64,000 bases of DNA, taken from assembly GCA_017626405.1 (NCBI GenBank), contig JAGAIS010000007.1, positions 8,280 through 72,279 of the forward strand. Reading direction: 5' to 3'. The notes beneath the pieces were generated by a model that worked only from the letters and a program-made list of their open reading frames with translations, made no database searches and was not told the DNA's origin. The first letter of the stretch is position 1; each line of letters begins with the position of its first letter. The translations under genes were made by a program, and so were the position numbers. The stretch is from Bacilli bacterium. GTDB taxonomy: Bacteria; Bacillota_I; Bacilli_A; RF39; UBA660. Shown piece after piece: positions 1 through 64,000 of this stretch.

Positions 1-282
1 GGAGTTAAATATACAGGAAAAGTTACAAAGGTCGAAGATTTTGGATGCTTTGTTGAACTATGGCCTGGTTGTGAAGGGTTAGTTCATATTAGTCAATTAG
101 CTCATGAAAGAGTAGAACATACTAGTGATGTAGTATCAGTAGGAGATGAAATAATAGTAATGTCACAGGGATACGATAATCGCGGAAGATTAAACTTGTC
201 GCGCAAAGACGCTTTACCAAAACCAGTAAAAAAAGAGAAAAAATCAGAAGAAAATAAGACATTAGAGGAAGGAACTGAATAG
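1..282 (+). CDS. pnp: polynucleotide phosphorylase, C-terminal S1-domain fragment (5' truncated by window edge)
   Basis: Frame-1 translation [40 protein letters not shown]...[11 protein letters not shown] matches the PNPase C-terminal S1 domain. Stop TAG at 280-282 is followed by a terminator hairpin. Confidence 0.7.
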
Positions 283-298
283 TTCCTTTTTTTTATCT
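268..298 (+). terminator. rho-independent terminator (GGAACTGAATAGTTCC stem + T8)
   Basis: Inverted repeat GGAACT..AGTTCC followed by TTTTTTTT. Confidence 0.7.
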
Positions 299-397
299 GT
301 CAAATAGTTGCAAAACTTTAAAAATTATAGATTAATTTGTCATATTGTGTTATATTTATAATAGAAAAAGGTAAAATAATAGAAGGAGTGATTTAGA

Positions 398-1300
398 ATG
401 AAAAAGATTATGAGCATTTTAGCATTAGTTTTACTAGTAATACCTTTTACTAGTGTAAGTGCTATAACTGGTAATTATTACGTGTATTCAGTAGGAGATG
501 AGGTAAACTTTTATACATCATCAAATGATACTACTGGACAATCAACAATTATCTTAAGCGATGAAGGAGCAGACAGCCAATACGTTAGAGCATTAGCATT
601 AACTGCTTATTCAGGAAATGTTTTCTATGATGCTGTAATTGATGCTGGAAGAACTAAAGTTACTGAATATGAATTCTTTAAAGAACATATTTCAATGATT
701 AATTCAACTGCTGAAGGTTGGCCATATGTTAAAGATTTATCTACAACTATGGATTATATCTCACTAGATGAATTAAAGACTGTATTTGGTGCAACTTCTA
801 CTGATGGTGGTGAAACTTATACTATAGACGCTGCTAAATGGGGAGCAAAACTAAATATTATTGTTACTAGCAAAAAAGGTTTCTATACATCAACTATTGA
901 TGGAGAAAAAGTATGGGTTGTTGAATTTACATATGATAATCCAACAGATTTAGCTAATAGAAATATAACTGCTATTACTGTTAAAAAAGTTGCTAAACAA
1001 GATAACACAGATTATGCTGCATTACCAGTTGCATATTTCGATAAGACTTATGATTGTGTAGAAAGACAAACTAAGGAAGAATATGCATGCTATCAATGTG
1101 GTGAAGAGTATACTTGGTCTAAAGTAGGATCTCAAGCAAGTACTTGTACATTAGTTGAAAATGTTACTAGCAAGAATAGTTGTGTAGTAAGTCCTAAAAC
1201 TGGAATTGCTGATTATGCTATTGAATTAATTAGTTTAGCTGCTGTATGTGGTTTAGCATTAGTACTAGTTAACAGAAAAGACTTATTTAAACAAATATAA
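398..1300 (+). CDS. cell-wall-anchored surface protein, sortase-B-type SPKTG sorting signal
   Basis: N-terminal signal peptide. C-terminus has SPKTG followed by a hydrophobic stretch and an RKDLFKQI charged tail. RBS AGGAG lies upstream. Confidence 0.6.
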   Translation: MKKIMSILALVLLVIPFTSVSAITGNYYVYSVGDEVNFYTSSNDTTGQSTIILSDEGADSQYVRALALTAYSGNVFYDAVIDAGRTKVTEYEFFKEHISMINSTAEGWPYVKDLSTTMDYISLDELKTVFGATSTDGGETYTIDAAKWGAKLNIIVTSKKGFYTSTIDGEKVWVVEFTYDNPTDLANRNITAITVKKVAKQDNTDYAALPVAYFDKTYDCVERQTKEEYACYQCGEEYTWSKVGSQASTCTLVENVTSKNSCVVSPKTGIADYAIELISLAAVCGLALVLVNRKDLFKQI

Positions 1301-1307
1301 TTGATAT

Positions 1308-1345
1308 AAAATACTTTAATTTAATTAAAGTATTTTTTTTTGATT
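1308..1345 (+). terminator. rho-independent terminator (AAATACTTTAATT/AATTAAAGTATTT palindrome + T-run)
   Basis: Perfect palindrome followed by a T9 run directly after the stop of the surface protein gene. Confidence 0.65.
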
Positions 1346-1423
1346 TTTTCTTATATAAAATGTTATTGACTTTAAATAGTAGTTGGTATATATTTATATT
1401 CGGCACTTAGAAAGGAATGTAAC

Positions 1424-2101
1424 ATGAGAATCAATCATTTAGAGGAATCTCTAATCTCTATTCAAGATGAAGATGAATCGCTGCTGATGGAGACCTCTAA
1501 AAAGGAATTAGATATAAAACATGAATTAGATTGTGAGTTATTAGTAAACTCGGAAAATAAGAACAGGATTCAAGAATTGACCTATATCAAGTTAGTTAAA
1601 GAAAATAAGATTAGATTTTTATATTTTCTTTTACCATTTATTGAAATACCACTAGCTATAACGATTTTTATCATATGTATTATTGCAAGTGCTACTATAT
1701 CAGCTGGTTTTTCAATTAGTATTATTGGGGGAATATTATTGCTTGATTCTACATATAATATTAGTATCAACTACAAACGAGTAAATGACGATGGTTCAGT
1801 TATTAAAAGAGTAGTTAATACAATGAAACTTTTATTCATGAAAAAAAAGAGGTTTACTAAAGAATTAAATCATTACTTAGAAATGGATAAATTATCGGAG
1901 AATAAAGTAAATGAATTAACAAACAAACTAAATGAAGTAATATATAAAAAAGAATCCTTAATTGATGAACTAGAAAGTCTTGAAGGATATATAATAGGTG
2001 TTCAAAAGGTTATTAGTCATAATCTACTAGAAAATGTCCCTGAAAGCAATTTTGCTGTAGAATTTGTCAATTTAAGATTAAATAAAAAGAGCAGTTTATA
2101 A
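1424..2101 (+). CDS. hypothetical membrane protein with coiled-coil C-terminus
   Basis: 225-aa ORF with two hydrophobic helices (aa about 65-110). No recognisable family. Confidence 0.45.
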   Translation: MRINHLEESLISIQDEDESLLMETSKKELDIKHELDCELLVNSENKNRIQELTYIKLVKENKIRFLYFLLPFIEIPLAITIFIICIIASATISAGFSISIIGGILLLDSTYNISINYKRVNDDGSVIKRVVNTMKLLFMKKKRFTKELNHYLEMDKLSENKVNELTNKLNEVIYKKESLIDELESLEGYIIGVQKVISHNLLENVPESNFAVEFVNLRLNKKSSL

Positions 2102-2185
2102 ATATAAACTGTTTTTTGTTTTATTGAAACGAATTCTATTAGATGATATAATACTAATATAACTTAGAGAATAGAGGTTATTAAA

Positions 2186-2917
2186 ATGAATTTTAAATAT
2201 AAGAAAGAAGTATCTATCTTAGTTATTTCTTTTATGTTATGTTTATCCATTTTTACATATATTAAAGTCACATATTTTAGAGATAAAAAATTAGATGAAC
2301 CAATTACAACAGTAATTAGTTACTATAACAAAGAAGAAGTAAAAGAACCATTAACGGTAGTTCCAGCTACAACTAAAATAGTATCTACGACAAGTGCGCC
2401 TTTGATAACTACAACTACTATTGAACCTATAGATGTACAAATAGTTAATGCGAGTAAATATCCATATCTAGAACCTCCCGTATTTATTGATGACGGTTCG
2501 ATAATATATGATGGCATGACTATTACAGAACTTACTAATAAATTAAATAGATCATTAACATCTTATCTAACTAATACAGGTTATTTCTTTGCAAAATATA
2601 CTAAAGATACAGGAATGGATCCATATTTAAGCGTTGCTATAGTTCTCCATGAAACTGGATGTAAATGGAAATGTTCAACTCTTACAAGAGAGTGTAACAA
2701 TATTGGAGGATTAAAAGGCGGTAACTCGTGTAATGGCAGTAGTTATCGAAAATATGACACCTTAGAAGAGGGTATAGAAGGATATTTAAATACCATATAT
2801 TATAATTATTATAAAAATGGCTTTGTAACACCTGAAGCAATGGCAAGCAGTTATGCTGCAAGTTCTTCTTGGCCTAGCAAAGTTAGAAGTTATATGAATG
2901 AAATAAAGGCTAAATAG
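2186..2917 (+). CDS. membrane-anchored mannosyl-glycoprotein endo-beta-N-acetylglucosaminidase-domain protein (FlgJ/LytD-like glucosaminidase)
   Basis: N-terminal TM and a Thr-rich linker. C-terminal domain motifs LHETG, NNIGGLKG, RKYDTLEEGIEGY and YAASSSWPSKV resemble the PF01832 glucosaminidase domain. Confidence 0.55.
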   Translation: MNFKYKKEVSILVISFMLCLSIFTYIKVTYFRDKKLDEPITTVISYYNKEEVKEPLTVVPATTKIVSTTSAPLITTTTIEPIDVQIVNASKYPYLEPPVFIDDGSIIYDGMTITELTNKLNRSLTSYLTNTGYFFAKYTKDTGMDPYLSVAIVLHETGCKWKCSTLTRECNNIGGLKGGNSCNGSSYRKYDTLEEGIEGYLNTIYYNYYKNGFVTPEAMASSYAASSSWPSKVRSYMNEIKAK

Positions 2918-2956
2918 CCTTTATTTTTTTTATAAAAAAAGAATCATTTATGATTC

Positions 2957-3895
2957 TTATAATATTTCATTATCAAACCCTAAAGATTCTTTTTCTATGT
3001 ATATAGGTCTTTTTTTGACTTCTAGGAAAGCTCTAGCTATATATTCTCCAATAATACCTAAAACTAATAATTGTATACCTCCAAGTATTAATATTACGCA
3101 CATCATTGATGCATAACCGGGAATATCTTTTCCAAGACATAGAGTTTGAATAATTATTTCAACTAGATATACAAATGAAATAATTGATATTATAGCTCCT
3201 ATTACAGTAGCTGCTCTAAGCGGTTTAGTAGAGAAGTTTAATAAACCGTTGGAAGCATATGAAAGTTGTCTTTTAAATTTGAATTTCGATTCACCAGAAT
3301 GTCTTTTTTCTACATTATATTCAATATAATGAGTATTAAAACCAACCCAAGAGAATAATCCTTTAGAGAATCTATTTGTTTCTTTCATGCTTATGATGGC
3401 TTTTACAACATTGTGTCTGAACATGCGGAAGTCCGATGCTCCAGCTACTGAAGATTGACCACTAGCGCGACCCATGATTTTATAAAAACACTTCTTTGAT
3501 ACTTTTTGAAATAATGATTCCTTTTCGTATTTGTTGACCATAGCTACTTCGTCATATTCATCATTATTTTCTAAAAACTCCAACATTGTCAAAATATACT
3601 TAGGATTTTGTTGTAGATCAGAATCAATTATGCAGGCATATTCACTTTTACTATTTATTAGACCGGCATATATAGCAGCGTCTTTGCCGAAGTTTCTTGA
3701 GAATCTTATTACCTTTACATGTTTCTTATCATCATTATATATCTTTTGTAATTTTTTATATGAAGAATCTTTTGAACCGTCATCTACAAATAGAATGTTG
3801 TATTTTACATTTTTTAGAGTTTTAGTTAATTCATCATAAATAGCTAATACATTTCCTTCTTCATTGTAAACGGGTACGATAACATCTAACTTCAT
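2957..3895 (-). CDS. GT2 family glycosyltransferase (GtrB/ArnC-like polyprenyl-phosphate sugar transferase) with C-terminal TM helices
   Basis: Motifs VIVPVYNEEGNV and FVDDGSKD, with a DSD motif. Two C-terminal TM helices are typical of bactoprenol glycosyltransferases. Confidence 0.75.
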   Translation of the reverse strand: MKLDVIVPVYNEEGNVLAIYDELTKTLKNVKYNILFVDDGSKDSSYKKLQKIYNDDKKHVKVIRFSRNFGKDAAIYAGLINSKSEYACIIDSDLQQNPKYILTMLEFLENNDEYDEVAMVNKYEKESLFQKVSKKCFYKIMGRASGQSSVAGASDFRMFRHNVVKAIISMKETNRFSKGLFSWVGFNTHYIEYNVEKRHSGESKFKFKRQLSYASNGLLNFSTKPLRAATVIGAIISIISFVYLVEIIIQTLCLGKDIPGYASMMCVILILGGIQLLVLGIIGEYIARAFLEVKKRPIYIEKESLGFDNEIL

Positions 3896-4071
3896 ATAAC
3901 CACCTCATAATTCATTATAGCATACATATATGATTAAATATTATTAAAAAATTATAAAAATTGACAAATAATCATATATATGAGTAGGCGAGTAGATAGG
4001 TTTACACTTATTTTTTTCTTTCTATATACACTCATATATCGAAAAACATTAAAAAAACTGCACAAAAAGGG

Positions 4072-4100
4072 TTGATTTCTCCAAATAACTAGTGTATACT
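4072..4100 (+). promoter_or_regulatory. sigma-A-type promoter of the S10 operon (TTGATT-17-TATACT) followed by a leader of about 130 nt
   Basis: -35 TTGATT at 4072-4077, a 17-nt spacer, -10 TATACT at 4095-4100 with an upstream TG. Confidence 0.5.
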
Positions 4101-4234
4101 ATCGATAGTTTAACTGGCTGAGATGTGCAAGGTTGCTGATACACTAGGAAGAGTTGCATATGACTAGTGAAAAATCAGGTAATTTGTTACGGAGCTATGT
4201 TTATACAAGATATAGGCGAAGGGAGGACATGTAA

Positions 4235-4540
4235 ATGTCAAAAGTTAGAATTAGATTTAAAGCTTATGATCATCGCGTTCTTGATAATGCTGTTGCAAGA
4301 GTAATTGAAACAGTTAAGAGAACTGGTAGTGAAGTATCTGGTCCAGTACCACTTCCTACAGAGATTTCAAAGATTACTGTTCTAAAAGCTGTTCATAAAT
4401 ACAAAGACAGCCGCGAACAATTTGAAATGCGTACTCATAAGAGATTAATCGATATCAAGGATCCTAGTAAGGAAACTATGGATGCACTTCATCATTTAGA
4501 TTTACCAAGTGGTGTAGATATTGATATTAAAACTATTTAA
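4235..4540 (+). CDS. rpsJ: 30S ribosomal protein S10
   Basis: [17 protein letters not shown]...GPVPLPT is a canonical S10. RBS GGGAGGA. Confidence 0.95.
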
Positions 4541-4567
4541 TAAAAAATAATAATGGAGGAAAGAAAA

Positions 4568-5362
4568 ATGAAAGGAATCTTAGGTCGTAAAATCGGGATG
4601 ACCGAGAAATTTACGAAAGATGGAAAAGTTATTCCTGTTACTGTTATCGAAGTTGAACCAAATGTAATCACTCAAATCAAAACAACTGAGACTGATGGTT
4701 ACAATGCTATTCAATTAGCTTATGGTGACAAGAAAGAAAAAAATGCAAGCAAAGCTGAAATTGGCCATGCTAAAAAAGCAGGTGTAGCTCCTAAGCGCTT
4801 CTTAAAAGAATTAAGAGTAGAATCTACAGAAGGTTATACTCTAGGAAGTACTCTAGCAGCTGACACATTTGAAGTTGGAGAACGTGTTGACGTTACTGGT
4901 ACTTCAAAAGGAAAAGGATTCACAGGTGTTATCAAACGTCATGGACAATCTCGTGGACCTGAAACTCATGGATCACATTATCATAGAAGACCTGGTTCAA
5001 TGGGAACTATGAGACCAATGAGAGTATTAAAAGGTAAAAAGTTATCTGGACATATGGGAGCTAGTACAGTTACTATTCAAAATCTAGAAATTATCGAAGT
5101 ATGTTTAGAAGACAATTACATATTAGTAAGTGGAAATGTTCCAGGACCAAAAAAATCAATAGTATTAATCAAATCTGCTGTTAAAGGTGGAAAAGTTAAT
5201 CCTAAAGAAATCATCATTAATACAGAAGCTACTACAGAAGAAGTAAATGAAGAAGTTGCTACAACAGTAGAAGAAACTCAAGCTGAAGAAACTGTTCAAG
5301 AAACTCAAACAGAAGAAGTAGTAGAAGAAACTAATGATGTCGAGGAAACTACTGAAGCTTAA
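4568..5362 (+). CDS. rplC: 50S ribosomal protein L3 with an acidic E/T-rich C-terminal extension of about 55 aa
   Basis: [12 protein letters not shown] start after GGAGG. Core L3 is followed by [24 protein letters not shown]... Confidence 0.93.
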
Positions 5363-5389
5363 TACTTCGGTTGAAAGGAGATATTATTT

Positions 5390-6013
5390 ATGACAAAATT
5401 AAATGTTATTGACCTTAAGGGTTCAAAAGTTAAAGATATAAATATTAATGATGAAATATGGAATATAGAAACTAATGATGTTGTATTAAAGAAAGCTATT
5501 AAATTACAAATGGATTCTTTAAGACAAGGTACTGCTGATACTAAAGGACGTTCTGAAGTATCTGGTGGTGGAAGAAAACCTTATAGACAAAAAGGAACAG
5601 GAAATGCAAGACAAGGTTCAATTCGTGCTCCTCACTATAGAGGCGGTGGAATTGTATTTGGTCCAACGCCAAGAAGTTATTCATTCAAGATGAATAGAAA
5701 AGAAAGAAGATTAGCATTAAAGTCTGCTTTAACTGAAAAGTTTAAAGAAAATAGTGTTGTTGTTGTATCATCACTTGATATTACATCAACTAAGACTAAA
5801 GATATGATCGCATTAATGGAAGAATTGAAGTTAGTTGGAAAAGTATTATTTGTTAGTTCACATGATGCTGAAAAATTATACTTAGCTTCAAGAAACTTAA
5901 CTAATACAGCTGTTATTATGGCTGATGAAATCAATGTATATGATATCGTTAATGCTGATACAGTTGTATTTGATGAAGATACAGTAAATTATATAGAGGA
6001 GGCGCTTAAATAA
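5390..6013 (+). CDS. rplD: 50S ribosomal protein L4
   Basis: GGGRKPYRQKGTGNARQGSIRAPHYRGGG motif. Confidence 0.95.
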   Translation: MTKLNVIDLKGSKVKDININDEIWNIETNDVVLKKAIKLQMDSLRQGTADTKGRSEVSGGGRKPYRQKGTGNARQGSIRAPHYRGGGIVFGPTPRSYSFKMNRKERRLALKSALTEKFKENSVVVVSSLDITSTKTKDMIALMEELKLVGKVLFVSSHDAEKLYLASRNLTNTAVIMADEINVYDIVNADTVVFDEDTVNYIEEALK

Positions 6014-6282
6014 TGAAAGATATTATTATTGCACCAGTTATTACAGAAAAAGCAGCTACAGTTGCTGAATCTGGTAATACTTATGTTTTTAAAGTTAAAA
6101 AAAGTGCAAACAAAATTGCAATAGCAGATGCTGTTGAAAGCGCATTCAATGTTAAAGTTGCAAGTGTAAGAACTCTTAATACAAAAGCTAAAGATAAGAG
6201 AGTTGGTAGATACACTGGAAAAACTCAAACTTATAAGAAAGCATACGTTACTTTAGCTGACGGTTATGCTATAGAAATCTAA
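6013..6282 (+). CDS. rplW: 50S ribosomal protein L23
   Basis: MKDIIIAPVITEKA N-terminus. Position between L4 and L2. Confidence 0.93.
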   Translation: MKDIIIAPVITEKAATVAESGNTYVFKVKKSANKIAIADAVESAFNVKVASVRTLNTKAKDKRVGRYTGKTQTYKKAYVTLADGYAIEI

Positions 6283-6298
6283 TTAGGAGGTTAAGACA

Positions 6299-7126
6299 AT
6301 GGGTATAAAGAAATATAAACCAACGACTAATGGTCGTAGAGGAATGTCTACTTTAACTAATGATGAGATTACTACTAATAAACCAGAAAAAAGCTTACTA
6401 AAGAGCAAATCAAAAACTGGTGGACGTAATAATCAAGGTAGAATGACTGTACAACACATTGGTGGCGGTGCTAAGAGAAAATATCGTTTAATCGATTTCA
6501 AAAGAAATAAATTCGGTGTTACTGGTAAAGTTGCTACAATCGAATACGATCCAAATAGAAATGCCAATATCGCTTTAATCAACTATTTAGATGGTGAAAA
6601 GAGATATATCATTGCTCCTAAAGATTTGAAAGTTGGAATGATCATCGAATCAGGAAGTGCTTGTGATATCAAAGTAGGAAACGCAATGAAGTTAGAAAAC
6701 ATTCCTGTTGGTACATTAGTACATAATGTTGAACTTAAACCAGGTAAGGGTGGAGAAATCGCTCGTTCAGCTGGACAAAGTGTTCAAATATTAGGTAGAG
6801 ATGGAAAATATGTTATCGTTCGTCTTCAATCAGGTGAAACAAGAAAAATACTTGGAACTTGTATGGCAACAATTGGTGTTGTAGGAAATGAAGATTATGA
6901 ACTTATTAATATAGGAAAAGCTGGACGTACTCGTCATATGGGAATTCGTCCTACAAACCGTGGTTCTGTAATGAACCCTAATGACCATCCACATGGTGGT
7001 GGTGAAGGTCGTGCTCCAATCGGACGTAAAGCTCCAATGACTCCATGGGGTAAACCAGCACTTGGATATAAAACTCGTAAAGGAAAGAAAGCTTCTGACA
7101 AGTTAATTGTTAGTAAGAAGAAATAG
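6299..7126 (+). CDS. rplB: 50S ribosomal protein L2
   Basis: [16 protein letters not shown] and [13 protein letters not shown] motifs. Confidence 0.96.
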
Positions 7127-7134
7127 GTGATTTT

Positions 7135-7398
7135 ATGGCAAGAAGTTTAAAGAAAGGGCCTTTTGTTGACAAAAGCCTAATGAATAAGATAACAAAATTA
7201 AACGAATCAAATAAAAAAGAAGTTGTTAAGACTTGGTCACGTCGTTCAACAATTTTCCCAGATTTTATTGGTCATACTATTGCAGTTCATAACGGAAAAG
7301 ATTTTATTCCTGTTTATATAACTGAAGATATGGTTGGACATAAACTTGGAGAATTTGCTTTAACTCGTAAAGCCGGCGGACATGCAGGACAAAAGTAG
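7135..7398 (+). CDS. rpsS: 30S ribosomal protein S19
   Basis: [12 protein letters not shown]...HNGKDFIPV. Confidence 0.95.
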
Positions 7399-7409
7399 GA
7401 GGTTATTAG

Positions 7410-7751
7410 ATGGAAACATTTGCAATGCATAAAAGTGCTATGGTAGCTCCACGTAAATGCCGTATGACTATGGATTTAATCAGAGGTAAAAAAGCTACAG
7501 TAGCAATTGGAATATTAAAGAATACAAATACTAAATCTAGTAGACTTATACTTAAAGTTTTAGAATCTGCAATGGCTAATGCAACTAATAACTTTGGAGC
7601 AAAAGTAGAAGATTTAGTAATATCTGAATGCTTTGTTAATCCAGGACCTGTTTATAAGAGAGTAAAGATTGGTTCTAGAACAAAAGTAGACAGAAGAGAT
7701 AAAAGAACAAGTCATATAACTGTAAAAGTTAGTGATGGTAAGGAGGCTTAA
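7410..7751 (+). CDS. rplV: 50S ribosomal protein L22
   Basis: Position in the operon. VAPRKCRMTMDLIRGK motif. Confidence 0.92.
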   Translation: METFAMHKSAMVAPRKCRMTMDLIRGKKATVAIGILKNTNTKSSRLILKVLESAMANATNNFGAKVEDLVISECFVNPGPVYKRVKIGSRTKVDRRDKRTSHITVKVSDGKEA

Positions 7752-7753
7752 TT

Positions 7754-8446
7754 ATGGGACAAAAAGTTAATCCTAATGGATTAAGACTTGGCGTTAATAA
7801 AGATTGGCATTCAAAATGGTATGCTGAAAAAGGTGAATACGTTAAGAATTTAAACAACGATATCAAAATTCGTGAATTCTTAGCTAAAGAACTTAAAGAC
7901 GCTTTAGTATCTGAAATCCTTATCGAAAGAAAACCAAATAGAATAGATGTTAAGATTTCTACAGCTCGTCCTGGTGTTATCATCGGTAGAGGTGGGGAAG
8001 ACATCGAAAAATTAAGAGCAAAGATTAAGAAAGTTAGTGGAGAAGATGTATTCGTTACTATTAACGAAATCAAAAACCCTAACCTAAATGCTGAAATTGT
8101 TGCTCAAACTATAGCTAAACAAATTGAAAATAGAGCAAACTTCCGTAACGTTCAAAAGAAAGCTAAGAAAGATGCTATGAAGGCTGGAGCATTAGGAATT
8201 AAAACTAGTGTATCAGGAAGACTTGGTGGAGCAGAAATGGCTAGAACTGAAGGATATACTGAAGGTACAGTTCCACTACAAACAATTCGTGCTAATGTTG
8301 ATTATGCAGTAGCTGAAGCAAACACTACTTATGGTAAGATTGGTGTTAAAGTATGGATCTATACTGGAGAAGTTTTAAATAAGAAAAGACGCAACAATAG
8401 AAATGTAGAAGGAGGTAATGACGATGTTAATGCCAAAAAGAACTAA
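7754..8446 (+). CDS. rpsC: 30S ribosomal protein S3
   Basis: [13 protein letters not shown] start with KH domain. C-terminal basic tail. Confidence 0.95.
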
Positions 8447-8855
8447 ATATCGTAAACCTCATAGAATTTCATATGAAGGTCATGCTAAAGGTAATACAGA
8501 ACTTCATTTCGGTGAATTTGGATTACAGGCAAAAGAAGGTGGATATGTTACTGCAAGACAAATTGAGGCAGCACGTATCGCTATGACTCGTTATATGAAA
8601 CGTGGTGGAAATGTATGGATTAATATATTCCCACATTTAGCAAGAACAATGCAACCTTTAGAAACTCGTCAAGGTACAGGAAAAGGTAATGTAGATCACT
8701 GGGCAGCAGTAGTTAAGGAAGGCAAGATCATGTTTGAAATTGGCGGAGTTAGCGAAGAAATTGCTCGTGAAGCATTAAGACTTGCATCACACAAATTAAG
8801 TGTTAAAACAAGATTTGTAAAGAGAGAAGAAAGTGGTGACAAAGTTGAAGACTAG
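8424..8855 (+). CDS. rplP: 50S ribosomal protein L16
   Basis: [11 protein letters not shown] start, 8 nt after GGAGG. An alternative ATG at 8418 is in frame. Confidence 0.93.
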
Positions 8856-9042
8856 TGAAATAAGAGAAATGTCTACTGAAGATATTTTAAAGAAAATTGA
8901 TGAATTAAAAAATGAACTATTCGATTTAAATATGAAAAAAGCTACTGCATCTTTAGAAAAACCACATAAGATTAATCAAAATAGAAAAGATATTGCTAGA
9001 ATGAAAACAGTTTTAGCAGAAAGAGAAGGAGGAAATAAATAA
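8833..9042 (+). CDS. rpmC: 50S ribosomal protein L29 (non-ATG start: GTG 8833 or TTG 8845)
   Basis: (M)[32 protein letters not shown] is L29-like. There is no in-frame ATG before conserved residues. It overlaps the rplP stop. Confidence 0.85.
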
Positions 9043-9302
9043 TGAGTGAAACTAAGAGAACTGAACTTATAGGAAAAGTTGTAAGTGCTACTAATGATAA
9101 AACTATTACAGTTTTAGTTGAAACTTATAGAAATCATCCTCTATATCATAAGAGAGTTAAATACTCTAAAAAGTATGCAGCTCATGATGAAAAGAATATT
9201 GCGAAAGTTGGAGATACAGTAAGACTATTATCAACTCGTCCTCTATCTAAAACTAAGAGATATGAACTTGTTGAAGTATTAGTTGAATCTGTAGAAGCTT
9301 AA
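9042..9302 (+). CDS. rpsQ: 30S ribosomal protein S17
   Basis: [17 protein letters not shown]...HDE motif. Confidence 0.94.
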
Positions 9303-9313
9303 GGAGGGTTATT

Positions 9314-9682
9314 ATGGTACAACAAGAATCTAGATTAAAAGTTGCTGATAACTCTGGAGCACGTGAAATTTCCGTAATTAGAGTTATGGGTGGAAGTAAA
9401 GTTAAATATGGTAGTATTGGTGACATTGTAGTAGGAACTGTTAAAAAAGCTATTCCTAACTCAAATGTTAAAAAAGGAAAAGTAGTAAAAGCTGTTATTG
9501 TTAGAACAAAAGATGGCGTTAGAAGAAATGATGGATCAATGATTAAATTCGATGATAATGCATGTGTATTAATCAAGGATGACAAGAGTCCAATCGGAAC
9601 TCGTGTTTTAGGTCCAGTAGCTAGAGAACTTCGTGATAAAGAATTCATGAAGATTGTATCTTTAGCTAACGAAGTATTATAG
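9314..9682 (+). CDS. rplN: 50S ribosomal protein L14
   Basis: [16 protein letters not shown] start. Confidence 0.96.
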
Positions 9683-9691
9683 GAGGCAGTC

Positions 9692-9988
9692 ATGAAAGTT
9701 AAAGTTGGAGATAAAGTTAAAATTCTTGCTGGAAAAGATAAAGGCAAGGAAGGAACTGTTACAGTTACTTTAAAAGCAAAAGATAAAGTTGTTGTAAGTG
9801 GTGTAAACATTGTTAAAAAACATATGAAACCAAATGCAATGAACGAAACTGGCGGTATTCTTTCAGTAGAAGCCCCAATTCATGTATCTAACGTAAAAGT
9901 TATTGATTCTAAGAATGCTAAAACTACTAAAGTTGAAGAAAAGAAAACAACAAAGAAGACTACTAAAAAAGAGAGTGGTGAGAAATAA
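9692..9988 (+). CDS. rplX: 50S ribosomal protein L24 with a Lys/Thr-rich C-terminal tail
   Basis: [26 protein letters not shown] motif. Tail [22 protein letters not shown]. Confidence 0.92.
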
Positions 9989-10527
9989 TGTCTACATTAA
10001 AAGATAAATATGAAAACGAAATAAAAAAGGACTTAAAAGCAAAATTCAATTATAAATCAATTATGCAAGTTCCAAAATTAGAAAAAATCGTTATTAATAT
10101 TGGTGTTGGAGAAGCTTCACACGATTCAAAATATATTGAAGCTGCTGCTCGTGACCTTGAAACTATTACAGGTCAAAAACCAATCATCACTAAAGCTAAA
10201 AAATCAATTGCTGGTTTTAAATTAAGAGAAGGTCAAGCAATTGGAACTAAAGTTACATTAAGAGGAGAAAACATGTATAACTTCATGGAAAAACTAATCC
10301 GTGTAGCACTACCTCGTGTTCGTGACTTTAGAGGTATTAGTCCAAAAGCATTCGATGGTTTTGGAAACTATACTTTAGGAATTAAGGAACAACTTATATT
10401 CCCAGAAATAGATTATGATAATGTATTAAAAATTAGAGGAATGGATATAGTTTTTGTTACAAGTGCAAAGACTAATGAAGAAGCTTTAGAGTTATTAAAA
10501 GGCTTCGGAATGCCATTTAGAAAGTAG
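9988..10527 (+). CDS. rplE: 50S ribosomal protein L5
   Basis: Position in the operon and L5 motifs ([10 protein letters not shown]). Confidence 0.95.
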
Positions 10528-10534
10528 GGATAAT

Positions 10535-10720
10535 ATGGCTAAGACAAGTATGAAGATTAAGGCTAAACGCCCACAAAAATTTAAAGTTAGAGAATATACT
10601 CGTTGCGAAAGATGTGGAAGACCACATGGTGTTCTACGTAAATTCGGTTTATGCCGTATTTGCTTTAGAGAACTAGCAAACCAAGGTAAAATACCTGGAG
10701 TAAAGAAATCTAGTTGGTAG
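10535..10720 (+). CDS. rpsZ: 30S ribosomal protein S14 type Z (zinc-binding, 61 aa)
   Basis: [23 protein letters not shown] zinc motif. 61 aa. Confidence 0.95.
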
Positions 10721-10734
10721 GAAGGAGATTAATT

Positions 10735-11133
10735 ATGGTAAATGATATAATTGCAGACATGCTTACAAGAATACGTAATGCAAATCAAATGAAATATGAT
10801 ACAGTTGAAGTATTAGGTTCTAAAATGACTACTGAAATTGCAAGAATTCTAAAAGAAGAAGGATATATTAATGATTATAAAGTTAATGAAGCTTCTAATG
10901 GAAATACTATAACAATTAATCTTAAATATACTGAAGGAAAAAAGACTAGAGTTATTACAGGTTTAAAAAGAATTTCTAAATCTGGTTTAAGAGTATATGC
11001 TAAAGCAGCTGAACTTCCAAGAGTTATTAATGGCTTAGGAATTGCTATTATCTCAACTTCTGAAGGAATTATGACTGATAGAGATGCTAGAAAAAAAGGT
11101 CTAGGAGGAGAAGTACTTGCTTACATTTGGTAG
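10735..11133 (+). CDS. rpsH: 30S ribosomal protein S8
   Basis: [16 protein letters not shown] start after AAGGAG. The ORF-track start at 10714 is upstream but lacks an RBS. Confidence 0.94.
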
Positions 11134-11150
11134 CAGGGAAAATATTAGTT

Positions 11151-11690
11151 ATGAGTAGAATTGGAAATAGAGAACTTACAATACCTGCAGGTGTTACAGT
11201 AACAATAGTTGATAATACTATTACTGTAAAAGGACCTAAGGGAGAATTAAATTATACATTTGATAAATCTATTACTGTTGCAGTAAATGAAAATAAAATA
11301 AATGTTACAAGAGCAAATGAAACTAAAGCAGTTAAGTCCCTTCATGGTACAACTAATGCTTTAGTAGCAAATATGCTTAAAGGTGTTTCTGAAGGTTTCG
11401 TTAAGGAACTTGAAGCAGTTGGTGTTGGATATAGATTTAATGTTGCTGGTAATAAAGTAACTATTAGTGCTGGTTATTCACATCCAGTTGAAATGATAGC
11501 TCCTGCTGGAATTTCAATTGAAGCACCATCAGCTACTGAATTAAAAGTAAGTGGTATTGATAAACAAAAAGTATCTGAATTTGCGGCTAATGTTCGTAAA
11601 GTTCGTGAACCAGAACCTTACAAAGGTAAAGGTATACGTTACAAGAATGAACATGTAAGACGTAAAGAAGGAAAGAAAGCAGCTAAATAG
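11151..11690 (+). CDS. rplF: 50S ribosomal protein L6
   Basis: MSRIGNRELTIPAGV start. Confidence 0.94.
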   Translation: MSRIGNRELTIPAGVTVTIVDNTITVKGPKGELNYTFDKSITVAVNENKINVTRANETKAVKSLHGTTNALVANMLKGVSEGFVKELEAVGVGYRFNVAGNKVTISAGYSHPVEMIAPAGISIEAPSATELKVSGIDKQKVSEFAANVRKVREPEPYKGKGIRYKNEHVRRKEGKKAAK

Positions 11691-11705
11691 GTAGGAGGAT
11701 AAAAT

Positions 11706-12059
11706 ATGAAGAGTGTATCAAATAATGTCGCAAGACAAAGAAGACATACTAGAGTTCGTAATAAGATTTCTGGAACTCCTGAATGTCCAAGATTAAATGT
11801 TTTTAGATCTAATTCACAAATTTTCGCACAAATAATTGATGACGAAAAGGGTACTACCTTAGTTAGTTCTTCAAGTGTTGCTTTAAAAATCAAAAATGGT
11901 GGTAACATCGAAGGAGCTAAATTAGTAGGTGCTGACTTAGCTAAGAAAGCAGCTAAGGCTGGTATCAAAGCTGTTGTATTTGATAGAGGTGGATACCAAT
12001 ATCATGGACGTGTTGCTGCATTAGCAGAAGCTGCACGTGAAAATGGATTGGAGTTTTAG
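11706..12059 (+). CDS. rplR: 50S ribosomal protein L18
   Basis: [24 protein letters not shown] motif. Confidence 0.94.
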
Positions 12060-12068
12060 GAGGTTATT

Positions 12069-12578
12069 ATGGCAAGAACAGAAAAAGTTATGGATCCTAA
12101 GAAAAAACTTTTGGATGAAAAAGTTATTAACATCTCTAGAGTAACAAAAGTTACTAAAGGTGGACGTCATTTTAGATTCTCAGCTGCAATGGCTGTAGGT
12201 GACGGAAAAGGATTAGTAGGAATCGGAACAGGTAAATCTAATGAAGTACCTGAGGCAATTAAAAAAGGATTACAAGCTGCTAATAAGAACTTAGTTAAAG
12301 TTGCATTAGTAGATAATCGTACAATCCCACATGAAGCTATTGGTGTTTGTGGAAGAGCTAAAGTTTTAATTAAACCAGCTCCTAAAGGTACTGGTATTAT
12401 CGCTGGTGGTGCTGCTCGTGCAGTATTAGAACTAGCTGGAATTAAAGATATCGTTGCTAAGAGTTTAGGATCAAACACTAAAGTTAATGTTGCTAAAGCT
12501 ACTTTAGAAGCATTAAAATCAGTACGTACTGCAGAGACTATTGCAGAATTACGTGGTAAGAAAGTTGAGGAGTTATAA
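12069..12578 (+). CDS. rpsE: 30S ribosomal protein S5
   Basis: [16 protein letters not shown]...GIIAGG motifs. Confidence 0.95.
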
Positions 12579-12579
12579 T

Positions 12580-13020
12580 ATGAAGTTAAATAATTTATGT
12601 AAGTCTCCAGAAACTAAATCAATTAAGAGAGTTGGACGTGGACCAGGATCTGGAATGGGTAAAACATCTACTCGCGGTGAAAATGGTCAAAAATCTCGTA
12701 GTGGTGCAAGTATTTCTCCATGGTTTGAAGGTGGACAATCACCATTATATAGAAGAGTTCCTAAGAGAGGATTTAACAATAAGAGATTTACTGTTAGATA
12801 TGCAACTATCAATTTATCTGATTTAAACAGATTCAATGATGGTGATACAGTTACTCCTGAATTGTTAAAAGAATTAGGAATCATCAAAAAACAATTAGCT
12901 GGTGTTAAAGTATTAGCTAATGGTAAATTAGAAAAGAAGGTTAATGTTAAGGCTAATAGATTCTCATCTAAAGCAGTAACTAAGATTGAAGAGATTGGCG
13001 GAACAGCAGAGGTGATTTAA
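12580..13020 (+). CDS. rplO: 50S ribosomal protein L15 (directly abuts rpsE; no rpmD/L30 gene between them)
   Basis: MKLNNL...RVGRGPGSGMGKTSTRGENGQKSRSG. ATG lies 1 nt after the rpsE stop, with GAGGAG upstream. Confidence 0.93.
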   Translation: MKLNNLCKSPETKSIKRVGRGPGSGMGKTSTRGENGQKSRSGASISPWFEGGQSPLYRRVPKRGFNNKRFTVRYATINLSDLNRFNDGDTVTPELLKELGIIKKQLAGVKVLANGKLEKKVNVKANRFSSKAVTKIEEIGGTAEVI

Positions 13021-13022
13021 AG

Positions 13023-14291
13023 ATGTTTTCAAGTCTTAAAGGGCTATTTAGTCCAAATAATAAAGATTTGCGAAAAAGAATATATTTCACCTTAGCAGTG
13101 TTAGCTATCTTTGCTTTAGGAACTAATATAATAGTTCCTGGAGCAAAAAGAATAACATCTAATTTAGGTTTCTTAGATTTATTAAACCTAATGAGTGGTG
13201 GAAGTTTAAAAACTTTTTCAATATTTGCATTAGGAGTAATGCCTTATATAACGGCAACAATCCTTACACAAATACTACAAATGGATATTATTCCATACTT
13301 TAAAGAATTAAAGGAACAAGGTGCTACCGGAAGACAAAAGATTAATAGAATTAATAGATATTTAGGCATTCTATTCGCTTTTATTCAAGGTTATATATAT
13401 TCAGTTGCATTTATGGGAGGATCTTCTGTTGAAGTCCTAAAGACAACTATTATATTAACTGGTGGTACAGCACTTCTATTATGGCTAGCAGATCAAGTTA
13501 CTAATAAAGGTTTAGGTAATGGTATATCATTATTCATTATGGCTGGTATAGTTAATACTTTACCATCGACTTTTATAACAGCATTTAAAGATTTGGTTCT
13601 AGCTGATACTTTCACAAGAGTTGTTGGTATTATCTTATTTATAGTATTTATAATTGCTTACTTACTAATATTAGTAGGTGTAGTATACATGCAAATATCA
13701 GAGCGTCGTATACCAATACAACATAGTACAAGAACAGATAGTTCTTATAAACAAGAACAATCTTATATACCTTTAAAAATTAACTCAGCAAGTGTTATGC
13801 CAGTAATATTTGCAAGTGCAATAACAAGTATACCTTCGTTTATTGCTGAATTTATTAAAAATGAAGCTTTTACGAACTTTGTTAACAATTATATAGTATA
13901 TACATCGTTAACTGGTTATTTATTATATGTATTCTTGATTTTTGCATTTGGTTATATCTGGACACTTATGGAATTAAATCCAAAAGAGATGAGTGAAAAT
14001 TTAGATAAGAATAGAAGTTATATTCCAGGAATAACTCCAGGAGAAAAAACTATTAGTTATTTGAAGGGAACACTTACAAGAATTACAGTTGTAGGTAGTA
14101 TATTCCTAGTAGTATTAGCATCTATTCCATTACTAATAAGTAAAATATCTAGTTTATCTAGTGCAGTTACATTAGGTGGTACTGGATTATTAATAGTAGT
14201 TGGTGTTGCTCTTGAAACTTATAAACAACTTGAAAGTAGTGTAGTATCTAGAAGCTACCAAGGAAGTAGAAAGAGAAGACATAGAAGATGA
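13023..14291 (+). CDS. secY: preprotein translocase subunit SecY
   Basis: 10-TM protein. Motifs LFALGVMPYITATI and GISLFIMAGI. Confidence 0.95.
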   Translation: MFSSLKGLFSPNNKDLRKRIYFTLAVLAIFALGTNIIVPGAKRITSNLGFLDLLNLMSGGSLKTFSIFALGVMPYITATILTQILQMDIIPYFKELKEQGATGRQKINRINRYLGILFAFIQGYIYSVAFMGGSSVEVLKTTIILTGGTALLLWLADQVTNKGLGNGISLFIMAGIVNTLPSTFITAFKDLVLADTFTRVVGIILFIVFIIAYLLILVGVVYMQISERRIPIQHSTRTDSSYKQEQSYIPLKINSASVMPVIFASAITSIPSFIAEFIKNEAFTNFVNNYIVYTSLTGYLLYVFLIFAFGYIWTLMELNPKEMSENLDKNRSYIPGITPGEKTISYLKGTLTRITVVGSIFLVVLASIPLLISKISSLSSAVTLGGTGLLIVVGVALETYKQLESSVVSRSYQGSRKRRHRR

Positions 14292-14938
14292 AGAACATAA
14301 TATTCATCGCCCCTCCGGCTGCCGGAAAGGGAACTCAAAGTGAATTACTTGTTAAGAAATATGGGTTAGCTCATATTTCGACAGGTGATCTACTTAGAAG
14401 TGAAGTAAAAGAACAAACTGATCTAGGACGTAGCATTGAAACTCTAATGAGTACTGGTGCTCTAATTAGTACAGATATTGTTACTGTACTTCTTAAGAAA
14501 AGATTAAATAAAGATGATATAGAAAAAGGATTTATCTTAGATGGTTATCCAAGAACTTTAGAACAAGCAGAGATATTATCAAATCTATTGATGGAATTGA
14601 ATTATAGAATTAACAATGTAATTTATCTTGATATGGATGTTTCTGTTGCTACTCATCGCGCTTTGGGAAGAATGACTTGCCCAAGTTGTGGAAGAGGATA
14701 CAATAAGTATGAAAGTGCAACAAAGCCAAAAGTTGATAATATTTGTGATGATTGTGGAGTAGAGTTGGTTGGAAGAAGCGATGATAATGAAGAATCATTT
14801 AAAGTTCGCTTTAATACATATGAGAATGAAGTTAAACCTATCTTGAATTATTACAAGGAAAAAGGTATACTTAATATCATAGATAACAGTGGAACTCCTG
14901 AAGAGACATTTGCAAGAATTGAAAGTGTGATAGAATGA
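14288..14938 (+). CDS. adk: adenylate kinase (zinc-binding lid CPSCGRGYN...CDDCG)
   Basis: P-loop IAPPAAGKGTQ. Cys4 lid. Confidence 0.95.
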   Translation: MKNIIFIAPPAAGKGTQSELLVKKYGLAHISTGDLLRSEVKEQTDLGRSIETLMSTGALISTDIVTVLLKKRLNKDDIEKGFILDGYPRTLEQAEILSNLLMELNYRINNVIYLDMDVSVATHRALGRMTCPSCGRGYNKYESATKPKVDNICDDCGVELVGRSDDNEESFKVRFNTYENEVKPILNYYKEKGILNIIDNSGTPEETFARIESVIE

Positions 14939-15684
14939 TAAATATTTACAGTGAAGATGAAATAGCTAAGATTAAGGCATCAGGCCACATTACTTATTTA
15001 ACACATCAACACATGAAAAGTTTTATCAAACCGGGAGTTTCTACTAAATTCCTTGATGAAGAAGCCGGAAGATTTATTAGAGAATTGGGAGGAATTCCAG
15101 CTTGTAAAGGATTTGAAGGCTATCCTGGAAATATATGTGTATCTGTCAATGATGAAGTAGTTCATGGAATTGGAAGTGAAAATCGCATATTAAAAGAAGG
15201 GGACATAGTTACACTAGATATTGTAACATTGTATCAAGGATATCATTCTGATTCAGCAGTAACACATGCTGTAGGTAAGATTAATAAAGAAAAAGAACAT
15301 TTATTAACTCATACAGAAAAAAGTTTATATGTTGGATTAAAAGAAATAAAAGATGGTGCTAAACTAGGTAGTGTCGGAGCAAGAATTCAACAATATGCTG
15401 AACATCATGGTTTAGGAGTTATTAGAGAACTTGTTGGACATGGAGTTGGGCACGAGATGCACGAAAGTCCGGATGTTCCAAACTACGGAAAATACAATAC
15501 GGGCGTAACTTTGAAAGCAGGCATGGTAATAGCTGTAGAACCAATGTTAACTGCTGGAAAAAGGTATGTAGCTATGCTAGATGATGATTGGACGATAGTT
15601 ACAGAGGATGGGCGACCTTCTGCTCACTTCGAACATACTGTCGCAGTTACAGAAGATGGCTATGAAATACTTACAGGAGAGTGA
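14935..15684 (+). CDS. map: methionine aminopeptidase type I
   Basis: Metal-binding D/H/E motifs ([11 protein letters not shown]). Confidence 0.94.
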
Positions 15685-15692
15685 GAATTTTA

Positions 15693-15944
15693 ATGAAAGT
15701 GCAAAATAAAAAAAAGAATCAAAGAGAGCAAAAACAAAAAGAACAAAAAATTGAAGTAGAAGGAAAAGTTATCGATGTAACACATGAAATATATCGTGTA
15801 CAACTTGATAACGGAATAACTATAACTGCCCATGTTTCTGGTAAAATACGTATGAATGTGATTCGTATCTTAGCAGGTGATAGGGTTATAGTAGAATTGT
15901 CACCAACTGATTTAACACATGGGATAATAAAATATAGAAAATAA
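15693..15944 (+). CDS. infA: translation initiation factor IF-1 with a Lys/Gln-rich N-terminal extension
   Basis: [11 protein letters not shown]...[40 protein letters not shown]. An alternative GTG start at 15681 overlaps the map stop. Confidence 0.9.
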
Positions 15945-15955
15945 GGAGGGTACTC

Positions 15956-16069
15956 ATGAAAGTAAGAGCATCTGTAAAGAAAATTTGTCCAAAATGTAGA
16001 ATAATAAGAAGAAAAGGCAAAAATATGGTTATTTGTGAAAATCCAAAACACAAACAAGTACAAGGTTAG
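15956..16069 (+). CDS. rpmJ: 50S ribosomal protein L36 (37 aa; below the ORF-track size cutoff)
   Basis: [37 protein letters not shown] after AGGAGGG. Confidence 0.9.
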
Positions 16070-16080
16070 GAGGGTATTTT

Positions 16081-16455
16081 ATGGCACGTATTAAGAATAT
16101 TGAATTACCAAAAGAAAAAGCTATTTATATTGGATTAACTGCTATATATGGTATTGGTCAAAGTTCTGCAAAGAAAATTTGTAAGGCTTGTGATATTGAT
16201 CCTGAAATTAAAGTTAAAGATATCACTGTTGATCAAGAAAATGCTATCAGAACAGAGATTGATAACTATTTAGTAGAAGGAGAACTTCGTAGAGAAGTTC
16301 AAATGAATATTAAAAACAAAATGGAAATTGGTTCATACCAAGGAAGTAGACACAAAAAAGGTTTACCAGTACATGGTCAAAGAACTAATAGAAATGCACG
16401 TACTCGTAAGGGTAGAGGAAAAGTAGTTGCTAACAAAAAGAAAGCTACTAAGTAA
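16081..16455 (+). CDS. rpsM: 30S ribosomal protein S13
   Basis: MARIKNIELPKEKAIYIGLTAIYGIG start. Confidence 0.95.
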   Translation: MARIKNIELPKEKAIYIGLTAIYGIGQSSAKKICKACDIDPEIKVKDITVDQENAIRTEIDNYLVEGELRREVQMNIKNKMEIGSYQGSRHKKGLPVHGQRTNRNARTRKGRGKVVANKKKATK

Positions 16456-16474
16456 TTAAAGGAGGTTATTAAGA

Positions 16475-16858
16475 ATGGCTTATAATAGAAGAAAAAGAAA
16501 AGTTAAAAAGAATATTCCTGAAGCTGTAGCTCATATTACATCATCTTATAATAATACACTTGTTACAATTGCTGATAAAGATGGAAATACAATTAGTTGG
16601 GCATCAAGCGGAACTATCGGATATAAGGGTTCAAAGAAGAAAACTCCATATGCTGCTGGTGTAGCTGCAGAGAGTGCAGGAAAAGCTGCTATGGATGCAG
16701 GAGTTGTTAAAGTATCTGTTATCGTTAAAGGTTTAGGTGGAGGTAGAGAAACTGCTATTCGTTCACTTCAAACTGTTGGATTAGAGATAACATCTATTAC
16801 TGATGAAACGCCAATTCCACATAATGGTTGTAGACCACCAAAACGTCCAAGAAACTAA
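16475..16858 (+). CDS. rpsK: 30S ribosomal protein S11
   Basis: [15 protein letters not shown]...[11 protein letters not shown] motifs. Confidence 0.95.
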
Positions 16859-16890
16859 TAGATAAGTAATTAAGGAAAGAGGATTGAAAT

Positions 16891-17829
16891 ATGAATTTTG
16901 AAAAACCAGAATATAAAATTACTGAATATGTTGAAAGTAAAAACTATGGTAAATTTGAACTAGAACCTTTAGAAAGAGGTTTTGGTACAACTATTGGTAA
17001 TGCATTAAGAAGAGTAATGTTATCTAGTATGCCAGGTTCAGCAGTTACTAGTGTTAAAATTGATGGAGTTATGCATGAATTCCAAAAAATTGATGGCGTA
17101 AGAGAAGATGTTATGAATATCATCTTAAATCTTAAATCATTAGTTGTTAAGAATTATTCTACTGATAAAAAGGTAATGCATTTAACAGTATCTAAAGAAG
17201 GTCCAGTATTAGCTGGAGATATCGATCATGATGCTGATATTGAAATAGTAAATCCTGATTTAGTTATTTGTAATTTAGTTAAGGACGGAAAAATCAGTAT
17301 TGAAATGACTGTTGATAATGGTCGTGGATATGTTGATGCAAAAGAAAATAAGAAAAAAGTTGGAGAATCTGCAGGAGTAATTCCTATAGATTCACTATAC
17401 TCTCCAGTTGAAAAGGTTTCTTTTGAAGTAGAGAATGCTCGTGTAGGACATAATGAAAACTATGATAAGTTAATCATGAATGTATACACTAACGGTTCAA
17501 TTACTCCAGAAGAATGTATGGCTTTAGCTAGTAGAATTTTAATCGAACATTTAAATATTGTTGCTGATTTAAATCAAATAGCTGACATAACTGGAATAAT
17601 GGCTGAAAAGAAAGTTGATACAATTACTAAGACTTTAGAAACTCCTATTGAAGAAATCGAATTCTCAGTAAGAGCATATAATTGTTTAAAACGTGCTGGA
17701 ATTCATACAATGCAAGATTTAATTGATAAGAGAGAAGTTGAAGTTACTAAGATTAGAAACTTAGGTAAGAAATCACTTAAAGAAGTTATTGATAAAGTTA
17801 ATGAAATGGGATTAAAATTCCGCGATTAA
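16891..17829 (+). CDS. rpoA: DNA-directed RNA polymerase subunit alpha
   Basis: N-terminal assembly domain and C-terminal alphaCTD (RAYNCLKRAGI). Confidence 0.95.
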   Translation: MNFEKPEYKITEYVESKNYGKFELEPLERGFGTTIGNALRRVMLSSMPGSAVTSVKIDGVMHEFQKIDGVREDVMNIILNLKSLVVKNYSTDKKVMHLTVSKEGPVLAGDIDHDADIEIVNPDLVICNLVKDGKISIEMTVDNGRGYVDAKENKKKVGESAGVIPIDSLYSPVEKVSFEVENARVGHNENYDKLIMNVYTNGSITPEECMALASRILIEHLNIVADLNQIADITGIMAEKKVDTITKTLETPIEEIEFSVRAYNCLKRAGIHTMQDLIDKREVEVTKIRNLGKKSLKEVIDKVNEMGLKFRD

Positions 17830-17854
17830 AAAATAAAACAAGGAGGTAACACTA

Positions 17855-18196
17855 ATGTATAGAAAATTAGGAAGAGAATCTAGAATTAGAAGAAGTATAT
17901 TAGCTGGTATTACTAAAGATGTTATTATGAATGAAGGTGTTGTTACTACTGAAGCTAGAGCTAAAGAAGTAAGAAAGTTCGTTGATAAGATGATTACTTA
18001 TGGTAAAGATGGATCTTTAGTTGCAAGAAGAAAAGCCTTAGCTTTCTTACACAATGATAAACGTGTTGTTGATAAAGTATTTAATGAATTAGCTCCACGT
18101 TATAAAGAGAGAAATGGCGGATATACAAGAATCATTAAATTAAAAGAAAGAGTTGGAGACGATGCTCTAACTGTAAGACTTGAATTAGTTGACTAA
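17855..18196 (+). CDS. rplQ: 50S ribosomal protein L17
   Basis: MYRKLGRESRIRRSIL...GGYTRIIKL. Confidence 0.94.
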   Translation: MYRKLGRESRIRRSILAGITKDVIMNEGVVTTEARAKEVRKFVDKMITYGKDGSLVARRKALAFLHNDKRVVDKVFNELAPRYKERNGGYTRIIKLKERVGDDALTVRLELVD

Positions 18197-18212
18197 TCAA
18201 GTCTTTTTTCTT
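18178..18212 (+). terminator. rho-independent terminator ending the ribosomal supercluster
   Basis: GACTTGA..TCAAGTC hairpin overlapping the rplQ stop, followed by TTTTTTC. Confidence 0.6.
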
Positions 18213-18249
18213 GTATAAAAAATGTTTTAATTTTATAATTAATTAGAGA

Positions 18250-18522
18250 GTGATGTTCATGAAATTTAAAAAAATATATGCCGGAATCTATATTTTAATA
18301 GTAAACATCTTATATATATTAATGACTATGACTAATGATGAAGAATTATTAATAAAATTAGTAACTACTATCATATCGGGATTTATAGCTATTATATTAA
18401 ATGGTAAAATGATAAAAATTACAAAAGAAAAAAAGATAAATATAATATGCTTTATCTTAAATATAATAATACTAAATGCTTTGTTAATATATTGTATATT
18501 ACTTTTACCTAAAAAAAGTTAG
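18250..18522 (+). CDS. small hydrophobic membrane protein (hypothetical)
   Basis: 90-aa ORF with two TM helices. No recognisable family. Weak. Confidence 0.3.
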   Translation: MMFMKFKKIYAGIYILIVNILYILMTMTNDEELLIKLVTTIISGFIAIILNGKMIKITKEKKINIICFILNIIILNALLIYCILLLPKKS

Positions 18523-18843
18523 AGAGTTATTATGCTTTTGTGGAATTTCTCTTTTCATAACATTTTGATTATTATTAATTGAAAAACTGTTAAGCTTAGG
18601 TAAGTTAGTATTTGATATTTTACTCCTTATTGACCTAATAGTTGGTGTAATATCGCGAACTAGAGGAATTGCACGATTCGCGATATTTAATATTCTCAAA
18701 CTACTAGAAAGAAAACTTGAAAAGTTAGAAAACATATAATCACCTAATAAATTATATGTTTAATTAATAAAAATGTTTAACATTGTTTTTTTTTATGTTA
18801 TAATTGAATCATAGTGAGATACTAGAAAGTAGGTGTCTGAAAA

Positions 18844-20415
18844 ATGGGGTTAGCAAATGATAAACATGTACATAAGCAAGATAATTTCTTCTTATTCTTT
18901 CCTATGTATGTTTGTTTGGGAGTATATTATATTTTAAGAACTTTAGTTTCTCCAATATTATTGTTATGGAACTCTTTATCAGATTCATTATATAGTGGAA
19001 TAACAAGGAAAAATAATGCCGATGATGGCAGAATTTTCATGACTGAACAAGAGAGATTAGATTATATTAAAGCTCATGAAGCAAAGAACCCAGATGAAGC
19101 AAAGAAAGAAATACATGTAAGTCCTAAATTAATAGAAGAGAGAGAAAACTTAATTAATGCTATTGATTCGGGAGCTGAAATTAGAAGTGATAGACCTGTA
19201 ACTTATCGATATACAGCATTATCTCCGGAGGGAAAACAAGTTACTAATACTTTTTATGCTTTTTCTAAAGTCGAAGTTTATACATTCTTAGAGAATGAGG
19301 GATATAAAGTATTTAAAATAGAAACATCTCCAACGATTGAAAGATTATATGGACCAAGTAAGTTTAATACAGGAAGAATTAGTACAAAGAATATTGTATT
19401 TTGGCTTCAACAATTATCTACATATTTGAAGAGTGGTATTCCTCTAACGGATGCTATGAGAATATTAAGTAAGCAAATGGGTAGAAATAAGAATATTAAG
19501 AGAGTATTTGATTCTGTTGTATATAACTTGACTTTAGGTGAGAGTTTCTCAAGCGCTTTAGAAAAACAGGGAGAGGCATTCCCAGCATTACTAATCAATA
19601 TGGTAAAGTCTGCTGAAGCAACAGGTGATCTTGAGGGAACTCTTGATGAAATGGCTGACTACTATAAGTCAACAGAGACGACGAGAAAAGAAATGATAAG
19701 TGCACTTACTTATCCTTGTCTAGTAATGATATTCTCTATATGTGTTATTATATTTATTCTAGTATATTTAATACCTCAATTTGTTGGAATATATGAGACT
19801 GCAGGAGTTACATTAAATCCACTTACAGCATTTATTATAGTTGCGAGTGATTATCTAAAGGCAAACTTATTCTATATCATATTAGTAGTTGCAATGATTG
19901 TAGTAGTACTATATGTTTTATATACGAATATTAAAGCATTCAGATATTTTGTTCAGACTGTATTTATGAAAATTCCTGTATTTGGAAAAATAATTATCTA
20001 CAAAGAAATGATGATATTTACAAAGACATTCTCAAGTCTATTAAAGAATAATGTATTTATTACCGAATCAATGGATATATTGAGAAAGGTTACAAACAAT
20101 GAGATATACCGTGAAATTATGATAAATACGATAAATGCTATTGGACGAGGAGAAAAAATATCGACATCATTCTATGGTCATTGGGCAATTCCTGAAGTAG
20201 CTTACTATATGATGGTTACTGGTGAATCTACCGGTGAACTTGCTGAAATGATGGGAAAAGTAGCTGATTATTATCAAGAACAGCATAAGATGATTGTAGA
20301 TTCAATGAAGACATTAATTGAACCTGCATTGATTATCTTCTTAGCTGCTGTAGTTGGAGGAATTATTATAGCTGTAATTGTTCCTATGTTCGGTCTATAT
20401 CAAAACTTATTGTAA
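18844..20415 (+). CDS. pilC: type II secretion/type IV pilus platform protein (GspF/PilC/ComGB family); start uncertain (alternative ATG 19039)
   Basis: Two T2SF-type repeats with 3 TM helices. Residues like LTLGESFSSALEK and MMVTGESTGELAEMMGKVADYY are typical GspF motifs. AGGTG RBS before 18844. Confidence 0.75.
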   Translation: MGLANDKHVHKQDNFFLFFPMYVCLGVYYILRTLVSPILLLWNSLSDSLYSGITRKNNADDGRIFMTEQERLDYIKAHEAKNPDEAKKEIHVSPKLIEERENLINAIDSGAEIRSDRPVTYRYTALSPEGKQVTNTFYAFSKVEVYTFLENEGYKVFKIETSPTIERLYGPSKFNTGRISTKNIVFWLQQLSTYLKSGIPLTDAMRILSKQMGRNKNIKRVFDSVVYNLTLGESFSSALEKQGEAFPALLINMVKSAEATGDLEGTLDEMADYYKSTETTRKEMISALTYPCLVMIFSICVIIFILVYLIPQFVGIYETAGVTLNPLTAFIIVASDYLKANLFYIILVVAMIVVVLYVLYTNIKAFRYFVQTVFMKIPVFGKIIIYKEMMIFTKTFSSLLKNNVFITESMDILRKVTNNEIYREIMINTINAIGRGEKISTSFYGHWAIPEVAYYMMVTGESTGELAEMMGKVADYYQEQHKMIVDSMKTLIEPALIIFLAAVVGGIIIAVIVPMFGLYQNLL

Positions 20416-20433
20416 TTTTACAAGGAGGGTATT

Positions 20434-21198
20434 ATGGATGTGATTATGGTTTATCTGTTTATAGCAGGATTATTCTTCGGTTCATTTTTCAATTGTATTG
20501 CAAATCGATTAAGCAAAAATGAATCAATAATTCGACCAGGATCACATTGTGAAAATTGTAAACATGAATTAGCCTGGTATGAATTAATACCAGTTTTTTC
20601 ATATCTTTTTTTAAAAGGAAAATGTAAAAAGTGCCATACTAAACTAAGTGTATGGTATCCCATTACTGAAATAATCACGGGTTTTCTATTTGCACTTTCA
20701 TATTTAAAATTTGGCTTTACTATTGAAACTATCATATCTATTACTATTGTTTCTATTCTAATAATCACATTTATTAGTGATATAACATACTATATTATTT
20801 TAGATGAAGTAATATTTATCGGTTTAATAATAATGGCGATACTAATGTATTTTAATGCTGGCATAGAGGGCGTAATAAAGTCTTTTATTGGATGTTTTTT
20901 TATTGGTGGTGTAATGATGCTTATCAAGTTAATAGGGGATAAGGCATTTAAGACAGAATCACTTGGATGGGGAGATATAAAACTAAGTTTAATAGCTGGA
21001 TTTATTTTAGGAATTCGTTTAGGAACTCTCTATATATTTTTAGGTTCCCTAATAGCATTACCATTCGGGATTGCATCATCATTTAAAAATAAATCGAGAA
21101 TAATACCTTTTGGACCTTTTCTATCAGTAAGTCTATTAGTTATATATTGGTTTAGTCCATTTTTCTATTCAATTTTAAATATTTTGTTAGGAGTATAA
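20434..21198 (+). CDS. pilD: prepilin peptidase (A24 family, PilD/ComC-like)
   Basis: N-terminal CxxC...CxxC zinc motif (CENCKHE...CKKCHT) and a polytopic membrane domain. Confidence 0.8.
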   Translation: MDVIMVYLFIAGLFFGSFFNCIANRLSKNESIIRPGSHCENCKHELAWYELIPVFSYLFLKGKCKKCHTKLSVWYPITEIITGFLFALSYLKFGFTIETIISITIVSILIITFISDITYYIILDEVIFIGLIIMAILMYFNAGIEGVIKSFIGCFFIGGVMMLIKLIGDKAFKTESLGWGDIKLSLIAGFILGIRLGTLYIFLGSLIALPFGIASSFKNKSRIIPFGPFLSVSLLVIYWFSPFFYSILNILLGV

Positions 21199-21200
21199 AT

Positions 21201-22739
21201 ATGAAGAAGTTAATTACAACATTGTTAATATCATTATTTTTTGCTTGCGATGTCAATGCTTTAACAACGATTAATAAGATGGACATCAATGTAAAATTTG
21301 ATGAAGATGGCATTGCAACAGTAAGTGAAGTTTGGTCAATGCCAAAACAGAATTCAAAAGAAATAGATAAGATATTTTATAATACAGGAAGTTCTCAAAT
21401 AACTGATTTGGTAATTACTGATTCTAATAATCACGAATATATTTATGCTAAGAATATTAAGAATAAATTATATAATTACAAACTTGATAGTAGAGGTAAA
21501 AGCAAGTACTTATCAATTAATACTGATGGAAATGAATTAGTGATTAACTTAAGTTATAGGGTTTCTGGAATGATTAAGTCCTATAATGATTTAGATGGTA
21601 TTAATTGGTATTTTCTAAATACGTCTAATGATATGGACGTTAAGTTACTTAATGTTACTATCGAAGATGTGTATCCTTATACGGAAGGTAATGTTGGCCT
21701 ATATGGCATTGGCAATAATATAGATTGTAGCATTAAAGAAGGAAAAGTCTCTTTAAATGCTGAATATTTAGGCACACGTAGTAAAGTACTATTATTAACA
21801 ACATTTACTGATAAAAAATACAATAATACGATAAAAATTAATAGTGATTATAGTGATTACTATAAAAAGAATAAACCATCAATAATAAATGATATAAGAA
21901 ATTTTTTGGCAAGTGAAACTGTTTTAATTCTAATCATCGTATTTACTTTAATAGCAATATTTATAATATTAAAAATCAGTCTTGGAAAAAAGAAAAATAT
22001 ATTTGATTCCATAGTAGTTAAGAGTAAAACTAATCTGATTCGTTCAATAAATGATGCAACTTATAATGAACTCATTCCTTGTGATGGTGATTTTTATCAT
22101 TTAGAGTTCATAGCTTCTTACTTTAATATTACTAAGAGTAGATCTAATATTATTGCAGCGACACTTCTTAGATGGATTATTAATGGACTTGCCGAGATGG
22201 ATTCACAAAATAAAGTTATCATCTTAAAGGAAAATTTAAAATTTACTAATCCATTAGATGAAAAACTATATGAAATACTATTGGGAGCGTGTGGATCTAA
22301 TAAGATAAAGAAGAATACTCTTAATAAATATATTGAAAATAACCAAGAAAGAATTGATGAATGGTTTATATGTATTTATGATTATGCTATAAATAAAGAA
22401 TACAACTTAGGACATATTAAAAAAGGAAAGAGAAAACTAATATTGACTGATGAGACTGTGAAATCAGCAAACGAGCTTATGGGATTGAAGAAATATCTTC
22501 TTAACTTTAATCAGGTTCCAAGAAGAAGTGAATTAACTCCTAAGTTATATGAAGATTTACTTATTGTTGCCTGTCTTTTAGGCCTATCTAAAACTCTATC
22601 TAAAGAAATACTAAGAAAGAATAAAGATAATAGACTAGCTAAGATATTAGAAGAATTCATGAGTGTGCGTGAAATATTACTACCAACATATTTAATTAAG
22701 ACTAATAAAGTAGATTTTGTGCAATCTATAAAGGAGTAG
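21201..22739 (+). CDS. hypothetical single-pass membrane protein with signal peptide (secreted N-domain, TM, cytoplasmic C-domain)
   Basis: Signal peptide, about 230-aa ectodomain, one TM (VLILIIVFTLIAIFIIL), about 250-aa C-terminal domain. Contiguous with pilD. Confidence 0.5.
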   Translation: MKKLITTLLISLFFACDVNALTTINKMDINVKFDEDGIATVSEVWSMPKQNSKEIDKIFYNTGSSQITDLVITDSNNHEYIYAKNIKNKLYNYKLDSRGKSKYLSINTDGNELVINLSYRVSGMIKSYNDLDGINWYFLNTSNDMDVKLLNVTIEDVYPYTEGNVGLYGIGNNIDCSIKEGKVSLNAEYLGTRSKVLLLTTFTDKKYNNTIKINSDYSDYYKKNKPSIINDIRNFLASETVLILIIVFTLIAIFIILKISLGKKKNIFDSIVVKSKTNLIRSINDATYNELIPCDGDFYHLEFIASYFNITKSRSNIIAATLLRWIINGLAEMDSQNKVIILKENLKFTNPLDEKLYEILLGACGSNKIKKNTLNKYIENNQERIDEWFICIYDYAINKEYNLGHIKKGKRKLILTDETVKSANELMGLKKYLLNFNQVPRRSELTPKLYEDLLIVACLLGLSKTLSKEILRKNKDNRLAKILEEFMSVREILLPTYLIKTNKVDFVQSIKE

Positions 22740-23915
22740 ATGATGAACAAGAGAATAATTATTACATCTTTACTATTATTAGTTTTTGTTCTTTTAAGTA
22801 TATTTTTATGCCAAAATGTAACTATTATTGAGAATAATAATAATGGCAATGACATTGATATCAAATTAGAAATAACAAAGGAAGAAACTAGTAATTCAAC
22901 ACATTCTGAAACTACTATTACTGAGATTATGAATAATTCTACTAAAACATCAACTAAAAATAATGATAGTACTACTAAAATAACTAATAAAAAGACAACT
23001 ACAACTTCAAATAATATAAAGAAAAATTTAGTAAGCTATAACGGATGGTTAAGTATTAAAAATAATACATTAGTGAATCAATATGGAGAAAAGATTCAGT
23101 TAAAGGGAATGAGTACTCACGGAATTCAATGGTTTCCTAAATATGCAAATGCTTATGTTATGAGAACATTGAGAGATGAATGGAACTCTAATTTATTTAG
23201 AATTGCTATGTATACGGAAGAAAATGGTTATATAAGTAATCCAACACTCAAAAATAAAGTAGTGGAAGTAGTAAATAATGCGATTAATCTGAATATGTAT
23301 GTAATAATTGATTGGCATATTCTAAGTGATGGAAATCCTCAAACTCATAAAAGCGAAGCTATTGCTTTCTTCAGTGAAATGAGTAGAAAATATAAAAATA
23401 ATCCTAATGTAATTTATGAAATATGTAATGAACCGAATGGAAATGTTACCTGGAATAATGATATCAAACCTTATGCCGAAGAAGTAATAGCAGCAATTAG
23501 AGCAAATTCTCCAAAATCAATTATTATTGTAGGAACTGGAACTTGGAGTCAGGATGTTGATCAAGCAGCTATGAACCCAATTAATGATTCACGTGTTATG
23601 TACGCTTTGCATTTTTATGCTGGTACTCATAAAGAATGGTTAAGAGATAGATGTTCAAATGCATTAAATAAGATACCTATCTTTGTATCTGAATGGGGAA
23701 TGAGTGATGCAAGTGGAAATGGTGGAGTTTATAAAGATGAAGCCGATAAATGGATTTCATTTATGAAAAATAATAACATATCATGGGCTAATTGGTCTCT
23801 TTGTGATAAAAACGAATCATCGGCACTTTTAAAACCGAATACTCCTTCAAATAATATAGATGACTCTTATCTATCAAAAAGTGGTATATATGTTAAACAA
23901 TATATGAAACAATAA
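22740..23915 (+). CDS. glycoside hydrolase family 5 endoglucanase (cellulase-like), N-terminally anchored with a Thr/Asn-rich linker
   Basis: GH5 catalytic motifs ICNEPNG (acid/base) and VSEWGMS (nucleophile). IIDWHIL. N-terminal TM/signal. Confidence 0.8.
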   Translation: MMNKRIIITSLLLLVFVLLSIFLCQNVTIIENNNNGNDIDIKLEITKEETSNSTHSETTITEIMNNSTKTSTKNNDSTTKITNKKTTTTSNNIKKNLVSYNGWLSIKNNTLVNQYGEKIQLKGMSTHGIQWFPKYANAYVMRTLRDEWNSNLFRIAMYTEENGYISNPTLKNKVVEVVNNAINLNMYVIIDWHILSDGNPQTHKSEAIAFFSEMSRKYKNNPNVIYEICNEPNGNVTWNNDIKPYAEEVIAAIRANSPKSIIIVGTGTWSQDVDQAAMNPINDSRVMYALHFYAGTHKEWLRDRCSNALNKIPIFVSEWGMSDASGNGGVYKDEADKWISFMKNNNISWANWSLCDKNESSALLKPNTPSNNIDDSYLSKSGIYVKQYMKQ

Positions 23916-23925
23916 AATCTCAAGA

Positions 23926-25161
23926 TTACTCTTGAGATTTTTTAATTCCTAATTCATAATTGTGACTTCTATTTAACAAATTTTCTAGAGCTTCTAGTTC
24001 TTCGTTAATTGATGATAACCAGAAATCTTTATCGTTACTAGAACTATTAACATATTCATCTACTAATTCATGTATAGTTCGATCTAAATTTTCAATATCT
24101 AGATTGCTCTTATAGTATTCTATTTTTTCAGAAAGATCTAAGTATCTATCTATCGCACTTAACTTTTTATGTTTTTTCAAAGCCTTAGTAATGAAATTTT
24201 CAATAGTAGTGCTAGAGAAATTTAAGTTTTGCATTATCGTTACAACATATTGAATTTCAGATATTTTAAGTGTTTTCTTTAAAATTCCATTCTCTAAATC
24301 ATAATATTTAGATATCATTTGCATTCCCTGATAGTAATCACTTTTTGCAATCATTGGTGTTTGTTCAACCTTAAGTGATCCACAGTTCAATTTTATAGGT
24401 TTTTCATTTGTAGATTTCTTTTTGTTTATTTTTTCCAAGAAACTCTTTAAGGCAAATGGATTTGGATAACCTAGAAGAGAGAATGCCCTCATCATTGATT
24501 CTATATCATATTCTTCATTAGTATTAACTTTATTTAAATATTCATCTTCAATTATACGATGTGCTCTTATAATATCATAAATTTCCATACTATCTAGTTC
24601 GATACTATATATGCCGTTATTAATATTCATTTGAATAATATAAATTGTAGCATTTATCATATCTTTATTATTCATATCCATTTTTCCGAAAAAGCTAAAT
24701 AATTCATTGAAATCATATATTATATCATTGCTTTTTCCAGTTAATACTTTTCTAATTAATCTATTAGTACTTATAAGGGATGCGAAATTATTGACATCTC
24801 TTTTAATAACTTTTGCATGTGCTCGTCTCATCATCCATTTATTTAGCTTTTTACCCGATTCTGATAAATCATCATATAGAGGTTCTAATTCTTCATATTC
24901 TACTCTTAATTCATATTCAGATAAGCTTTGCGAATAATCACCATAGTAAATAGATATTAAATTATTTTTTGCGATTGTCCTTATTATTTCATTTAATAAA
25001 TTATAAACTTTAAGAAAAGTTTTAGATTTTAATTTTTTTACAAAACTTTTTGAATAATAGAAATAGGAATCAGTAATACTATCTATTTGGTCATTAGTAT
25101 AGTTATCCAATATTTGTAATAATTTTTTTATATAAATTGTATTTATCATATATATCCTCAT
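23926..25161 (-). CDS. hypothetical cytoplasmic protein (411 aa)
   Basis: Long ORF on the opposite strand with no recognisable motifs. Confidence 0.45.
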   Translation of the reverse strand: MRIYMINTIYIKKLLQILDNYTNDQIDSITDSYFYYSKSFVKKLKSKTFLKVYNLLNEIIRTIAKNNLISIYYGDYSQSLSEYELRVEYEELEPLYDDLSESGKKLNKWMMRRAHAKVIKRDVNNFASLISTNRLIRKVLTGKSNDIIYDFNELFSFFGKMDMNNKDMINATIYIIQMNINNGIYSIELDSMEIYDIIRAHRIIEDEYLNKVNTNEEYDIESMMRAFSLLGYPNPFALKSFLEKINKKKSTNEKPIKLNCGSLKVEQTPMIAKSDYYQGMQMISKYYDLENGILKKTLKISEIQYVVTIMQNLNFSSTTIENFITKALKKHKKLSAIDRYLDLSEKIEYYKSNLDIENLDRTIHELVDEYVNSSSNDKDFWLSSINEELEALENLLNRSHNYELGIKKSQE

Positions 25162-25288
25162 TTCGTTTAGTAAATAGTATAAGAAAGAATAATATATATT
25201 GTCAACATAAATAACATTGAATTTAAGTGTAAAATATATGCTCTTTAATAGTTCTATTCATGAAATAATGATATAATTATTCTAGGAT

Positions 25289-25609
25289 GTGATTTTTATG
25301 GGATTATTGGATAGAATAATAAATAGAGTAGTAGACAATGTAGCATCAGAAGCATCTAGTGCTATTGGAATAGCAGTAGGTAATACAGTAGAAAGTATGG
25401 CAACTGAAGCAGGAAAATCCCTAACGAATGAATTGAAGGAAAAGAATCAACAAAGAGAATTGGAAATTAAACAAAACGCTATTAATGCTGAATTAAAAAT
25501 GGAAGAACAAAGAAAATCGGCTGATTTGCCAACTCATTGTCCTCATTGTGGTGCTCCAACTAATAAGAATATTGTTTGTGAGTACTGTGAGTGTAAGATA
25601 GTAGAATAA
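25289..25609 (+). CDS. small zinc-ribbon protein (C-terminal CPHCG...CEYCEC)
   Basis: Helical, charged N-terminus with a Cys4 ribbon at the C-terminus. Confidence 0.45.
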   Translation: MIFMGLLDRIINRVVDNVASEASSAIGIAVGNTVESMATEAGKSLTNELKEKNQQRELEIKQNAINAELKMEEQRKSADLPTHCPHCGAPTNKNIVCEYCECKIVE

Positions 25610-25661
25610 TCTTATTCTTTAATACTATTAATTATAATTTGTATGTAATGGAAGTGATATT

Positions 25662-27866
25662 ATGAATAATAAGAAAGTATATTATAGATATTTAGATATA
25701 ATAAGAGCATTTTTTTGTGTAGCTATTCTTTTTTATCACTTAGATATTATCAAGGGTGGTTATTTAGCAGTATGTTCTTTTTTTGCTTTAAGTGGATATT
25801 TATCTGTAATATCTTCGATGAGAAAAGATAATTTCTCACTAAAAGATTTTTACATAAGTAGAATAAAAAAAATATATTTACCTCTAGTAGTGGTTGTCTT
25901 TTTATCAATATCAGCTATTAGCTTATTTGACATCATTTGGTTGAATTTAAAACCAGAGACAACTTCAGTATTACTTGGATTTAATAACTTTTGGCAATTA
26001 AGTGTCAATTTAGATTATTTTGCTCATCATATTGATTCTCCATTTATGCATCTATGGTATGTAGCAATTCTCTTACAGTTTGAACTGATATTCCCACTTA
26101 TATATATTCCTTTAAAAAGGATAGGAGATAAAGTTAATAAACTTCTACCGGGAAATATCATGTTAGTGGTATCTATTTTAGGATATGTATTCTTCTATAG
26201 AATGTGTTTAAAGGGAAACTTAATGCTTCCATACTATAATACATTTACTAGATTATTTTCACTAACTTTTGGTATTTCTTTAGGATTTTTACATGGATAT
26301 TTTAAACCATTAGTTCCTAGAATGTTTAAAAGTAAAAGAATGGTAAATACAATCATGCTTTTATATATGATACTTCTTTCTATCATATTCTTTACTATTG
26401 ATGCATCAAATAAGTATTTCTGTGTTTGTATGTTACTATCTACTTTATTTGCATTAAGATTGATAGATTATTCATGTATAACTAATCTAAATGAGGATAG
26501 TAGAGCAATAAGTATAATTAAATACTTATCAAGTATTAGCTATGAATTATTCTTAGTACAATATCCCGTAATATATTTATTTCAATATATTAAATGGAAT
26601 AGTATTATAGAGATTATACTTATTATAATAATTACATTAGTATTATCATCTATTATTCACTTTGTATTAAAGATTGATAAGAGAAGACCAATACTAAAAA
26701 TAATTATGGCTATTTTAGTTATGACTGGAGTATTCTATGGTGAGTATAAATATGTAATGACGGAAGATCACTCACAAGAAATGAAAGAGTTAGAGAATGA
26801 ATTAAATAAGAATGCTGAAGATGCCAAGAGAAAACAAGAAGAGTATAAGAAAGAATATGAGGAAGCTCAGAAAAAGTATGAGAGTGCTTTAAAAGATCTT
26901 GATAATAATAAAAATAATATAAAGAATGTCGTCGATAATTTGCCAGTTGTTGGTATTGGAGACTCTGTAATGCTAGGTGCTGTTAAGAGTCTTGAAAGTG
27001 TATTTCCAAAAGGAATATTCAATGGTGAAGTATCTCGTACAGCATATGCTGCTAATGATATATTGCTAGAATATAAGAATGCTGGAGTACTGGGAGATTA
27101 TGTAGTTTTCAATCTTGGAACTAACGGAGATTCATCAGCAAAATGCAAAGAAGAGATAATGAATACTTTGGGAAATCGTGAAGTATATTGGTTGACAGTA
27201 ACTAATGATGAAGAAGTCCACTTTAATGATAAAATTAAAGAATATGCAAGTAGATTTGACAATGTCCATGTAATTGACTGGGAAGAAGCATCAAAGGGAC
27301 ATCCAGAATATTTCTATGCCGATGGTATTCACTTAACTCCTCCGGGAAGAAAAGCTTATGCTGAAGTAATCTACAACGCTATCTATGAAAGTGTATTAGA
27401 GAAAATAGAAAAGTTAAGAGGAGAACTAATTCAGAATCATGAAAATAGTACTAAGAATAAAATTACTTTCTATGGAAATGATCTATTACTAAATTCTTAT
27501 AACTTAATAGAAAAATCTTTCTCTAATTCAAACTTTGAAATAGAATCTAATTATACAACAGATGAATTAATAAATAGAATAAATGAAAGCATAGAGAATA
27601 AAACTATAACTAATACTTTAGTATTTATTATTGATTCTACATCAGATATAGATTTTAAAAAAATAATAGAGCTAGTTAAAGATAAAAAAGTTTATATTAT
27701 AACTACTAAAGATATTAGTACTAATGTTGATAATGTTAAAGTTATAAACATAAAGAAATCTTTAGAAGACAATCCAGATTATCTAAGAGCTGATAAAATT
27801 CATTTAACTGATAATGGAAATGAATATCTAAATCAAGTATTAATAGATAATATAAAATCTAGTTAA
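25662..27866 (+). CDS. OatA-like acyltransferase-3 / SGNH hydrolase fusion protein (putative peptidoglycan or polysaccharide O-acetyltransferase) with an extra C-terminal domain
   Basis: N-terminal 10-TM acyltransferase_3 domain. SGNH block I (VVGIGDSVMLGA) and block V (DGIHLTPPG). A second degenerate D-x-x-H-like block (ADKIHLTDNG) lies near the C-terminus. Confidence 0.75.
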   Translation: MNNKKVYYRYLDIIRAFFCVAILFYHLDIIKGGYLAVCSFFALSGYLSVISSMRKDNFSLKDFYISRIKKIYLPLVVVVFLSISAISLFDIIWLNLKPETTSVLLGFNNFWQLSVNLDYFAHHIDSPFMHLWYVAILLQFELIFPLIYIPLKRIGDKVNKLLPGNIMLVVSILGYVFFYRMCLKGNLMLPYYNTFTRLFSLTFGISLGFLHGYFKPLVPRMFKSKRMVNTIMLLYMILLSIIFFTIDASNKYFCVCMLLSTLFALRLIDYSCITNLNEDSRAISIIKYLSSISYELFLVQYPVIYLFQYIKWNSIIEIILIIIITLVLSSIIHFVLKIDKRRPILKIIMAILVMTGVFYGEYKYVMTEDHSQEMKELENELNKNAEDAKRKQEEYKKEYEEAQKKYESALKDLDNNKNNIKNVVDNLPVVGIGDSVMLGAVKSLESVFPKGIFNGEVSRTAYAANDILLEYKNAGVLGDYVVFNLGTNGDSSAKCKEEIMNTLGNREVYWLTVTNDEEVHFNDKIKEYASRFDNVHVIDWEEASKGHPEYFYADGIHLTPPGRKAYAEVIYNAIYESVLEKIEKLRGELIQNHENSTKNKITFYGNDLLLNSYNLIEKSFSNSNFEIESNYTTDELINRINESIENKTITNTLVFIIDSTSDIDFKKIIELVKDKKVYIITTKDISTNVDNVKVINIKKSLEDNPDYLRADKIHLTDNGNEYLNQVLIDNIKSS

Positions 27867-27971
27867 TTAATTTAACTAGATTTTTTTTTAATAGAATGTA
27901 TGTTATAATTAAATCATAGAAATAATGTAGTAGGTTATAAAATTTATTAATTTATACATAATAAATTTGAG

Positions 27972-28283
27972 GTGATTATTTTGGAAGTACTCGACTTAAA
28001 CATTTTGAAAAGTAAATCTAAATCATCCTTTAGAGAATTAGAAAAAGAAGTTTTAGATATTTATGAAATTAAATTTAAAAATACTTATGATGCTGGAATT
28101 ATTCTAAATTATATCATCGAAAAAAAAATATACCAAGTATATTGTTATATATATACTAAAGATCAAGTAGTTTCTGGATTAAAGAGCAAAACGTTTAATA
28201 ATAAAATAAAATCTATTCTATATTTTAATTACTTAAAAATACTTATTAATATAAAAGGATTAAAATTTTTTTTTGAAGATTGA
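27972..28283 (+). CDS. hypothetical protein (103 aa)
   Basis: ORF only; its stop abuts the tandem repeat tract. Confidence 0.3.
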   Translation: MIILEVLDLNILKSKSKSSFRELEKEVLDIYEIKFKNTYDAGIILNYIIEKKIYQVYCYIYTKDQVVSGLKSKTFNNKIKSILYFNYLKILINIKGLKFFFED

Positions 28284-28375
28284 TTACAGTTTTATTACAG
28301 TTTTATTACAGTCTTATTACAGTTTTATTACAGAAATAAAAAAAGATATAAAAAAGATATAAAAAAGATACTCAT
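28283..28375. repeat. two adjacent 11-nt tandem repeat tracts (ATTACAGTTTT x about 4.6, then AGATATAAAAA x about 2.5)
   Basis: Direct reading: ttattacagttttattacagttttattacagtcttattacagttttattacag... aaagatataaaaaagatataaaaaagata. Confidence 0.85.
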
Positions 28376-28522
28376 CGGATATTTACATTTATAAATGGCG
28401 ATATATAATTAAGTAAAATGAATTAATTGTCTGTTGGATGATTAGTTCATTTTTTTATTGGAGTGTGATTATTATGATTGTATGCAATTAAGGATTAATT
28501 ATACTAGAAAAGGACTGATATT

Positions 28523-28858
28523 ATGAAATTTATAAAAATTAAACCTACCAATAACTATAGTAATGAAAAGAGAATTAAACTATTTATAAAAGATAAATAT
28601 TATCTTAATAAAGTAACTTTCACATTAATACTAAATTATCCTTTAGAAATAATTAATGGAATACCTGATGAATTAATAATACCAGTTAATAATGGAATAA
28701 TTAATCAAGCTTATATTAAGAGATTAATTTATAGAGAATCAACTAATAAAGAAGAAATAATAAAAAAATATTTGGATATCCCAAATATTTTTTTATTTAA
28801 AGGGGTTAATTATATTTATACGAATTTAGAAAATTTAATTATAGAAATAGAGGAATAG
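28523..28858 (+). CDS. hypothetical protein, first gene of the Rhs toxin operon
   Basis: 111-aa ORF. Its stop lies 2 nt before the tail-collar gene start. Confidence 0.4.
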   Translation: MKFIKIKPTNNYSNEKRIKLFIKDKYYLNKVTFTLILNYPLEIINGIPDELIIPVNNGIINQAYIKRLIYRESTNKEEIIKKYLDIPNIFLFKGVNYIYTNLENLIIEIEE

Positions 28859-28860
28859 AA

Positions 28861-29529
28861 ATGAATAACGATTTATTTTTTAAAGATTGTTTCACAGAGG
28901 TAGAAGGGGGAATAAATGCCGAGTTTAATAAAGCTACGGTAAAATGTTTTAATTCAACAAATAATGCATTTAGTATGGACTGTGATGGTAACCTAGTCGT
29001 CAATAGTATTATGACAAGAGAAGGTAATTCACAAAATATTGATATTCAAACAGTAGTTGATAAAATCTATCCAATAGGATCAATTTATATGAGTGTAAAC
29101 ACAACAAATCCAAGTACATTATTTGGTGGAACATGGGAGCAAATCAAAGATAGGTTTTTACTATGCTCAGGTGATAAATATACCAATGGATTACAAGGCG
29201 GTGAAGAGACTCATCAATTAAATATTAATGAGATTCCTAGTCATAATCATTTAGTAAATATAAATACTAGTGAAGGCGGATATCATGCTCATAATTTAAG
29301 AAGAGATATGGGAGGAGCTGAATTTGGAATAAGCGGCGGTGGTGCAACGGGTAATGCTTTACATGGTACGTGGACAAATACTAATATATGGCCTAACTCT
29401 ATTGGCGCAGCTGGTAATGGAAATCATATTCATAACGTATATGGATACACTAGTGCTAATGGAGGCAATTTAGCACATAATAATATGCCACCATACTTAA
29501 CTGTATGTGTTTGGAAAAGAGTTGCATAA
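28861..29529 (+). CDS. phage tail-collar domain protein (PF07484-like; microcystin-dependent-protein/baseplate-wedge-like)
   Basis: Motifs IYPIGSIYMS...LFGGTWEQI, GGEETHQLNINEIPSHNH and NNMPPYLTVCVWKR are the hallmark blocks of the tail-collar fold. Confidence 0.7.
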   Translation: MNNDLFFKDCFTEVEGGINAEFNKATVKCFNSTNNAFSMDCDGNLVVNSIMTREGNSQNIDIQTVVDKIYPIGSIYMSVNTTNPSTLFGGTWEQIKDRFLLCSGDKYTNGLQGGEETHQLNINEIPSHNHLVNINTSEGGYHAHNLRRDMGGAEFGISGGGATGNALHGTWTNTNIWPNSIGAAGNGNHIHNVYGYTSANGGNLAHNNMPPYLTVCVWKRVA

Positions 29530-29555
29530 AGCAGCTCTTTTATATAGGAGGAAAA

Positions 29556-32500
29556 ATGAAAGAAATAATAGAATTAAGAAAAGAAAGGGAAAAACATTAT
29601 TTAAATAATGACGGAACTGTAACTGCATATATGTATAATGAAGATATTCATTATTTAGAAAATGGTGAATATAAAGAAATCGATAATACTCTAGTAGAAG
29701 AAGATGGGTATATTACTAATAAAGCTAATAATTTTAAAATAAGACTTAATAAAAATAAATATTTAGTTAAGATAGAATTAAATGAAAAAGAATATTTGAA
29801 TATATCGTTAAGAAATGCTAATGCCGTTTCAGCTCATATTCTTAATAATGAAGTAATGTATAAAGAAATATTATCTAATATAGATATCCAATATTTAGTA
29901 CATGGGAAAACATTGAAAGAAAATATTATATTAAAAGATAAATTAAATAGTAACATTGTATTTAATATAGAAACAAATTTAGAATTAGTTATAAGTGATT
30001 CAAAAGTTCTAGCTAAAAATGGTGATAATATCATATATGTTTTTAATCCATTATTTATGATTGATGCGAAAGAACAAATAAATAATAATTGCAATTATAA
30101 ATTAACAAAATTAGAAAATGGATATGAATTAGAATTTATTCTTGATGAAAAATATTTAATTGAAGCAGAATATCCTATAGTTATAGATCCTACAGTAACT
30201 ACTGATAATTTAGAAAATGTTGAAGATATTACTTTATATTCTAGTCAACCGGATCATGCAGCTGCAAATACAAACTATTTATCAGTCGGTAGTGATGCTA
30301 ATGGTATTATGAGAACTTTATTAAAGTTTGATTTACCGAAAATAGCAACTGGGAATAATATAATTAAAGCTACTGCTTATCTAAAACATTTCGGGTCATA
30401 CATTAATGAAAACCCTAAAACTATTGGTGTGTATGAAGTAACAACTAATTGGAGTGAATCTACAGCAACATGGAATAATATGAATAATAATTATAATCCT
30501 AAAATGGAAACTTATTTAACTCCACCACAAATGGTTGATACAAATTCTTCATTTGACATAGATTTAACGAATATAGTTAAAAGATGGTATTCTGATAAAG
30601 AAAATAAAGGAATAATGTTAAAATGTTTAGATGAAAGTTATGATTCTACAATGCCATATTACTCATTTTATTCAAAAACTTATGATTATTTAAATAGTAC
30701 GACTTATCGTCCACTATTAACTATTGAATATCGTTTGCAAAATGGGCTACTAGATTATATGACTTATGAAAATGTGTCTTTTTCAATCGGCAATAGTTAT
30801 GTTAACAATTGTACCGGAAATTTTTCAAATGTAGTATCTTTGTCTGAAATATTAGACAGTACATGTTTGTTTGAAATGTCATTAACTTATAATACGCATG
30901 ATGTGATATTAAATAAGAATAATAAATTTGGGCTAGGTTTTAATATTAGTTATAATGACACTATTGAAGAAACCATAAATAAATATATGGAGAAGGAATA
31001 CAAATATACATGTTCAGATGGAACTAGTCATTATTTTTATAAATATATAAAAGAAGACGGAACCGATAGTGGGGAATACCATGATGAGGATGGTTTCTCT
31101 TTAACATTAGAAATAAAGAACGAAACTACTAAAGAATTCATTTTAAAAGACAAAAATAATAATGTATATAATTTTACAAATGGCTTTTTATCTAAAATAG
31201 AATATGCTGATAAAACTTATGTAAATATTACAAGAGATTTTGAAAATAAAATTACATCAATAAAAGATAGTAAAAATAATGAAGCAACTATCAGTTATTA
31301 TGAAAATAAAGTTATTTTTGCTAATGGAAACAAAAATATTACAATCAATATTTCTAACAATAAATTGACAAGTATAGTATGTAAAAATGGAAATCTTAGT
31401 TTTGAATATAATAGTAATTCTTTGATTTCTAAAATAATTGATACTAATGGACTTAGTATGGGTGTTGATTATTATAATATTGAACCATATAAAGTAAGTA
31501 AAATAACTGAATATGGTTTAAATAATGAAGAAGGTAAATCTAAATCTTTTGTTTATGAATTTAATTCAACAACGGTAACAGATAATCAAGACATTAAAAT
31601 GAGATATACATTTAATAATTTAGGTAATACTATTAGTACTGTTTTAATTAGTGACGATAATTCTTTAAAAAAATCTTATGGTTTTTCTAGTACATATGTA
31701 AATGAATTAAAAACACCAATAACAAATAAACCTTTAGCTTCAACTTTACCGATAAAATATGGTGAAAACCTGATTAAAAATGGTAGTTTTGAAACTGATG
31801 AAAAGAACTTCTTTACTAACTTTAGAAGTAGTGAAGATAGTTTTTCAGGAAGTTATTCAGTCAAAATAGAAAGTTATGGTTGTGCAGAGCTAGATAGAAT
31901 TCTTGAAAAAGATAAAACCTACACTTTTAGTGCATATTTTAAAAATAATGATATAATTGATATTCAAGTTTATGGTACGAGAGCAACTGGTCAAGATATA
32001 ATATACGAAGAAACTATTATGCCTAATTCTGAATTTACAAAATGCGATTTTACATTCGATGTAACTTATGGTTATTCTTGCGTAGGTTTTACAATTGACG
32101 TTAGAAATGATGGTATTGCATACATAGATGATGTGGTAATAAATGAAGGTGATGTTGCAAATAATTGCAATTTGATAGATAACTCAAATTTTGTTAAAGG
32201 TATTGATGGATGGAATGTTAGTGGAAGTATTGATGGTTCAGACGATATTGTAGCTAATCCATATGAAATTATTACTTTACCATCCAATGAAAAAGCAATC
32301 CAATTAAATAGTATTGTTAATGGTAGTGTATCGTTGTTAAAAACACTTAACATATCTGGTAAAAAAGGTGATACATTTACTTTTTCATTCTGGTATAAAA
32401 ACGAGGGAGTTCTAGATACAAGTTATAATATGGTTGGTAATTTGGTATCATTAACATTTTTTGATTCTAATTCTGAATTCGGTGAATGTATTAATAATGT

Positions 32501-35500
32501 TATTTTAAACTATCATGCTGATAATTGGCAATTTCATACAGAAACATGTATAGCTGAAAACGACTTTGATTCAATAGACATTAGAGTGTTTAGTATTTAT
32601 GAAACAAATCATTTACTTTTAACTAATTTTTCTCTTACTAGAGATTTAGGGTCTTTCTTTTATGAATACGATGAAAACGGAAATTTAATATCGACTATTT
32701 ATCCAGATAATAGTAAGATAAAAATGGCATATGATAAAAATAACCAATTACTGGGAGTCTTTGATGTTAAAGGTAATAATTACAGTTATGAATATGATAA
32801 TATAAAAACAGATAGATTATTAAAAGGAATTAGTCCGACAGGAATATCAAACGAAATAAAATATGATAGTTTTGGTAATCCTGTGAGAACTATAATAAAT
32901 AATGTTAATCCAAATGGTAATGAAATAAGTGGCGATTATTATATTCGATCAAAAGGAACAGATAAATATATTACACCTAATTTAAAAACAGGAGAGTTAT
33001 CACTAAAAAATGATACTTGTAGTCATTATTCTTTTTCAATAGTAAACCATAATGAAACTGAAACCAATACAAAAGTATATAATTTTACATCTTCTATTTT
33101 ACCAAACTATAAATTAACAAAATTAGAAGATAAAGCTATTCTTCAAAAAGATTCAACAGGCACTTATTTTGAATTAATTCAAAAAAATAATGGTTCATAT
33201 AATATTAAAGTATATAAAGAAGACTTATATCTTAAGGTAAATGAAGGTAGAATATCTTTAGCAAACCTAAAAGACACATCAGATTTTGAATTTTATTTTG
33301 AAACCACAAATTCTGATGAATTTATTGAAAATAGAGCCGAGTATACAGTTGATGGTAAACATATTACTAAAATTATAGATAGTTTAGGTAAAGAAACTAC
33401 ATATAGCATTAATAATGATACTGGATTAATAGATTATACTGTTTATCCTAATAATGAAAAATATATATATGAGTATAATGACAAAGATGAATTAATACGC
33501 TTATCTAAGGATGAAAAAAATATAAATTATACATATAGCAATCAGTTATTAAAAAGTGTGACTTCTGGAAATAAAACAGTTACATTTAATTATGATAATT
33601 TCTTAAATCCTTCTGAAATAAAAATTAATAATAAACTTTTAGTTAAAGATAATTATCAGTTTGATAAATTGACATCAAAAAATTATGGAAATGGGTCAAG
33701 TATTAAGTATTATTATGATGAATTAAATAGAATAAGTAAAGTTGAAAAAGAAGATAGAGTGTTTACATATAAATATAATAATTTAGGAACTCTAGACTCG
33801 ATAATAGATCATTCAACAAGTGGATATAATTATAGTTTAAAATTTAATTATGACTTTGCAAATAGATTATCTAATATTAAATGTAAAAATATGAGAATTG
33901 AATATGTTTATGACACATTTGGAAATATAATCCAAGAAAAAAATGCTTTAAATAATACTACTCATAATTTAGAATATAGTTTTAATCAAAATAATATATT
34001 AACCAAAATAAAGATAGATGATGATGCCATAAATTACAACTACGACAATTTAGAAAGATTAACAAGTGTAAATATAAATAATAATATAAAAACAGAATAT
34101 ACTTATAAAAAAATGGGTAAAAAATTATCTACTGTTATTAATACTATTAAAAAAGGAGAAGATCTATATCAATATTTTTATGATGAATTATACAACATTA
34201 TTAAGGTTACAAAAAATGGTAATACCAGTAAAGAATATGTTTATGACACTAATAATCAATTATTAACTGAAAATAATCATGATTTAAATATGAAGTTTAT
34301 ATATAATTATGATTCTGAAGGAAATATAACTTCAAAAAAAATCTTCAATTTAGAAGATAATACGTTAATTAAAGAGGACACATATGCTTATTCAAATGTT
34401 GAATGGGAAGACGAATTAACTAGCTTTAATAATGAAAATATATGTTATGATGACATCGGAAATCCAATAAGCATTGGAAATAAAACATTAAATTGGGAAA
34501 ATGGAAAAGAATTAAAATCGTATTGCGATGATATAAATACATTTGAATATTCATATAATGTTGCTGGTTTTAGAACAAATAAAAAGATTAATAATAAATT
34601 AATTGAATACTATTTAGATGATGATAAGGTTTTATTTGAATATAGCGATGATTATGTGTTATACTTCATGTATGATGATAATGATAATTTGATTGGATTT
34701 AAGAAAAACGACCAAACTTATTACTACAATAAAAATTATCAAAATGATATTATTGGAATTTATGATAATAATTATAATGAAGTTGTTAAGTATAACTATG
34801 ATTCATGGGGAAAATTAGTTTCTATTTTGGATGCTAATAATAAAGAAATTATAGATAAAAACAACATAGGAATGATAAATCCATTTAGATACAGAAGTTA
34901 TTATTATGATCAAGAAACAGGTTTATATTATTTAAATAGTAGATATTATAATCCAGAATGGGGAAGATTTATTAATTCTGATAAGATTGCTTTTTCGAGC
35001 AATGGATTATTTGGAATAAACTATTACTTATATGCTAATAATAATCCAATTAATTATATTGATTCGAATGGTGATTTCCCTTTTGCTATACCAGTGCTTG
35101 GCGCAGCAGAAATAGCCGCAGGGTTTGTTTTAGCTGCTACACTAATCTATGCTACTGCAAAAGCTATACAAAGTGTCGGTCCCATTTCGATTGATTTAGA
35201 TCTAAACGTAAGTACTCCTCCTAAAAAGGAAAAAAAATCAAAGAAAAAAAATGATAAAGATGGTAAAAATTGTTATATATATGGATTATATAATGGTACT
35301 AAAATTGAGTATGTTGGAAGAACATATGATTTGAAAGTTAGAGAAGCTCAGCATAAGCGAACTATTAGAAAAGACTTAGAAATGCATAAAATTCATACAA
35401 CTACATCATATGAAGATTGTCGAGCATACGAGCAATACTATATTGAAAAATATAAAACGCTGAATAGAGTGATAAAAAAATCGGAAAGAATTAACAATCA

Positions 35501-35588
35501 AAGAAACGGCGTGGCAATAGATTCTCCATTCTATAGAGATTATGTTAGACCATTGAAAACAGTTTATGGAGAAACATACGTAGGATAA
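29556..35588 (+). CDS. Rhs/YD-repeat polymorphic toxin (2010 aa) with two CBM_4_9-like modules, RHS core and a C-terminal GIY-YIG nuclease-like toxin domain; no signal peptide
   Basis: ATG 29556 follows TAGGAGG. NLIKNGSFE / NLIDNSNFVKGIDGW CBM-like motifs. Many YD repeats (YDxxGN, YxYD). RHS core end PFRYRSYYYDQETGLYYLNSRYYNPEWGRFINSD. Putative autoproteolysis region IDSNGDFPF. C-terminal CYIYGLYNGTKIEYVGRTYDLKVREAQHKR...N matches the GIY-x10-YxG...R...H...N nuclease motif. Confidence 0.85.
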   Translation: MKEIIELRKEREKHYLNNDGTVTAYMYNEDIHYLENGEYKEIDNTLVEEDGYITNKANNFKIRLNKNKYLVKIELNEKEYLNISLRNANAVSAHILNNEVMYKEILSNIDIQYLVHGKTLKENIILKDKLNSNIVFNIETNLELVISDSKVLAKNGDNIIYVFNPLFMIDAKEQINNNCNYKLTKLENGYELEFILDEKYLIEAEYPIVIDPTVTTDNLENVEDITLYSSQPDHAAANTNYLSVGSDANGIMRTLLKFDLPKIATGNNIIKATAYLKHFGSYINENPKTIGVYEVTTNWSESTATWNNMNNNYNPKMETYLTPPQMVDTNSSFDIDLTNIVKRWYSDKENKGIMLKCLDESYDSTMPYYSFYSKTYDYLNSTTYRPLLTIEYRLQNGLLDYMTYENVSFSIGNSYVNNCTGNFSNVVSLSEILDSTCLFEMSLTYNTHDVILNKNNKFGLGFNISYNDTIEETINKYMEKEYKYTCSDGTSHYFYKYIKEDGTDSGEYHDEDGFSLTLEIKNETTKEFILKDKNNNVYNFTNGFLSKIEYADKTYVNITRDFENKITSIKDSKNNEATISYYENKVIFANGNKNITINISNNKLTSIVCKNGNLSFEYNSNSLISKIIDTNGLSMGVDYYNIEPYKVSKITEYGLNNEEGKSKSFVYEFNSTTVTDNQDIKMRYTFNNLGNTISTVLISDDNSLKKSYGFSSTYVNELKTPITNKPLASTLPIKYGENLIKNGSFETDEKNFFTNFRSSEDSFSGSYSVKIESYGCAELDRILEKDKTYTFSAYFKNNDIIDIQVYGTRATGQDIIYEETIMPNSEFTKCDFTFDVTYGYSCVGFTIDVRNDGIAYIDDVVINEGDVANNCNLIDNSNFVKGIDGWNVSGSIDGSDDIVANPYEIITLPSNEKAIQLNSIVNGSVSLLKTLNISGKKGDTFTFSFWYKNEGVLDTSYNMVGNLVSLTFFDSNSEFGECINNVILNYHADNWQFHTETCIAENDFDSIDIRVFSIYETNHLLLTNFSLTRDLGSFFYEYDENGNLISTIYPDNSKIKMAYDKNNQLLGVFDVKGNNYSYEYDNIKTDRLLKGISPTGISNEIKYDSFGNPVRTIINNVNPNGNEISGDYYIRSKGTDKYITPNLKTGELSLKNDTCSHYSFSIVNHNETETNTKVYNFTSSILPNYKLTKLEDKAILQKDSTGTYFELIQKNNGSYNIKVYKEDLYLKVNEGRISLANLKDTSDFEFYFETTNSDEFIENRAEYTVDGKHITKIIDSLGKETTYSINNDTGLIDYTVYPNNEKYIYEYNDKDELIRLSKDEKNINYTYSNQLLKSVTSGNKTVTFNYDNFLNPSEIKINNKLLVKDNYQFDKLTSKNYGNGSSIKYYYDELNRISKVEKEDRVFTYKYNNLGTLDSIIDHSTSGYNYSLKFNYDFANRLSNIKCKNMRIEYVYDTFGNIIQEKNALNNTTHNLEYSFNQNNILTKIKIDDDAINYNYDNLERLTSVNINNNIKTEYTYKKMGKKLSTVINTIKKGEDLYQYFYDELYNIIKVTKNGNTSKEYVYDTNNQLLTENNHDLNMKFIYNYDSEGNITSKKIFNLEDNTLIKEDTYAYSNVEWEDELTSFNNENICYDDIGNPISIGNKTLNWENGKELKSYCDDINTFEYSYNVAGFRTNKKINNKLIEYYLDDDKVLFEYSDDYVLYFMYDDNDNLIGFKKNDQTYYYNKNYQNDIIGIYDNNYNEVVKYNYDSWGKLVSILDANNKEIIDKNNIGMINPFRYRSYYYDQETGLYYLNSRYYNPEWGRFINSDKIAFSSNGLFGINYYLYANNNPINYIDSNGDFPFAIPVLGAAEIAAGFVLAATLIYATAKAIQSVGPISIDLDLNVSTPPKKEKKSKKKNDKDGKNCYIYGLYNGTKIEYVGRTYDLKVREAQHKRTIRKDLEMHKIHTTTSYEDCRAYEQYYIEKYKTLNRVIKKSERINNQRNGVAIDSPFYRDYVRPLKTVYGETYVG

Positions 35589-35624
35589 CAAAATATAGCC
35601 AATTTTGACGAAAGGGATAAGTAT

Positions 35625-36659
35625 ATGGAAAATAAAAAAACTTTAATGAATTGTGAACATGGAGATACATTTGCTCTAAGAATAGTTTCAAATCAAGAAT
35701 ATAAAGATAGATATTTGATTTTTATTAGGTTTGAAACTGATTTATATGAAGATGAAAAAAATTCTAATGATACAAGTAAGCTTTTTCGAGTTAAACTCAC
35801 TAAAAATAAAGAACTTCCAAAAAGTTTTGAAGAGTTAGAGGAACTACCTTATATTATTTGTAAAATAACTTGTTATGCAAAGAGATATTGGCCATTAGAT
35901 TCTGATATGGAATATAAAGAGATAGTAGAAAAATATAAAAATGTAAAATATTATCCGGACAAATACAATTATTTATATTCATATTTGCTTATCTTGAGTG
36001 ATTATAGATGCAAAAGATATGTAAAAAACTACGTCTATTTAGGGAATTTTTCTCTAACTCCACCAGAAAAAGAATACTTTCCAGTTGATATATTTGGTAA
36101 CGTTTTTCTTCTTATAGATGATTTAGAAAGATATTGTTTGAAAAGCTATCATGAGCATAATTTGAAAAAAGGAAAAGAATATTCTGAAGAAGCCGCAAAA
36201 GAAAACAACGCTTATGCGGAGGAAGAAGTGAAAATTCAAATGGAACTTCATAATAATATAAGAAAAAGAAATAACAAAATTTTAATAACTTCAATATCTG
36301 GATGGGGAACGGGACTATATGATTGTGATACAGCGTTGGATATGAGAGATGATTATCAAAGGTATTTATTAGAATATGATTATAAAGAAGTTTTAATATT
36401 AATGAAAAAGCAATATAAAGATTTTTTAAACGATAGAGAAGAAAAAACAATATTTTGGATGGTTATTGCTGATCAAGAAATAAAAAGAAAGATACTTATT
36501 CCTGAAGTAAAAGAAAAAGCGTTAAAGTCTATAGAAGATAATTTAATTATTTGGAAAGAATTAGATCCTAAGAATTATAATATTAGAAAACAAAAATTGT
36601 ATGGATTAAAAAAAAGAATCAACGATTTTAAAAATGCTAACATAAAAAGAGATTTTTGA
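35625..36659 (+). CDS. putative cognate immunity protein of the Rhs GIY-YIG toxin (344 aa, possibly two fused immunity domains)
   Basis: Immediately downstream of the toxin gene. Cytoplasmic. C-terminal GWGTGLYDCDTALDMRDDY block resembles a DUF4259-type immunity motif (from memory). Confidence 0.5.
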   Translation: MENKKTLMNCEHGDTFALRIVSNQEYKDRYLIFIRFETDLYEDEKNSNDTSKLFRVKLTKNKELPKSFEELEELPYIICKITCYAKRYWPLDSDMEYKEIVEKYKNVKYYPDKYNYLYSYLLILSDYRCKRYVKNYVYLGNFSLTPPEKEYFPVDIFGNVFLLIDDLERYCLKSYHEHNLKKGKEYSEEAAKENNAYAEEEVKIQMELHNNIRKRNNKILITSISGWGTGLYDCDTALDMRDDYQRYLLEYDYKEVLILMKKQYKDFLNDREEKTIFWMVIADQEIKRKILIPEVKEKALKSIEDNLIIWKELDPKNYNIRKQKLYGLKKRINDFKNANIKRDF

Positions 36660-36687
36660 AAACATCTCTTTTTTATATGGAGGAACT
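36646..36687 (+). terminator. hairpin + TTTTTTATATGGAGGAA junction motif, copy 1 (terminator-like; overlaps the immunity gene stop)
   Basis: AAAGAGAT-loop-ATCTCTTT then TTTTTATATGGAGGAACT. Nearly identical to the sequence at 41963-42004. Confidence 0.55.
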
Positions 36688-36804
36688 ATGAGATACGAAA
36701 TGAATAATATCAAACATTGTCCAATTAAAGGGGTTACAGCAGTCACTGTAACCTCTAAATTTGGACCAAGAACATTTTACAATAGAGTAGAAGGATGCGA
36801 TTAA
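36688..36804 (+). pseudogene. duplicated 5' fragment (38 codons) of the M23 peptidase gene found intact at 42005
   Basis: MRYEMNNIKHCPIKGVTAVTVTSKFGPRTFYNRVEGCD* vs MRYKMNNIKHCPIKGVTAVTVTSKFGPRRFYNRVEEKYESGHH. About 95% nt identity over about 130 bp, then divergence and a stop. Confidence 0.8.
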
Positions 36805-37322
36805 ATGTGAAGAAGAAATTATACTATAATATTGTATGCTATGATGTTTTAATAATAATGATATATGCAGTTGCAGGTATAGCTTTTTTCTTTGCATTTA
36901 ATACATTTATTGGTTTATTTACAATTATTCCAATTGTATTGGAATCGAAAAGATTAGTAAAAAACATTCAAAATATACCTTTAGTTATAGAAAAAACTGA
37001 AAATGGAATCATACTATATGAAAGTTCAAACGTTATTTTAACTGATAAGTCTTTGATTAGCCTAAAAAGATACATTTTTTCTATTGACTATCTTAATATT
37101 AACGATATTTATATAAGCAATGAATATTTTATATATGAACATGCACAAAACTTATGTTTACTTTCTAATGAAAATAAAAAATATAAAATTGTGTATATAT
37201 ATACTCTTTATTCACTTTTAACATATAAGCATGAAATAAAACAAATTCTAGAAATAATAAAAACATATAATAAAAATATTGAACTATATGGCAAAATAAA
37301 AGAAATATATGAAAAAGAATAG
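36795..37322 (+). CDS. hypothetical membrane protein (possible orphan immunity protein)
   Basis: 175 aa, N-terminal TM pair. Located between the M23 fragment and the orphan rhs-CT. Confidence 0.4.
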   Translation: MRLNVKKKLYYNIVCYDVLIIMIYAVAGIAFFFAFNTFIGLFTIIPIVLESKRLVKNIQNIPLVIEKTENGIILYESSNVILTDKSLISLKRYIFSIDYLNINDIYISNEYFIYEHAQNLCLLSNENKKYKIVYIYTLYSLLTYKHEIKQILEIIKTYNKNIELYGKIKEIYEKE

Positions 37323-37355
37323 TAATGGTTCAAGAAAAATGATTATAGTGGTTCA

Positions 37356-38393
37356 TTGATAGGATTTAAATATAATAATGAAATATACTATTATCAAAAG
37401 AACTATCAAAATGATATAACAGGAATCTATGATAGTAGTTATAACTTAGTGGTAATATATAAATATAATGGATGGGGTAAAGTATTATCAGTAGTAGATA
37501 ATACAACAAATAATATAGGAAGTATAAATCACTTCAGATATAGAAGTTATTATTATGATGAAGAGACAAGTTTATATTATTTAAATAGCAGATATTATAA
37601 TCCAAAATGGTGTAGATTTATAAATGCCGATGGAATAATAGGAGCAAACCAAGATATCTATAGTTATAATCTATACTTATATTCAAGCAATAATCCAATA
37701 AAAAATTATGATTCTGAAGGAAAATCTATATTTGGTGCCATAGCTATTTGTGGTATAATTGGTGCTGCATTGAATGTTGCTCCAACATTTATAGGGGATG
37801 TAGCGAAATCTATAAAGAACAAAAAGGTAACATACTCAGGATGGAAAGCATATGCATCTGGAGCTATAGGAGGCGCAGTAGGTGGCGCAGTTGGATATTT
37901 ATGTCCGGGAGCATATTTTGCACCAATAGTTGCTTCATCATTAACAACATCTGTTTCAAATTCTCTTTTTAATAAAAAAGACCTGGATAAAACAGTAGAA
38001 ACCGCTCTAAGTGATGTAATTATAGATACAACAGTTGGAAGATTAACGAAGAATATAAAGATTCCTAAAATAAACTCTGGGAAAAATAGTTTTGCATCAG
38101 TTTTTAAGTCTGGTATAACAAAACTTAATAAAAAAACTGTAAAAAATATGTCGTTAAAAGTAATTGCAAAAGGTGTAACTTCAGAAAGTGTTTCATCTTC
38201 AATTGACTCGTCAATAGCATATTATCCAAAAAAAATAGTTGAGGATCTAAAAGAACAATCAAATGTAGTAGTTAAAGATAATGACTATGTTAGTAATTGT
38301 ATTGAGTGTTCAAACCCATCACATAATTACCCAACACTAATCCATAATGATAATAGAAATGATTATTATTGTTTATGTGTTAAGTGGGATTAG
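37356..38393 (+). CDS. orphan rhs C-terminal toxin module (RHS core end + glycine-zipper/Cys-rich toxin domain), TTG start, no ATG
   Basis: LIGFKYNNEIYYYQKNYQNDITGIYD...HFRYRSYYYDEETSLYYLNSRYYNPKWCRFINADGI is homologous to residues about 1715-1830 of the main Rhs. Divergent CT with GAIGGAVGGAVG glycine zipper and C-terminal CxxC...YYCLCVKWD. Confidence 0.75.
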   Translation: MIGFKYNNEIYYYQKNYQNDITGIYDSSYNLVVIYKYNGWGKVLSVVDNTTNNIGSINHFRYRSYYYDEETSLYYLNSRYYNPKWCRFINADGIIGANQDIYSYNLYLYSSNNPIKNYDSEGKSIFGAIAICGIIGAALNVAPTFIGDVAKSIKNKKVTYSGWKAYASGAIGGAVGGAVGYLCPGAYFAPIVASSLTTSVSNSLFNKKDLDKTVETALSDVIIDTTVGRLTKNIKIPKINSGKNSFASVFKSGITKLNKKTVKNMSLKVIAKGVTSESVSSSIDSSIAYYPKKIVEDLKEQSNVVVKDNDYVSNCIECSNPSHNYPTLIHNDNRNDYYCLCVKWD

Positions 38394-38447
38394 ATTATTA
38401 TTTGACTAAAATAATTATATAAAATATAATTAAAGTGGTGATATACT

Positions 38448-39242
38448 ATGGAAAGTACAAAATTTTTATTATTTGTAGGTATTATATTTTTGTTAGGGTT
38501 TATCATTGCTTTATTAAAAAGTATATATAAAGACATTAAAAAATATAAGAGTTTTGATGTTACAAATGTGAATGCAAAAATATATTATGAGCGTCAGCAA
38601 TGCAAAGAAAAAATTATCACTATGATAATAGGGCTTATTATTGTAATCGCATTTTTTCTTTATTGTATAATTAATCTCCCTAAAAAAATAGTTGGTACCT
38701 ATGATAACAATTATATGATAGAAAAATGTCAAATTGTCGATTATATAGAAAAACCAAAAGGAGCTTATAACGAAATGAGTTGCCATAGTGATAACTTTGA
38801 TATTACCAATGATTCTTTTGTAAACAAAAGTGGCGAGGAATTTTACTACGATGATATTGGCAAATACGCTTGTATAAAGTATTACCCAGATATGTATGTT
38901 GTTGAAATTATGAAAATAAGTGACAATGAGAACCTTATATGTGATAATTTTTATTGGCCAGGAAAAAACATCAACGATAAAACAAATTATAACTATTCGG
39001 TTATAAAATGTAATATTAAAAAGAATGATAATGGAAAAATTAATTGTGTATATGGATCAAATTTAAAAATAAATAATGTGACTTTACTTAACGAAAAAGA
39101 CATTAAAGAAAAAAGTCACGTTTGTCTAAAATACTATTGGGATAATAATACTGGTAAAATACTATATGTTAATGATACTAATAAAAACTTTAACTGCGAT
39201 AGATATTTAAAAACAGAAGAAGAAAAAGATAAAAAAGAATAG
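38448..39242 (+). CDS. putative immunity protein A (two-TM membrane protein with Cys-containing domain), cassette 1
   Basis: Follows the orphan toxin. Paralogous to 40433-41251 (shared blocks GTYDNNYMI, YACIKYYP, ICLKYYW..NTGKIL). Confidence 0.55.
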   Translation: MESTKFLLFVGIIFLLGFIIALLKSIYKDIKKYKSFDVTNVNAKIYYERQQCKEKIITMIIGLIIVIAFFLYCIINLPKKIVGTYDNNYMIEKCQIVDYIEKPKGAYNEMSCHSDNFDITNDSFVNKSGEEFYYDDIGKYACIKYYPDMYVVEIMKISDNENLICDNFYWPGKNINDKTNYNYSVIKCNIKKNDNGKINCVYGSNLKINNVTLLNEKDIKEKSHVCLKYYWDNNTGKILYVNDTNKNFNCDRYLKTEEEKDKKE

Positions 39243-39253
39243 AGATAAAGTTT

Positions 39254-39832
39254 ATGAGTGAAATATTTTTAAGATTTATACAAATTGGAGCAATGTGTAT
39301 ATCAATTTCTTTTATTGCTAAGATTACATCATCTAAAAATTTTAATGATATAAAAACAAAAAATGGATATTCATCAAAAAAAATTAAAGGTTATATCTCT
39401 TCTGATTTAGATGGGTATAAAAAAATTGTATTCGTATTATCTTTAATATTCTTTTTGTTAACAATCTATTTTTTAACTATTTATTTTCTAAAAATAAATG
39501 GCTATATAGTAGTACAAGAAAGCGAAAAAAATAATTCATTAAAAATAGCGTGCTTGATGTTTATTATATTTTTATTTAATTATTATATATTCATTTATAC
39601 ATCAAAAAGCAAGATATATTTTAATGATCAAGAAATTATAAAGTACAGGTTAATTGGAAAAAAACAAGTATTAAAATTTAGCGATATAGAAAAAGTTGTT
39701 GCTACACCAACCTCTAAATTAATATTGTATTCAAAAAATAATAGATTGGTTTTTGAATTAGAAAAATCAAATAGTAATAAGTTTATTGCACTACTTGCGA
39801 AAAAAGGGATAGATATTAATTACAAAATGTAA
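39254..39832 (+). CDS. putative immunity protein B (membrane protein with bacterial-PH-like C-terminus), cassette 1
   Basis: Paralogous to 41278-41835 (IYFN..EIIKYR.IG..Q.LKFSD..KV). Confidence 0.5.
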   Translation: MSEIFLRFIQIGAMCISISFIAKITSSKNFNDIKTKNGYSSKKIKGYISSDLDGYKKIVFVLSLIFFLLTIYFLTIYFLKINGYIVVQESEKNNSLKIACLMFIIFLFNYYIFIYTSKSKIYFNDQEIIKYRLIGKKQVLKFSDIEKVVATPTSKLILYSKNNRLVFELEKSNSNKFIALLAKKGIDINYKM

Positions 39833-39848
39833 AAAAATCTTAATGCAT

Positions 39849-39884
39849 AGGAGATATATTAAAAATATATCTCCTTTATATATG
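39849..39884 (+). terminator. hairpin + TTTATATATGGTGGAA junction motif, copy 2
   Basis: AGGAGATATATT-AAA-AATATATCTCCT perfect 12-bp stem, then TTTATATATGG. Confidence 0.55.
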
Positions 39885-40393
39885 GTGGAACGACCTCGTT
39901 ATTACCATTTGGCGGTGTAATTTCTATAGCATCTTCATCTATTGCTGAGTCAGTTACTACATCACTATTTGATAAAAAAAATGTAAAAGAGACTGCCGAA
40001 TACGCTTGTAACAATTTAGTTGAAGATTTAACAACAGGATTAGTATCATCCCTTATAAAAATTCCAGGATTAAATGCAGGAAGAAATAGTTATAATGCTG
40101 TTTTTAAATCTGGAATAACTAAAATATCTAAAAATACAGCTGCAAAAATATCTTTTAAAGTAATAGCTAAAGGAGTTGCAGTAGAAAGTTTTGGTACATT
40201 TACTACTGAAATACTCAAAAAAGGTTATGAAGTTTTAACTAAAGAACTTCCTAAAAATCCACAGCAGGCTGTTAATAATGAAGATAATAATCATAATAGA
40301 ATAGAATGTTGCAATCTTACACAAAACTATCCAACATTAGCTCATAGTAATACACAAGATAATTATTATTGCTTATGTGCTAGATGGGATTAA
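39863..40393 (+). pseudogene. 5'-truncated orphan toxin C-terminal fragment (homologous to the CT of 37356-38393), no start codon
   Basis: Open frame ...GGTTSLLPFGGVISIASSSIAESVTTSLFDKK...NAGRNSYNAVFKSGITKISKNT...CCNLTQNYPTLAHSNTQDNYYCLCARWD* aligns with ...FAPIVASSLTTSVSNSLFNKK...NSGKNSFASVFKSGITKLNKKT...NYPTLIHNDNRNDYYCLCVKWD*. Confidence 0.7.
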
Positions 40394-40432
40394 TTTAGTA
40401 TCTATATAGCATTTATTGACTTATTAATATGA

Positions 40433-41251
40433 TTGGAATATACTAAAATTGGTGATAAGATGGTTGAAAACAAGTTTTTAATAGTTATAATTTTGATTGT
40501 AATACCTGCTTTTTTAATATATTTTTGTGTTTGCTTTTATAAGCTATTAAAAAAGTTAAAAAAATTGAAAAAGTCTATGGAATCAGATAAAAAAAATCTT
40601 AAGATTTATAGTGAATATCAACGACATAAATATAGCGTAATTGCTTATGTTATTTTGATGCCAATTGTTTTTATATTATTAATTTATGGTTTTTTAGATA
40701 ATTCTAAAAGGCTTACAGGTATTTATGATAATAATTATATGATTCAAAAATGTGAGATAACAGAAGTGGATGAAGGTAGGTCACGTGCTGATAAAATAAG
40801 TTGTAAGAATGAAAATTTTTATACAAAGTATACAGTTGTTGAATATGGAGATTTAGATTACGAAGATGAAAGAAAATATGCTTGTATAAAGTATTATCCA
40901 AATGTGGAAGTAGCAGAAGTATTAAGAATAGATAACAAGGACAATTTATCCTGTGAAGAATTTTATTGGTCAAAAGAAAATGATAAATCAACTAATCTTA
41001 ATTATTCAGTTTTAAAATGTGATGTAAATGCTATTAATAGCAATATAATAGATTGTTCTATTGAATCTAGTACAAAAATATCCAATATAAAAATAGAAAA
41101 TGAAAAAAATATAAAAGAAAAAGATGGTATTTGCTTAAAATACTATTGGAGTGATAATACAGGAAAAATATTGGAAGTTAATCAATCTAATGAAAACTTT
41201 AGTTGTGATAAGTATATAAAACAGGAAGAAACTAAAGATAATACGAACTAG
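40433..41251 (+). CDS. putative immunity protein A', cassette 2
   Basis: Paralog of 38448-39242. Confidence 0.55.
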   Translation: MEYTKIGDKMVENKFLIVIILIVIPAFLIYFCVCFYKLLKKLKKLKKSMESDKKNLKIYSEYQRHKYSVIAYVILMPIVFILLIYGFLDNSKRLTGIYDNNYMIQKCEITEVDEGRSRADKISCKNENFYTKYTVVEYGDLDYEDERKYACIKYYPNVEVAEVLRIDNKDNLSCEEFYWSKENDKSTNLNYSVLKCDVNAINSNIIDCSIESSTKISNIKIENEKNIKEKDGICLKYYWSDNTGKILEVNQSNENFSCDKYIKQEETKDNTN

Positions 41252-41277
41252 TTTTTAAAATAAGCAGGAGTTAATCT

Positions 41278-41835
41278 ATGGATAGAATATTTATAAGATT
41301 TTTAGAAATATCATGTAGTTGTTTTTTATGGGTTGCAACCTTTAAGTTAGGGAAATGGATACTTACAGTAAAAAGGAAGAATAATTTCTTAGTTACTAAA
41401 AATAAGAAAGATTATGTAAGCATTAGCAATGATCGTTATAAAGGAGTATTATTTGTTGTTTTAATTATTGCTCTTATACCTTCTTTATTTTTTACTATAA
41501 GTGGACTATTAGGTGTTAAAGATGTTGAAGGTAATAATGTAATATTTATAGCAATGGTATTTTGGGTAATAGTATTTTTATCTTTAATTTTATTAATTTA
41601 TTATTTTCGATGCAAAATATATTTCAATAATGATGAAATTATCAAATATCGTTTTATCGGACATAGACAAAAATTAAAGTTTTCTGATGTAAAAAAAGTC
41701 ATGGTTAAACCACTATCAGGTATAGTATTGTATTCAGAAAATGGTAAATTAAAAGTGGACTATGACAATCCTAATGCCAGTAAATTAGTCTCTATACTAG
41801 AAAAGAAAGGTTTCATTGTTAACTATAAAATATAA
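41278..41835 (+). CDS. putative immunity protein B', cassette 2
   Basis: Paralog of 39254-39832. Confidence 0.5.
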   Translation: MDRIFIRFLEISCSCFLWVATFKLGKWILTVKRKNNFLVTKNKKDYVSISNDRYKGVLFVVLIIALIPSLFFTISGLLGVKDVEGNNVIFIAMVFWVIVFLSLILLIYYFRCKIYFNNDEIIKYRFIGHRQKLKFSDVKKVMVKPLSGIVLYSENGKLKVDYDNPNASKLVSILEKKGFIVNYKI

Positions 41836-41962
41836 ATATAGTTCTTATATTAAATAATAGTATTTTTTATCTATCCAAAGCTACCTCATCAATGGTAACT
41901 TTAAATTGCTATCAAATCATAAATGCATCAAATTTTTAAAAATAACGAGTTACAAACACTCT

Positions 41963-42004
41963 AGAGATATACTATAAAATATCTCTTTTTTATATGGAGG
42001 AATT
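41963..42004 (+). terminator. hairpin + TTTTTTATATGGAGGAA junction motif, copy 3, immediately upstream of the intact M23 gene RBS
   Basis: AGAGATAT-ACTATAAA-ATATCTCT then TTTTTTATATGGAGGAATT ATG. Confidence 0.55.
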
Positions 42005-42649
42005 ATGAGATACAAAATGAATAATATTAAACACTGTCCAATTAAAGGGGTTACAGCAGTCACTGTAACCTCTAAATTTGGACCAAGAAGATTTTACAAT
42101 AGAGTAGAGGAGAAATATGAATCTGGACATCATAATGGAATTGATATAATTGGTGGAGATACCATTGTTGCTGCTTATGATGGGGTAGTTACTAAAACTA
42201 GAAATGGAGTAAAAGGATATTCAACTAAAAACTCGTGTGGTAATTATGTTACTATCGATCATGGCAATGGGTATACTACTGTTTACTATCATTTAAAACT
42301 AGATTCAATCAAAGTAAAAAAAGGGGATCGTGTTATTGCTGGTCAAGAAATAGGTTTAATGGGAAATACAGGACATTCAATATCTAAACACTTACACTAT
42401 GGAATTAAAAGAAATAATGTATGGATTAACCCGGAGCCATTTCTTAACAATACAAAAAATATTGAAAATACTAGTAATATAAAAGAAACTAATAATAAAG
42501 AAATAATATATGTCGTAAAAAAGGGTGATAATTTAACTAAAATAGCTAAAAAATATAATACTACTTGGAAAGCAATTTATAAAAAAAACAAGGAACTTAT
42601 TGGGGATAATCCCAATCTTATACTTGTTGGATGGAAATTAAAAATATAA
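42005..42649 (+). CDS. M23 family metallopeptidase with C-terminal LysM domain (peptidoglycan endopeptidase, endolysin-like)
   Basis: HxxxD (HHNGIDI) and HLH (HLHYGI) M23 motifs. C-terminal LysM (YVVKKGDNLTKIAKKYNTTWKAIYKKN). No signal peptide. Confidence 0.8.
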   Translation: MRYKMNNIKHCPIKGVTAVTVTSKFGPRRFYNRVEEKYESGHHNGIDIIGGDTIVAAYDGVVTKTRNGVKGYSTKNSCGNYVTIDHGNGYTTVYYHLKLDSIKVKKGDRVIAGQEIGLMGNTGHSISKHLHYGIKRNNVWINPEPFLNNTKNIENTSNIKETNNKEIIYVVKKGDNLTKIAKKYNTTWKAIYKKNKELIGDNPNLILVGWKLKI

Positions 42650-43017
42650 TTGATTTAAAAATAATAGCAAGTACGTTTATTTTTTTAGTTGGTGGTTTTG
42701 ATAATATGTTTATTACTCTTTTAATTTTTATTGCTCTTGATTATATAACAGGTATAATTAAAGCAATTTATCAAAAAAAATTAAATAGCAAATTGGGATT
42801 AAAAGGATTTTTAAAAAAATTAGGTTATATTTTGATAGTAATAGTTGCAAGTTTATTTGATTCAATTATAGGAGATAAACAAATGGCGATAAGAACATTA
42901 TGCATATATTTTTTTATATCTAACGAAGCCATTTCAATACTTGAAAATTGGGCAGTTATGGGCCTTCCTCTTCCGAAAAAGATATTTCAAGTGTTTGAAT
43001 CTTTAAAAGAAGAATAA
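42631..43017 (+). CDS. TcdE/phage_holin_4_1-family holin-like protein (toxin-secretion/lysis holin)
   Basis: 3-TM, 128 aa. Blocks KIIASTFIFLVGGFDNMFITLLIFIALDYITGIIKA and NEAISILENWAVMGLP are characteristic of this holin family. Overlaps the M23 gene end by 19 nt. Confidence 0.65.
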   Translation: MEIKNIIDLKIIASTFIFLVGGFDNMFITLLIFIALDYITGIIKAIYQKKLNSKLGLKGFLKKLGYILIVIVASLFDSIIGDKQMAIRTLCIYFFISNEAISILENWAVMGLPLPKKIFQVFESLKEE

Positions 43018-43021
43018 ATGT

Positions 43022-43050
43022 TGACTAAGTTGAAAAAAAGGGTTAATATA
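43022..43050 (+). promoter_or_regulatory. sigma-A-type promoter (TTGACT-17-TAATAT) for the regulator gene
   Basis: -35 at 43022-43027, -10 at 43045-43050. Confidence 0.45.
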
Positions 43051-43079
43051 TACAACCAAGTAGTTTAAGAGGTGATTAT

Positions 43080-43589
43080 ATGATTGATTCAATTTCAGCT
43101 AAGGACTTTGTTGAATTACCAGATATTATGTTAGATAAATCTAAGAATGTAAAATATATTCAACTATTAAGTGAGAATACAATAGATGACTATTACTATT
43201 CAAATTTGCGAAAAGATTTAGAAGTTATATTTAATAAGTTCAAAGATTCTAAATATCTTATACATTATCAAAATGACTATAACTTAAAATCTAATCCTTT
43301 TGAAATTAATAGAAATACCAATAGAATTAATGATAAAGTAGGAAACTATATTGAGAAAAAATTAGATCTAAGTATTTGGTCAAAAGATCTTTATAACATC
43401 TTAATCAATCTATCCGAAGAACTGACAATAAAGGAGACAATATATTTAACTTCTACATTCTTTGATAATAAAACAGAAGAAGAAATAGAAGAACTAATGG
43501 ATATTTCAAGAAAAATGTTATATAAAATAAAAAAGAGTTGTCTAGTAAAATTAAGATTAGAATTTTCAAAATATAATTTAATTGATTAG
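43080..43589 (+). CDS. small sigma-70 region-4-like / ArpU- or TcdR-like transcriptional regulator (hypothetical)
   Basis: 169 aa. C-terminal EEEIEELMDISRKMLYKIKKSCLVKLR resembles a sigma region-4 HTH. Located next to the holin. Confidence 0.35.
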   Translation: MIDSISAKDFVELPDIMLDKSKNVKYIQLLSENTIDDYYYSNLRKDLEVIFNKFKDSKYLIHYQNDYNLKSNPFEINRNTNRINDKVGNYIEKKLDLSIWSKDLYNILINLSEELTIKETIYLTSTFFDNKTEEEIEELMDISRKMLYKIKKSCLVKLRLEFSKYNLID

Positions 43590-43591
43590 AG

Positions 43592-43625
43592 AAGTGTGAT
43601 TTTTTTCACACTTCTTTTTAATTTT
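43592..43625 (+). terminator. rho-independent terminator (AGAAGTGTGA..TCACACTTCT + T-run)
   Basis: Perfect 10-bp stem and T-run. Confidence 0.7.
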
Positions 43626-43686
43626 GTATTGACATTAGAGTAGTATTTTAGTGTATTATTAAGGTGAATATAGAATTAGGGAGGAA

Positions 43687-44430
43687 ATGAATATGTTAAA
43701 AGGAAAAGTAGCTCTTGTTACTGGTGGAACGAGAGGAATAGGATTAGAGACAGTTAGAGTATTCAAAGAAAATCATGCCGAAGTTATTTTACTTGGTTCT
43801 CGAGAAGAAACTGTAATGAAGGCAATAGATGAACTAAAGAAAGAGGGACATGAAGTAAGTGGGTACTATCCTGATTTAAATAATTATGAGGAAATAGAGA
43901 AAACAATAAAGGATATTATTGATAAATATGGTCGAATCGATATACTTATTAATAATGCTGGTATTTCTGCAAATAAAAAGATTGAGGATACTACAAGCGA
44001 AGATTTTTCTAAGATTATAGACATTAATGTAAAAGCTATATTCAATATGATTAAGGCTGTTGTTCCTTATATGAAGGAGAATAATGGCGGAGTAATATTG
44101 AATACAAGTTCAATGGTAAGTATTTATGGGCAACCTTCAGGAGTTGGTTATCCAACAAGTAAATTTGCCGTAAATGGTATAACTAAATCTCTATCAAGAG
44201 AACTTGCACCATTTAATATAAGAGTAAATGCAGTAGCGCCTGGTGTAACGAGAACTGATATGATTGCATCACTTCCCGAAGAACAAATTGCTCCATTAAT
44301 TAAGACAATTCCATTAGGAAGAATAGGAGAACCTAGAGACATTGCAAATGCATTCTTATTCTTAGCAAGCGATTTGGCAAGTTATGTTACTGGTGAAATA
44401 TTATCTGTAGATGGAGCAGCTAGAAGTTAA
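43687..44430 (+). CDS. SDR family oxidoreductase (3-oxoacyl-ACP reductase FabG-like)
   Basis: GKVALVTGGTRGIG Rossmann motif, NNAG, catalytic S..YxxxK (YPTSK). Confidence 0.8.
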   Translation: MNMLKGKVALVTGGTRGIGLETVRVFKENHAEVILLGSREETVMKAIDELKKEGHEVSGYYPDLNNYEEIEKTIKDIIDKYGRIDILINNAGISANKKIEDTTSEDFSKIIDINVKAIFNMIKAVVPYMKENNGGVILNTSSMVSIYGQPSGVGYPTSKFAVNGITKSLSRELAPFNIRVNAVAPGVTRTDMIASLPEEQIAPLIKTIPLGRIGEPRDIANAFLFLASDLASYVTGEILSVDGAARS

Positions 44431-44510
44431 GAATAATAATTAATATCAGTTTCTATGTTTTAGTAAACTAAAATGATAAAATTAATTATTTTGTGTTATA
44501 CTTTTATTAG

Positions 44511-44858
44511 GTGATATTTATGACTATTGATAAAATTAAAGATCAGATTCTTTCTGCTGGTAAGTATATGTCTGAGAATGTTAATTTAGCTACAAGTAAG
44601 GCAAACATTAAAATAACTTTAAAATCTAAAAATGATGCTTTAAATGCAATGTATGCATCCTTAGGTCGCGAGTATTTTAATTCCCTTTCTAAGACAGAAA
44701 AAAAGAAACACGCTGATATAGTTGAATTAGAAAGTGAAGTGGAAAAACTAAATCGCGAGTTAGAATTGATTGATGAATCAACAGTATGTTCAAAATGTGG
44801 AACAAAAGTAAGTAAAAGTATAAATTATTGTCCCGAATGTGGTGGTAAAGTAAATTAG
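44511..44858 (+). CDS. small zinc-ribbon protein (C-terminal CSKCG...CPECG); alternative start at 44520
   Basis: Helical N-terminal part with a C-terminal Cys4 ribbon. Architecture similar to 25289-25609. Confidence 0.45.
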   Translation: MIFMTIDKIKDQILSAGKYMSENVNLATSKANIKITLKSKNDALNAMYASLGREYFNSLSKTEKKKHADIVELESEVEKLNRELELIDESTVCSKCGTKVSKSINYCPECGGKVN

Positions 44859-44930
44859 AAAGTATTTATTACTTTCTTTTTGTATTTTATTAGTTATATA
44901 TTTTATAATAATAATGAATGGAGGAATTAT

Positions 44931-46883
44931 ATGTTTGATTTAGTTTCCAAATATAAGCCATCGGGAGATCAACCTAAAGCAATAGAGGAATTAGTTAAGG
45001 GAATTAAAGAGGGAAAGAGAGATCAAGTTTTATTAGGTGCAACAGGAACTGGTAAGACATTCACAATAGCCAATGTAATTGCTAGTGTTAATAAACCAAC
45101 TCTAGTACTTGCTCATAATAAAACTTTAGCCGGTCAATTATATTCTGAGTTAAAAGAATTATTTCCAAATAATCATGTAGAATATTTTGTATCATACTAT
45201 GATTATTATCAACCGGAAGCATATGTTCCTCAAAGTGATACTTATATAGAGAAGGATGCTTCAATAAATGATGAAATAGATGAACTTCGCCATGCTGCGA
45301 CATCTAGTTTGCTTACCTATAAAGATACGATTGTCGTATCGAGTGTATCTTGTATTTATGGTATAGGAGATCCCGATGATTATGAAAACCATATGCTTAT
45401 AATAACAGTTGGGGACACTATATCTAGAAATGATATATTAAACCGTTTAATAGAAATGAACTATGAGAGAAATCAAATTGACTTTCATCGCGGAACTTTT
45501 AGAGTAAATGGAGATATAATTGATATTGTTCCCATAGCAGAAAAGAAAAATGGTATTCGCATTGAATTATTTGGCGATGAAGTTGATAGAATATCTGAAT
45601 TTGATATATTGACAGGAACGATTTTAAATAATAAGAGAAGTACAACTTTATTCCCAGCAACGCACTTTGTCACAAATAAAGAAAAACTTGAAGAGGCATG
45701 CAATCGTATTGAAGCAGAACTTAGAAGTCGATGCAAGGAGTTAATTGAAAATAATAGATTGCTTGAAGAACAGAGACTTCGCGAGAGATGTGAATATGAC
45801 CTTGAGATGTTAAGAGAAACTGGATTTTGCCATGGTATTGAAAACTATTCACGACATTTAGCGCTTCGAGATGAAGGGGAGACGCCATCGACTTTGATTG
45901 ATTTTTTCCCTAAAGATTTTTTACTTGTCGTTGATGAATCTCATGTTACTTTGCCACAAGTTCGAGGAATGTATAATGGAGATAGAATGCGTAAGACAAC
46001 TTTAGTTGAATATGGTTTCCGTCTTCCATCAGCACTTGATAATAGACCTCTTAAGTTTGAAGAATTTAATAGCAAGATAAATCAAGCTATCTATGTATCG
46101 GCAACTCCGGGAGATTATGAACTTGATTTAGTCAATCATAAATGTGTAGAACAAATTATTAGACCGACAGGACTTTTAGATCCAACTATTGAAGTAAAAG
46201 GTACATTGGGTCAAATAGATGATTTAATAAATGAAATTAGTATTAGAACAGAAAAAAATGAAAGAGTACTTATTACAACTCTAACTATTCGTATGGCTGA
46301 AGAACTAACAAGTTATCTTAAAAATGTTGGAATAAAAGTTGCCTATCTTCACAGTGAAGTAAAAACTCTAGAAAGATTAAAAATTATCAGAGAACTTAGA
46401 ATGGGAAAATATGATTGTCTTGTTGGAATTAATCTATTGAGAGAAGGAATAGATTTACCGGAAGTTTCTTTAATCGCGATTATGGATGCCGATAAACAGG
46501 GATTCTTGAGAAGTGATAGATCGCTTATTCAAATTGTTGGTCGATGTGCAAGAAACGCATCGGGACATGTTATCATGTATGCAGACTCAGTAAGTGAATC
46601 AATGGATAAGGCAATAAAAGAAACAAAACGTCGTCGAGAAATTCAAGATAACTACAATAGAGAGCATGGTATTACTCCAAAGACAATTGTCAAAGAAATA
46701 AGAGAAGTAATATCTAATACTGAAGTTGAGGAGAAGAGTTTAGCTAAGACAAAGATGTCTAAGAAAGATAAAGAATTAATCATGGCTAATATCGAGAATG
46801 AAATGAAGCAAGCAGCTAAGAATTTGGATTTCGAAAGAGCTATGGAACTACGAGATATTCTTTTTGAAATGAAAAGTGAATAA
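44931..46883 (+). CDS. uvrB: excinuclease ABC subunit B
   Basis: [26 protein letters not shown] Walker A, DESH box, C-terminal UVR domain (FERAMELRD). Confidence 0.95.
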
Positions 46884-46952
46884 TTGCTAAAATCACTTTA
46901 AAAATAATAAATTATATGTTATGATAATCCTAGAATAGAGGGAAATTAAATT

Positions 46953-47675
46953 ATGAGAGAACAAGATTATGACGTTAAGTTTATGTCAGTATTTATTCGT
47001 ATTATGGCAATTGCTTTTAAATGGGTATGCTTGATTAACTGTGTGCTTTGTGCAGGTTTTAGTATCGGACTTTTAGTAATGTTTATGGTAAAGGGAAATG
47101 AATTGCCAACATCACTTTTATCAGTAATGGTATCATCAATTACAAAATTTGATGTATCAGAAGTATCGGGATTAGTTGATAACTTCGGTATAGCTAAACT
47201 TCTAGTAGCAACATTGGGTTATGGATTTGCCGTATGTGTATACTATGGTTGCCTACATTCATTAATGGTTAAATTCTTAAGAGTATTTGATTCAATAGTT
47301 GAAGGAAATATGTTCACAAAAGAAAATGTTGAAATCATCAATAGTACAATATTACAATCAATCATCATTGCATTTGTAATACCACTTACAATTTGCTGTG
47401 TTTCTTCATCAACAGGTATTCTTTCATTATCGGATATTAATATTTCAGGTATTTTATATATCTTTGCTGTATATATAGCAAAACTTGTATTTACATCAGG
47501 TTATGAATTAAATGAGGCAAATAGCAAAAAGGTACGCGAAATTACAAACATTAAAGCTGAATACGCTGAAGAAAAAATGAAAATGATCAAAGAAAATACT
47601 AAGAGTGCAACAACTAAAAAGACAACTGAGAAAAAAGCACAAAAGAAAACTACTAAAAAGGCTACTTTAAAGTAG
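46953..47675 (+). CDS. hypothetical polytopic membrane protein with Lys-rich C-terminal tail
   Basis: 4-5 TM helices. C-terminus TKKTTEKKAQKKTTKK. Confidence 0.45.
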   Translation: MREQDYDVKFMSVFIRIMAIAFKWVCLINCVLCAGFSIGLLVMFMVKGNELPTSLLSVMVSSITKFDVSEVSGLVDNFGIAKLLVATLGYGFAVCVYYGCLHSLMVKFLRVFDSIVEGNMFTKENVEIINSTILQSIIIAFVIPLTICCVSSSTGILSLSDINISGILYIFAVYIAKLVFTSGYELNEANSKKVREITNIKAEYAEEKMKMIKENTKSATTKKTTEKKAQKKTTKKATLK

Positions 47676-47717
47676 TTTTTTTATTGTTTTTGATATAGAA
47701 TAAAGTTAGGTGGTAGT

Positions 47718-48611
47718 ATGTACAAGTCAAATGTTAACTTTAATCTTTATAAGACATTTTATGACGTAGCTAAATGTGGAAGTATTTCAAAGACAGCAAC
47801 AATGAACTTTACTTCGCAACCTGCTATCAGTAGGAGTATTAAAACTCTAGAACAGGAACTCAATACAAAATTGTTTTATAGAACGAAAAAGGGAATTGAA
47901 CTTACGGATAAGGGTAGGGAATTATTATTCTATGTTGAACAAAGTTACAATTCACTAGTTACAGCAGAAAGAATGATGCTAGAAACTAAAACTTTAGATA
48001 AGGGAAAATTATCAATTGGTATTCCTTCCCATATTGCATCGTTTTATCTATTCGATGCTATTGATAGTTTTCATAAGGAATACCCCAATATTGAAATAAC
48101 TCTTATAAACAAATCTACAAGTGGACTTTTAGAGTTACTCAGAAGTCATGAGATTGATTTTATGATTGATTCAGAACCTATTAATTTTCAAGATGATTCA
48201 ATAACTGTAAAACATATTAAAGAATTTTCTAATACATTCATTGCTTCTGAAAATTTCGATATAACCAAAATTAAAAACATAAAAGACCTAGAGACTATGC
48301 CAGTAATACTACCAATCAAAGGAACAGCAAATAGAACAGATTTAGAAGAGTTTCTAATAAAGAATAACTGTTCTTTAAATAATGTAATTAATATTCATAC
48401 TTCTGAAGTAATAATAGGTGCAGTAAAGAGAAATCTTGGTATTGGATATATTATAAGAGAAATGGTAATAGATGATATAAATAGAAATATATTAAAAGAA
48501 GTTAATATTCCTAATTTACCTAAAATAGGTATTAGTCTTGTTTACGTAAAAGATTATATTACCGAATCTCCTAAGATATTCTTAAATAAGTACTTTAATA
48601 TCGAACTTTAA
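47718..48611 (+). CDS. LysR family transcriptional regulator
   Basis: N-terminal HTH (YDVAKCGSISKTATMNFTSQPAISRSIKTLEQEL) with a substrate-binding domain. Confidence 0.8.
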   Translation: MYKSNVNFNLYKTFYDVAKCGSISKTATMNFTSQPAISRSIKTLEQELNTKLFYRTKKGIELTDKGRELLFYVEQSYNSLVTAERMMLETKTLDKGKLSIGIPSHIASFYLFDAIDSFHKEYPNIEITLINKSTSGLLELLRSHEIDFMIDSEPINFQDDSITVKHIKEFSNTFIASENFDITKIKNIKDLETMPVILPIKGTANRTDLEEFLIKNNCSLNNVINIHTSEVIIGAVKRNLGIGYIIREMVIDDINRNILKEVNIPNLPKIGISLVYVKDYITESPKIFLNKYFNIEL

Positions 48612-48711
48612 TGGAAGTTATATCAAAAATGATATATTTGATATAACTTTTTTTTATTTTATTTATATTTCTTTTCCTATTATGATGGTTTTATGAAGGG
48701 TAAGATGAAGT

Positions 48712-49032
48712 ATGAAAGTATATCAATTAAAGCTTTTAGATTTAAACATCGTGCTCGATCCTGTATTTAATACGATTGATGCAGCACGACTATTTAAGAA
48801 TAAATATAAAGGACGTAGAATGGAAATATTAGAAAAAACTTTAGAGCCATCTAATGATATGAACTATATATATCGAATTTTGACTACAGATGTTGATGGA
48901 AGTTATTTAGAGGAAGAAGTTTTCTCTTCGATTGAAAGCTCTTTTCGTATTTTAAAAAATAATCAAAAAATTGTAAAAGAAAACATTATTAATCTAAATA
49001 CTTTTAAATATGTAATCGAGGATGTACAATGA
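48712..49032 (+). CDS. hypothetical protein (106 aa)
   Basis: ORF with RBS. Overlaps the next gene by 4 nt (ATGA). Confidence 0.4.
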   Translation: MKVYQLKLLDLNIVLDPVFNTIDAARLFKNKYKGRRMEILEKTLEPSNDMNYIYRILTTDVDGSYLEEEVFSSIESSFRILKNNQKIVKENIINLNTFKYVIEDVQ

Positions 49033-49712
49033 TAAAGTTTAATAAAGTAATAAATAGAAATGAAATAATTTATACATTCGATAATATTTCTATTGTAGTC
49101 AGAAGAAATCCTAAATTAGAAATAGAAATAAGTAGCATTATAGGTGTTGATGAAAAATCCTTAGAATTATATTTAAGTATGGTAATTAAAGATATTAATT
49201 CATGCGAACCTATTTGTGTATCATTTAATAATAACTTACAAGATTCAATTAGTTTTATTATTAGAATTAATAGTTTATATTCCAATGTAATTTTTAAAGT
49301 TAGAGAAGATATGCTTGAAAATGTAAGTAACCATCTAAATGATATTATATTGAATCATCTACCAATTGTAATTAACTATGTGATATCTAGCAGTGAAACA
49401 TCTTTAGAAAGTACTTTAAGAGTATTGAAAGATTTAGATGAATTATATATTATTGATGAGGAAATAAAATCTCGATTTAATTCTTATTTGAGAAATATAA
49501 ATAGAATATATTTAACTAAAGAACTTGAAGAGGGAATATCAGATGATCCATTTGAAAGGGCAACATTTATGTATTATCTCGATCGTTTTGGATTTAAAGT
49601 GAATTTTGAAGGAAAGAAAGAATTAATTGAAAGTTGGAAGAATAGTATTCGAGAGTATTATCAAAATACATACTTCATTAGTAAAAAAAGAAGTTTAAAA
49701 GTTATTCAATAA
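49029..49712 (+). CDS. hypothetical protein (227 aa)
   Basis: Translationally coupled to the upstream ORF. Confidence 0.4.
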   Translation: MIKFNKVINRNEIIYTFDNISIVVRRNPKLEIEISSIIGVDEKSLELYLSMVIKDINSCEPICVSFNNNLQDSISFIIRINSLYSNVIFKVREDMLENVSNHLNDIILNHLPIVINYVISSSETSLESTLRVLKDLDELYIIDEEIKSRFNSYLRNINRIYLTKELEEGISDDPFERATFMYYLDRFGFKVNFEGKKELIESWKNSIREYYQNTYFISKKRSLKVIQ

Positions 49713-49757
49713 CTATTTCTTATATGATATAATAATTATAAGAATAGGGGAATAAAT

Positions 49758-51350
49758 ATGGATAAAGTACTAATATTTGGACATAAGAATCCTGATACTG
49801 ATTCAGTGTGTGGAGCAATCGCGCTTTCTTATTTGAAGAATAAACTTGGCAATAATACAGAACCTAGAATACTAGGGTCTATCAGTAAGGAAACAGCATT
49901 TGTTCTTAATAAATTTAAAGTACCAGTACCTCGTTATTTAAATGATGTTAAAGTACAAATAAAGGATGTAAAGTTTAATAAAAATTACTTAATTGAAGAA
50001 AATAGAACGATATATGATGCATTCAATATTATGAATAAATATGGTTTGACCGGTCTTCCTATAGTTAATAAAAAGAAAGTGTTTCAAGGATATGTATCTT
50101 TAAAAGAGATAGTGTCTGATATGGTAGCAAATAATAATACTTTTATTAACACAACAATGGATAATATATTGAGTACCCTTACGATCGTCGATTATTTGAA
50201 AATTGATGATACTATTTGCGGTAGAGTTAATGTTTTAGACGATTGGAAAAATTATAATTCAGAATCTATTATTATAACTACTAATGTCGATGATATAAAA
50301 TACAACAATAATTTAAAATTGATTATATATAATTCAAACAAGAAGATGAGTGCTACTCTAAAAAGTTTTGCAAGAAATAACAAGATTAATGTTATTGTAT
50401 CTAACGAATCTCTATTTAATATAGCTAGAGTAATCTGTCTTTCTAATCCAATTAATACAATAAAGAGAAATCAAGTTACTATTACATTTAATGAACATGA
50501 TTATCTATCGGATTTTAATGAGGAGACTAGTAAACTTAAACATACTAACTATCCAATAGTCGATAATCAAAATATCTGTCTTGGTATGTTGAGGACAATT
50601 GATGCTAAAGAAATTAAGAGAAAGAAAGTTATATTAGTTGATCATAATACTTTAAGTCAATCTGTAGATGGTCTATATGAAGCAGAGATTTTGGAAATCA
50701 TCGATCATCATAATCTAGGTGATATTAATACGTCTGTTCCTATTAACTTTAGAAGTATGTCAGTAGGTTCAGTTTCGACAATCATATATTATATGTTTAT
50801 GGAAAATAAAGTTAGTATTCCTAAATACATAGCTGGTTTATTACTTAGTGGAATTATTTCAGATACACTTCTACTTGAAAGTCCAACGACTACTGATGTC
50901 GATCGCTTAGTAGCAAAACAACTATCAAAAATTAGTGGATTAGATATAAAAAAATATGGATTAGAATTATTAAGTAGTGGAGTATCAATCGATGGTTTAA
51001 CAGCTAACGAAATAATATTTAAAGATTTTAAGACATATAAAGTATCTGATGATACAATGGCAATAGCTCAAGTATTTACTACTTCATTTAGTGTATTTAA
51101 ACCGCGAATGGAAGAATTAATTGAGGAATTAAATAGATTAGCTGATAATCATGATTATAAAGTATGTGCATTATTTATAACTGACTTTCTAACGAATGAT
51201 TCTTGTCTTCTATATTCAAAATCATCAAAGAGAATACTTGAAATGTCTTACGGAATAGAAAACCTTGAAGAGGGTATTATTCTTCATGGTATAGTATCTC
51301 GAAAAAAACAAATGGTACCAAATATAATGTCTACTTTAGAACACATTTAA
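49758..51350 (+). CDS. ppaC: CBS-domain-containing family II (Mn-dependent) inorganic pyrophosphatase
   Basis: MDKVLIFGHKNPDTDSVCGAIA, DHN/DHH motifs, DHHA2 C-terminus ending GIVSRKKQMVP. A CBS-pair insertion lies in the DHH domain. Confidence 0.88.
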   Translation: MDKVLIFGHKNPDTDSVCGAIALSYLKNKLGNNTEPRILGSISKETAFVLNKFKVPVPRYLNDVKVQIKDVKFNKNYLIEENRTIYDAFNIMNKYGLTGLPIVNKKKVFQGYVSLKEIVSDMVANNNTFINTTMDNILSTLTIVDYLKIDDTICGRVNVLDDWKNYNSESIIITTNVDDIKYNNNLKLIIYNSNKKMSATLKSFARNNKINVIVSNESLFNIARVICLSNPINTIKRNQVTITFNEHDYLSDFNEETSKLKHTNYPIVDNQNICLGMLRTIDAKEIKRKKVILVDHNTLSQSVDGLYEAEILEIIDHHNLGDINTSVPINFRSMSVGSVSTIIYYMFMENKVSIPKYIAGLLLSGIISDTLLLESPTTTDVDRLVAKQLSKISGLDIKKYGLELLSSGVSIDGLTANEIIFKDFKTYKVSDDTMAIAQVFTTSFSVFKPRMEELIEELNRLADNHDYKVCALFITDFLTNDSCLLYSKSSKRILEMSYGIENLEEGIILHGIVSRKKQMVPNIMSTLEHI

Positions 51351-51405
51351 GAGTAAATATTTATTTACTCTTTATTTATTGATATAATTTAGGTAAGGTG
51401 ATAAT

Positions 51406-51735
51406 ATGACGGAATATAAGAAAGTAGTTACTAAATTAGAAAGCAGTGTTAAACCAATTAGTATTAATTCGGAGGATGCTTACAATTATGCAAAGATTCA
51501 AAATGAGGAAAACAATATTATAAATAATATCGAAGAGGAAGAAAATGTCGAAAAAATTGCAACTCCCATTAAAGCTGATGAAAAAACACTTGAATCATTC
51601 CATGATGTCAATGATGTAATAAAAATTACCAAAAAGAAAACTCCAATAATAACTTATGTCATCATGATTGCTATACTCGTTATATTAGTGGCTATTTTCA
51701 TTATATTTGAACTTCCAATATTGAGAGGATTATAA
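51406..51735 (+). CDS. hypothetical C-tail-anchored small protein
   Basis: 109 aa with a C-terminal TM. Confidence 0.35.
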   Translation: MTEYKKVVTKLESSVKPISINSEDAYNYAKIQNEENNIINNIEEEENVEKIATPIKADEKTLESFHDVNDVIKITKKKTPIITYVIMIAILVILVAIFIIFELPILRGL

Positions 51736-51736
51736 T

Positions 51737-52855
51737 ATGAAAGAAAAAGTAAGATTTAGAGAAAAAGTTAAAAGATTTTTTGATGATGATAGGAAGAGAA
51801 GTGTATTTATCCTATGTGTCGTTGTAATACTATTAATAGGCGCATTAATTGCTGCTTATTACTATACGGTCTATGATGTCAAGGAAGAACCAAAAAGTGA
51901 GCCAACAACCGTATCAAAGAAAACTACTGATAGTTTATTTAGAGGTTATCAAGTAAAAGATTTGAATGATAACTCTTATAGCTTAGATTTGGCTTCTAAG
52001 CATGAAATAGTATATTCGAGCAACAAAAAGACAGCTATTTCAACTTGTGTTGATGATTTAGAACTAATCTATGAGGTTAGTTTAAAAGATGGAAATCTTG
52101 AATTCAATGAATTAAGAAAAGATGAAATACTAGGTGGGCAAGTTTATACACACAACAAATACTTTTTGAAACTAGATAAAAAAATTATTAACTTTGTCAT
52201 AGGTTATAATTGTACAAGTTTTGAATATACTATATTAGTACTTGATGAAAGTAACAATATATATAGATATGAAAATACTAATACTTCGAATATGAGTATG
52301 AAAGATATCATCAATTCATTTCAAAAAGTAAAAACAATTTCTACGCCAAAGAAAATAGGTTACTATAATTACAATAATGAGGCTTTCTTGGAATGTGCTC
52401 AAAGTAAAATGGTATACTTAGACAAATCTAATAATATAAGATTGTTAGATAGTAAAAATACTTTGTTCTATGATACTGTTTATTATACTTATTTGGGCAA
52501 TGAAGAGAATGGCGATGTAGTATATGTATTCAAAGATAAACTAATGAAGTATTCTAATATAGATGAATATTTAAGTAATGGAATATCGGAAATTCAATAT
52601 AGGGGATCATTTCACGACGATAAGAATTTATTTATAATTAGCAGTGATAATTATCTATATAAAATATCTTTAACAGAAGAGTTTAGTAATCCTGTTTTAA
52701 CTTCGATAGGAAACTCAAAGATTAAAAGAATAGGTAGCAGAATAGTTGGAGAAAACAACTATGTTACTAATAAAAATAGTATAATTATCGAATTTGAAAA
52801 TGGAGAAAATGTTAAATTTGATGTTACTTATGAGTATGAAATTTTGGGAGTCTAA
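51737..52855 (+). CDS. hypothetical N-terminally anchored protein (372 aa)
   Basis: One N-terminal TM. Abuts the upstream ORF. Confidence 0.4.
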   Translation: MKEKVRFREKVKRFFDDDRKRSVFILCVVVILLIGALIAAYYYTVYDVKEEPKSEPTTVSKKTTDSLFRGYQVKDLNDNSYSLDLASKHEIVYSSNKKTAISTCVDDLELIYEVSLKDGNLEFNELRKDEILGGQVYTHNKYFLKLDKKIINFVIGYNCTSFEYTILVLDESNNIYRYENTNTSNMSMKDIINSFQKVKTISTPKKIGYYNYNNEAFLECAQSKMVYLDKSNNIRLLDSKNTLFYDTVYYTYLGNEENGDVVYVFKDKLMKYSNIDEYLSNGISEIQYRGSFHDDKNLFIISSDNYLYKISLTEEFSNPVLTSIGNSKIKRIGSRIVGENNYVTNKNSIIIEFENGENVKFDVTYEYEILGV

Positions 52856-53457
52856 TTTGCATATTTTCTAATAATATGCTATAATGTTTCATGTGTGGTG
52901 CATTATGCTAGTCATTACACTATTTGAAGGTAGGGCTAAAAATCTACCAATTGTACATCTGACACTTTGCCTATTTGCTTCTTCGGCCCAAGTTGGGGTG
53001 GATAGGTGATTTAAAATTCAAGGATAAATTATAATGGCATATAGTTGATATTCCTTCTATTGAGTCTCTTATACAAAGAATAGTAAATAACGTACATGAT
53101 GTGAGTGGTTTTTAGGGATTAACGATTTAAATGTTATGAAATAGAAATTGCAAAAGCATATAAGAATAGTCACTATTGTTAGGGAAAACCTCTAGCGTGT
53201 ATATATTATAAGTATTGGAGTGCGGACTAAGTGGTAATCGAGTAGTTGATTCGGTGACGACCAACTGCTTAATTTAAAGCGAAAGCGCTTGCGGGTAACT
53301 AAAAGTATTAAGTAGAGAAATTCAACTCGACCAAAGCCGTAAAATTGATTTATAATATACCATACAAGAATAACCAAACTTTAATGAGGGGGAAGCCAAG
53401 TTAAAGTTTTTTTCATGGATTAAAATATGTTATAATAGATAAAGATAGGTGGGTAAT

Positions 53458-53979
53458 ATGAAAGGTAATCGACAATGGATTGTTACAATATTTATATTAA
53501 CTTTTATTTTAGCAATTATTTTTAGTGCTGTATCAAATTGCATTGCAGCGGTATTTAATGAAGTAGCTTTGGCAATTATTCTAATTTCTGTAATCGTGTT
53601 AGGAATAATGTTTGACTGTATAGGAGTATCTGTTATTACAGCAAATGAAGCGACATTCCATTCTATGAGTTCAAAAAAGATTAAAGGAGCTAAAGAAACT
53701 ATTACTTTAATAAAAAATAGTAGTAAAATTTCAACTATTTGTAACGATGTAATTGGAGATGTGTGTGGAATCATATCAGGAGGACTTGGAGCAGTCTTGG
53801 CTATATCTTTATCAACAACAACAGGTATTAATAATACAGTTATATCTGTTATAATATCTTCTCTTATATCTTCTATGACTGTAGGTGGAAAAGCAATATT
53901 TAAGAGTATTGCAATCTCAAATGCCGATAGAATTATATTTGTTGTAGGCAAGATAAAACACTTTCTTAAGATTAAGTAG
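53458..53979 (+). CDS. hypothetical polytopic membrane protein
   Basis: 4 TM helices. AGGTG RBS. An alternative GTG start at 53449 is possible. Confidence 0.5.
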   Translation: MKGNRQWIVTIFILTFILAIIFSAVSNCIAAVFNEVALAIILISVIVLGIMFDCIGVSVITANEATFHSMSSKKIKGAKETITLIKNSSKISTICNDVIGDVCGIISGGLGAVLAISLSTTTGINNTVISVIISSLISSMTVGGKAIFKSIAISNADRIIFVVGKIKHFLKIK

Positions 53980-53985
53980 GTTCAT

Positions 53986-54579
53986 ATGAAGAAAGAGAAA
54001 TTGATAACTTTAATTTTATTAATTATATTATTATTAATAGATATTATTTTAATACTAACTGGTATTATGAACAATATAGATTCGATAGTATATGATTTTA
54101 TATTTAGTTTTAATAATACTACTTTAACAAATATCTTTAAAATAATATCGTTATTAGCAAGTACAAAGATGGTTATTATATATAACATAATAATTGTGAT
54201 TGTTATGATTATAAGAAAAAGTAACAAACTAGTATTAGTTCCAATAGCATCTTCGTTAAGTGGATTTATAACTTATATTATTAAAATCATCGTAGCAAGA
54301 GAAAGACCGGGAATTAATCCATTAGTAATTGAGAATACTTATTCATTTCCTTCGGGTCATTCGATGATTTCCATATTGTTCTTTGGGACTCTTTTATATA
54401 TAATTAACCGAGAGAATTATAAATATAAAAAAGTATTCAATATTATTATACCGATATATATCTTGAGTGTAGGTATATCGAGAATATACTTGGGAGTACA
54501 TTATTTCAGTGATTGTATTTCGGGCTATTTAATAGCTGGTATAATATTGGTATTATTGACTATAAGGAGAGAAAAATGA
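53986..54579 (+). CDS. PAP2 family phosphatase (undecaprenyl-diphosphatase / PgpB-like)
   Basis: PAP2 motifs KIIVARERPG, PSGHS, SRIYLGVHYFSD. Confidence 0.8.
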   Translation: MKKEKLITLILLIILLLIDIILILTGIMNNIDSIVYDFIFSFNNTTLTNIFKIISLLASTKMVIIYNIIIVIVMIIRKSNKLVLVPIASSLSGFITYIIKIIVARERPGINPLVIENTYSFPSGHSMISILFFGTLLYIINRENYKYKKVFNIIIPIYILSVGISRIYLGVHYFSDCISGYLIAGIILVLLTIRREK

Positions 54580-55334
54580 GAGCATTAATTACTGGAGCTA
54601 GTAGTGGAATTGGCTATTCGATGGCTAAATATTTAGCAGTTAAGAATATTGATTTAATCTTAGTTGCAAGAAGAAAGAATAGATTATTGGAATTAAAGAA
54701 AGAGTTTAAGAATATCGATATTGAGATAATACCATTAGATTTATCTATCGAAGATAATCTAGAAGTATTAGTTAATTCGACAATTGATAAGGATATCGAT
54801 ATTCTGATAAATAATGCTGGATTTGGATTATTCGGAACTTTTGATTCGACTGATCTTGAAACTGAGATGAAAATGATTGATGTAAATATTCGTGCAGTAC
54901 ATTATTTGACAAAATCATTTTTAAAAAAATTTATTAAGGAAGATAAAGGGTATATTTTAAACGTTGCATCTTCAGCTGGTTTCATGGCAGGTCCAAAACT
55001 TTCAACTTACTATGCAACTAAAAATTATTGTTTAAGATTAAGCGAAGCAATCTATCAGGAATTAAAAGAGAAAAAGAGCAATGTACACATATCTGTATTA
55101 TGTCCTGGTCCTGTAGATACTGAGTTTAACACTGTTGCTCACGGTGTATTTAAAACTAAATCAGCAACACCAGAATATGTAGCTAAATATGCTGTTGATA
55201 AAATGTTTAAGAATAAACTTTTAATTATTCCAACAATAAAAATGAAAATGGCAATATTCTTAATTAGATTTGTACCAACTAAATTACTCTTACATATTAC
55301 TTCTAATATACAAGAGAGAAAAATAAGCAAATAG
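54576..55334 (+). CDS. SDR family oxidoreductase
   Basis: MRALITGASSGIGY start after GGAGAG. NNAG, YxxxK (YYATK). Confidence 0.8.
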   Translation: MRALITGASSGIGYSMAKYLAVKNIDLILVARRKNRLLELKKEFKNIDIEIIPLDLSIEDNLEVLVNSTIDKDIDILINNAGFGLFGTFDSTDLETEMKMIDVNIRAVHYLTKSFLKKFIKEDKGYILNVASSAGFMAGPKLSTYYATKNYCLRLSEAIYQELKEKKSNVHISVLCPGPVDTEFNTVAHGVFKTKSATPEYVAKYAVDKMFKNKLLIIPTIKMKMAIFLIRFVPTKLLLHITSNIQERKISK

Positions 55335-55335
55335 T

Positions 55336-55674
55336 TTAACTATTTGCTTGTTTTTTATTATCTAAGTATTCTAATTTTTCTTTTATAAAACTTTCATCTT
55401 TTATTAATTCGAGTTCTTCATCATTGAGTTTTTCAATTCTATGATTTTGCTTATATTTATCCTTTTCTTCATCACTTAGTTCTTGTACTAAATCATTATA
55501 TTCTCTAATAAAACATAAACCGTCTTGAAATATAGACTCATATATAACAAAATTATCGTTTGGGAAATTACTTGTTCCTGTATATTTTGGATTAATAGCT
55601 AATATCCTGTAAATATTCTTTTCTACTAAACTATTTCCTTTAAAATGTTTATATAAACTACCGACTTCTAACAT
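55336..55674 (-). CDS. DUF1653-like domain protein
   Basis: GSLYKHFKGNSL...YRILAI matches the DUF1653 YRHYKG...Y core. Confidence 0.5.
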   Translation of the reverse strand: MLEVGSLYKHFKGNSLVEKNIYRILAINPKYTGTSNFPNDNFVIYESIFQDGLCFIREYNDLVQELSDEEKDKYKQNHRIEKLNDEELELIKDESFIKEKLEYLDNKKQANS

Positions 55675-55756
55675 TTATATCACCAATAATATTATACTAT
55701 AATTTGACTATAAATCACTAGTAGTGTATACTATTAAGACAAAAAAGGGGATATTT

Positions 55757-56581
55757 ATGGCTAGTTTTTTAAATGAATTAAGTTATTTTATTCTTCCATA
55801 TTTAAGTGATGATGGAAAATTTATTGAATGTATCACAGAATCAAATAACTATAATATGGAACTAATTGAAAAAGATCGAGATAGAATACTAGAATTTATC
55901 TTTAAACACTTTAATATAAGAAAAGGTTCTATTAGAATAGATGAACTATTATGTGGAAGGGATTATCGTCTGTGGAATTATCTTCGTACCATGCGAGAAC
56001 TTGATGTATTAGATAAACTAGTAGGCCTATTAATTGCCGTTGGAATATTTGAAGATTCCTGTTTAACAAGAATAAAATCTTTTTGTGAAATGAAGAGTTA
56101 TGGTGAATTTTTGATTAGAGAAAACTTCTGTTTATTCGATGATGAAACGATTGCCAATTATCTCCTAACTATAAGAGACTATGTACTTCATTTGTATCGT
56201 TTTAATGTTAATGAAGATATATTTGAATATATGACTAAATTTGCTAATACCGACCAAAATAAAGATATAAAAGAAAAACTTATTGCTTGGATAAAAACAA
56301 GTAAGATACCAGCAAGTGAAAGAGATTTAGAAGTAATAAATGGATTTTTAAACAATAATTTAGAACAATTTATAAATGCTATAGTAACTGGATTTGATTT
56401 CGATCAGGGACCTGAAATGCTAGTTAACTATTTGAAATTCGATCCGGATTTTTGTTATATGGGAGAAATCAATAATTTGATAAGTAGATATAATTATAAT
56501 CAAAGAGAAGATTTAGAAAACAAAAAGAGACTATTCTTTGACTTCATAGAAGAAACTCTTAAGAAAAGAAAATTACAATAA
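55757..56581 (+). CDS. hypothetical cytoplasmic protein
   Basis: ORF. ATG 55757 after GGGG. The ORF-track start at 55724 is the alternative. Confidence 0.4.
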   Translation: MASFLNELSYFILPYLSDDGKFIECITESNNYNMELIEKDRDRILEFIFKHFNIRKGSIRIDELLCGRDYRLWNYLRTMRELDVLDKLVGLLIAVGIFEDSCLTRIKSFCEMKSYGEFLIRENFCLFDDETIANYLLTIRDYVLHLYRFNVNEDIFEYMTKFANTDQNKDIKEKLIAWIKTSKIPASERDLEVINGFLNNNLEQFINAIVTGFDFDQGPEMLVNYLKFDPDFCYMGEINNLISRYNYNQREDLENKKRLFFDFIEETLKKRKLQ

Positions 56582-56618
56582 AAAAGTCTATTGAAATTAA
56601 TCAATAGACCTTTTTATT

Positions 56619-57389
56619 TTACTTTTTTAACTTATCAACAAAATCTGTAATATTTTTTTGACCAAAAGCATTTAATACTTCAATTGGAATAGCAAATATT
56701 ATAGTATTTGATTGATCTGATGATACATCATTGATAGTTGATAGAGTTCTAAGATGTAATGCTCCCGGAGCACTAGACATTATTTGAGCAGCTTCAGCTA
56801 AGTTTTGAGCAGCCTCTTTTTCACCTAAAGATTTAGTGATAACAGCTTGTTTTTCTCTTTCAGCTTCAGCAATCTTAGCAATAACTCTTTGCATTTCATC
56901 GGGAAGTTTTACATCTTTAAGTTCAACATTCTCAACTTTGATTCCCCAAGGATCAGTTGCTTCATCAATTATTCTACATATTTCAGATGATATTTTATCT
57001 CTTTCTGTTAATAATTCATCAAGTGAAACAGCACCAACTGCATTACGCATAGTTGTTTGAGCAAGTTGGGATACAGCATATTGAAATCTTTCAACAGCAA
57101 TAATTGCTTTAGCTGCATCAAATACTTTATAGTATATAACTGCATTAATTCTAATAGTTACATTATCTTTTGTAATCGCATCTTGTTCAGGAACATCAAC
57201 AGCCTTAGTACGAATATCGACTTTAGTAAATGATTGAATAATAGGTAAAACAATTTTCCAACCTGGTGTTAATATTTTCTTATATTTACCAAATTGAAAT
57301 AGTATTCCTCGCTCATATTCATTTATTTGTCTAATAGAACATAAAAGAATAATACCAACTACAATAAGAATAGGGAAAATAAACTCCAT
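56619..57389 (-). CDS. SPFH/band-7 (stomatin-like) membrane protein
   Basis: N-terminal TM followed by an SPFH domain (coiled-coil EREKQA region). Confidence 0.8.
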   Translation of the reverse strand: MEFIFPILIVVGIILLCSIRQINEYERGILFQFGKYKKILTPGWKIVLPIIQSFTKVDIRTKAVDVPEQDAITKDNVTIRINAVIYYKVFDAAKAIIAVERFQYAVSQLAQTTMRNAVGAVSLDELLTERDKISSEICRIIDEATDPWGIKVENVELKDVKLPDEMQRVIAKIAEAEREKQAVITKSLGEKEAAQNLAEAAQIMSSAPGALHLRTLSTINDVSSDQSNTIIFAIPIEVLNAFGQKNITDFVDKLKK

Positions 57390-57485
57390 AAATAAACTCC
57401 TTTCTAGTTATATTGTATAATTAATAGTATTAAAATACAACTAATATTGACTTTTAAAACTAAGTAAAGTAGTATAAAATTATAA

Positions 57486-58367
57486 ATGGGTGATGTTATG
57501 AAAGTAGTAAATGATTTCAAAGAATATGAAATATTAGATATGTCAAATGGCCAAAAGTTAGAGAGATGGAATGAAATATTGTTATCGCGACCAGATCCTC
57601 AAATCATTTGGAAACAAAAACTTAAGCCAACTTTGTGGGATAGTGTGGATGCTCATTACACGAGAAGTAAGACAGGTGGTGGAGAATGGCACATCTATAA
57701 TAAAGATATGCCAACTAGTTGGACGATTAGATGGAATGATTTAACTTTCAATTTAAAACTTATGGGATTTAAACATACTGGTTTATTTCCTGAACAGGCA
57801 TATAACTGGAATATAATTAGAAATAAGATAAAGGAAGCTAATAGGGAAGTTAAAGTATTGAATCTTTTTGCCTATACGGGAGGTGCAACTGTAGCTGCTT
57901 TATCAGCTGGAGCATCGGTGGTTCATGTCGATTCTTCGCGCGGAATGGTCGATTGGGCAAAAGAAAATGTCAAATCATCAGGTTTGGAAAAATGTCCTGT
58001 TAGATATATTGTTGATGATGTCGTAAAATTTGTTGAGCGCGAAATAAGAAGAGGGAACAAATACGATATTATTATCATGGATCCACCTTCATTCGGAAGG
58101 GGTTCAAATAAGGAAATATGGAACATTGAAACCGATCTATATAATCTAGTAGATCTATGTACAAATATTTTATCAGATGATCCTATTATGTTCTTGATTA
58201 ATTCATATACTACTGGATTATCAATGAATGTACTTTCCGATGTTTTAAAATTGACAGTTAATAAAAAGTATAAAGGAACAATTGATACTGATGAATTAGG
58301 ACTTCAAATGAAAGATTCTGATTTAGTACTTCCTTGTGGAATATATGCTAGATGGGAAAATAAATAA
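57486..58367 (+). CDS. class I SAM-dependent methyltransferase (RlmI/RlmK-like rRNA methyltransferase family)
   Basis: LNLFAYTGGATVAA SAM motif I. IIIMDPPSF. Alternative ATG at 57498. Confidence 0.7.
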   Translation: MGDVMKVVNDFKEYEILDMSNGQKLERWNEILLSRPDPQIIWKQKLKPTLWDSVDAHYTRSKTGGGEWHIYNKDMPTSWTIRWNDLTFNLKLMGFKHTGLFPEQAYNWNIIRNKIKEANREVKVLNLFAYTGGATVAALSAGASVVHVDSSRGMVDWAKENVKSSGLEKCPVRYIVDDVVKFVEREIRRGNKYDIIIMDPPSFGRGSNKEIWNIETDLYNLVDLCTNILSDDPIMFLINSYTTGLSMNVLSDVLKLTVNKKYKGTIDTDELGLQMKDSDLVLPCGIYARWENK

Positions 58368-58423
58368 TTTAATACCTATATTAAAAAATACAAATAATAA
58401 AGAGTTAGAAATTTCTAACTCTT

Positions 58424-59416
58424 TTATTCATATAGGGATTCATCATCTTCAAGGGAATCATCGAAGTTAACATCTATGTTGATATCTTCTTCTTTTTCAT
58501 CTTTTTGTTTTTCTCGACTTTGTTTCTTTTCTTTCTTTTCTTCCTTTGAATCTTTTTCATCTTGGATAAATGATTCGACATTCTCATTTTCGATTACAAT
58601 CTTGTGTTCGTCGCCTTCAATTACTTCCTCGTTGTCATAATCACTTATCTCTTCATCTTTAACCATATCGGAAATATCAACAGGTTCTAAAGATTCAGTA
58701 TCTTCATCCTCAATATCATCCATGATATCTTCATTATTTTCGTTTTCTATATCGGTACTATCATCACTAGGAGTAACATATTCATCAATATCGATATCCT
58801 CTTCATCGTTTTCTATGTATTTTTCATCATTTTCTAAAGTTGTTTTTGTTTTTTGACTAGAACTAGATTCAATATCGTTATATTGTTCCATTACAGGCAT
58901 ATTAACAGTTAAATTATTTTTATGTGTCGATGAATAATTGATAATATCTCCCAAGGCAGTAGAGTAATAATTATAGGCATCTAAGATTCTATTTAAACAT
59001 ACTTCTAAAGTTTTCTTTTCAGCAGTAAGTTTTACCAATTTAGCTTTTACATTTTCTGCCTTATCTACTAATTCATTCATTGCATTCTTATCTTTAACAA
59101 TTTTTCTTTTTCTCTCATCGATCTTTAAAGAGATTTCTTTATTAGCAGCTATTAGAATATTGGCAAGTTCATCATCCTTAAAACGTTCAACTAATTTTTG
59201 ATAATCTGTTTCGAAACCTTCGATATCTGCATTCATCTTCTCGATTTTAGCTTTTGATTCAAAGAATTCAGTTTTATATTTTTGTACTTTTTCTAATTGG
59301 GCATCAATTTCAATGCTATTAGCTTTAAGTTTTTCTTCGTATTCTTCTTTAATTGTTGTTAAATTAGCAATAATGTCAGTTAATCTACTGTTTGTCTCAT
59401 TAACTAAATTGTCCAT
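58424..59416 (-). CDS. coiled-coil protein with a long acidic (D/E-rich) C-terminal tail
   Basis: About 170-aa coiled coil followed by DIDIDEYVTPSDDSTDIENENNEDIMDDIEDEDTES... Confidence 0.45.
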   Translation of the reverse strand: MDNLVNETNSRLTDIIANLTTIKEEYEEKLKANSIEIDAQLEKVQKYKTEFFESKAKIEKMNADIEGFETDYQKLVERFKDDELANILIAANKEISLKIDERKRKIVKDKNAMNELVDKAENVKAKLVKLTAEKKTLEVCLNRILDAYNYYSTALGDIINYSSTHKNNLTVNMPVMEQYNDIESSSSQKTKTTLENDEKYIENDEEDIDIDEYVTPSDDSTDIENENNEDIMDDIEDEDTESLEPVDISDMVKDEEISDYDNEEVIEGDEHKIVIENENVESFIQDEKDSKEEKKEKKQSREKQKDEKEEDINIDVNFDDSLEDDESLYE

Positions 59417-59530
59417 AAAAAAATCCCTCTATTCTTTATAATAAAAATTATACAATATAAAAAAATGTTTGTAAATATATATTATATATGAAAAGCAAAA
59501 TAAAATTTTGTGTAAACTTTAAAAAATATA

Positions 59531-59559
59531 TTGACTTAAGAAAGAAAGTTGCATATAAT
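59531..59559 (+). promoter_or_regulatory. consensus sigma-A promoter (TTGACT-17-TATAAT) followed by a leader of about 490 nt
   Basis: -35 at 59531-59536, -10 at 59554-59559. Confidence 0.6.
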
Positions 59560-60048
59560 GGAGATACTTAGTAAGGTAACTGGCTAAGCAACTGATATTT
59601 ATTAAATATTTATTTTTATCCAAACGAAAATAAATAGAGTAATATTTATCTTTAACTGTTTTATTTTAGTATTAGAGTAGTTGGTTATTGAATAATCAAA
59701 AAAAACTCTAATACTTCAAAATATTACAAGACTGCTTTAGTTTTTATACTTATATTTATTTCATTGGACGGGATGTTCAATACTAGGTATGAGTATATTT
59801 GTTACCAGATGCCTATTTTGGTCTTATCTTTTTACTAAGTATGTGATCACAGTGAGAAAGAAAACTCGATTTTATTAGATAAGCGATTATAGATGATGAC
59901 CTGACATTCATCGGAAATAATTGATCTAAAAACTAGGAAATATATAGTTGTCAGCTGTATATTTTTTTTGTGGTTATTTTTATTTAATGCTATTGCATAT
60001 AAAATGTAAGTTTGATATACTTTTAATAGGATAAAGAGGATTGAGAAT

Positions 60049-60768
60049 ATGAGAAATGTTTTAGTTTTTTTAATTCTAAGCCTGTTTTCTCTTTTTGCTA
60101 TACCTGAAAATGTTTTTGCAGATTCGTGTGACTATAAACAAAAGGCACAACTTAATAAATATGCCTTTAATGTTAAAGCTGAATACGAATTTAAGAAAAA
60201 TGAAGATGGTAGCACTTACTTTGATATCATTGTATATAATATTGTTTCAGATATCTATGTAAATTATAAAAGTGAGTTGGAAGGCAATAGTTCAATAGGA
60301 ACTAATATCAATTATGAAGCAACCAATAGTGGCACTTATAGATTTAGTATTCCTATTCCAAGTAAGTCTTTTGATTATATATTTTATGTAAGAACGACAA
60401 AAGAGGGATGTGCTGGAGATTTAAGAAAATTTAGTTTATCCATACCAATTAGAAATTCTTATCATGATTTGGATGTTTGCAAAAAAAGTGGAATGGAAGA
60501 TTATTACTATTGCAAAGAGTGGATAATAGATGAATTTAATATATCTTCATCAGAAATTGAAAAAAAGATAAATGAAAAATATGAATCTCTTAAGAAGAAT
60601 ACAACTAGTCAATGTATTGGATGTGCAGAGAAAGCGAGAAATGATGCTAAGATAAAAGCTTTTGAAGAATTAAAGATGAAGATAATAATTGGACTAGCAG
60701 TAGGAATTGTAATAGATTTATTAGCTATGATTATTCAAATAGTCAATATTAGGAGGAGCGAAATATGA
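60049..60768 (+). CDS. secreted C-tail-anchored Cys-containing protein (paralog 1)
   Basis: Signal peptide, C-terminal TM. Shares Cys spacing and C..WI.E motif with the next gene. Confidence 0.5.
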   Translation: MRNVLVFLILSLFSLFAIPENVFADSCDYKQKAQLNKYAFNVKAEYEFKKNEDGSTYFDIIVYNIVSDIYVNYKSELEGNSSIGTNINYEATNSGTYRFSIPIPSKSFDYIFYVRTTKEGCAGDLRKFSLSIPIRNSYHDLDVCKKSGMEDYYYCKEWIIDEFNISSSEIEKKINEKYESLKKNTTSQCIGCAEKARNDAKIKAFEELKMKIIIGLAVGIVIDLLAMIIQIVNIRRSEI

Positions 60769-61712
60769 CGCGATTAAGAGAAAAGAAAGAGTTCAAAAGA
60801 GAATATATTCCAGTAATCATTACGGGAATTATATTAATACTTTTAGTTGGTGCTCTAGTATTCATGATATTCTATAAGGGAAATTTAAATCTTGAAGAAG
60901 TTCCAAAAGATTCCGGGCATAAAGTAGATGAACTAAATGTCGAAGTAGATAAAGATAAATGTTCAACAGATTTAATTAAAAAATTGAGTGATGAAGCAAA
61001 TAAGATTAAAATGAGTTATAAAGAAAAAGCAATTGAAGATGGCATTTATGATGTTGATGATGACTCTGGCGAAAATTTTTACCTTTATGATTATGTATGG
61101 AATGTAACTTTCGATAATGTAACTGATAATTTCTATTTGAAAATAACTAATGATTATGATGATACAGTAAAAACTATTACAAAAGATACTTTAGTTGATG
61201 GAAAGTGGGAATTTGATACTATTCCTGATGATGATGTAGTAACTTACACTATCTCTGTTATATCTAATCCAGATGGATGCAAGGAACAAACATTTAGAAA
61301 GTTCGAATTGAAAGCATTGATTTTTAATACATGGAGTGCAACTCCTAAGTGTAAAGTTTATAAAGATTTTAAATATTGCAATAGATGGATTGATGAAGAT
61401 ACATTAACATTTGATGAATTTGAATATGAACTAGCTAAGTATATAAAAGAACATCCTGAGATTAAAGAAGAAAATCCTTTTGGAGTTGATCTTCCAACTA
61501 CAACAACTAGTACTAATAAAACAAATAGTAAAAATAGTACTACAACAACTAGTAAAAAATTTTCTAGTTCTTCGAGTAAAGATAATACAACCAATAAAGA
61601 GAATAATGTAATTGTAAAAGACAATAAGATAATATATGCTATTGTAATTATATTAATCATTATTGTAGGGGTGGTAATAGTGGTACTGCTTAAAAAGAAG
61701 AGGAGTAAGTAG
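60765..61712 (+). CDS. membrane-anchored Cys-containing protein with a Ser/Thr-rich stalk (paralog 2)
   Basis: N-terminal TM, GC..RKF.L and C.RWI.E blocks, S/T/N-rich region, C-terminal TM. Confidence 0.5.
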   Translation: MTRLREKKEFKREYIPVIITGIILILLVGALVFMIFYKGNLNLEEVPKDSGHKVDELNVEVDKDKCSTDLIKKLSDEANKIKMSYKEKAIEDGIYDVDDDSGENFYLYDYVWNVTFDNVTDNFYLKITNDYDDTVKTITKDTLVDGKWEFDTIPDDDVVTYTISVISNPDGCKEQTFRKFELKALIFNTWSATPKCKVYKDFKYCNRWIDEDTLTFDEFEYELAKYIKEHPEIKEENPFGVDLPTTTTSTNKTNSKNSTTTTSKKFSSSSSKDNTTNKENNVIVKDNKIIYAIVIILIIIVGVVIVVLLKKKRSK

Positions 61713-61714
61713 TA

Positions 61715-64000
61715 TGAAAAAGAAAATAGTATTAATTTTAATTGCTTTAAGTTGCATGCTTGTATTTACTCCTAATGCAAATGCTAAAACAAATGCAGTA
61801 GTAGTATATAAGAATTATCCGGGAACTGGATCGAATAAAATTCTTTCAGGCATAGAATATGCTGCCGATGGAAATAAAAGTATTGTTGGACGAGGAAAAT
61901 TCAAATTATATAATGAATATATTAGAATGAATGACCATGATTATAAAGCATGGTGTGTTGACCCTTCATTACATGCTAAAGGAGGCGCTTCTTATACTTG
62001 TACTCCGTTAAAAGATTATGGCCTTCAATATTTGTATAATAATAAAACAGGTGATGAAACTATAGATTCCACTGCATTCAGATTTTATGCAATTTATGCT
62101 GGTATCGGTATGACGGCAACAGACATGAACGGTAATGAAATAGAACACTCAAGTTTAAACTATCCAAAGGCTGCACTAATCAGATATCTTCAAGTTAGAA
62201 ATGGTAATTCTGGTGTTATTGCTGAATATGGAAATGATTATACACAATTTTTGCGTGGTAATACTGCTGCAATTGAAGCTGCCTATAATCTAGCTACTGC
62301 AGCATCGCTTCATAAACAAACAACTGAATTAGCTCAAGCTACATCGGGAGACGGAAGTGGGTTAAAGTATACTAGAACATCAAATGATGCAACAAGTGTT
62401 ACATATAATGTAACTTCTACATTCCCTATGAAACGAGAAGAAATGGAATTTACATGTGATAATTGTGCAAGCGTTGATATTTTGAGTTGGTCAGAATATA
62501 GCGTTACAATAAAAGTTAATCAATTACCTGGCGAAGAAGGATGTAAATTTATTGTTAATGCAATATTTAAACGAAGAGGAATGTTTGGTTGTTATGGAGG
62601 AGAAGGAAATCAATTCTTAGTTATAATGGTAGATGATCCTGAACAAGCAAAATTCCCATTTGAAGGTCACAATCCTACATGCGGCGATGAATGTTGTGAG
62701 GAAGGACCATTAAATGATGATTTACAAGGAAATATTTCGAATTGTTGTGAAGAAACAACACATTCTTATGTAAAAGAATATGATCTTGATGAATTATTCT
62801 GTTATCATGAAGGTTTACAAGTTCCATATTATTGGGAAAAATGTGGAGCAGATGCTTATAAACTTGAAGAAGTAAATGACTATTGTGATATGTATTGTAC
62901 TGAGAGAGTTACTATTGATGTACCTGGAGCAATAACTGCAAAGTCAGGAAGATATTTTACTCTTTCTAAAAATCCAGTAGGTAATACTACAAGCCCTTAT
63001 ATTCAAGGATTTAAAAGATGTCGTGTAAGAGTTAAATATGATTTATGGGAAAAACATTATATTGAAGCTGTTAAGGAAGAAGTACAAAAATATAATGCAT
63101 TCCAATTAGCAGCAGCAAATTACCATTTCTATGTTTCTGGTGGTCAAGGTGGATACTTAGGTTCACAAACTGTTACTGGAACTGTTAGTTTAACTCAAAA
63201 GTGTCATCATTGGGGTACTTGTACTGGAACAAGACCATGTACTTCGCCTGGTTGTACTGGAACTGAATCATACACATATGGTTGTTGGATAGATGATTCC
63301 GATGCAACAGGAACATATAGTTATTCATATACGAAATATCACTTTAAAACTACATTACCTTATCAAACATCTAAAACTAAAGAAGATCCAATTACTCATA
63401 AGGAAATTGAAGTATTAAAAAATAGTATTCAAAATGCAAGTCATGATGAATATACCGTTTGGGATAGATCAACTGAAGTAAGCAAAGCACAATCAGCAGC
63501 TAATGCATTGTCTTGTGGATCAAATAGTAAAAATGGAAGTCCTACAATAGGAGAAATTCCTGACGGTAGTTTGCTAAATGAAAACTTTGATTCTCAAAAA
63601 TCCTCATTGAAAGGTACAATGGATGGGGCTGCAAGCGCTTATGCTACAGCAGTATCGGCAGCGAAAACTCTTGAGGAAAAGTTAACTAAATGTGATAAAT
63701 ACTTTGACGAAAAATCAGCAAATGAAATGTACGAATTTAATCCATCAATGTCATTTAGATATACTCAATTATATCGTGATGATAATGGAGAATCACAACT
63801 AAGTATAATTGGAATCGATTTTAAAGAAACACCAGGTTGTATAATTACTGGCCCAGAAAAGGGTGATATTAATTATGAAGGTGGTATGGATACAGCATCT
63901 CCAAGATATTCTGGAGTATATGGCACAGGATTCTTCAATGGTAAGGATTTCGATGGTGGAGCAATTGAATATGATAACGATGGAAGTAAGTTCAATGGTG
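61715..64000 (+). CDS. large secreted cysteine-rich protein (3' truncated by window edge)
   Basis: ATG 61715 after GAGGAG. Signal peptide MKKKIVLILIALSCMLVFTPNANA. Multiple CxxC/CC clusters. Open to the window end. Confidence 0.55.

Follow-up and report, generated by a model that had tools for sequence, protein, structure and literature searches.

Tse5 (RhsP1, PA2684) of the Pseudomonas aeruginosa H1-T6SS carries an encapsulated, pore-forming tip of ~150 aa that has no enzymatic signature, contains transmembrane (TM) and amphipathic helices, inserts into the membrane, causes depolarization and is countered by the immunity protein Tsi5 (PMC9637101). TelE/TipE of Streptococcus gallolyticus is a glycine-zipper membrane toxin system (PMC10434224). 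In the EsxX/ExiAB/ExiCD system of Staphylococcus aureus ST398, extracellular EsxX is countered only by the membrane proteins ExiC and ExiD together (PMC12744356). Ionophoric CdiA-CT toxins of the E. coli EC93 group are contacted by an integral membrane CdiI, and many divergent toxin/immunity groups exist (PMC11630599). TelE, EsxX, CdzC/D and the CDI ionophores make up the class of glycine-zipper membrane toxins, defined by (G/A/S)xxxGxxxG in a predicted helix, and the tip family described here carries this pattern.

The toxin tips CT1 and CT2 are encoded in a 64,000-nt stretch of DNA (the window) from an uncultured low-GC Bacilli bacterium, a monoderm without a T6SS. In analogy to Tse5/Tsi5, they are RHS-borne, C-terminal helical tips without enzyme signature that are accompanied by small, putative membrane immunity proteins (Tsi5 has two TM helices). 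Tse5, in contrast, belongs to a Gram-negative T6SS with PAAR/VgrG, and the window tips differ further by a Cys-rich tail and by two immunity genes each. For comparison, Tse5-CT was taken as Tse5 residues 1169–1317. A search of PDB chains with the family profile returned no similarity to Tse5, the listed 8cp6 chain being a 1121-aa shell fragment and the tip chain possibly absent. EsxX and TelE are likewise polymorphic toxins of Gram-positive bacteria whose C-terminal domain is helical and carries a glycine zipper, essential in their case, and they depolarize or permeabilize membranes; here, too, orphan immunity genes are retained by non-producers. However, they are delivered by LXG/T7SSb instead of RHS, they carry the zipper at the very C-terminal end and not in helix 2 near the tip start, and their immunity proteins are a cytoplasmic DUF5085 and 6-TM DUF5079/DUF5080 proteins, whereas those of the window have 2–3 TM helices and either an ecto-domain rich in Cys or a PH-like domain. 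Pfam scans detected no DUF5085, DUF5079 or DUF5080 in the four downstream proteins, and no LXG (PF04740) in window proteins or non-RHS family members (E ≤ 1). It is by LXG and the immunity families that we set the window tips apart from TelE and EsxX. The CDI ionophores, likened here by description, are also small helical polymorphic tips with a putative glycine zipper and membrane immunity, but they depend on Gram-negative CdiB/CdiA two-partner secretion and receptors such as AcrB. The glycine-zipper RHS tip family itself is new and unnamed, while the type of weapon is already known.

Organization of the locus

RHS/WapA-type orphan tip–immunity arrays are explained by the 'displacement' model of polymorphic toxins. 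As in such arrays, an rhs 3′ core fragment, an alternative tip and an immunity gene stand behind the main gene, and tips are swapped (window versus L001 and L028). The window array lies 3′ of a giant main rhs gene and comprises two spare toxin tips, the first complete and the second broken, each with two membrane-protein genes.

29505..35588, + strand: main rhs gene, 2027 aa, with RHS/YD model matches; current tip GIY-YIG-like
36648..36791, + strand: 144-nt direct repeat, left-hand copy, 92% identical to 41965–42108
36795..37322, + strand: p175, gene for a 2-TM protein, in the repeated junction module before the orphan cassettes
37356..38393, + strand: orphan 1, truncated rhs 3′ fragment of 345 aa (RHS core tail and complete tip), with a TTG start and no obvious ribosome-binding site
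41965..42108, + strand: 144-nt direct repeat, right-hand copy, located where the M23/LysM peptidase gene truly starts

Two features distinguish the window from RHS/WapA arrays. The array is bounded by a 144-nt M23 5′-end duplication, in which the left repeat reproduces the 5′ end of the M23 peptidase gene together with the sequence upstream of it, and the 2-TM p175 is repeated at each junction. p175 also recurs before two L001 orphans (9440–9889 and 12646–13095). Similarity of p175 to ImmA, ImmB or the other immunity classes was not found, and no immunity function against the CT1/CT2 tips is evident for it.

The main rhs gene supplies the shell and the delivery part needed by any orphan tip. 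Its core repeat (34672–34982) shares 71–85% DNA identity with the orphan 1 counterpart (37339–37631). Orphan 1 retained a match to TIGR03696 (Rhs_assc_core; aa 37–122, E = 5.7e-16, 58.8 bits versus a cut-off of 32.5) and a P-x4-D-x2-G cleavage motif directly before the tip (NNPIKNYDSEGKS); hmmscan revealed no Pfam families in it at E ≤ 1. The features of an RHS/YD orphan module are found as a core with cleavage motif in orphan 1, and as tip exchange and own immunity genes in L001. A store of spare toxin–immunity cassettes is the best explanation for the region 3′ of the main rhs gene. The sequence-only reading had set the orphan tips against a main GIY-YIG toxin with a cytoplasmic immunity protein. 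That immunity protein (344 aa) indeed has zero TM segments, but the GIY-YIG match of the main tip falls below the cut-off (E = 0.0019).

The toxin tips and their family

37728..38393, + strand: toxin tip CT1, 221 aa, described by an AF2 model, family profile matches and a conservation table
38058..38174, + strand: conserved polar motif KIPKINSGKNSFASVFKSGITKLNKKTVKNMSLKVIAKG, from conservation in 71 family members
38298..38390, + strand: clade-specific Cys block CIECSNPSHNYPTLIHNDNRNDYYCLCVKWD, invariant in a four-sequence alignment, at low pLDDT
39849..39875, + strand: terminator-like hairpin, 12-bp stem followed by a T-rich tail, at the junction of cassette 1 and remnant 2
39863..40393, + strand: CT2 remnant ("orphan 2"), 176 codons, an open frame without start codon, cut inside the glycine zipper

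The AF2 model of CT1 was all-helical and of moderate quality overall (pLDDT 69), with high confidence for the first hairpin (85–94 over the first 60 aa). Helices were predicted at residues 2–31 (nt 37731–37820), 39–58 (the glycine zipper, nt 37842–37901), 62–81, 83–109, 122–134 and 143–178, and the last is followed by a disordered Cys-rich tail at low pLDDT. The glycine-zipper stretch reads AYASGAIGGAVGGAVGYLCPGAYFAPIVASS (nt 37848–37940). Only helix 1 passes the standard TM threshold, the zipper helices having a mean Kyte–Doolittle hydropathy of 0.8–1.0. Foldseek gave no fold match for the model; its helical matches were meaningless.

It had been suggested that both orphan tips contain a glycine-zipper stretch. 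This applies to orphan 1, but the zipper of orphan 2 is truncated. The CT2 remnant begins directly behind the terminator-like hairpin, whose junction sequence is also present 3′ of ImmB1 in L001. No ATG, GTG or TTG start occurs in the frame (39863–40393), helix 1 and the GGAVGG zipper core are missing, and the zipper is retained only as ...GGTTSLLPFGGVISIASS. An RHS core and the P-x4-D-x2-G motif are absent. CT1 and CT2 are nevertheless homologous (42% identity across 146 aa, E = 1e-38), and both close with IEC.N...NYPTL.H......YYCLC..WD. Hence, the proposed conserved Cys block does stand at the end of both tips, but it is no family trait, since the exact block is confined to a small clade and reached by 3 of 150 family hits (P0003, P0004, P0016). 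Cysteines near the C-terminus are strongly enriched family-wide.

A whole-database profile search yielded 263 cluster representatives at E ≤ 1e-3. The matches extend from helix 1 to the KG motif. The domain invariably sits at the C-terminus, mostly of RHS proteins, and is followed by a median of 8 aa. Of the hits in which 120 or more residues precede it, about half have an RHS core motif immediately before it and seven an unannotated helical N-terminus; the longest hits are RHS proteins. Helices 1–3 are rich in small residues and contain a nearly invariant zipper, Y-x-G-x3-GG-x2-GG, which within S-x-W-x-x-Y-x-G-x3-GG-x2-GG is the best-conserved feature of the family. In 71 members, the zipper glycines G44, G48, G49 and G53 are 92–97% conserved, and a GxxxGxxxG-type pattern is present in helix 2 in 65 of them; in CT1 this helix is predicted at pLDDT 85–94. 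In its second half, the domain becomes polar and basic and shows strong conservation of G-R-N-S...K-S-G-x-T-K...K-G (consensus K-I-x-G-[IV]-T-x-G-R-N-S-x3-V-[FY]-K-S-G-[LI]-T-K ... M-S-x-K-[VT]-x2-K-G; G118 97%, T131 89%, K132 85%, K148 93%, G149 90%). The same 71-member table showed no conserved His, Cys or Glu of catalytic type. Profile and fold searches (Pfam, NCBIfam, PDB sequences, Foldseek), which would have refuted the earlier suggestion of an envelope-targeting toxin had they pointed to a cytoplasmic enzyme, assigned the family tip to no known family, enzymatic or other. A Pfam toxin or Gly-zipper match was likewise not seen in the tip regions of 17 other members, and the family profile recovered nothing but a chance FimH match from all PDB chain sequences (E ≤ 10). 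The family is an unannotated, widespread group of all-helical C-terminal toxin domains of ~170 aa.

Two membrane proteins behind each tip

38448..39242, + strand: ImmA1, 264 aa, with two TM helices (hydropathy and charge counts)
39254..39832, + strand: ImmB1, 192 aa, with three hydrophobic helices, followed at the C-terminus by a PH-like domain that is predicted to be cytoplasmic
40433..41251, + strand: ImmA2, 272 aa, with the architecture of ImmA1
41278..41835, + strand: ImmB2, 185 aa, with three TM helices and a PH-like domain; borderline DUF6560

One ImmA/ImmB pair stands behind each tip, and the two pairs (264/272 aa and 192/185 aa) are homologous between the cassettes; ImmB1 and ImmB2 are 39% identical. 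The first protein, previously read as polytopic, turned out to combine two TM helices with a Cys-rich C-terminal domain of roughly 185 aa. In ImmA1, a K/R-rich loop is predicted to be cytoplasmic and the predicted outside ecto-domain consists of two tandem ~85-aa repeats with four Cys each (z about 7; reached by 0 of 500 shuffles). ImmA2 has homologues in L018 and L008, where they are the only immunity genes (BLASTP with the L018 protein, E = 4e-4), and jackhmmer matched ImmA1 to the L018 protein too.

The PH-like domain claimed for the second protein was borne out. AF2 predicted three helices, six strands (114–160) and a final helix (167–176) for ImmB2 at moderate confidence (pLDDT 63–83), and the best Foldseek PDB matches were the ARAP2/3 PH, FERM-PH and Spt16/Pob3 PH domains (probability 0.99–1.0, E 0.016–0.03). 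ImmB2 also matched DUF6560 (PF20197) over nearly the whole model (positions 8–161 of 174; E = 2.1e-5), though its 25.2 bits lie below the gathering cut-off of 27.8. P0175, which is identical to ImmB2, carries a precomputed PF20197 annotation, elsewhere marked weak or faint. ImmB1 gave weak EbsA and DUF6560 matches (DUF6560, 16.7 bits). DUF6560 is an uncharacterized family without assigned function, and a link to immunity against this toxin-tip family would therefore be new.

A gene for a small 2–3-TM protein lies directly downstream of the toxin in 17 of 19 genome loci, and in the remaining two an insertion separates such a gene from the toxin; L003, L006, L032 and L033 follow the same toxin to membrane-protein order. 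By BLAST, the encoded proteins separate into at least five unrelated classes, which go along with the variable tail type of the toxin. Most contain a soluble domain, of very diverse folds, after an even number of TM helices, together with K-rich loops. ImmA and ImmB each resemble an immunity class that stands alone elsewhere. ImmB shares the 3-TM plus PH-like architecture and a weak DUF6560 signal with class I, the commonest class, but the two are only weakly linked (30% probability in hhalign, no significant BLASTP match).

As nearly all relatives have one membrane protein after the toxin, as ImmA homologues are detectable in this very position and as ImmB is weakly linked to class I, it is conceivable, though rather doubtful, that one downstream protein alone confers immunity (likely ImmA, or ImmB as in class I loci) and that the other is accessory or unrelated. 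However, the A–B pair is intact and together in both window cassettes, in L001 and in L026–L030, also in cases of toxin loss or truncation. Moreover, ImmB is built like the most frequent immunity class, two more family toxins have DUF6560-like neighbors in L032 (weakly in L009), two membrane-protein genes follow the toxin in L008 as well, and ExiC plus ExiD set a precedent for an obligate pair (PMC12744356).

Tip swapping between strains

An intact CT2 (…KAVGGAVGGATSLLPFGG…), corresponding to P0003, is located on the main RHS protein of the related strain L001. It is followed by near-identical ImmA2/ImmB2, and the GIY-YIG tip is an orphan there. CT2 is thus a dead remnant in the window strain and an active tip in its sister strain, which demonstrates tip swapping between strains and indicates that stored tips get used. 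L028 bears other tips, including Ntox44, and lacks the CT1 toxin, yet ImmB1, ImmA2 and ImmB2 are retained.

The start-less, truncated remnant 2, and an orphan 1 that has a TTG start, no evident ribosome-binding site and no RHS shell, would fit functionless debris, i.e., decaying pseudogene fragments with hitch-hiking membrane-protein genes. We regard this as highly improbable: CT1 is full length and 76–90% identity is kept in other strains, neither ImmA nor ImmB is disrupted, 15 contigs encode ImmB2 with 100% identity, and the best + strand promoter-like sites are found just upstream of ImmA1 (38402–38430) and of ImmA2. The swap in L001 argues against debris as well.

Proposed mode of action

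The zipper family, its membrane-protein neighbors and the retention of immunity genes in L028 provide comparative evidence in line with the original proposal that the toxin targets the envelope or membrane and is countered by immunity proteins in the membrane. Judging from sequence features, models and the analogy to Tse5/Tsi5 (PMC9637101), TelE (PMC10434224) and EsxX (PMC12744356), CT1/CT2 family members are probably channel-forming or depolarizing toxins; sequence homology of the tip family to a validated pore-former was not detectable. Homologous recombination at the 71–85% identical rhs core repeat would place a stored tip onto the main gene. The tip would then be encased in the RHS shell, cut off at the P-x4-D-x2-G motif and released onto a neighboring cell, where its helical hairpins might enter the cytoplasmic membrane from outside. 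We infer that the inserted hairpins could pack via the zipper and form an ion-conducting oligomer, through which the membrane potential would be dissipated.

A hydrophobic helix by itself does not identify such a toxin: the GIY-YIG-like tip of the main rhs gene has one at its N-terminus as well, and such helices may serve entry and not killing. The polar motif G-R-N-S...K-S-G-x-T-K...K-G could be a binding or catalytic site, which counts against a channel. An unlikely alternative is that the zipper helices are a membrane anchor or entry module only and that toxicity resides in the conserved polar half, which would work at the membrane surface either enzymatically or by binding tightly to an envelope precursor (such as lipid II) or to a lipid head group. 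Conservation of the polar motif as strong as that of the zipper (G118, K148) agrees with this, as does the T6SS toxin Tde1, whose glycine zipper is known to act in translocation and not in killing (PMC10240207). An outside-facing immunity domain such as that of ImmA is also typical against extracellular cell-wall-precursor toxins. The polar half, however, amounts to just ~60–70 residues with two predicted helices, it lacks conserved His, Cys, Glu or Asp of hydrolase type, and no enzyme family or fold was matched. In addition, the architecture and diverse folds of the relatives' immunity proteins suit recognition of a membrane-embedded toxin better than occlusion of an active site.

For a channel-forming or depolarizing toxin, the pair of membrane proteins that follows each tip would guard sibling cells, with ImmA presenting its disulfide-type, twice-repeated domain on the outer face and ImmB its PH-like domain on the inner face. 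Most likely, both would bind to the toxin within or at the membrane via its variable C-terminal helix and tail, blocking insertion or oligomerization.

Organisation of the RHS locus

The toxin locus lies in a window of about 25% GC and comprises, in order:

29505-35588: main RHS/YD protein (2027 aa; RHS_repeat, YD_repeat and Rhs_assc_core)
36795-37322: p175, a 2-TM protein
37356-38393: orphan 1, an RHS-associated core tail with a 221-aa tip (CT1)
38448-39242: ImmA1, candidate membrane immunity protein
39254-39832: ImmB1, candidate membrane immunity protein
39863-40393: remnant 2, an open frame without a start codon encoding a second tip (CT2)
40433-41251: ImmA2, candidate membrane immunity protein
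41278-41835: ImmB2, candidate membrane immunity protein
after ImmB2, closing the gene order: an M23/LysM peptidase, a holin and a small sigma-like protein

The tip of the main RHS protein showed a below-threshold match to GIY-YIG (E = 0.0019). It is followed by a 344-aa protein devoid of TM segments, as anticipated by the sequence-only reading, which had set a cytoplasmic immunity protein of this tip against the membrane proteins of the orphans. An uncultured 'Bacilli bacterium' MAG encodes a protein 100% identical to ImmB2, and this protein was found on 15 contigs.

A direct repeat of 144 nt (36648-36791 and 41965-42108, 92% identity) flanks the segment 36792-41964 and duplicates the M23 gene at its 5' end. 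Orphan 1 has DNA in common with the 3' core of main rhs (71-85% identity). Copies of the M23 5' end recur at cassette junctions together with a p175/p149 2-TM gene, for instance at 9333-9449 and 12488-12616 of L001, a syntenic 204-kb metagenome scaffold from a sister strain. Cassettes thus seem to have been added by recombination that included the start of the downstream gene. A role of p175 as a third immunity protein for CT1 and CT2 was rejected, since p175 is part of this repeated junction module. A prophage origin of the locus was likewise rejected: the upstream genes encode type IV pilus, GH5 and acyltransferase functions, and the phage-like genes at the locus are only those for Gp10_C, M23/LysM and the holin.

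Two homologous tips in a tip-swapping array

The RHS-associated core tail of orphan 1 (E = 5.7e-16) ends in NNPIKNYDSEGKS and is followed by the 221-aa tip with its glycine-rich stretch. The frame of remnant 2 is homologous to CT1 (42% identity over 146 aa, E = 1e-38), and the alignment confirmed the previously noted Cys-rich terminal block common to both, here extended to IEC.N...NYPTL.H......YYCLC..WD. The glycine zipper ascribed to both tips was present in orphan 1, but remnant 2 retains only its distal part. This frame also contains no ATG, GTG or TTG start and begins inside a terminator-like hairpin (39849-39875).

A complete CT2 was found in L001, where the main RHS protein (2062-2079 aa) ends ...KAVGGAVGGATSLLPFGG...YYCLCARWD, with near-identical ImmA2 and ImmB2 behind it, and the CT1 cassette and the GIY-YIG tip occur as orphans. 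L028, from another sister strain, carries different tips; the CT1 toxin is absent and ImmA1 is shortened, with ImmB1, ImmA2 and ImmB2 retained. Taken together, these arrangements indicate a classical RHS array, in which tips are swapped and immunity genes retained. That the array is mere debris appears highly improbable; such a description is true of remnant 2 only. Further orphan tips were observed in the sister-strain arrays (L001 13207-14076; L028 4521-5786), one of them a 289-aa orphan with an unannotated tip and another an Ntox44 tip (200 aa) ahead of a gene for a 199-aa protein.

A family of glycine-zipper tips

Neither single tips nor 4- and 35-sequence profiles produced a meaningful match in searches of Pfam, NCBIfam and PDB sequences, and a word-index homology search with a single tip recovered only two close relatives. 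An exhaustive profile search of 1.84 billion representatives revealed 263 proteins at E ≤ 1e-3 (47 of them at E ≤ 1e-10), each standing for a cluster at 50% identity and all originating from gut, rumen or digester metagenomes and MAGs. These 263 clusters are without Pfam, NCBIfam or structural annotation, and none of the 17 members tested had a Pfam model over the tip region. We regard them as a new family, sizeable and unannotated, inside a known kind of system.

The profile match extends from helix 1 as far as the KG motif, and the domain invariably occupies the C-terminus (median of eight residues behind it). It is mostly carried by RHS proteins of 1500-2400 aa or by rhs fragments; other carriers are proteins of about 350-430 aa with an unannotated helical N-terminus. 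Neither LXG nor any other known trafficking domain was found in the non-RHS members. In P0017, P0025, P0033, P0089, P0110, P0125 and the toxins of locus L032, the RHS part is replaced by a helical N-terminal domain of about 170-230 aa that lacked LXG and other Pfam or NCBIfam matches and may be a new trafficking domain. Positions 1-2357 of L032 hold two such non-RHS cassettes in tandem, each with a DUF6560-like immunity gene. At a further locus (L031, 1135-9863), a 1620-aa RHS protein (DUF6531 + RHS) with a family tip directly follows four WXG100 genes and an FHA-domain gene and is apparently T7SS-linked; the likely immunity gene (173 aa, 2 TM) is situated upstream of this toxin, not downstream. 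Searches of the family by tblastn gave no match among plasmids and one among phages (L033; MT837118.1, 'Bacteriophage sp.', 'unverified'), a faecal contig of 7.7 kb lacking annotation. It contains an RHS orphan with a family tip, an IS110-like transposase and an immunity gene of class II, and is probably bacterial DNA mislabelled as phage.

Among 71 full-length members, D24 and S37 (96% each), W39 (86%), Y42 (97%) and the glycines G44, G48, G49 and G53 (92-97%) were among the best-conserved positions, and the zipper S-x-W-x2-Y-x-G-x3-GG-x2-GG occurred in 65 of them. The polar half of the domain shows a second motif, G118-R-N-S...K-S-G-x-T131-K132...M-S-x-K...K148-G149 (85-97%). Over their last 15 residues, family members show an enrichment of cysteine of about 9-fold, at least one being present there in 52 of 148 (expected 4.7%), with the recurrent end motifs YYCLC..WD, YWC[AT]P and C[PL]xxG; the corresponding block in the window lies at 38298-38390. 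An AlphaFold2 model of the tip built from 35 family sequences was all-helical (helices 2-31, 39-58, 62-81, 83-109, 122-134 and 143-178), with a pLDDT of 85-94 for the first hairpin and a disordered Cys tail. The first three helices are uncharged and consist of 40-60% G+A+S+T; only helix 1 exceeds the classical TM threshold. Foldseek comparison of the model with the PDB yielded only generic helical membrane proteins (best E = 2.2), which we treated as meaningless. Remote homology, which the sequence-only reading had proposed to check, was thus followed with Pfam, NCBIfam, PDB-sequence and Foldseek searches, and none of them returned an enzyme family.

The conserved polar motif invites an alternative assignment, in which the zipper helices would be an entry or anchor module and the polar half the actual effector, either an enzyme or a binder of envelope precursors. 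Tde1 offers a precedent, and the nuclease-like main tip also starts with a hydrophobic helix. However, the polar half is small, predicted to be helical, and free of catalytic-type residues and of family or fold matches, so that we regard this assignment as unlikely.

Downstream membrane proteins as candidate immunity proteins

A 7-sequence alignment recovered 19 loci from species-representative genomes (Lachnospiraceae, Ruminococcaceae, Oscillospiraceae, Christensenellaceae, Erysipelotrichaceae, Acholeplasmataceae, 'Tenericutes' and Bacilli). In 17, a protein of 75-240 aa with 2-3 predicted TM helices starts within about 30 nt of the toxin stop, and in the remaining two a 2-3-TM protein follows an inserted element. 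L003, L006, L032 (two cassettes) and L033 showed the same pattern. All-against-all BLASTP divided the downstream proteins into at least five unrelated classes, and the class tracks the toxin tail: tails ending ...YWC[AT]P go with class I (3 TM + beta-rich domain), ...DGYYGxKQ..YD with class II (2 TM + 'IGASSDC' domain) and ...W.xYFxGxK..GY[DV]L with class IV. This covariation points to the conserved N-terminal helices as the killing module, and the variable last helix and tail would then be the part recognised by the immunity proteins.

From its short N-terminus, ImmA continues through TM1, a loop with 8-11 Lys/Arg and TM2 into a domain of about 185 aa with 8 Cys. It is hence a membrane protein as described previously, but with two TM segments and a Cys-rich domain rather than a typical polytopic layout. 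According to the positive-inside rule, the loop is predicted to be cytoplasmic and the Cys-rich domain to lie outside. The latter is an internal duplication of a unit of about 85 aa with four conserved Cys (z ~7; 0 of 500 shuffles reached the score). Homologues of ImmA2 are the single-repeat immunity proteins at loci L018 (BLASTP E = 4e-4) and L008, both of which were included by jackhmmer; ImmA1 matched the L018 protein by jackhmmer.

ImmB combines three hydrophobic helices with a K-rich C-terminal domain predicted to lie inside. It scored 25.2 bits against DUF6560 (threshold 27.8), and an identical database protein is annotated as DUF6560. In an AF2 model built from 3 sequences, ImmB showed six strands and a C-terminal helix, and the top Foldseek matches were PH domains (probability 0.99-1.0, E ~0.02), so that the proposed PH-like C-terminal domain is supported by the predicted model. 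ImmB is collinear with class I immunity proteins, but statistically the link is weak (hhalign probability 30%, P = 5e-4; BLASTP not significant). DUF6560-like 2-TM proteins follow both family toxins of L032. Given these relatives, each cassette in this lineage carries two different immunity-type membrane proteins, both similar to a class found singly elsewhere, and the pair stays together in all strains examined. That only one of ImmA and ImmB confers immunity is less likely than not and would be a detail compatible with the main explanation.

Proposed mode of action

The comparative evidence supports the earlier interpretation of an envelope-targeting toxin with membrane immunity; the underlying observation was essentially correct, although three corrections were needed. 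Encapsulation and cleavage of the tip are established for RHS/Tc-type shells. We consider it likely that the tip, carried on an RHS shell, inserts into the cytoplasmic membrane and forms an ion channel. Once on the main rhs gene, the tip would be encapsulated, cleaved and released to a neighbouring cell, where the glycine-zipper hairpins would enter the cytoplasmic membrane and assemble as oligomers that form an ion-conducting channel. Interception of the tip in the membrane would fall to ImmA and ImmB.

Polymorphic toxins that depolarise membranes have been described for T6SS (Tse5), CDI and T7SS (TspA, TelE, EsxX). In Gram-positive RHS proteins, to our knowledge, studies have dealt almost only with nuclease-type tips. 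The proposed mode of action has experimental precedents: Tse5/Tsi5 is an Rhs-borne pore-former with a 2-TM immunity protein (PMC9637101), Gly-to-Val exchange in the zipper of TelE abolishes toxicity (PMC10434224), two membrane proteins are needed together to block the extracellular toxicity of EsxX (PMC12744356), and CDI ionophores are countered by membrane CdiI proteins (PMC11630599). No homology of the family to Tse5, TelE, EsxX or CDI ionophores could be shown, and the defining accessory features of TelE and EsxX (LXG, DUF5085, DUF5079/5080) are absent. We therefore class the system as working like these toxins, not as a member of their families.

A fuller picture, which we offer only tentatively, would be that of a large, unrecognised channel-forming tip family of Firmicutes, delivered by RHS shells and linked to T7SS in some lineages. 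Its specificity handle would be the hypervariable helix and tail at the C-terminus, frequently closed by a Cys and joined to a constant glycine-zipper pore module. Against this handle, at least five unrelated classes of membrane immunity proteins would have evolved. In the present lineage, two immunity proteins would be needed at once, gripping the toxin from opposite membrane faces, ImmA by disulfide-rich repeats outside and ImmB by its PH-like domain inside.

Naming the family would provide annotation for hundreds of 'hypothetical' RHS tips, and DUF6560 and several other small TM protein classes would gain a first functional context as immunity proteins. The covariation of tail and immunity class, together with the paired outside/inside proteins, makes a tractable system for the neutralisation of a pore-former by membrane proteins. 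We rate the overall interest as moderate, residing chiefly in the annotation and the dual, two-faced immunity arrangement.

Genes accompanying the RHS array

Upstream of the toxin locus (18844-23915), the window encodes an A24 prepilin peptidase and a T2SSF protein resembling PilC, both of type IV pilus/T2SS type, together with a GH5 cellulase and a DUF2207 membrane protein. The start of main rhs is overlapped by a gene encoding a phage baseplate Gp10 C-terminal domain (28861-29529, E = 3.4e-22), which is kept in L001. No other phage structural genes are nearby, and the product of this gene may act as partner or adaptor to the RHS protein. At its N-terminus (29505-30800), the main RHS protein showed a CBM96/DNRLRE domain (E = 2.9e-13 and 2.6e-27) and, just under the cut-off, DUF7948. 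This combination suggests carbohydrate or cell-surface binding and not a known secretion signal; no signal peptide was evident on this protein.

Directly 3' of the array (42005-43589) lies a trio conserved in L001, L028 and the related locus L026: the LysM-bearing M23 peptidase, the Phage_holin_4_1 holin and a weakly sigma-70-like protein of 169 aa. It recalls the holin/endolysin-assisted export with a dedicated sigma factor of clostridial toxin loci (TcdE/TcdL/TcdR). The GIY-YIG-like main tip begins with a hydrophobic helix, FPFAIPVLGAAEIAAGFVLAATLIYATAKAI, followed by a K-rich linker (35070-35200, aa ~1860-1895). The helix may serve as the membrane-entry helix of a nuclease acting in the cytoplasm, and the same layout of helix and linker was found in the GIY-YIG orphan of L001.

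Follow-up and report, generated by a model that had tools for sequence, protein, structure and literature searches.

An M23/LysM peptidoglycan hydrolase gene, a holin gene and a small regulator gene probably form the release-and-control end of a cassette (27972-43617) of phage late-operon descent that codes for an Rhs bacteriocin released by lysis. The cassette is part of the window, i.e., the whole stretch of 64,000 nucleotides analyzed here, and its features are listed in Table 1. An initial annotation had described the three genes as a trio appended to the end of an Rhs array. This trio is indeed conserved in the same cassette at 15 loci with differing flanks, yet the unit is larger than proposed and already starts around position 27972. 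Because it starts there and includes a receptor-binding-like gene (28861-29529), the whole unit can be read as a stripped-down phage late operon. Judged from sequence comparison, the trio beside Rhs is a conserved part of the cassette and not a set of chance neighbors.

Table 1. Features of the Rhs cassette, with positions in the window.
Feature	Position	Strand	Remarks
Whole cassette	27972-43617	+	15.6 kb, self-contained unit
sm103, first cassette gene, 103 aa, own promoter	27972-28283	+	Same-position homologues in L008, L010, L012, L021, L026
Two arrays of 11-nt-phased direct repeats	28283-28370	+	TRF: 4.6 x ATTACAGTTTT, 2.9 x AAAAAAGATAT
Main operon promoter TTTACA-16-TATAAT	28382-28409	+	Match 11/12
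Leader hairpin with U7 run, terminator/attenuator	28415-28456	+	About +5 to +45 of transcript; -15.5 kcal/mol, z -5.0
Conserved 111-aa protein	28523-28858	+	Homologues precede Gp10_C in L008, L010, L021
Phage tail-fibre/receptor-binding-like protein (Gp10_C)	28861-29529	+	PF21939 E 3.4e-22; PHROG tail protein E 1.3e-23
Rhs polymorphic toxin, 2010 aa	29556-35588	+	Start 29556: ATG after RBS AGGAGG
Candidate cognate immunity protein, 344 aa, soluble	35625-36659	+	By position; no family match
Recombination scar: hairpin, RBS and first ~35 M23 codons, 144 nt	36648-36791	+	92-95% identical to 41965-42108
175-aa membrane protein between scar and first orphan toxin module	36795-37322	+	TM-like segment in first ~50 residues
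Orphan Rhs core fragment and second C-terminal toxin	37356-38393	+	71-85% nt identity to main Rhs 34672-34982
Two membrane proteins (264, 192 aa), candidate immunity for second toxin	38448-39832	+	TM segments
Junction hairpin, second copy, then TATATGGTGGAA	39849-39875	+	-13.2 kcal/mol
Third orphan toxin C-terminus, truncated	39880-40393	+	Paralogous to C-terminal part of 37356-38393
Two membrane proteins (272, 185 aa)	40433-41835	+	Paralogues of 38448-39832
Weak terminator-like hairpin with T6 before M23	41963-41992	+	-7.5 kcal/mol, z -3.5; 10 nt 5' of M23 RBS
M23 endopeptidase with LysM, endolysin-type, 214 aa	42005-42649	+	Peptidase_M23 E 5.8e-24; LysM E 1.8e-11
TcdE/phage-family holin, 128 aa	42631-43017	+	Phage_holin_4_1 (PF05105) E 3.3e-37
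Promoter-like site for regulator, TTGACT-17-TAATAT	43021-43049	+	Consensus match only
Putative divergent ArpU/Ltr-type activator	43080-43589	+	Helical N-terminal domain and sigma-region-4-like HTH
Closing intrinsic terminator, strong	43588-43617	+	-16.2 kcal/mol, z -7.2

Organization and Spread of the Cassette

The upstream part of the cassette comprises, in this order, a small protein, direct repeats, a promoter, a leader terminator, a 111-aa protein and one to three Gp10_C proteins, while the downstream part consists of an Rhs protein of about 2020 amino acids, immunity genes, M23/LysM, the holin and the regulator. This order was found at 15 distinct loci, the window included (the other 14 being L001, L005/L015, L006, L008/9, L010/11, L012, L014, L016+L021, L017, L018, L019, L020, L026 and L038), with an M23 identity as low as 38%. 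All carriers are uncultured gut Bacilli represented by MAGs. The chromosomal flanks are unrelated between loci and comprise, for instance, rpoBC, an IS element, TraG/CHAP, CCA-enzyme/Lon or an OatA-like gene/UvrB. The small first protein, sm103, has no match in Pfam, PHROG or PADLOC; in distant loci, its domain is fused into proteins of 510-575 amino acids that adjoin the regulator. The 111-aa protein does not match any family either.

The initial annotation had allowed for the holin/M23 pair being the lysis cassette of a prophage with flanking structural genes, which largely does not hold: no capsid, terminase, portal or tail-tube genes occur within ±10 kb of any cassette locus, and tail tube, sheath and baseplate hub genes are absent within 10 kb of the loci examined. 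An intact prophage is ruled out because no structural genes were found, Gp10_C tail-fibre-like genes being the only ones of phage type. No att-site repeats were found around the cassette, the sole common 12-mer looking like chance. The only match in IMG/VR (L013) covers the regulator and Rhs alone, and a PHROG scan of the class-2 loci L022 and L030 gave no recognizable phage functions.

The Lysis Genes

The M23/LysM protein had been annotated as a peptidase without a signal peptide. The open reading frame is present, both domains match and an N-terminal hydrophobic segment or signal peptide is absent. The metal-binding motifs HxxxD (H43) and HxH (H129) are intact, and the start codon (ATG, 42005) follows a GGAGG ribosome binding site at 41997-42001. 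The enzyme belongs to a small M23 clade of 63 clusters (E ≤ 1e-20). A true siphophage-like prophage (L039), laid out differently from the cassette, uses a related M23 domain as its lysin.

The profile searches suggested along with the initial annotation confirmed both assignments, with matches of the hydrolase to Peptidase_M23 and LysM and a score of the holin against TIGR01593 (‘toxin secretion/phage lysis holin’) of 94.1 bits, above the cut-off of 40.2. The holin has several TM-like segments and is 41-43% identical to annotated phage holins. The overlap between the M23 and holin genes, which had also been pointed out, is real and conserved: it spans 19 nt and recurs unchanged among the genes called in L001, L005 and L010. 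The dN/dS is below 0.4 in each gene of the trio, indicating purifying selection on M23 (0.07-0.28), the holin (0.02-0.19) and the regulator (0.09-0.39).

The hairpin before M23 had been called strong. Since it is only an AT-rich 8-bp stem (41963-41986, with the T-run ending at 41992) of -7.5 kcal/mol, compared to -15.5 kcal/mol for the leader hairpin and -16.2 kcal/mol for the closing terminator, this is an overstatement, and the element looks like one that fits attenuation rather than a strong block. A hairpin with a T-run is present at this place in L001, L005 and L012, and absent in L008 and L010. M23 and the holin lack a promoter that serves them directly, and read-through has to be assumed for their expression.

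The Regulator and the Operon Leader

For the small regulator, the sigma-region-4-like HTH and the promoter-like site of its own stand as first described, but the proposed likeness to TcdR does not, as the family grades into ArpU (TIGR01637). The C-terminal DNA-binding domain has a sigma-4 fold, as in the LtrA family; a search for sigma region 2 in the regulator returned region-4-like matches only. TIGR01637 (ArpU packaging/lysis regulator) is matched by 29 of the 74 regulator relatives retrieved with the profile (best E 4.2e-8). The window protein itself has no match to this model at E ≤ 0.1 and reaches the threshold of no ArpU or sigma model. By these comparisons, the protein is probably a divergent late activator of the ArpU/Ltr type and not a TcdR-like sigma factor. 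Its family is a small one (149 representatives in 1.84 billion proteins), and a search of 50,697 phage records for the regulator gave no match. The gene is interrupted in L010/11, L018 and L019. A similar hairpin and T-run directly 3' of the regulator also occur in L001, L005, L008 and L038. A structure model built from 18 sequences (pLDDT 56) was dropped, and an alignment of 74 sequences was used instead.

Proteins of the Ltr/ArpU type bind direct repeats upstream of late promoters and thereby activate late operons, including lysis genes (PMC3753634). In the window, the two repeat arrays are located directly 5' of the -35 element of the main promoter, and other loci carry different repeats with the same 11-nt phasing in the same place. 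These arrays are therefore a candidate binding site of the putative ArpU-type activator. The main promoter is kept in position and sequence in L008, L010, L020 and L021. Among seven distinct copies of the leader hairpin, the changes that keep the pairing comprise one compensatory and four one-sided ones; the leader has no match in Rfam at E ≤ 1. The initial annotation had overlooked that the strong regulatory terminator of the cassette is this leader element. SOS control was considered and rejected, as the promoters have no Cheo/LexA box nearby and the window contains no more matches than expected by chance.

The Rhs Toxin, Its Partners and Module Exchange

In line with the initial annotation, the Rhs protein has neither an N-terminal hydrophobic segment or signal peptide nor T6SS/T7SS markers, with no PAAR, VgrG, LXG or WXG matches. 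It carries, successively, DUF7948, DNRLRE, CBM_4_9, the RHS/YD shell, the Rhs core (TIGR03696) and a hydrophobic helix. Its C-terminal toxin gives a weak GIY-YIG-like match below threshold and nothing in the PDB. Across loci, the C-terminal toxins vary (Tox-WTIP, Tox-REase-7, weak GIY-YIG). The YD shell, a core with a cleavage motif, a variable C-terminus, downstream immunity genes and orphan modules together characterize the protein as a polymorphic toxin. In each locus for which the sequence or the gene predictions examined extend 5' of Rhs, one to three Gp10_C copies precede the toxin. The window copy lacks a signal peptide and is 38-42% identical to the C-termini of ‘antireceptors’ of Lactobacillus delbrueckii phages.

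Between Rhs and M23, candidate immunity genes alternate with orphan toxin modules. The 175-aa membrane protein has no family match in PHROGs, NCBIfam or PADLOC, and the 185-aa protein at 41278-41835 weakly matches DUF6560. The junction hairpin occurs in three copies in the window cassette. One of these belongs to a scar that repeats the hairpin, the ribosome binding site and the 5' end of M23, which shows M23 to be the right-hand recombination arm, its start serving in the exchange of toxin modules. In the other loci, no such M23 scars were found, and the junction hairpin alone is repeated in L012 and L018.

Proposed Mechanism and Alternatives

From the domains, gene order, purifying selection, repeats, hairpins and scar, we infer the following functional steps. 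The regulator would be expressed from its own weak promoter, possibly supplemented by read-through, creating positive feedback. By binding the phased repeats, it would activate the main promoter, from which transcripts would still have to pass the leader terminator, keeping the operon off in most cells. The operon products would be the 111-aa protein, the Gp10_C receptor-binding-like protein, the signal-less Rhs and the immunity proteins. The weak terminator-like hairpins after each immunity module would allow only part of the transcription to reach M23 and the holin, so that, as we propose, the lysis proteins lag behind toxin and immunity. Once the holin permeabilizes the membrane, the signal-less M23/LysM protein could reach and cut the peptidoglycan, and the Rhs protein of about 230 kDa would escape with its partners, probably at the cost of the producer cell or of a subpopulation of cells. 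Outside, the CBM and Gp10_C parts may bind glycans on the target surface, the C-terminal toxin would be delivered and kin would be protected by immunity. In this reading, export of Rhs would depend on the holin and M23, and non-lytic secretion of the T10SS kind fits the sequence evidence as well as lysis of a subpopulation does. Precedents are the lysis-cassette release of Rhs-type Tc toxins by T10SS (PMC10847048) and the release of clostridial toxins by TcdE (PMC3369941). More tentatively, the cassette may represent a new class of Gram-positive bacteriocins in between colicins and tailocins, in which a cocoon-packaged Rhs is released by a dedicated endolysin and holin from a sacrificial subpopulation, is guided to its targets by Gp10_C docked on the Rhs N-terminal region, and is controlled by an ArpU-type activator and a promoter guarded by the leader terminator.

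Two other roles for the cassette are improbable, though worth weighing. Gp10_C and Rhs may together be a swappable tip, combining receptor binding and toxin, of phage or tailocin particles whose genes lie elsewhere in the genome, in which case the lysis genes and the activator would release particles and not free Rhs. The similarity of Gp10_C to phage antireceptor C-termini (38-42% identity) and tail-protein PHROGs, the place of the regulator within the phage late-activator superfamily, the lack of a translocation device of the cassette's own and a protein downstream of Rhs in L013 that partially matches a small terminase all point in this direction. We nonetheless consider such a helper-dependent module unlikely, as tail tube, sheath, baseplate hub, capsid and portal genes are missing within 10 kb of the examined loci, the chromosomal contexts are unrelated, regulator, promoter and lysis genes all come with the cassette itself, and the 50,697 phage records contain no match to the regulator. 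There is an equally small chance that Rhs is deployed without lysis, with the holin and M23 opening local gaps by which a producer that stays alive would place Rhs on its wall or across it, to act by contact, either in a T10SS-type manner or as in WapA-like contact-dependent inhibition. Holin-dependent secretion without lysis is documented for TcdE and T10SS (PMC9527704, PMC13284979), the weak terminator before M23 would hold lysis-protein levels low and LysM could localize the hydrolase. However, the Rhs N-terminus has no wall- or membrane-anchoring feature, M23 is, unlike the TcdL fragment, a complete endolysin-type enzyme with intact catalytic motifs, and control by the leader terminator together with interrupted regulators fits a costly, suicidal function.

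Far less plausible still is that a decaying prophage left the lysis genes and the regulator beside the Rhs array, without a role in Rhs biology. All components do have a phage ancestry and the regulator is interrupted in three loci, but this reading sits poorly with an order conserved in 15 loci down to 38% M23 identity, with dN/dS values of 0.02-0.39 and intact M23 catalytic motifs, with the conserved 19-nt overlap between M23 and the holin, and with the M23 5' scar, which makes M23 part of the exchange unit. We attach just as little weight to anti-phage abortive infection, whereby infection would trigger the Rhs toxin and suicide lysis. An activator of the phage late type could detect incoming phages, and toxin and lysis together would kill the infected cell; yet polymorphic C-terminal toxins with cognate immunity and orphan modules are a hallmark of interbacterial competition, and the carbohydrate-binding and receptor-binding-like domains suggest an extracellular target. 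A defense system was also rejected since PADLOC gives no matches.

Comparison with Known Systems

A non-exhaustive literature search for the architecture of the cassette returned only T10SS/Tc loci, the PaLoc, colicins and tailocins/late operons as analogues. Like the T10SS and Tc-toxin lysis cassettes (Yersinia entomophaga YenTc, Serratia ChiWXYZ, Salmonella TtsA), the cassette combines a phage-derived holin and a peptidoglycan hydrolase dedicated to a large signal-less cargo, likewise under tight regulation. In Yersinia, a specialized subpopulation lyses to set free a cargo of which an Rhs-type TcB/TcC cocoon is part (PMC10847048). Of the features of T10SS in the broad sense, a holin in the locus, an adjoining signal-less hydrolase and conserved linkage to a signal-less cargo outside a functional prophage are present here. 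In contrast to these systems, the cassette host appears to be a monoderm member of the Bacilli and no spanin gene is present within 42005-43617; as spanins relate to the crossing of the outer membrane in Gram-negative T10SS, they do not apply to a monoderm host. The hydrolase is furthermore an M23 enzyme with LysM instead of a muramidase or L-Ala-D-Glu endopeptidase, the place of an insecticidal ABC toxin is taken by an interbacterial polymorphic Rhs accompanied by immunity genes, the lysis genes share the toxin operon and the regulator appears to be of the ArpU type, not PhoB-like.

The likeness to C. difficile TcdE/TcdL/TcdR put forward in the initial annotation applies to the TcdE-family holin, but not to a TcdR-type sigma factor, and it is limited by the Rhs cargo and the intact hydrolase. 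The PaLoc (TcdR-TcdB-TcdE-TcdL-TcdA) and related clostridial loci share with the cassette the holin family (TIGR01593/Phage_holin_4_1), a locus in which a large toxin without signal peptide occurs together with a gene derived from a lysin and a small positive regulator whose HTH is of the sigma-4 type, and the phage ancestry of the module. They differ in the regulator, which lacks sigma region 2 in the cassette and clusters with ArpU rather than with group-5 sigma factors, in the hydrolase, which is full and intact in the cassette and an endolysin fragment in the PaLoc, and in the cargo, which is an Rhs/YD protein where the clostridial loci encode a large glucosylating toxin. The cassette additionally has immunity genes, orphan toxin modules and genes for receptor-binding-like proteins.

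Colicin operons display the same order of toxin, immunity, terminator-like hairpin and lysis function in one operon, and there, too, release costs the producer while immunity protects kin. Group A colicin operons carry an internal terminator before the lysis gene. The cassette deviates by a phage holin and endolysin in place of a small lipoprotein, by the lack of a LexA/Cheo box, and by a toxin enclosed in an Rhs shell with separately encoded receptor-binding-like proteins. With monocins, diffocins and ArpU/RinA/Ltr-controlled phage late operons, it has in common the nature of a domesticated phage late operon: direct repeats precede the late promoter (PMC3753634), the activator is putatively of the ArpU type, receptor-binding proteins are encoded, and the operon ends with genes for release by holin and lysin. 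Unlike these, it lacks tail tube, sheath, tape measure and baseplate genes, would kill by an Rhs-encapsulated enzyme toxin with immunity, and has its regulator gene at the far end of the operon, not just 5' of the repeats as in phage late operons.

Implications and Relatives Beyond the Cassette

Among Gram-positive bacteria, large toxins of the Rhs/YD and teneurin-like types often come without a signal peptide or known delivery machine, as stated in a 2026 study of bacterial teneurin-like proteins (PMC13018210). For one widespread gut lineage, the cassette offers a testable answer, i.e., toxin release via a dedicated phage-derived lysis module under control of the late-operon type. If this is true, release by holin and hydrolase extends from virulence toxins (PaLoc, Tc) to the interbacterial polymorphic toxins of monoderm gut commensals, and the reading as a bacteriocin class would explain how signal-less Rhs/YD toxins exit monoderm cells. 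The cassette moreover neatly illustrates how a phage late operon can be cut down to a receptor-binding protein, payload, lysis genes and an activator, in which the promoter, repeats, leader and regulator make up a compact conserved regulatory system.

Distant relatives of the regulator (30-37% identity) occur directly upstream of Gp10_C and/or Rhs in L013/L036, L032 and L035. No lysis genes were found near these relatives within the sequence examined, so that not all Rhs proteins of this type would be released by lysis. A short contig (L024) carries Gp10_C, M23, holin and regulator without Rhs in between, and in L037 a close relative of M23/LysM occurs by itself on the chromosome.

Lysis genes, toxin and accessory proteins

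The three open reading frames assigned to the end of the Rhs array in the initial annotation are all present, and they close the unit referred to here as the cassette (27972-43617). The M23 protein matches endolysins and metallo-endopeptidases among the PHROGs, retains intact HxxxD and HxH metal-binding motifs and shows no N-terminal hydrophobic segment. Its ORF overlaps by 19 nt with that of the holin, which scores 94.1 bits against TIGR01593 ('toxin secretion/phage lysis holin'; curated cut-off 40.2). The Rhs protein comprises DUF7948, DNRLRE and CBM_4_9 domains, YD repeats and the Rhs core, as well as a hydrophobic helix rich in Gly and Ala; its C-terminus bears a weak resemblance to GIY-YIG. 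No signal peptide was found in it, and no window-encoded protein is large enough for an EssC-type T7SS ATPase. Directly 5' of the Rhs gene, a 222-aa protein carries a Gp10_C baseplate/tail-fibre domain (E 3.4e-22) and matches a PHROG tail protein (E 1.3e-23), with the C-termini of Lactobacillus delbrueckii phage 'antireceptor' proteins as best phage matches (38-42% identity). The Gly/Ala-rich helix opens each C-terminal toxin just past the Rhs core motif (35070-35160, 37720-37800) and could be a membrane-insertion or translocation element. The multi-TM protein pairs behind the orphan toxins CT2 and CT3 suggest that these toxins act on the membrane.

Features of the cassette (window coordinates unless a locus is named)
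Feature	Position	Description
sm103	27972-28283	103 aa, first protein of the cassette
Direct repeats	28283-28370	4.6 x ATTACAGTTTT + 2.9 x AAAAAAGATAT; 11-nt period; immediately 5' of -35
Promoter	28382-28409	TTTACA-16-TATAAT
Leader hairpin + U7	28415-28456	begins a few nt past -10; -15.5 kcal/mol, z -5.0
Leader hairpin copies	L008 9563; L010 9417; L012 9889; L020 168; L021 9291 and 15198	
Mini-ORF	28459-28492	RBS-preceded, right behind leader hairpin
Rhs start	29556	preceded by AGGAGG
Array order		Rhs-CT1, immunity, junction + M23', 175-aa protein, orphan core-CT2, two membrane proteins, junction, truncated CT3, two paralogous membrane proteins, junction, intact M23
Junction + M23' copy	36648-36791	92-95% identical to 41965-42108; hairpin, RBS, first ~35 M23 codons
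Multi-TM pairs	38448-39832; 40433-41835	paralogous; 3' of CT2 and CT3
Third hairpin copy	39849	with 'TATATGG(A/T)GGAA'
Hairpin before M23	41963-41986	then T-run, GGAGG ten nt on, ATG at 42005
M23	42005-42649	214 aa; Peptidase_M23 E 5.8e-24; C-terminal LysM E 1.8e-11
Holin	42631-43017	128 aa; Phage_holin_4_1 E 3.3e-37
Regulator	43080-43589	169 aa
Closing terminator	43588-43617	strong, -16.2 kcal/mol

Conservation and phage ancestry

The window DNA is chromosomal, and a window protein matches an NCBI MAG protein of an uncultured 'Bacilli bacterium' at 100%. The left flank holds the spc/alpha ribosomal operon together with secY, adk, map and rpoA; next are genes for a T2SS-F-like protein, a prepilin peptidase, a protein with DUF2207, a GH5 cellulase and an acyltransferase resembling OatA. 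On the right, short-chain dehydrogenase-like and UvrB-like ORFs were recognised by reading translations. The G+C content of the cassette (27972-43620) is 24.7%, compared to 30.0% in the left and 28.7% in the right flank, a mildly atypical value that is consistent with horizontal acquisition.

Loci found via homologues of the regulator, Gp10_C and M23 proteins were traced to their contigs (for the regulator, also in species-representative genomes) and annotated uniformly with phmmer. One gene order is common to the window and 14 other distinct loci: sm103, a protein of 105-120 aa (111 aa in the window), one to three Gp10_C proteins, Rhs, immunity/orphan genes, M23/LysM, holin and regulator. Across loci, Rhs measures 2018-2061 aa and ends in a locus-specific toxin (Tox-WTIP, Tox-REase-7 and others). 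In the most distant cassette (L038), the M23 protein is 38% identical to that of the window. All carriers are gut MAGs labelled Bacilli or 'Tenericutes', from mouse, rabbit, sheep, chicken and human-type samples, and the flanks are unrelated (rpoB/rpoC in L012, an IS element in L010, TraG/CHAP in L008, CCA enzyme/Lon in L001). The short contig of L024 (1105-3347) has no Rhs gene between Gp10_C and the M23, holin and regulator genes, which come immediately after it.

Capsid, terminase, portal, tape-measure and tail-tube genes are absent, within 10 kb, from the window locus and all 14 others. In L039, by contrast, a more distantly related M23 protein serves as lysin in an ordinary siphophage-type prophage, where its gene is located behind Sipho_tail and Prophage_tail genes. 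The closest phage holins are 41-43% identical to the window holin. Judging by these comparisons, the lysis pair is of phage origin, yet here part of a different, conserved unit. Pairwise dN/dS values of 0.07-0.28 (M23), 0.02-0.19 (holin) and 0.09-0.39 (regulator), or 0.02-0.39 overall, argue against decaying remnants, a reading that is disfavoured.

Junction copies and exchange of toxin modules

A hairpin does precede the M23 gene, as initially annotated, but it is weak rather than strong (eight AT-rich pairs, -7.5 kcal/mol, z -3.5). Copies of this junction, one of them extended by the M23 start (M23'), punctuate the array. The M23 start is the right-hand homology arm for the insertion of toxin/immunity modules, with the Rhs core as the left-hand arm.

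Control region and regulator

The control region at 28283-28456, upstream of the gene for the 111-aa protein, had been overlooked in the earlier account of regulation. Its repeats are candidate activator sites or phased A-tract bends. Other loci carry repeats of different sequence in the same 11-nt phase, the pattern that would be expected from co-variation of activator and site. No LexA box was found in the region. Promoter and leader hairpin are kept in L008, L010, L012, L020 and, twice, in L021. The stem sequence is conserved (AATGAATTAAT/ATTAGTTCATT), the loops differ, and pairing is preserved: both partners have changed in one pair, a single partner in four others. The hairpin, for which an Rfam search returned no family, could function as a terminator/attenuator or serve as an antiterminator target. 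Mini-ORFs also occur at the equivalent position in L008, L010 and L012; the products at these sites, that of the window included, are of the kind MIVCN*, MVC* and MKRRK*.

The regulator itself has no Pfam match and only sub-threshold sigma-70 region-4 matches, in its C-terminal half. Its family is small, with 149 representatives in a set of 1.84 billion proteins clustered at 50%, and tblastn against 50,697 phage records gave no match. TIGR01637 (ArpU family phage packaging/lysis transcriptional regulator) is matched by 29 of the 74 family members scanned (best E 4.2e-8) and the sigma-70 superfamily model, via region 4, likewise by 29 of 74; in Pfam, rare and weak Sigma70_r4 matches are all that occurs. 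Short direct repeats immediately 5' of a late promoter are the binding sites of ArpU/Ltr activators, which turn on the genes for morphogenesis and lysis (PMC3753634).

In distant loci (L013/L036, L032, L035), the regulator gene immediately precedes Gp10_C and/or Rhs, and the available sequence shows no lysis genes; the link between regulator and Rhs is thus older and broader than the link to the lysis pair. Downstream of regulator and Rhs in L013 (8662-9573), the only IMG/VR match, a 303-aa protein partially matches a small-terminase PHROG (E 7e-13). The regulator of distant loci often adjoins a larger protein with an sm103-homologous C-terminal domain. Such regulator-adjacent proteins of 510-575 aa (L022 7960-9501; L030 7805-9529), whose N-terminal part looks Rossmann-type oxidoreductase-like by eye, suggest that sm103 partners the ArpU-type protein in regulation. 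In L010/L011 (one locus), L018 and L019, an in-frame stop splits the regulator ORF and M23 and holin are intact; these may be silenced cassettes. L021 and L016 form a single cassette on one contig (CAJUPN010000007.1) with two regulator copies, one upstream behind its own promoter and leader copy and one at the usual 3' end.

Proposed release mechanism and related systems

Anatomy, conservation, selection and the recombination scar are direct observations, to which we add a functional sequence that we infer. The activator would switch the operon on through the direct repeats, with the leader terminator limiting basal expression. The first products to build up would be toxin, immunity and receptor-binding-like proteins; the weak hairpins behind each immunity module would let only part of transcription pass into M23 and holin. 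The holin would then give the signal-less M23/LysM enzyme access to the wall, and Rhs and its partners would get out, probably as a subpopulation of cells lyses. Carbohydrate-binding and receptor-binding-like parts would then choose the target outside the cell. The release-module interpretation of the initial annotation, whose underlying observation holds, is supported in part and considerably sharpened.

In colicin operons, a terminator precedes the lysis gene, and the module is predicted to work alike. It is also predicted to work like T10SS/lysis-cassette release of Tc toxins (PMC10847048) and TcdE-dependent toxin release (PMC3369941, PMC12485765). As far as sequence can tell, the cassette conforms to a holin/hydrolase release system, with a predicted export role for its genes. 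For bacterial teneurin-like YD toxins, the delivery mechanism is still unknown according to a 2026 paper (PMC13018210), and a non-exhaustive literature search returned no description of this cassette. By ancestry the cassette is akin to tailocin loci and to late operons under ArpU control. Neither its regulator nor its toxin fits the PaLoc type (the C. difficile TcdR/TcdB/TcdE/TcdL/TcdA locus), to which it therefore does not belong.
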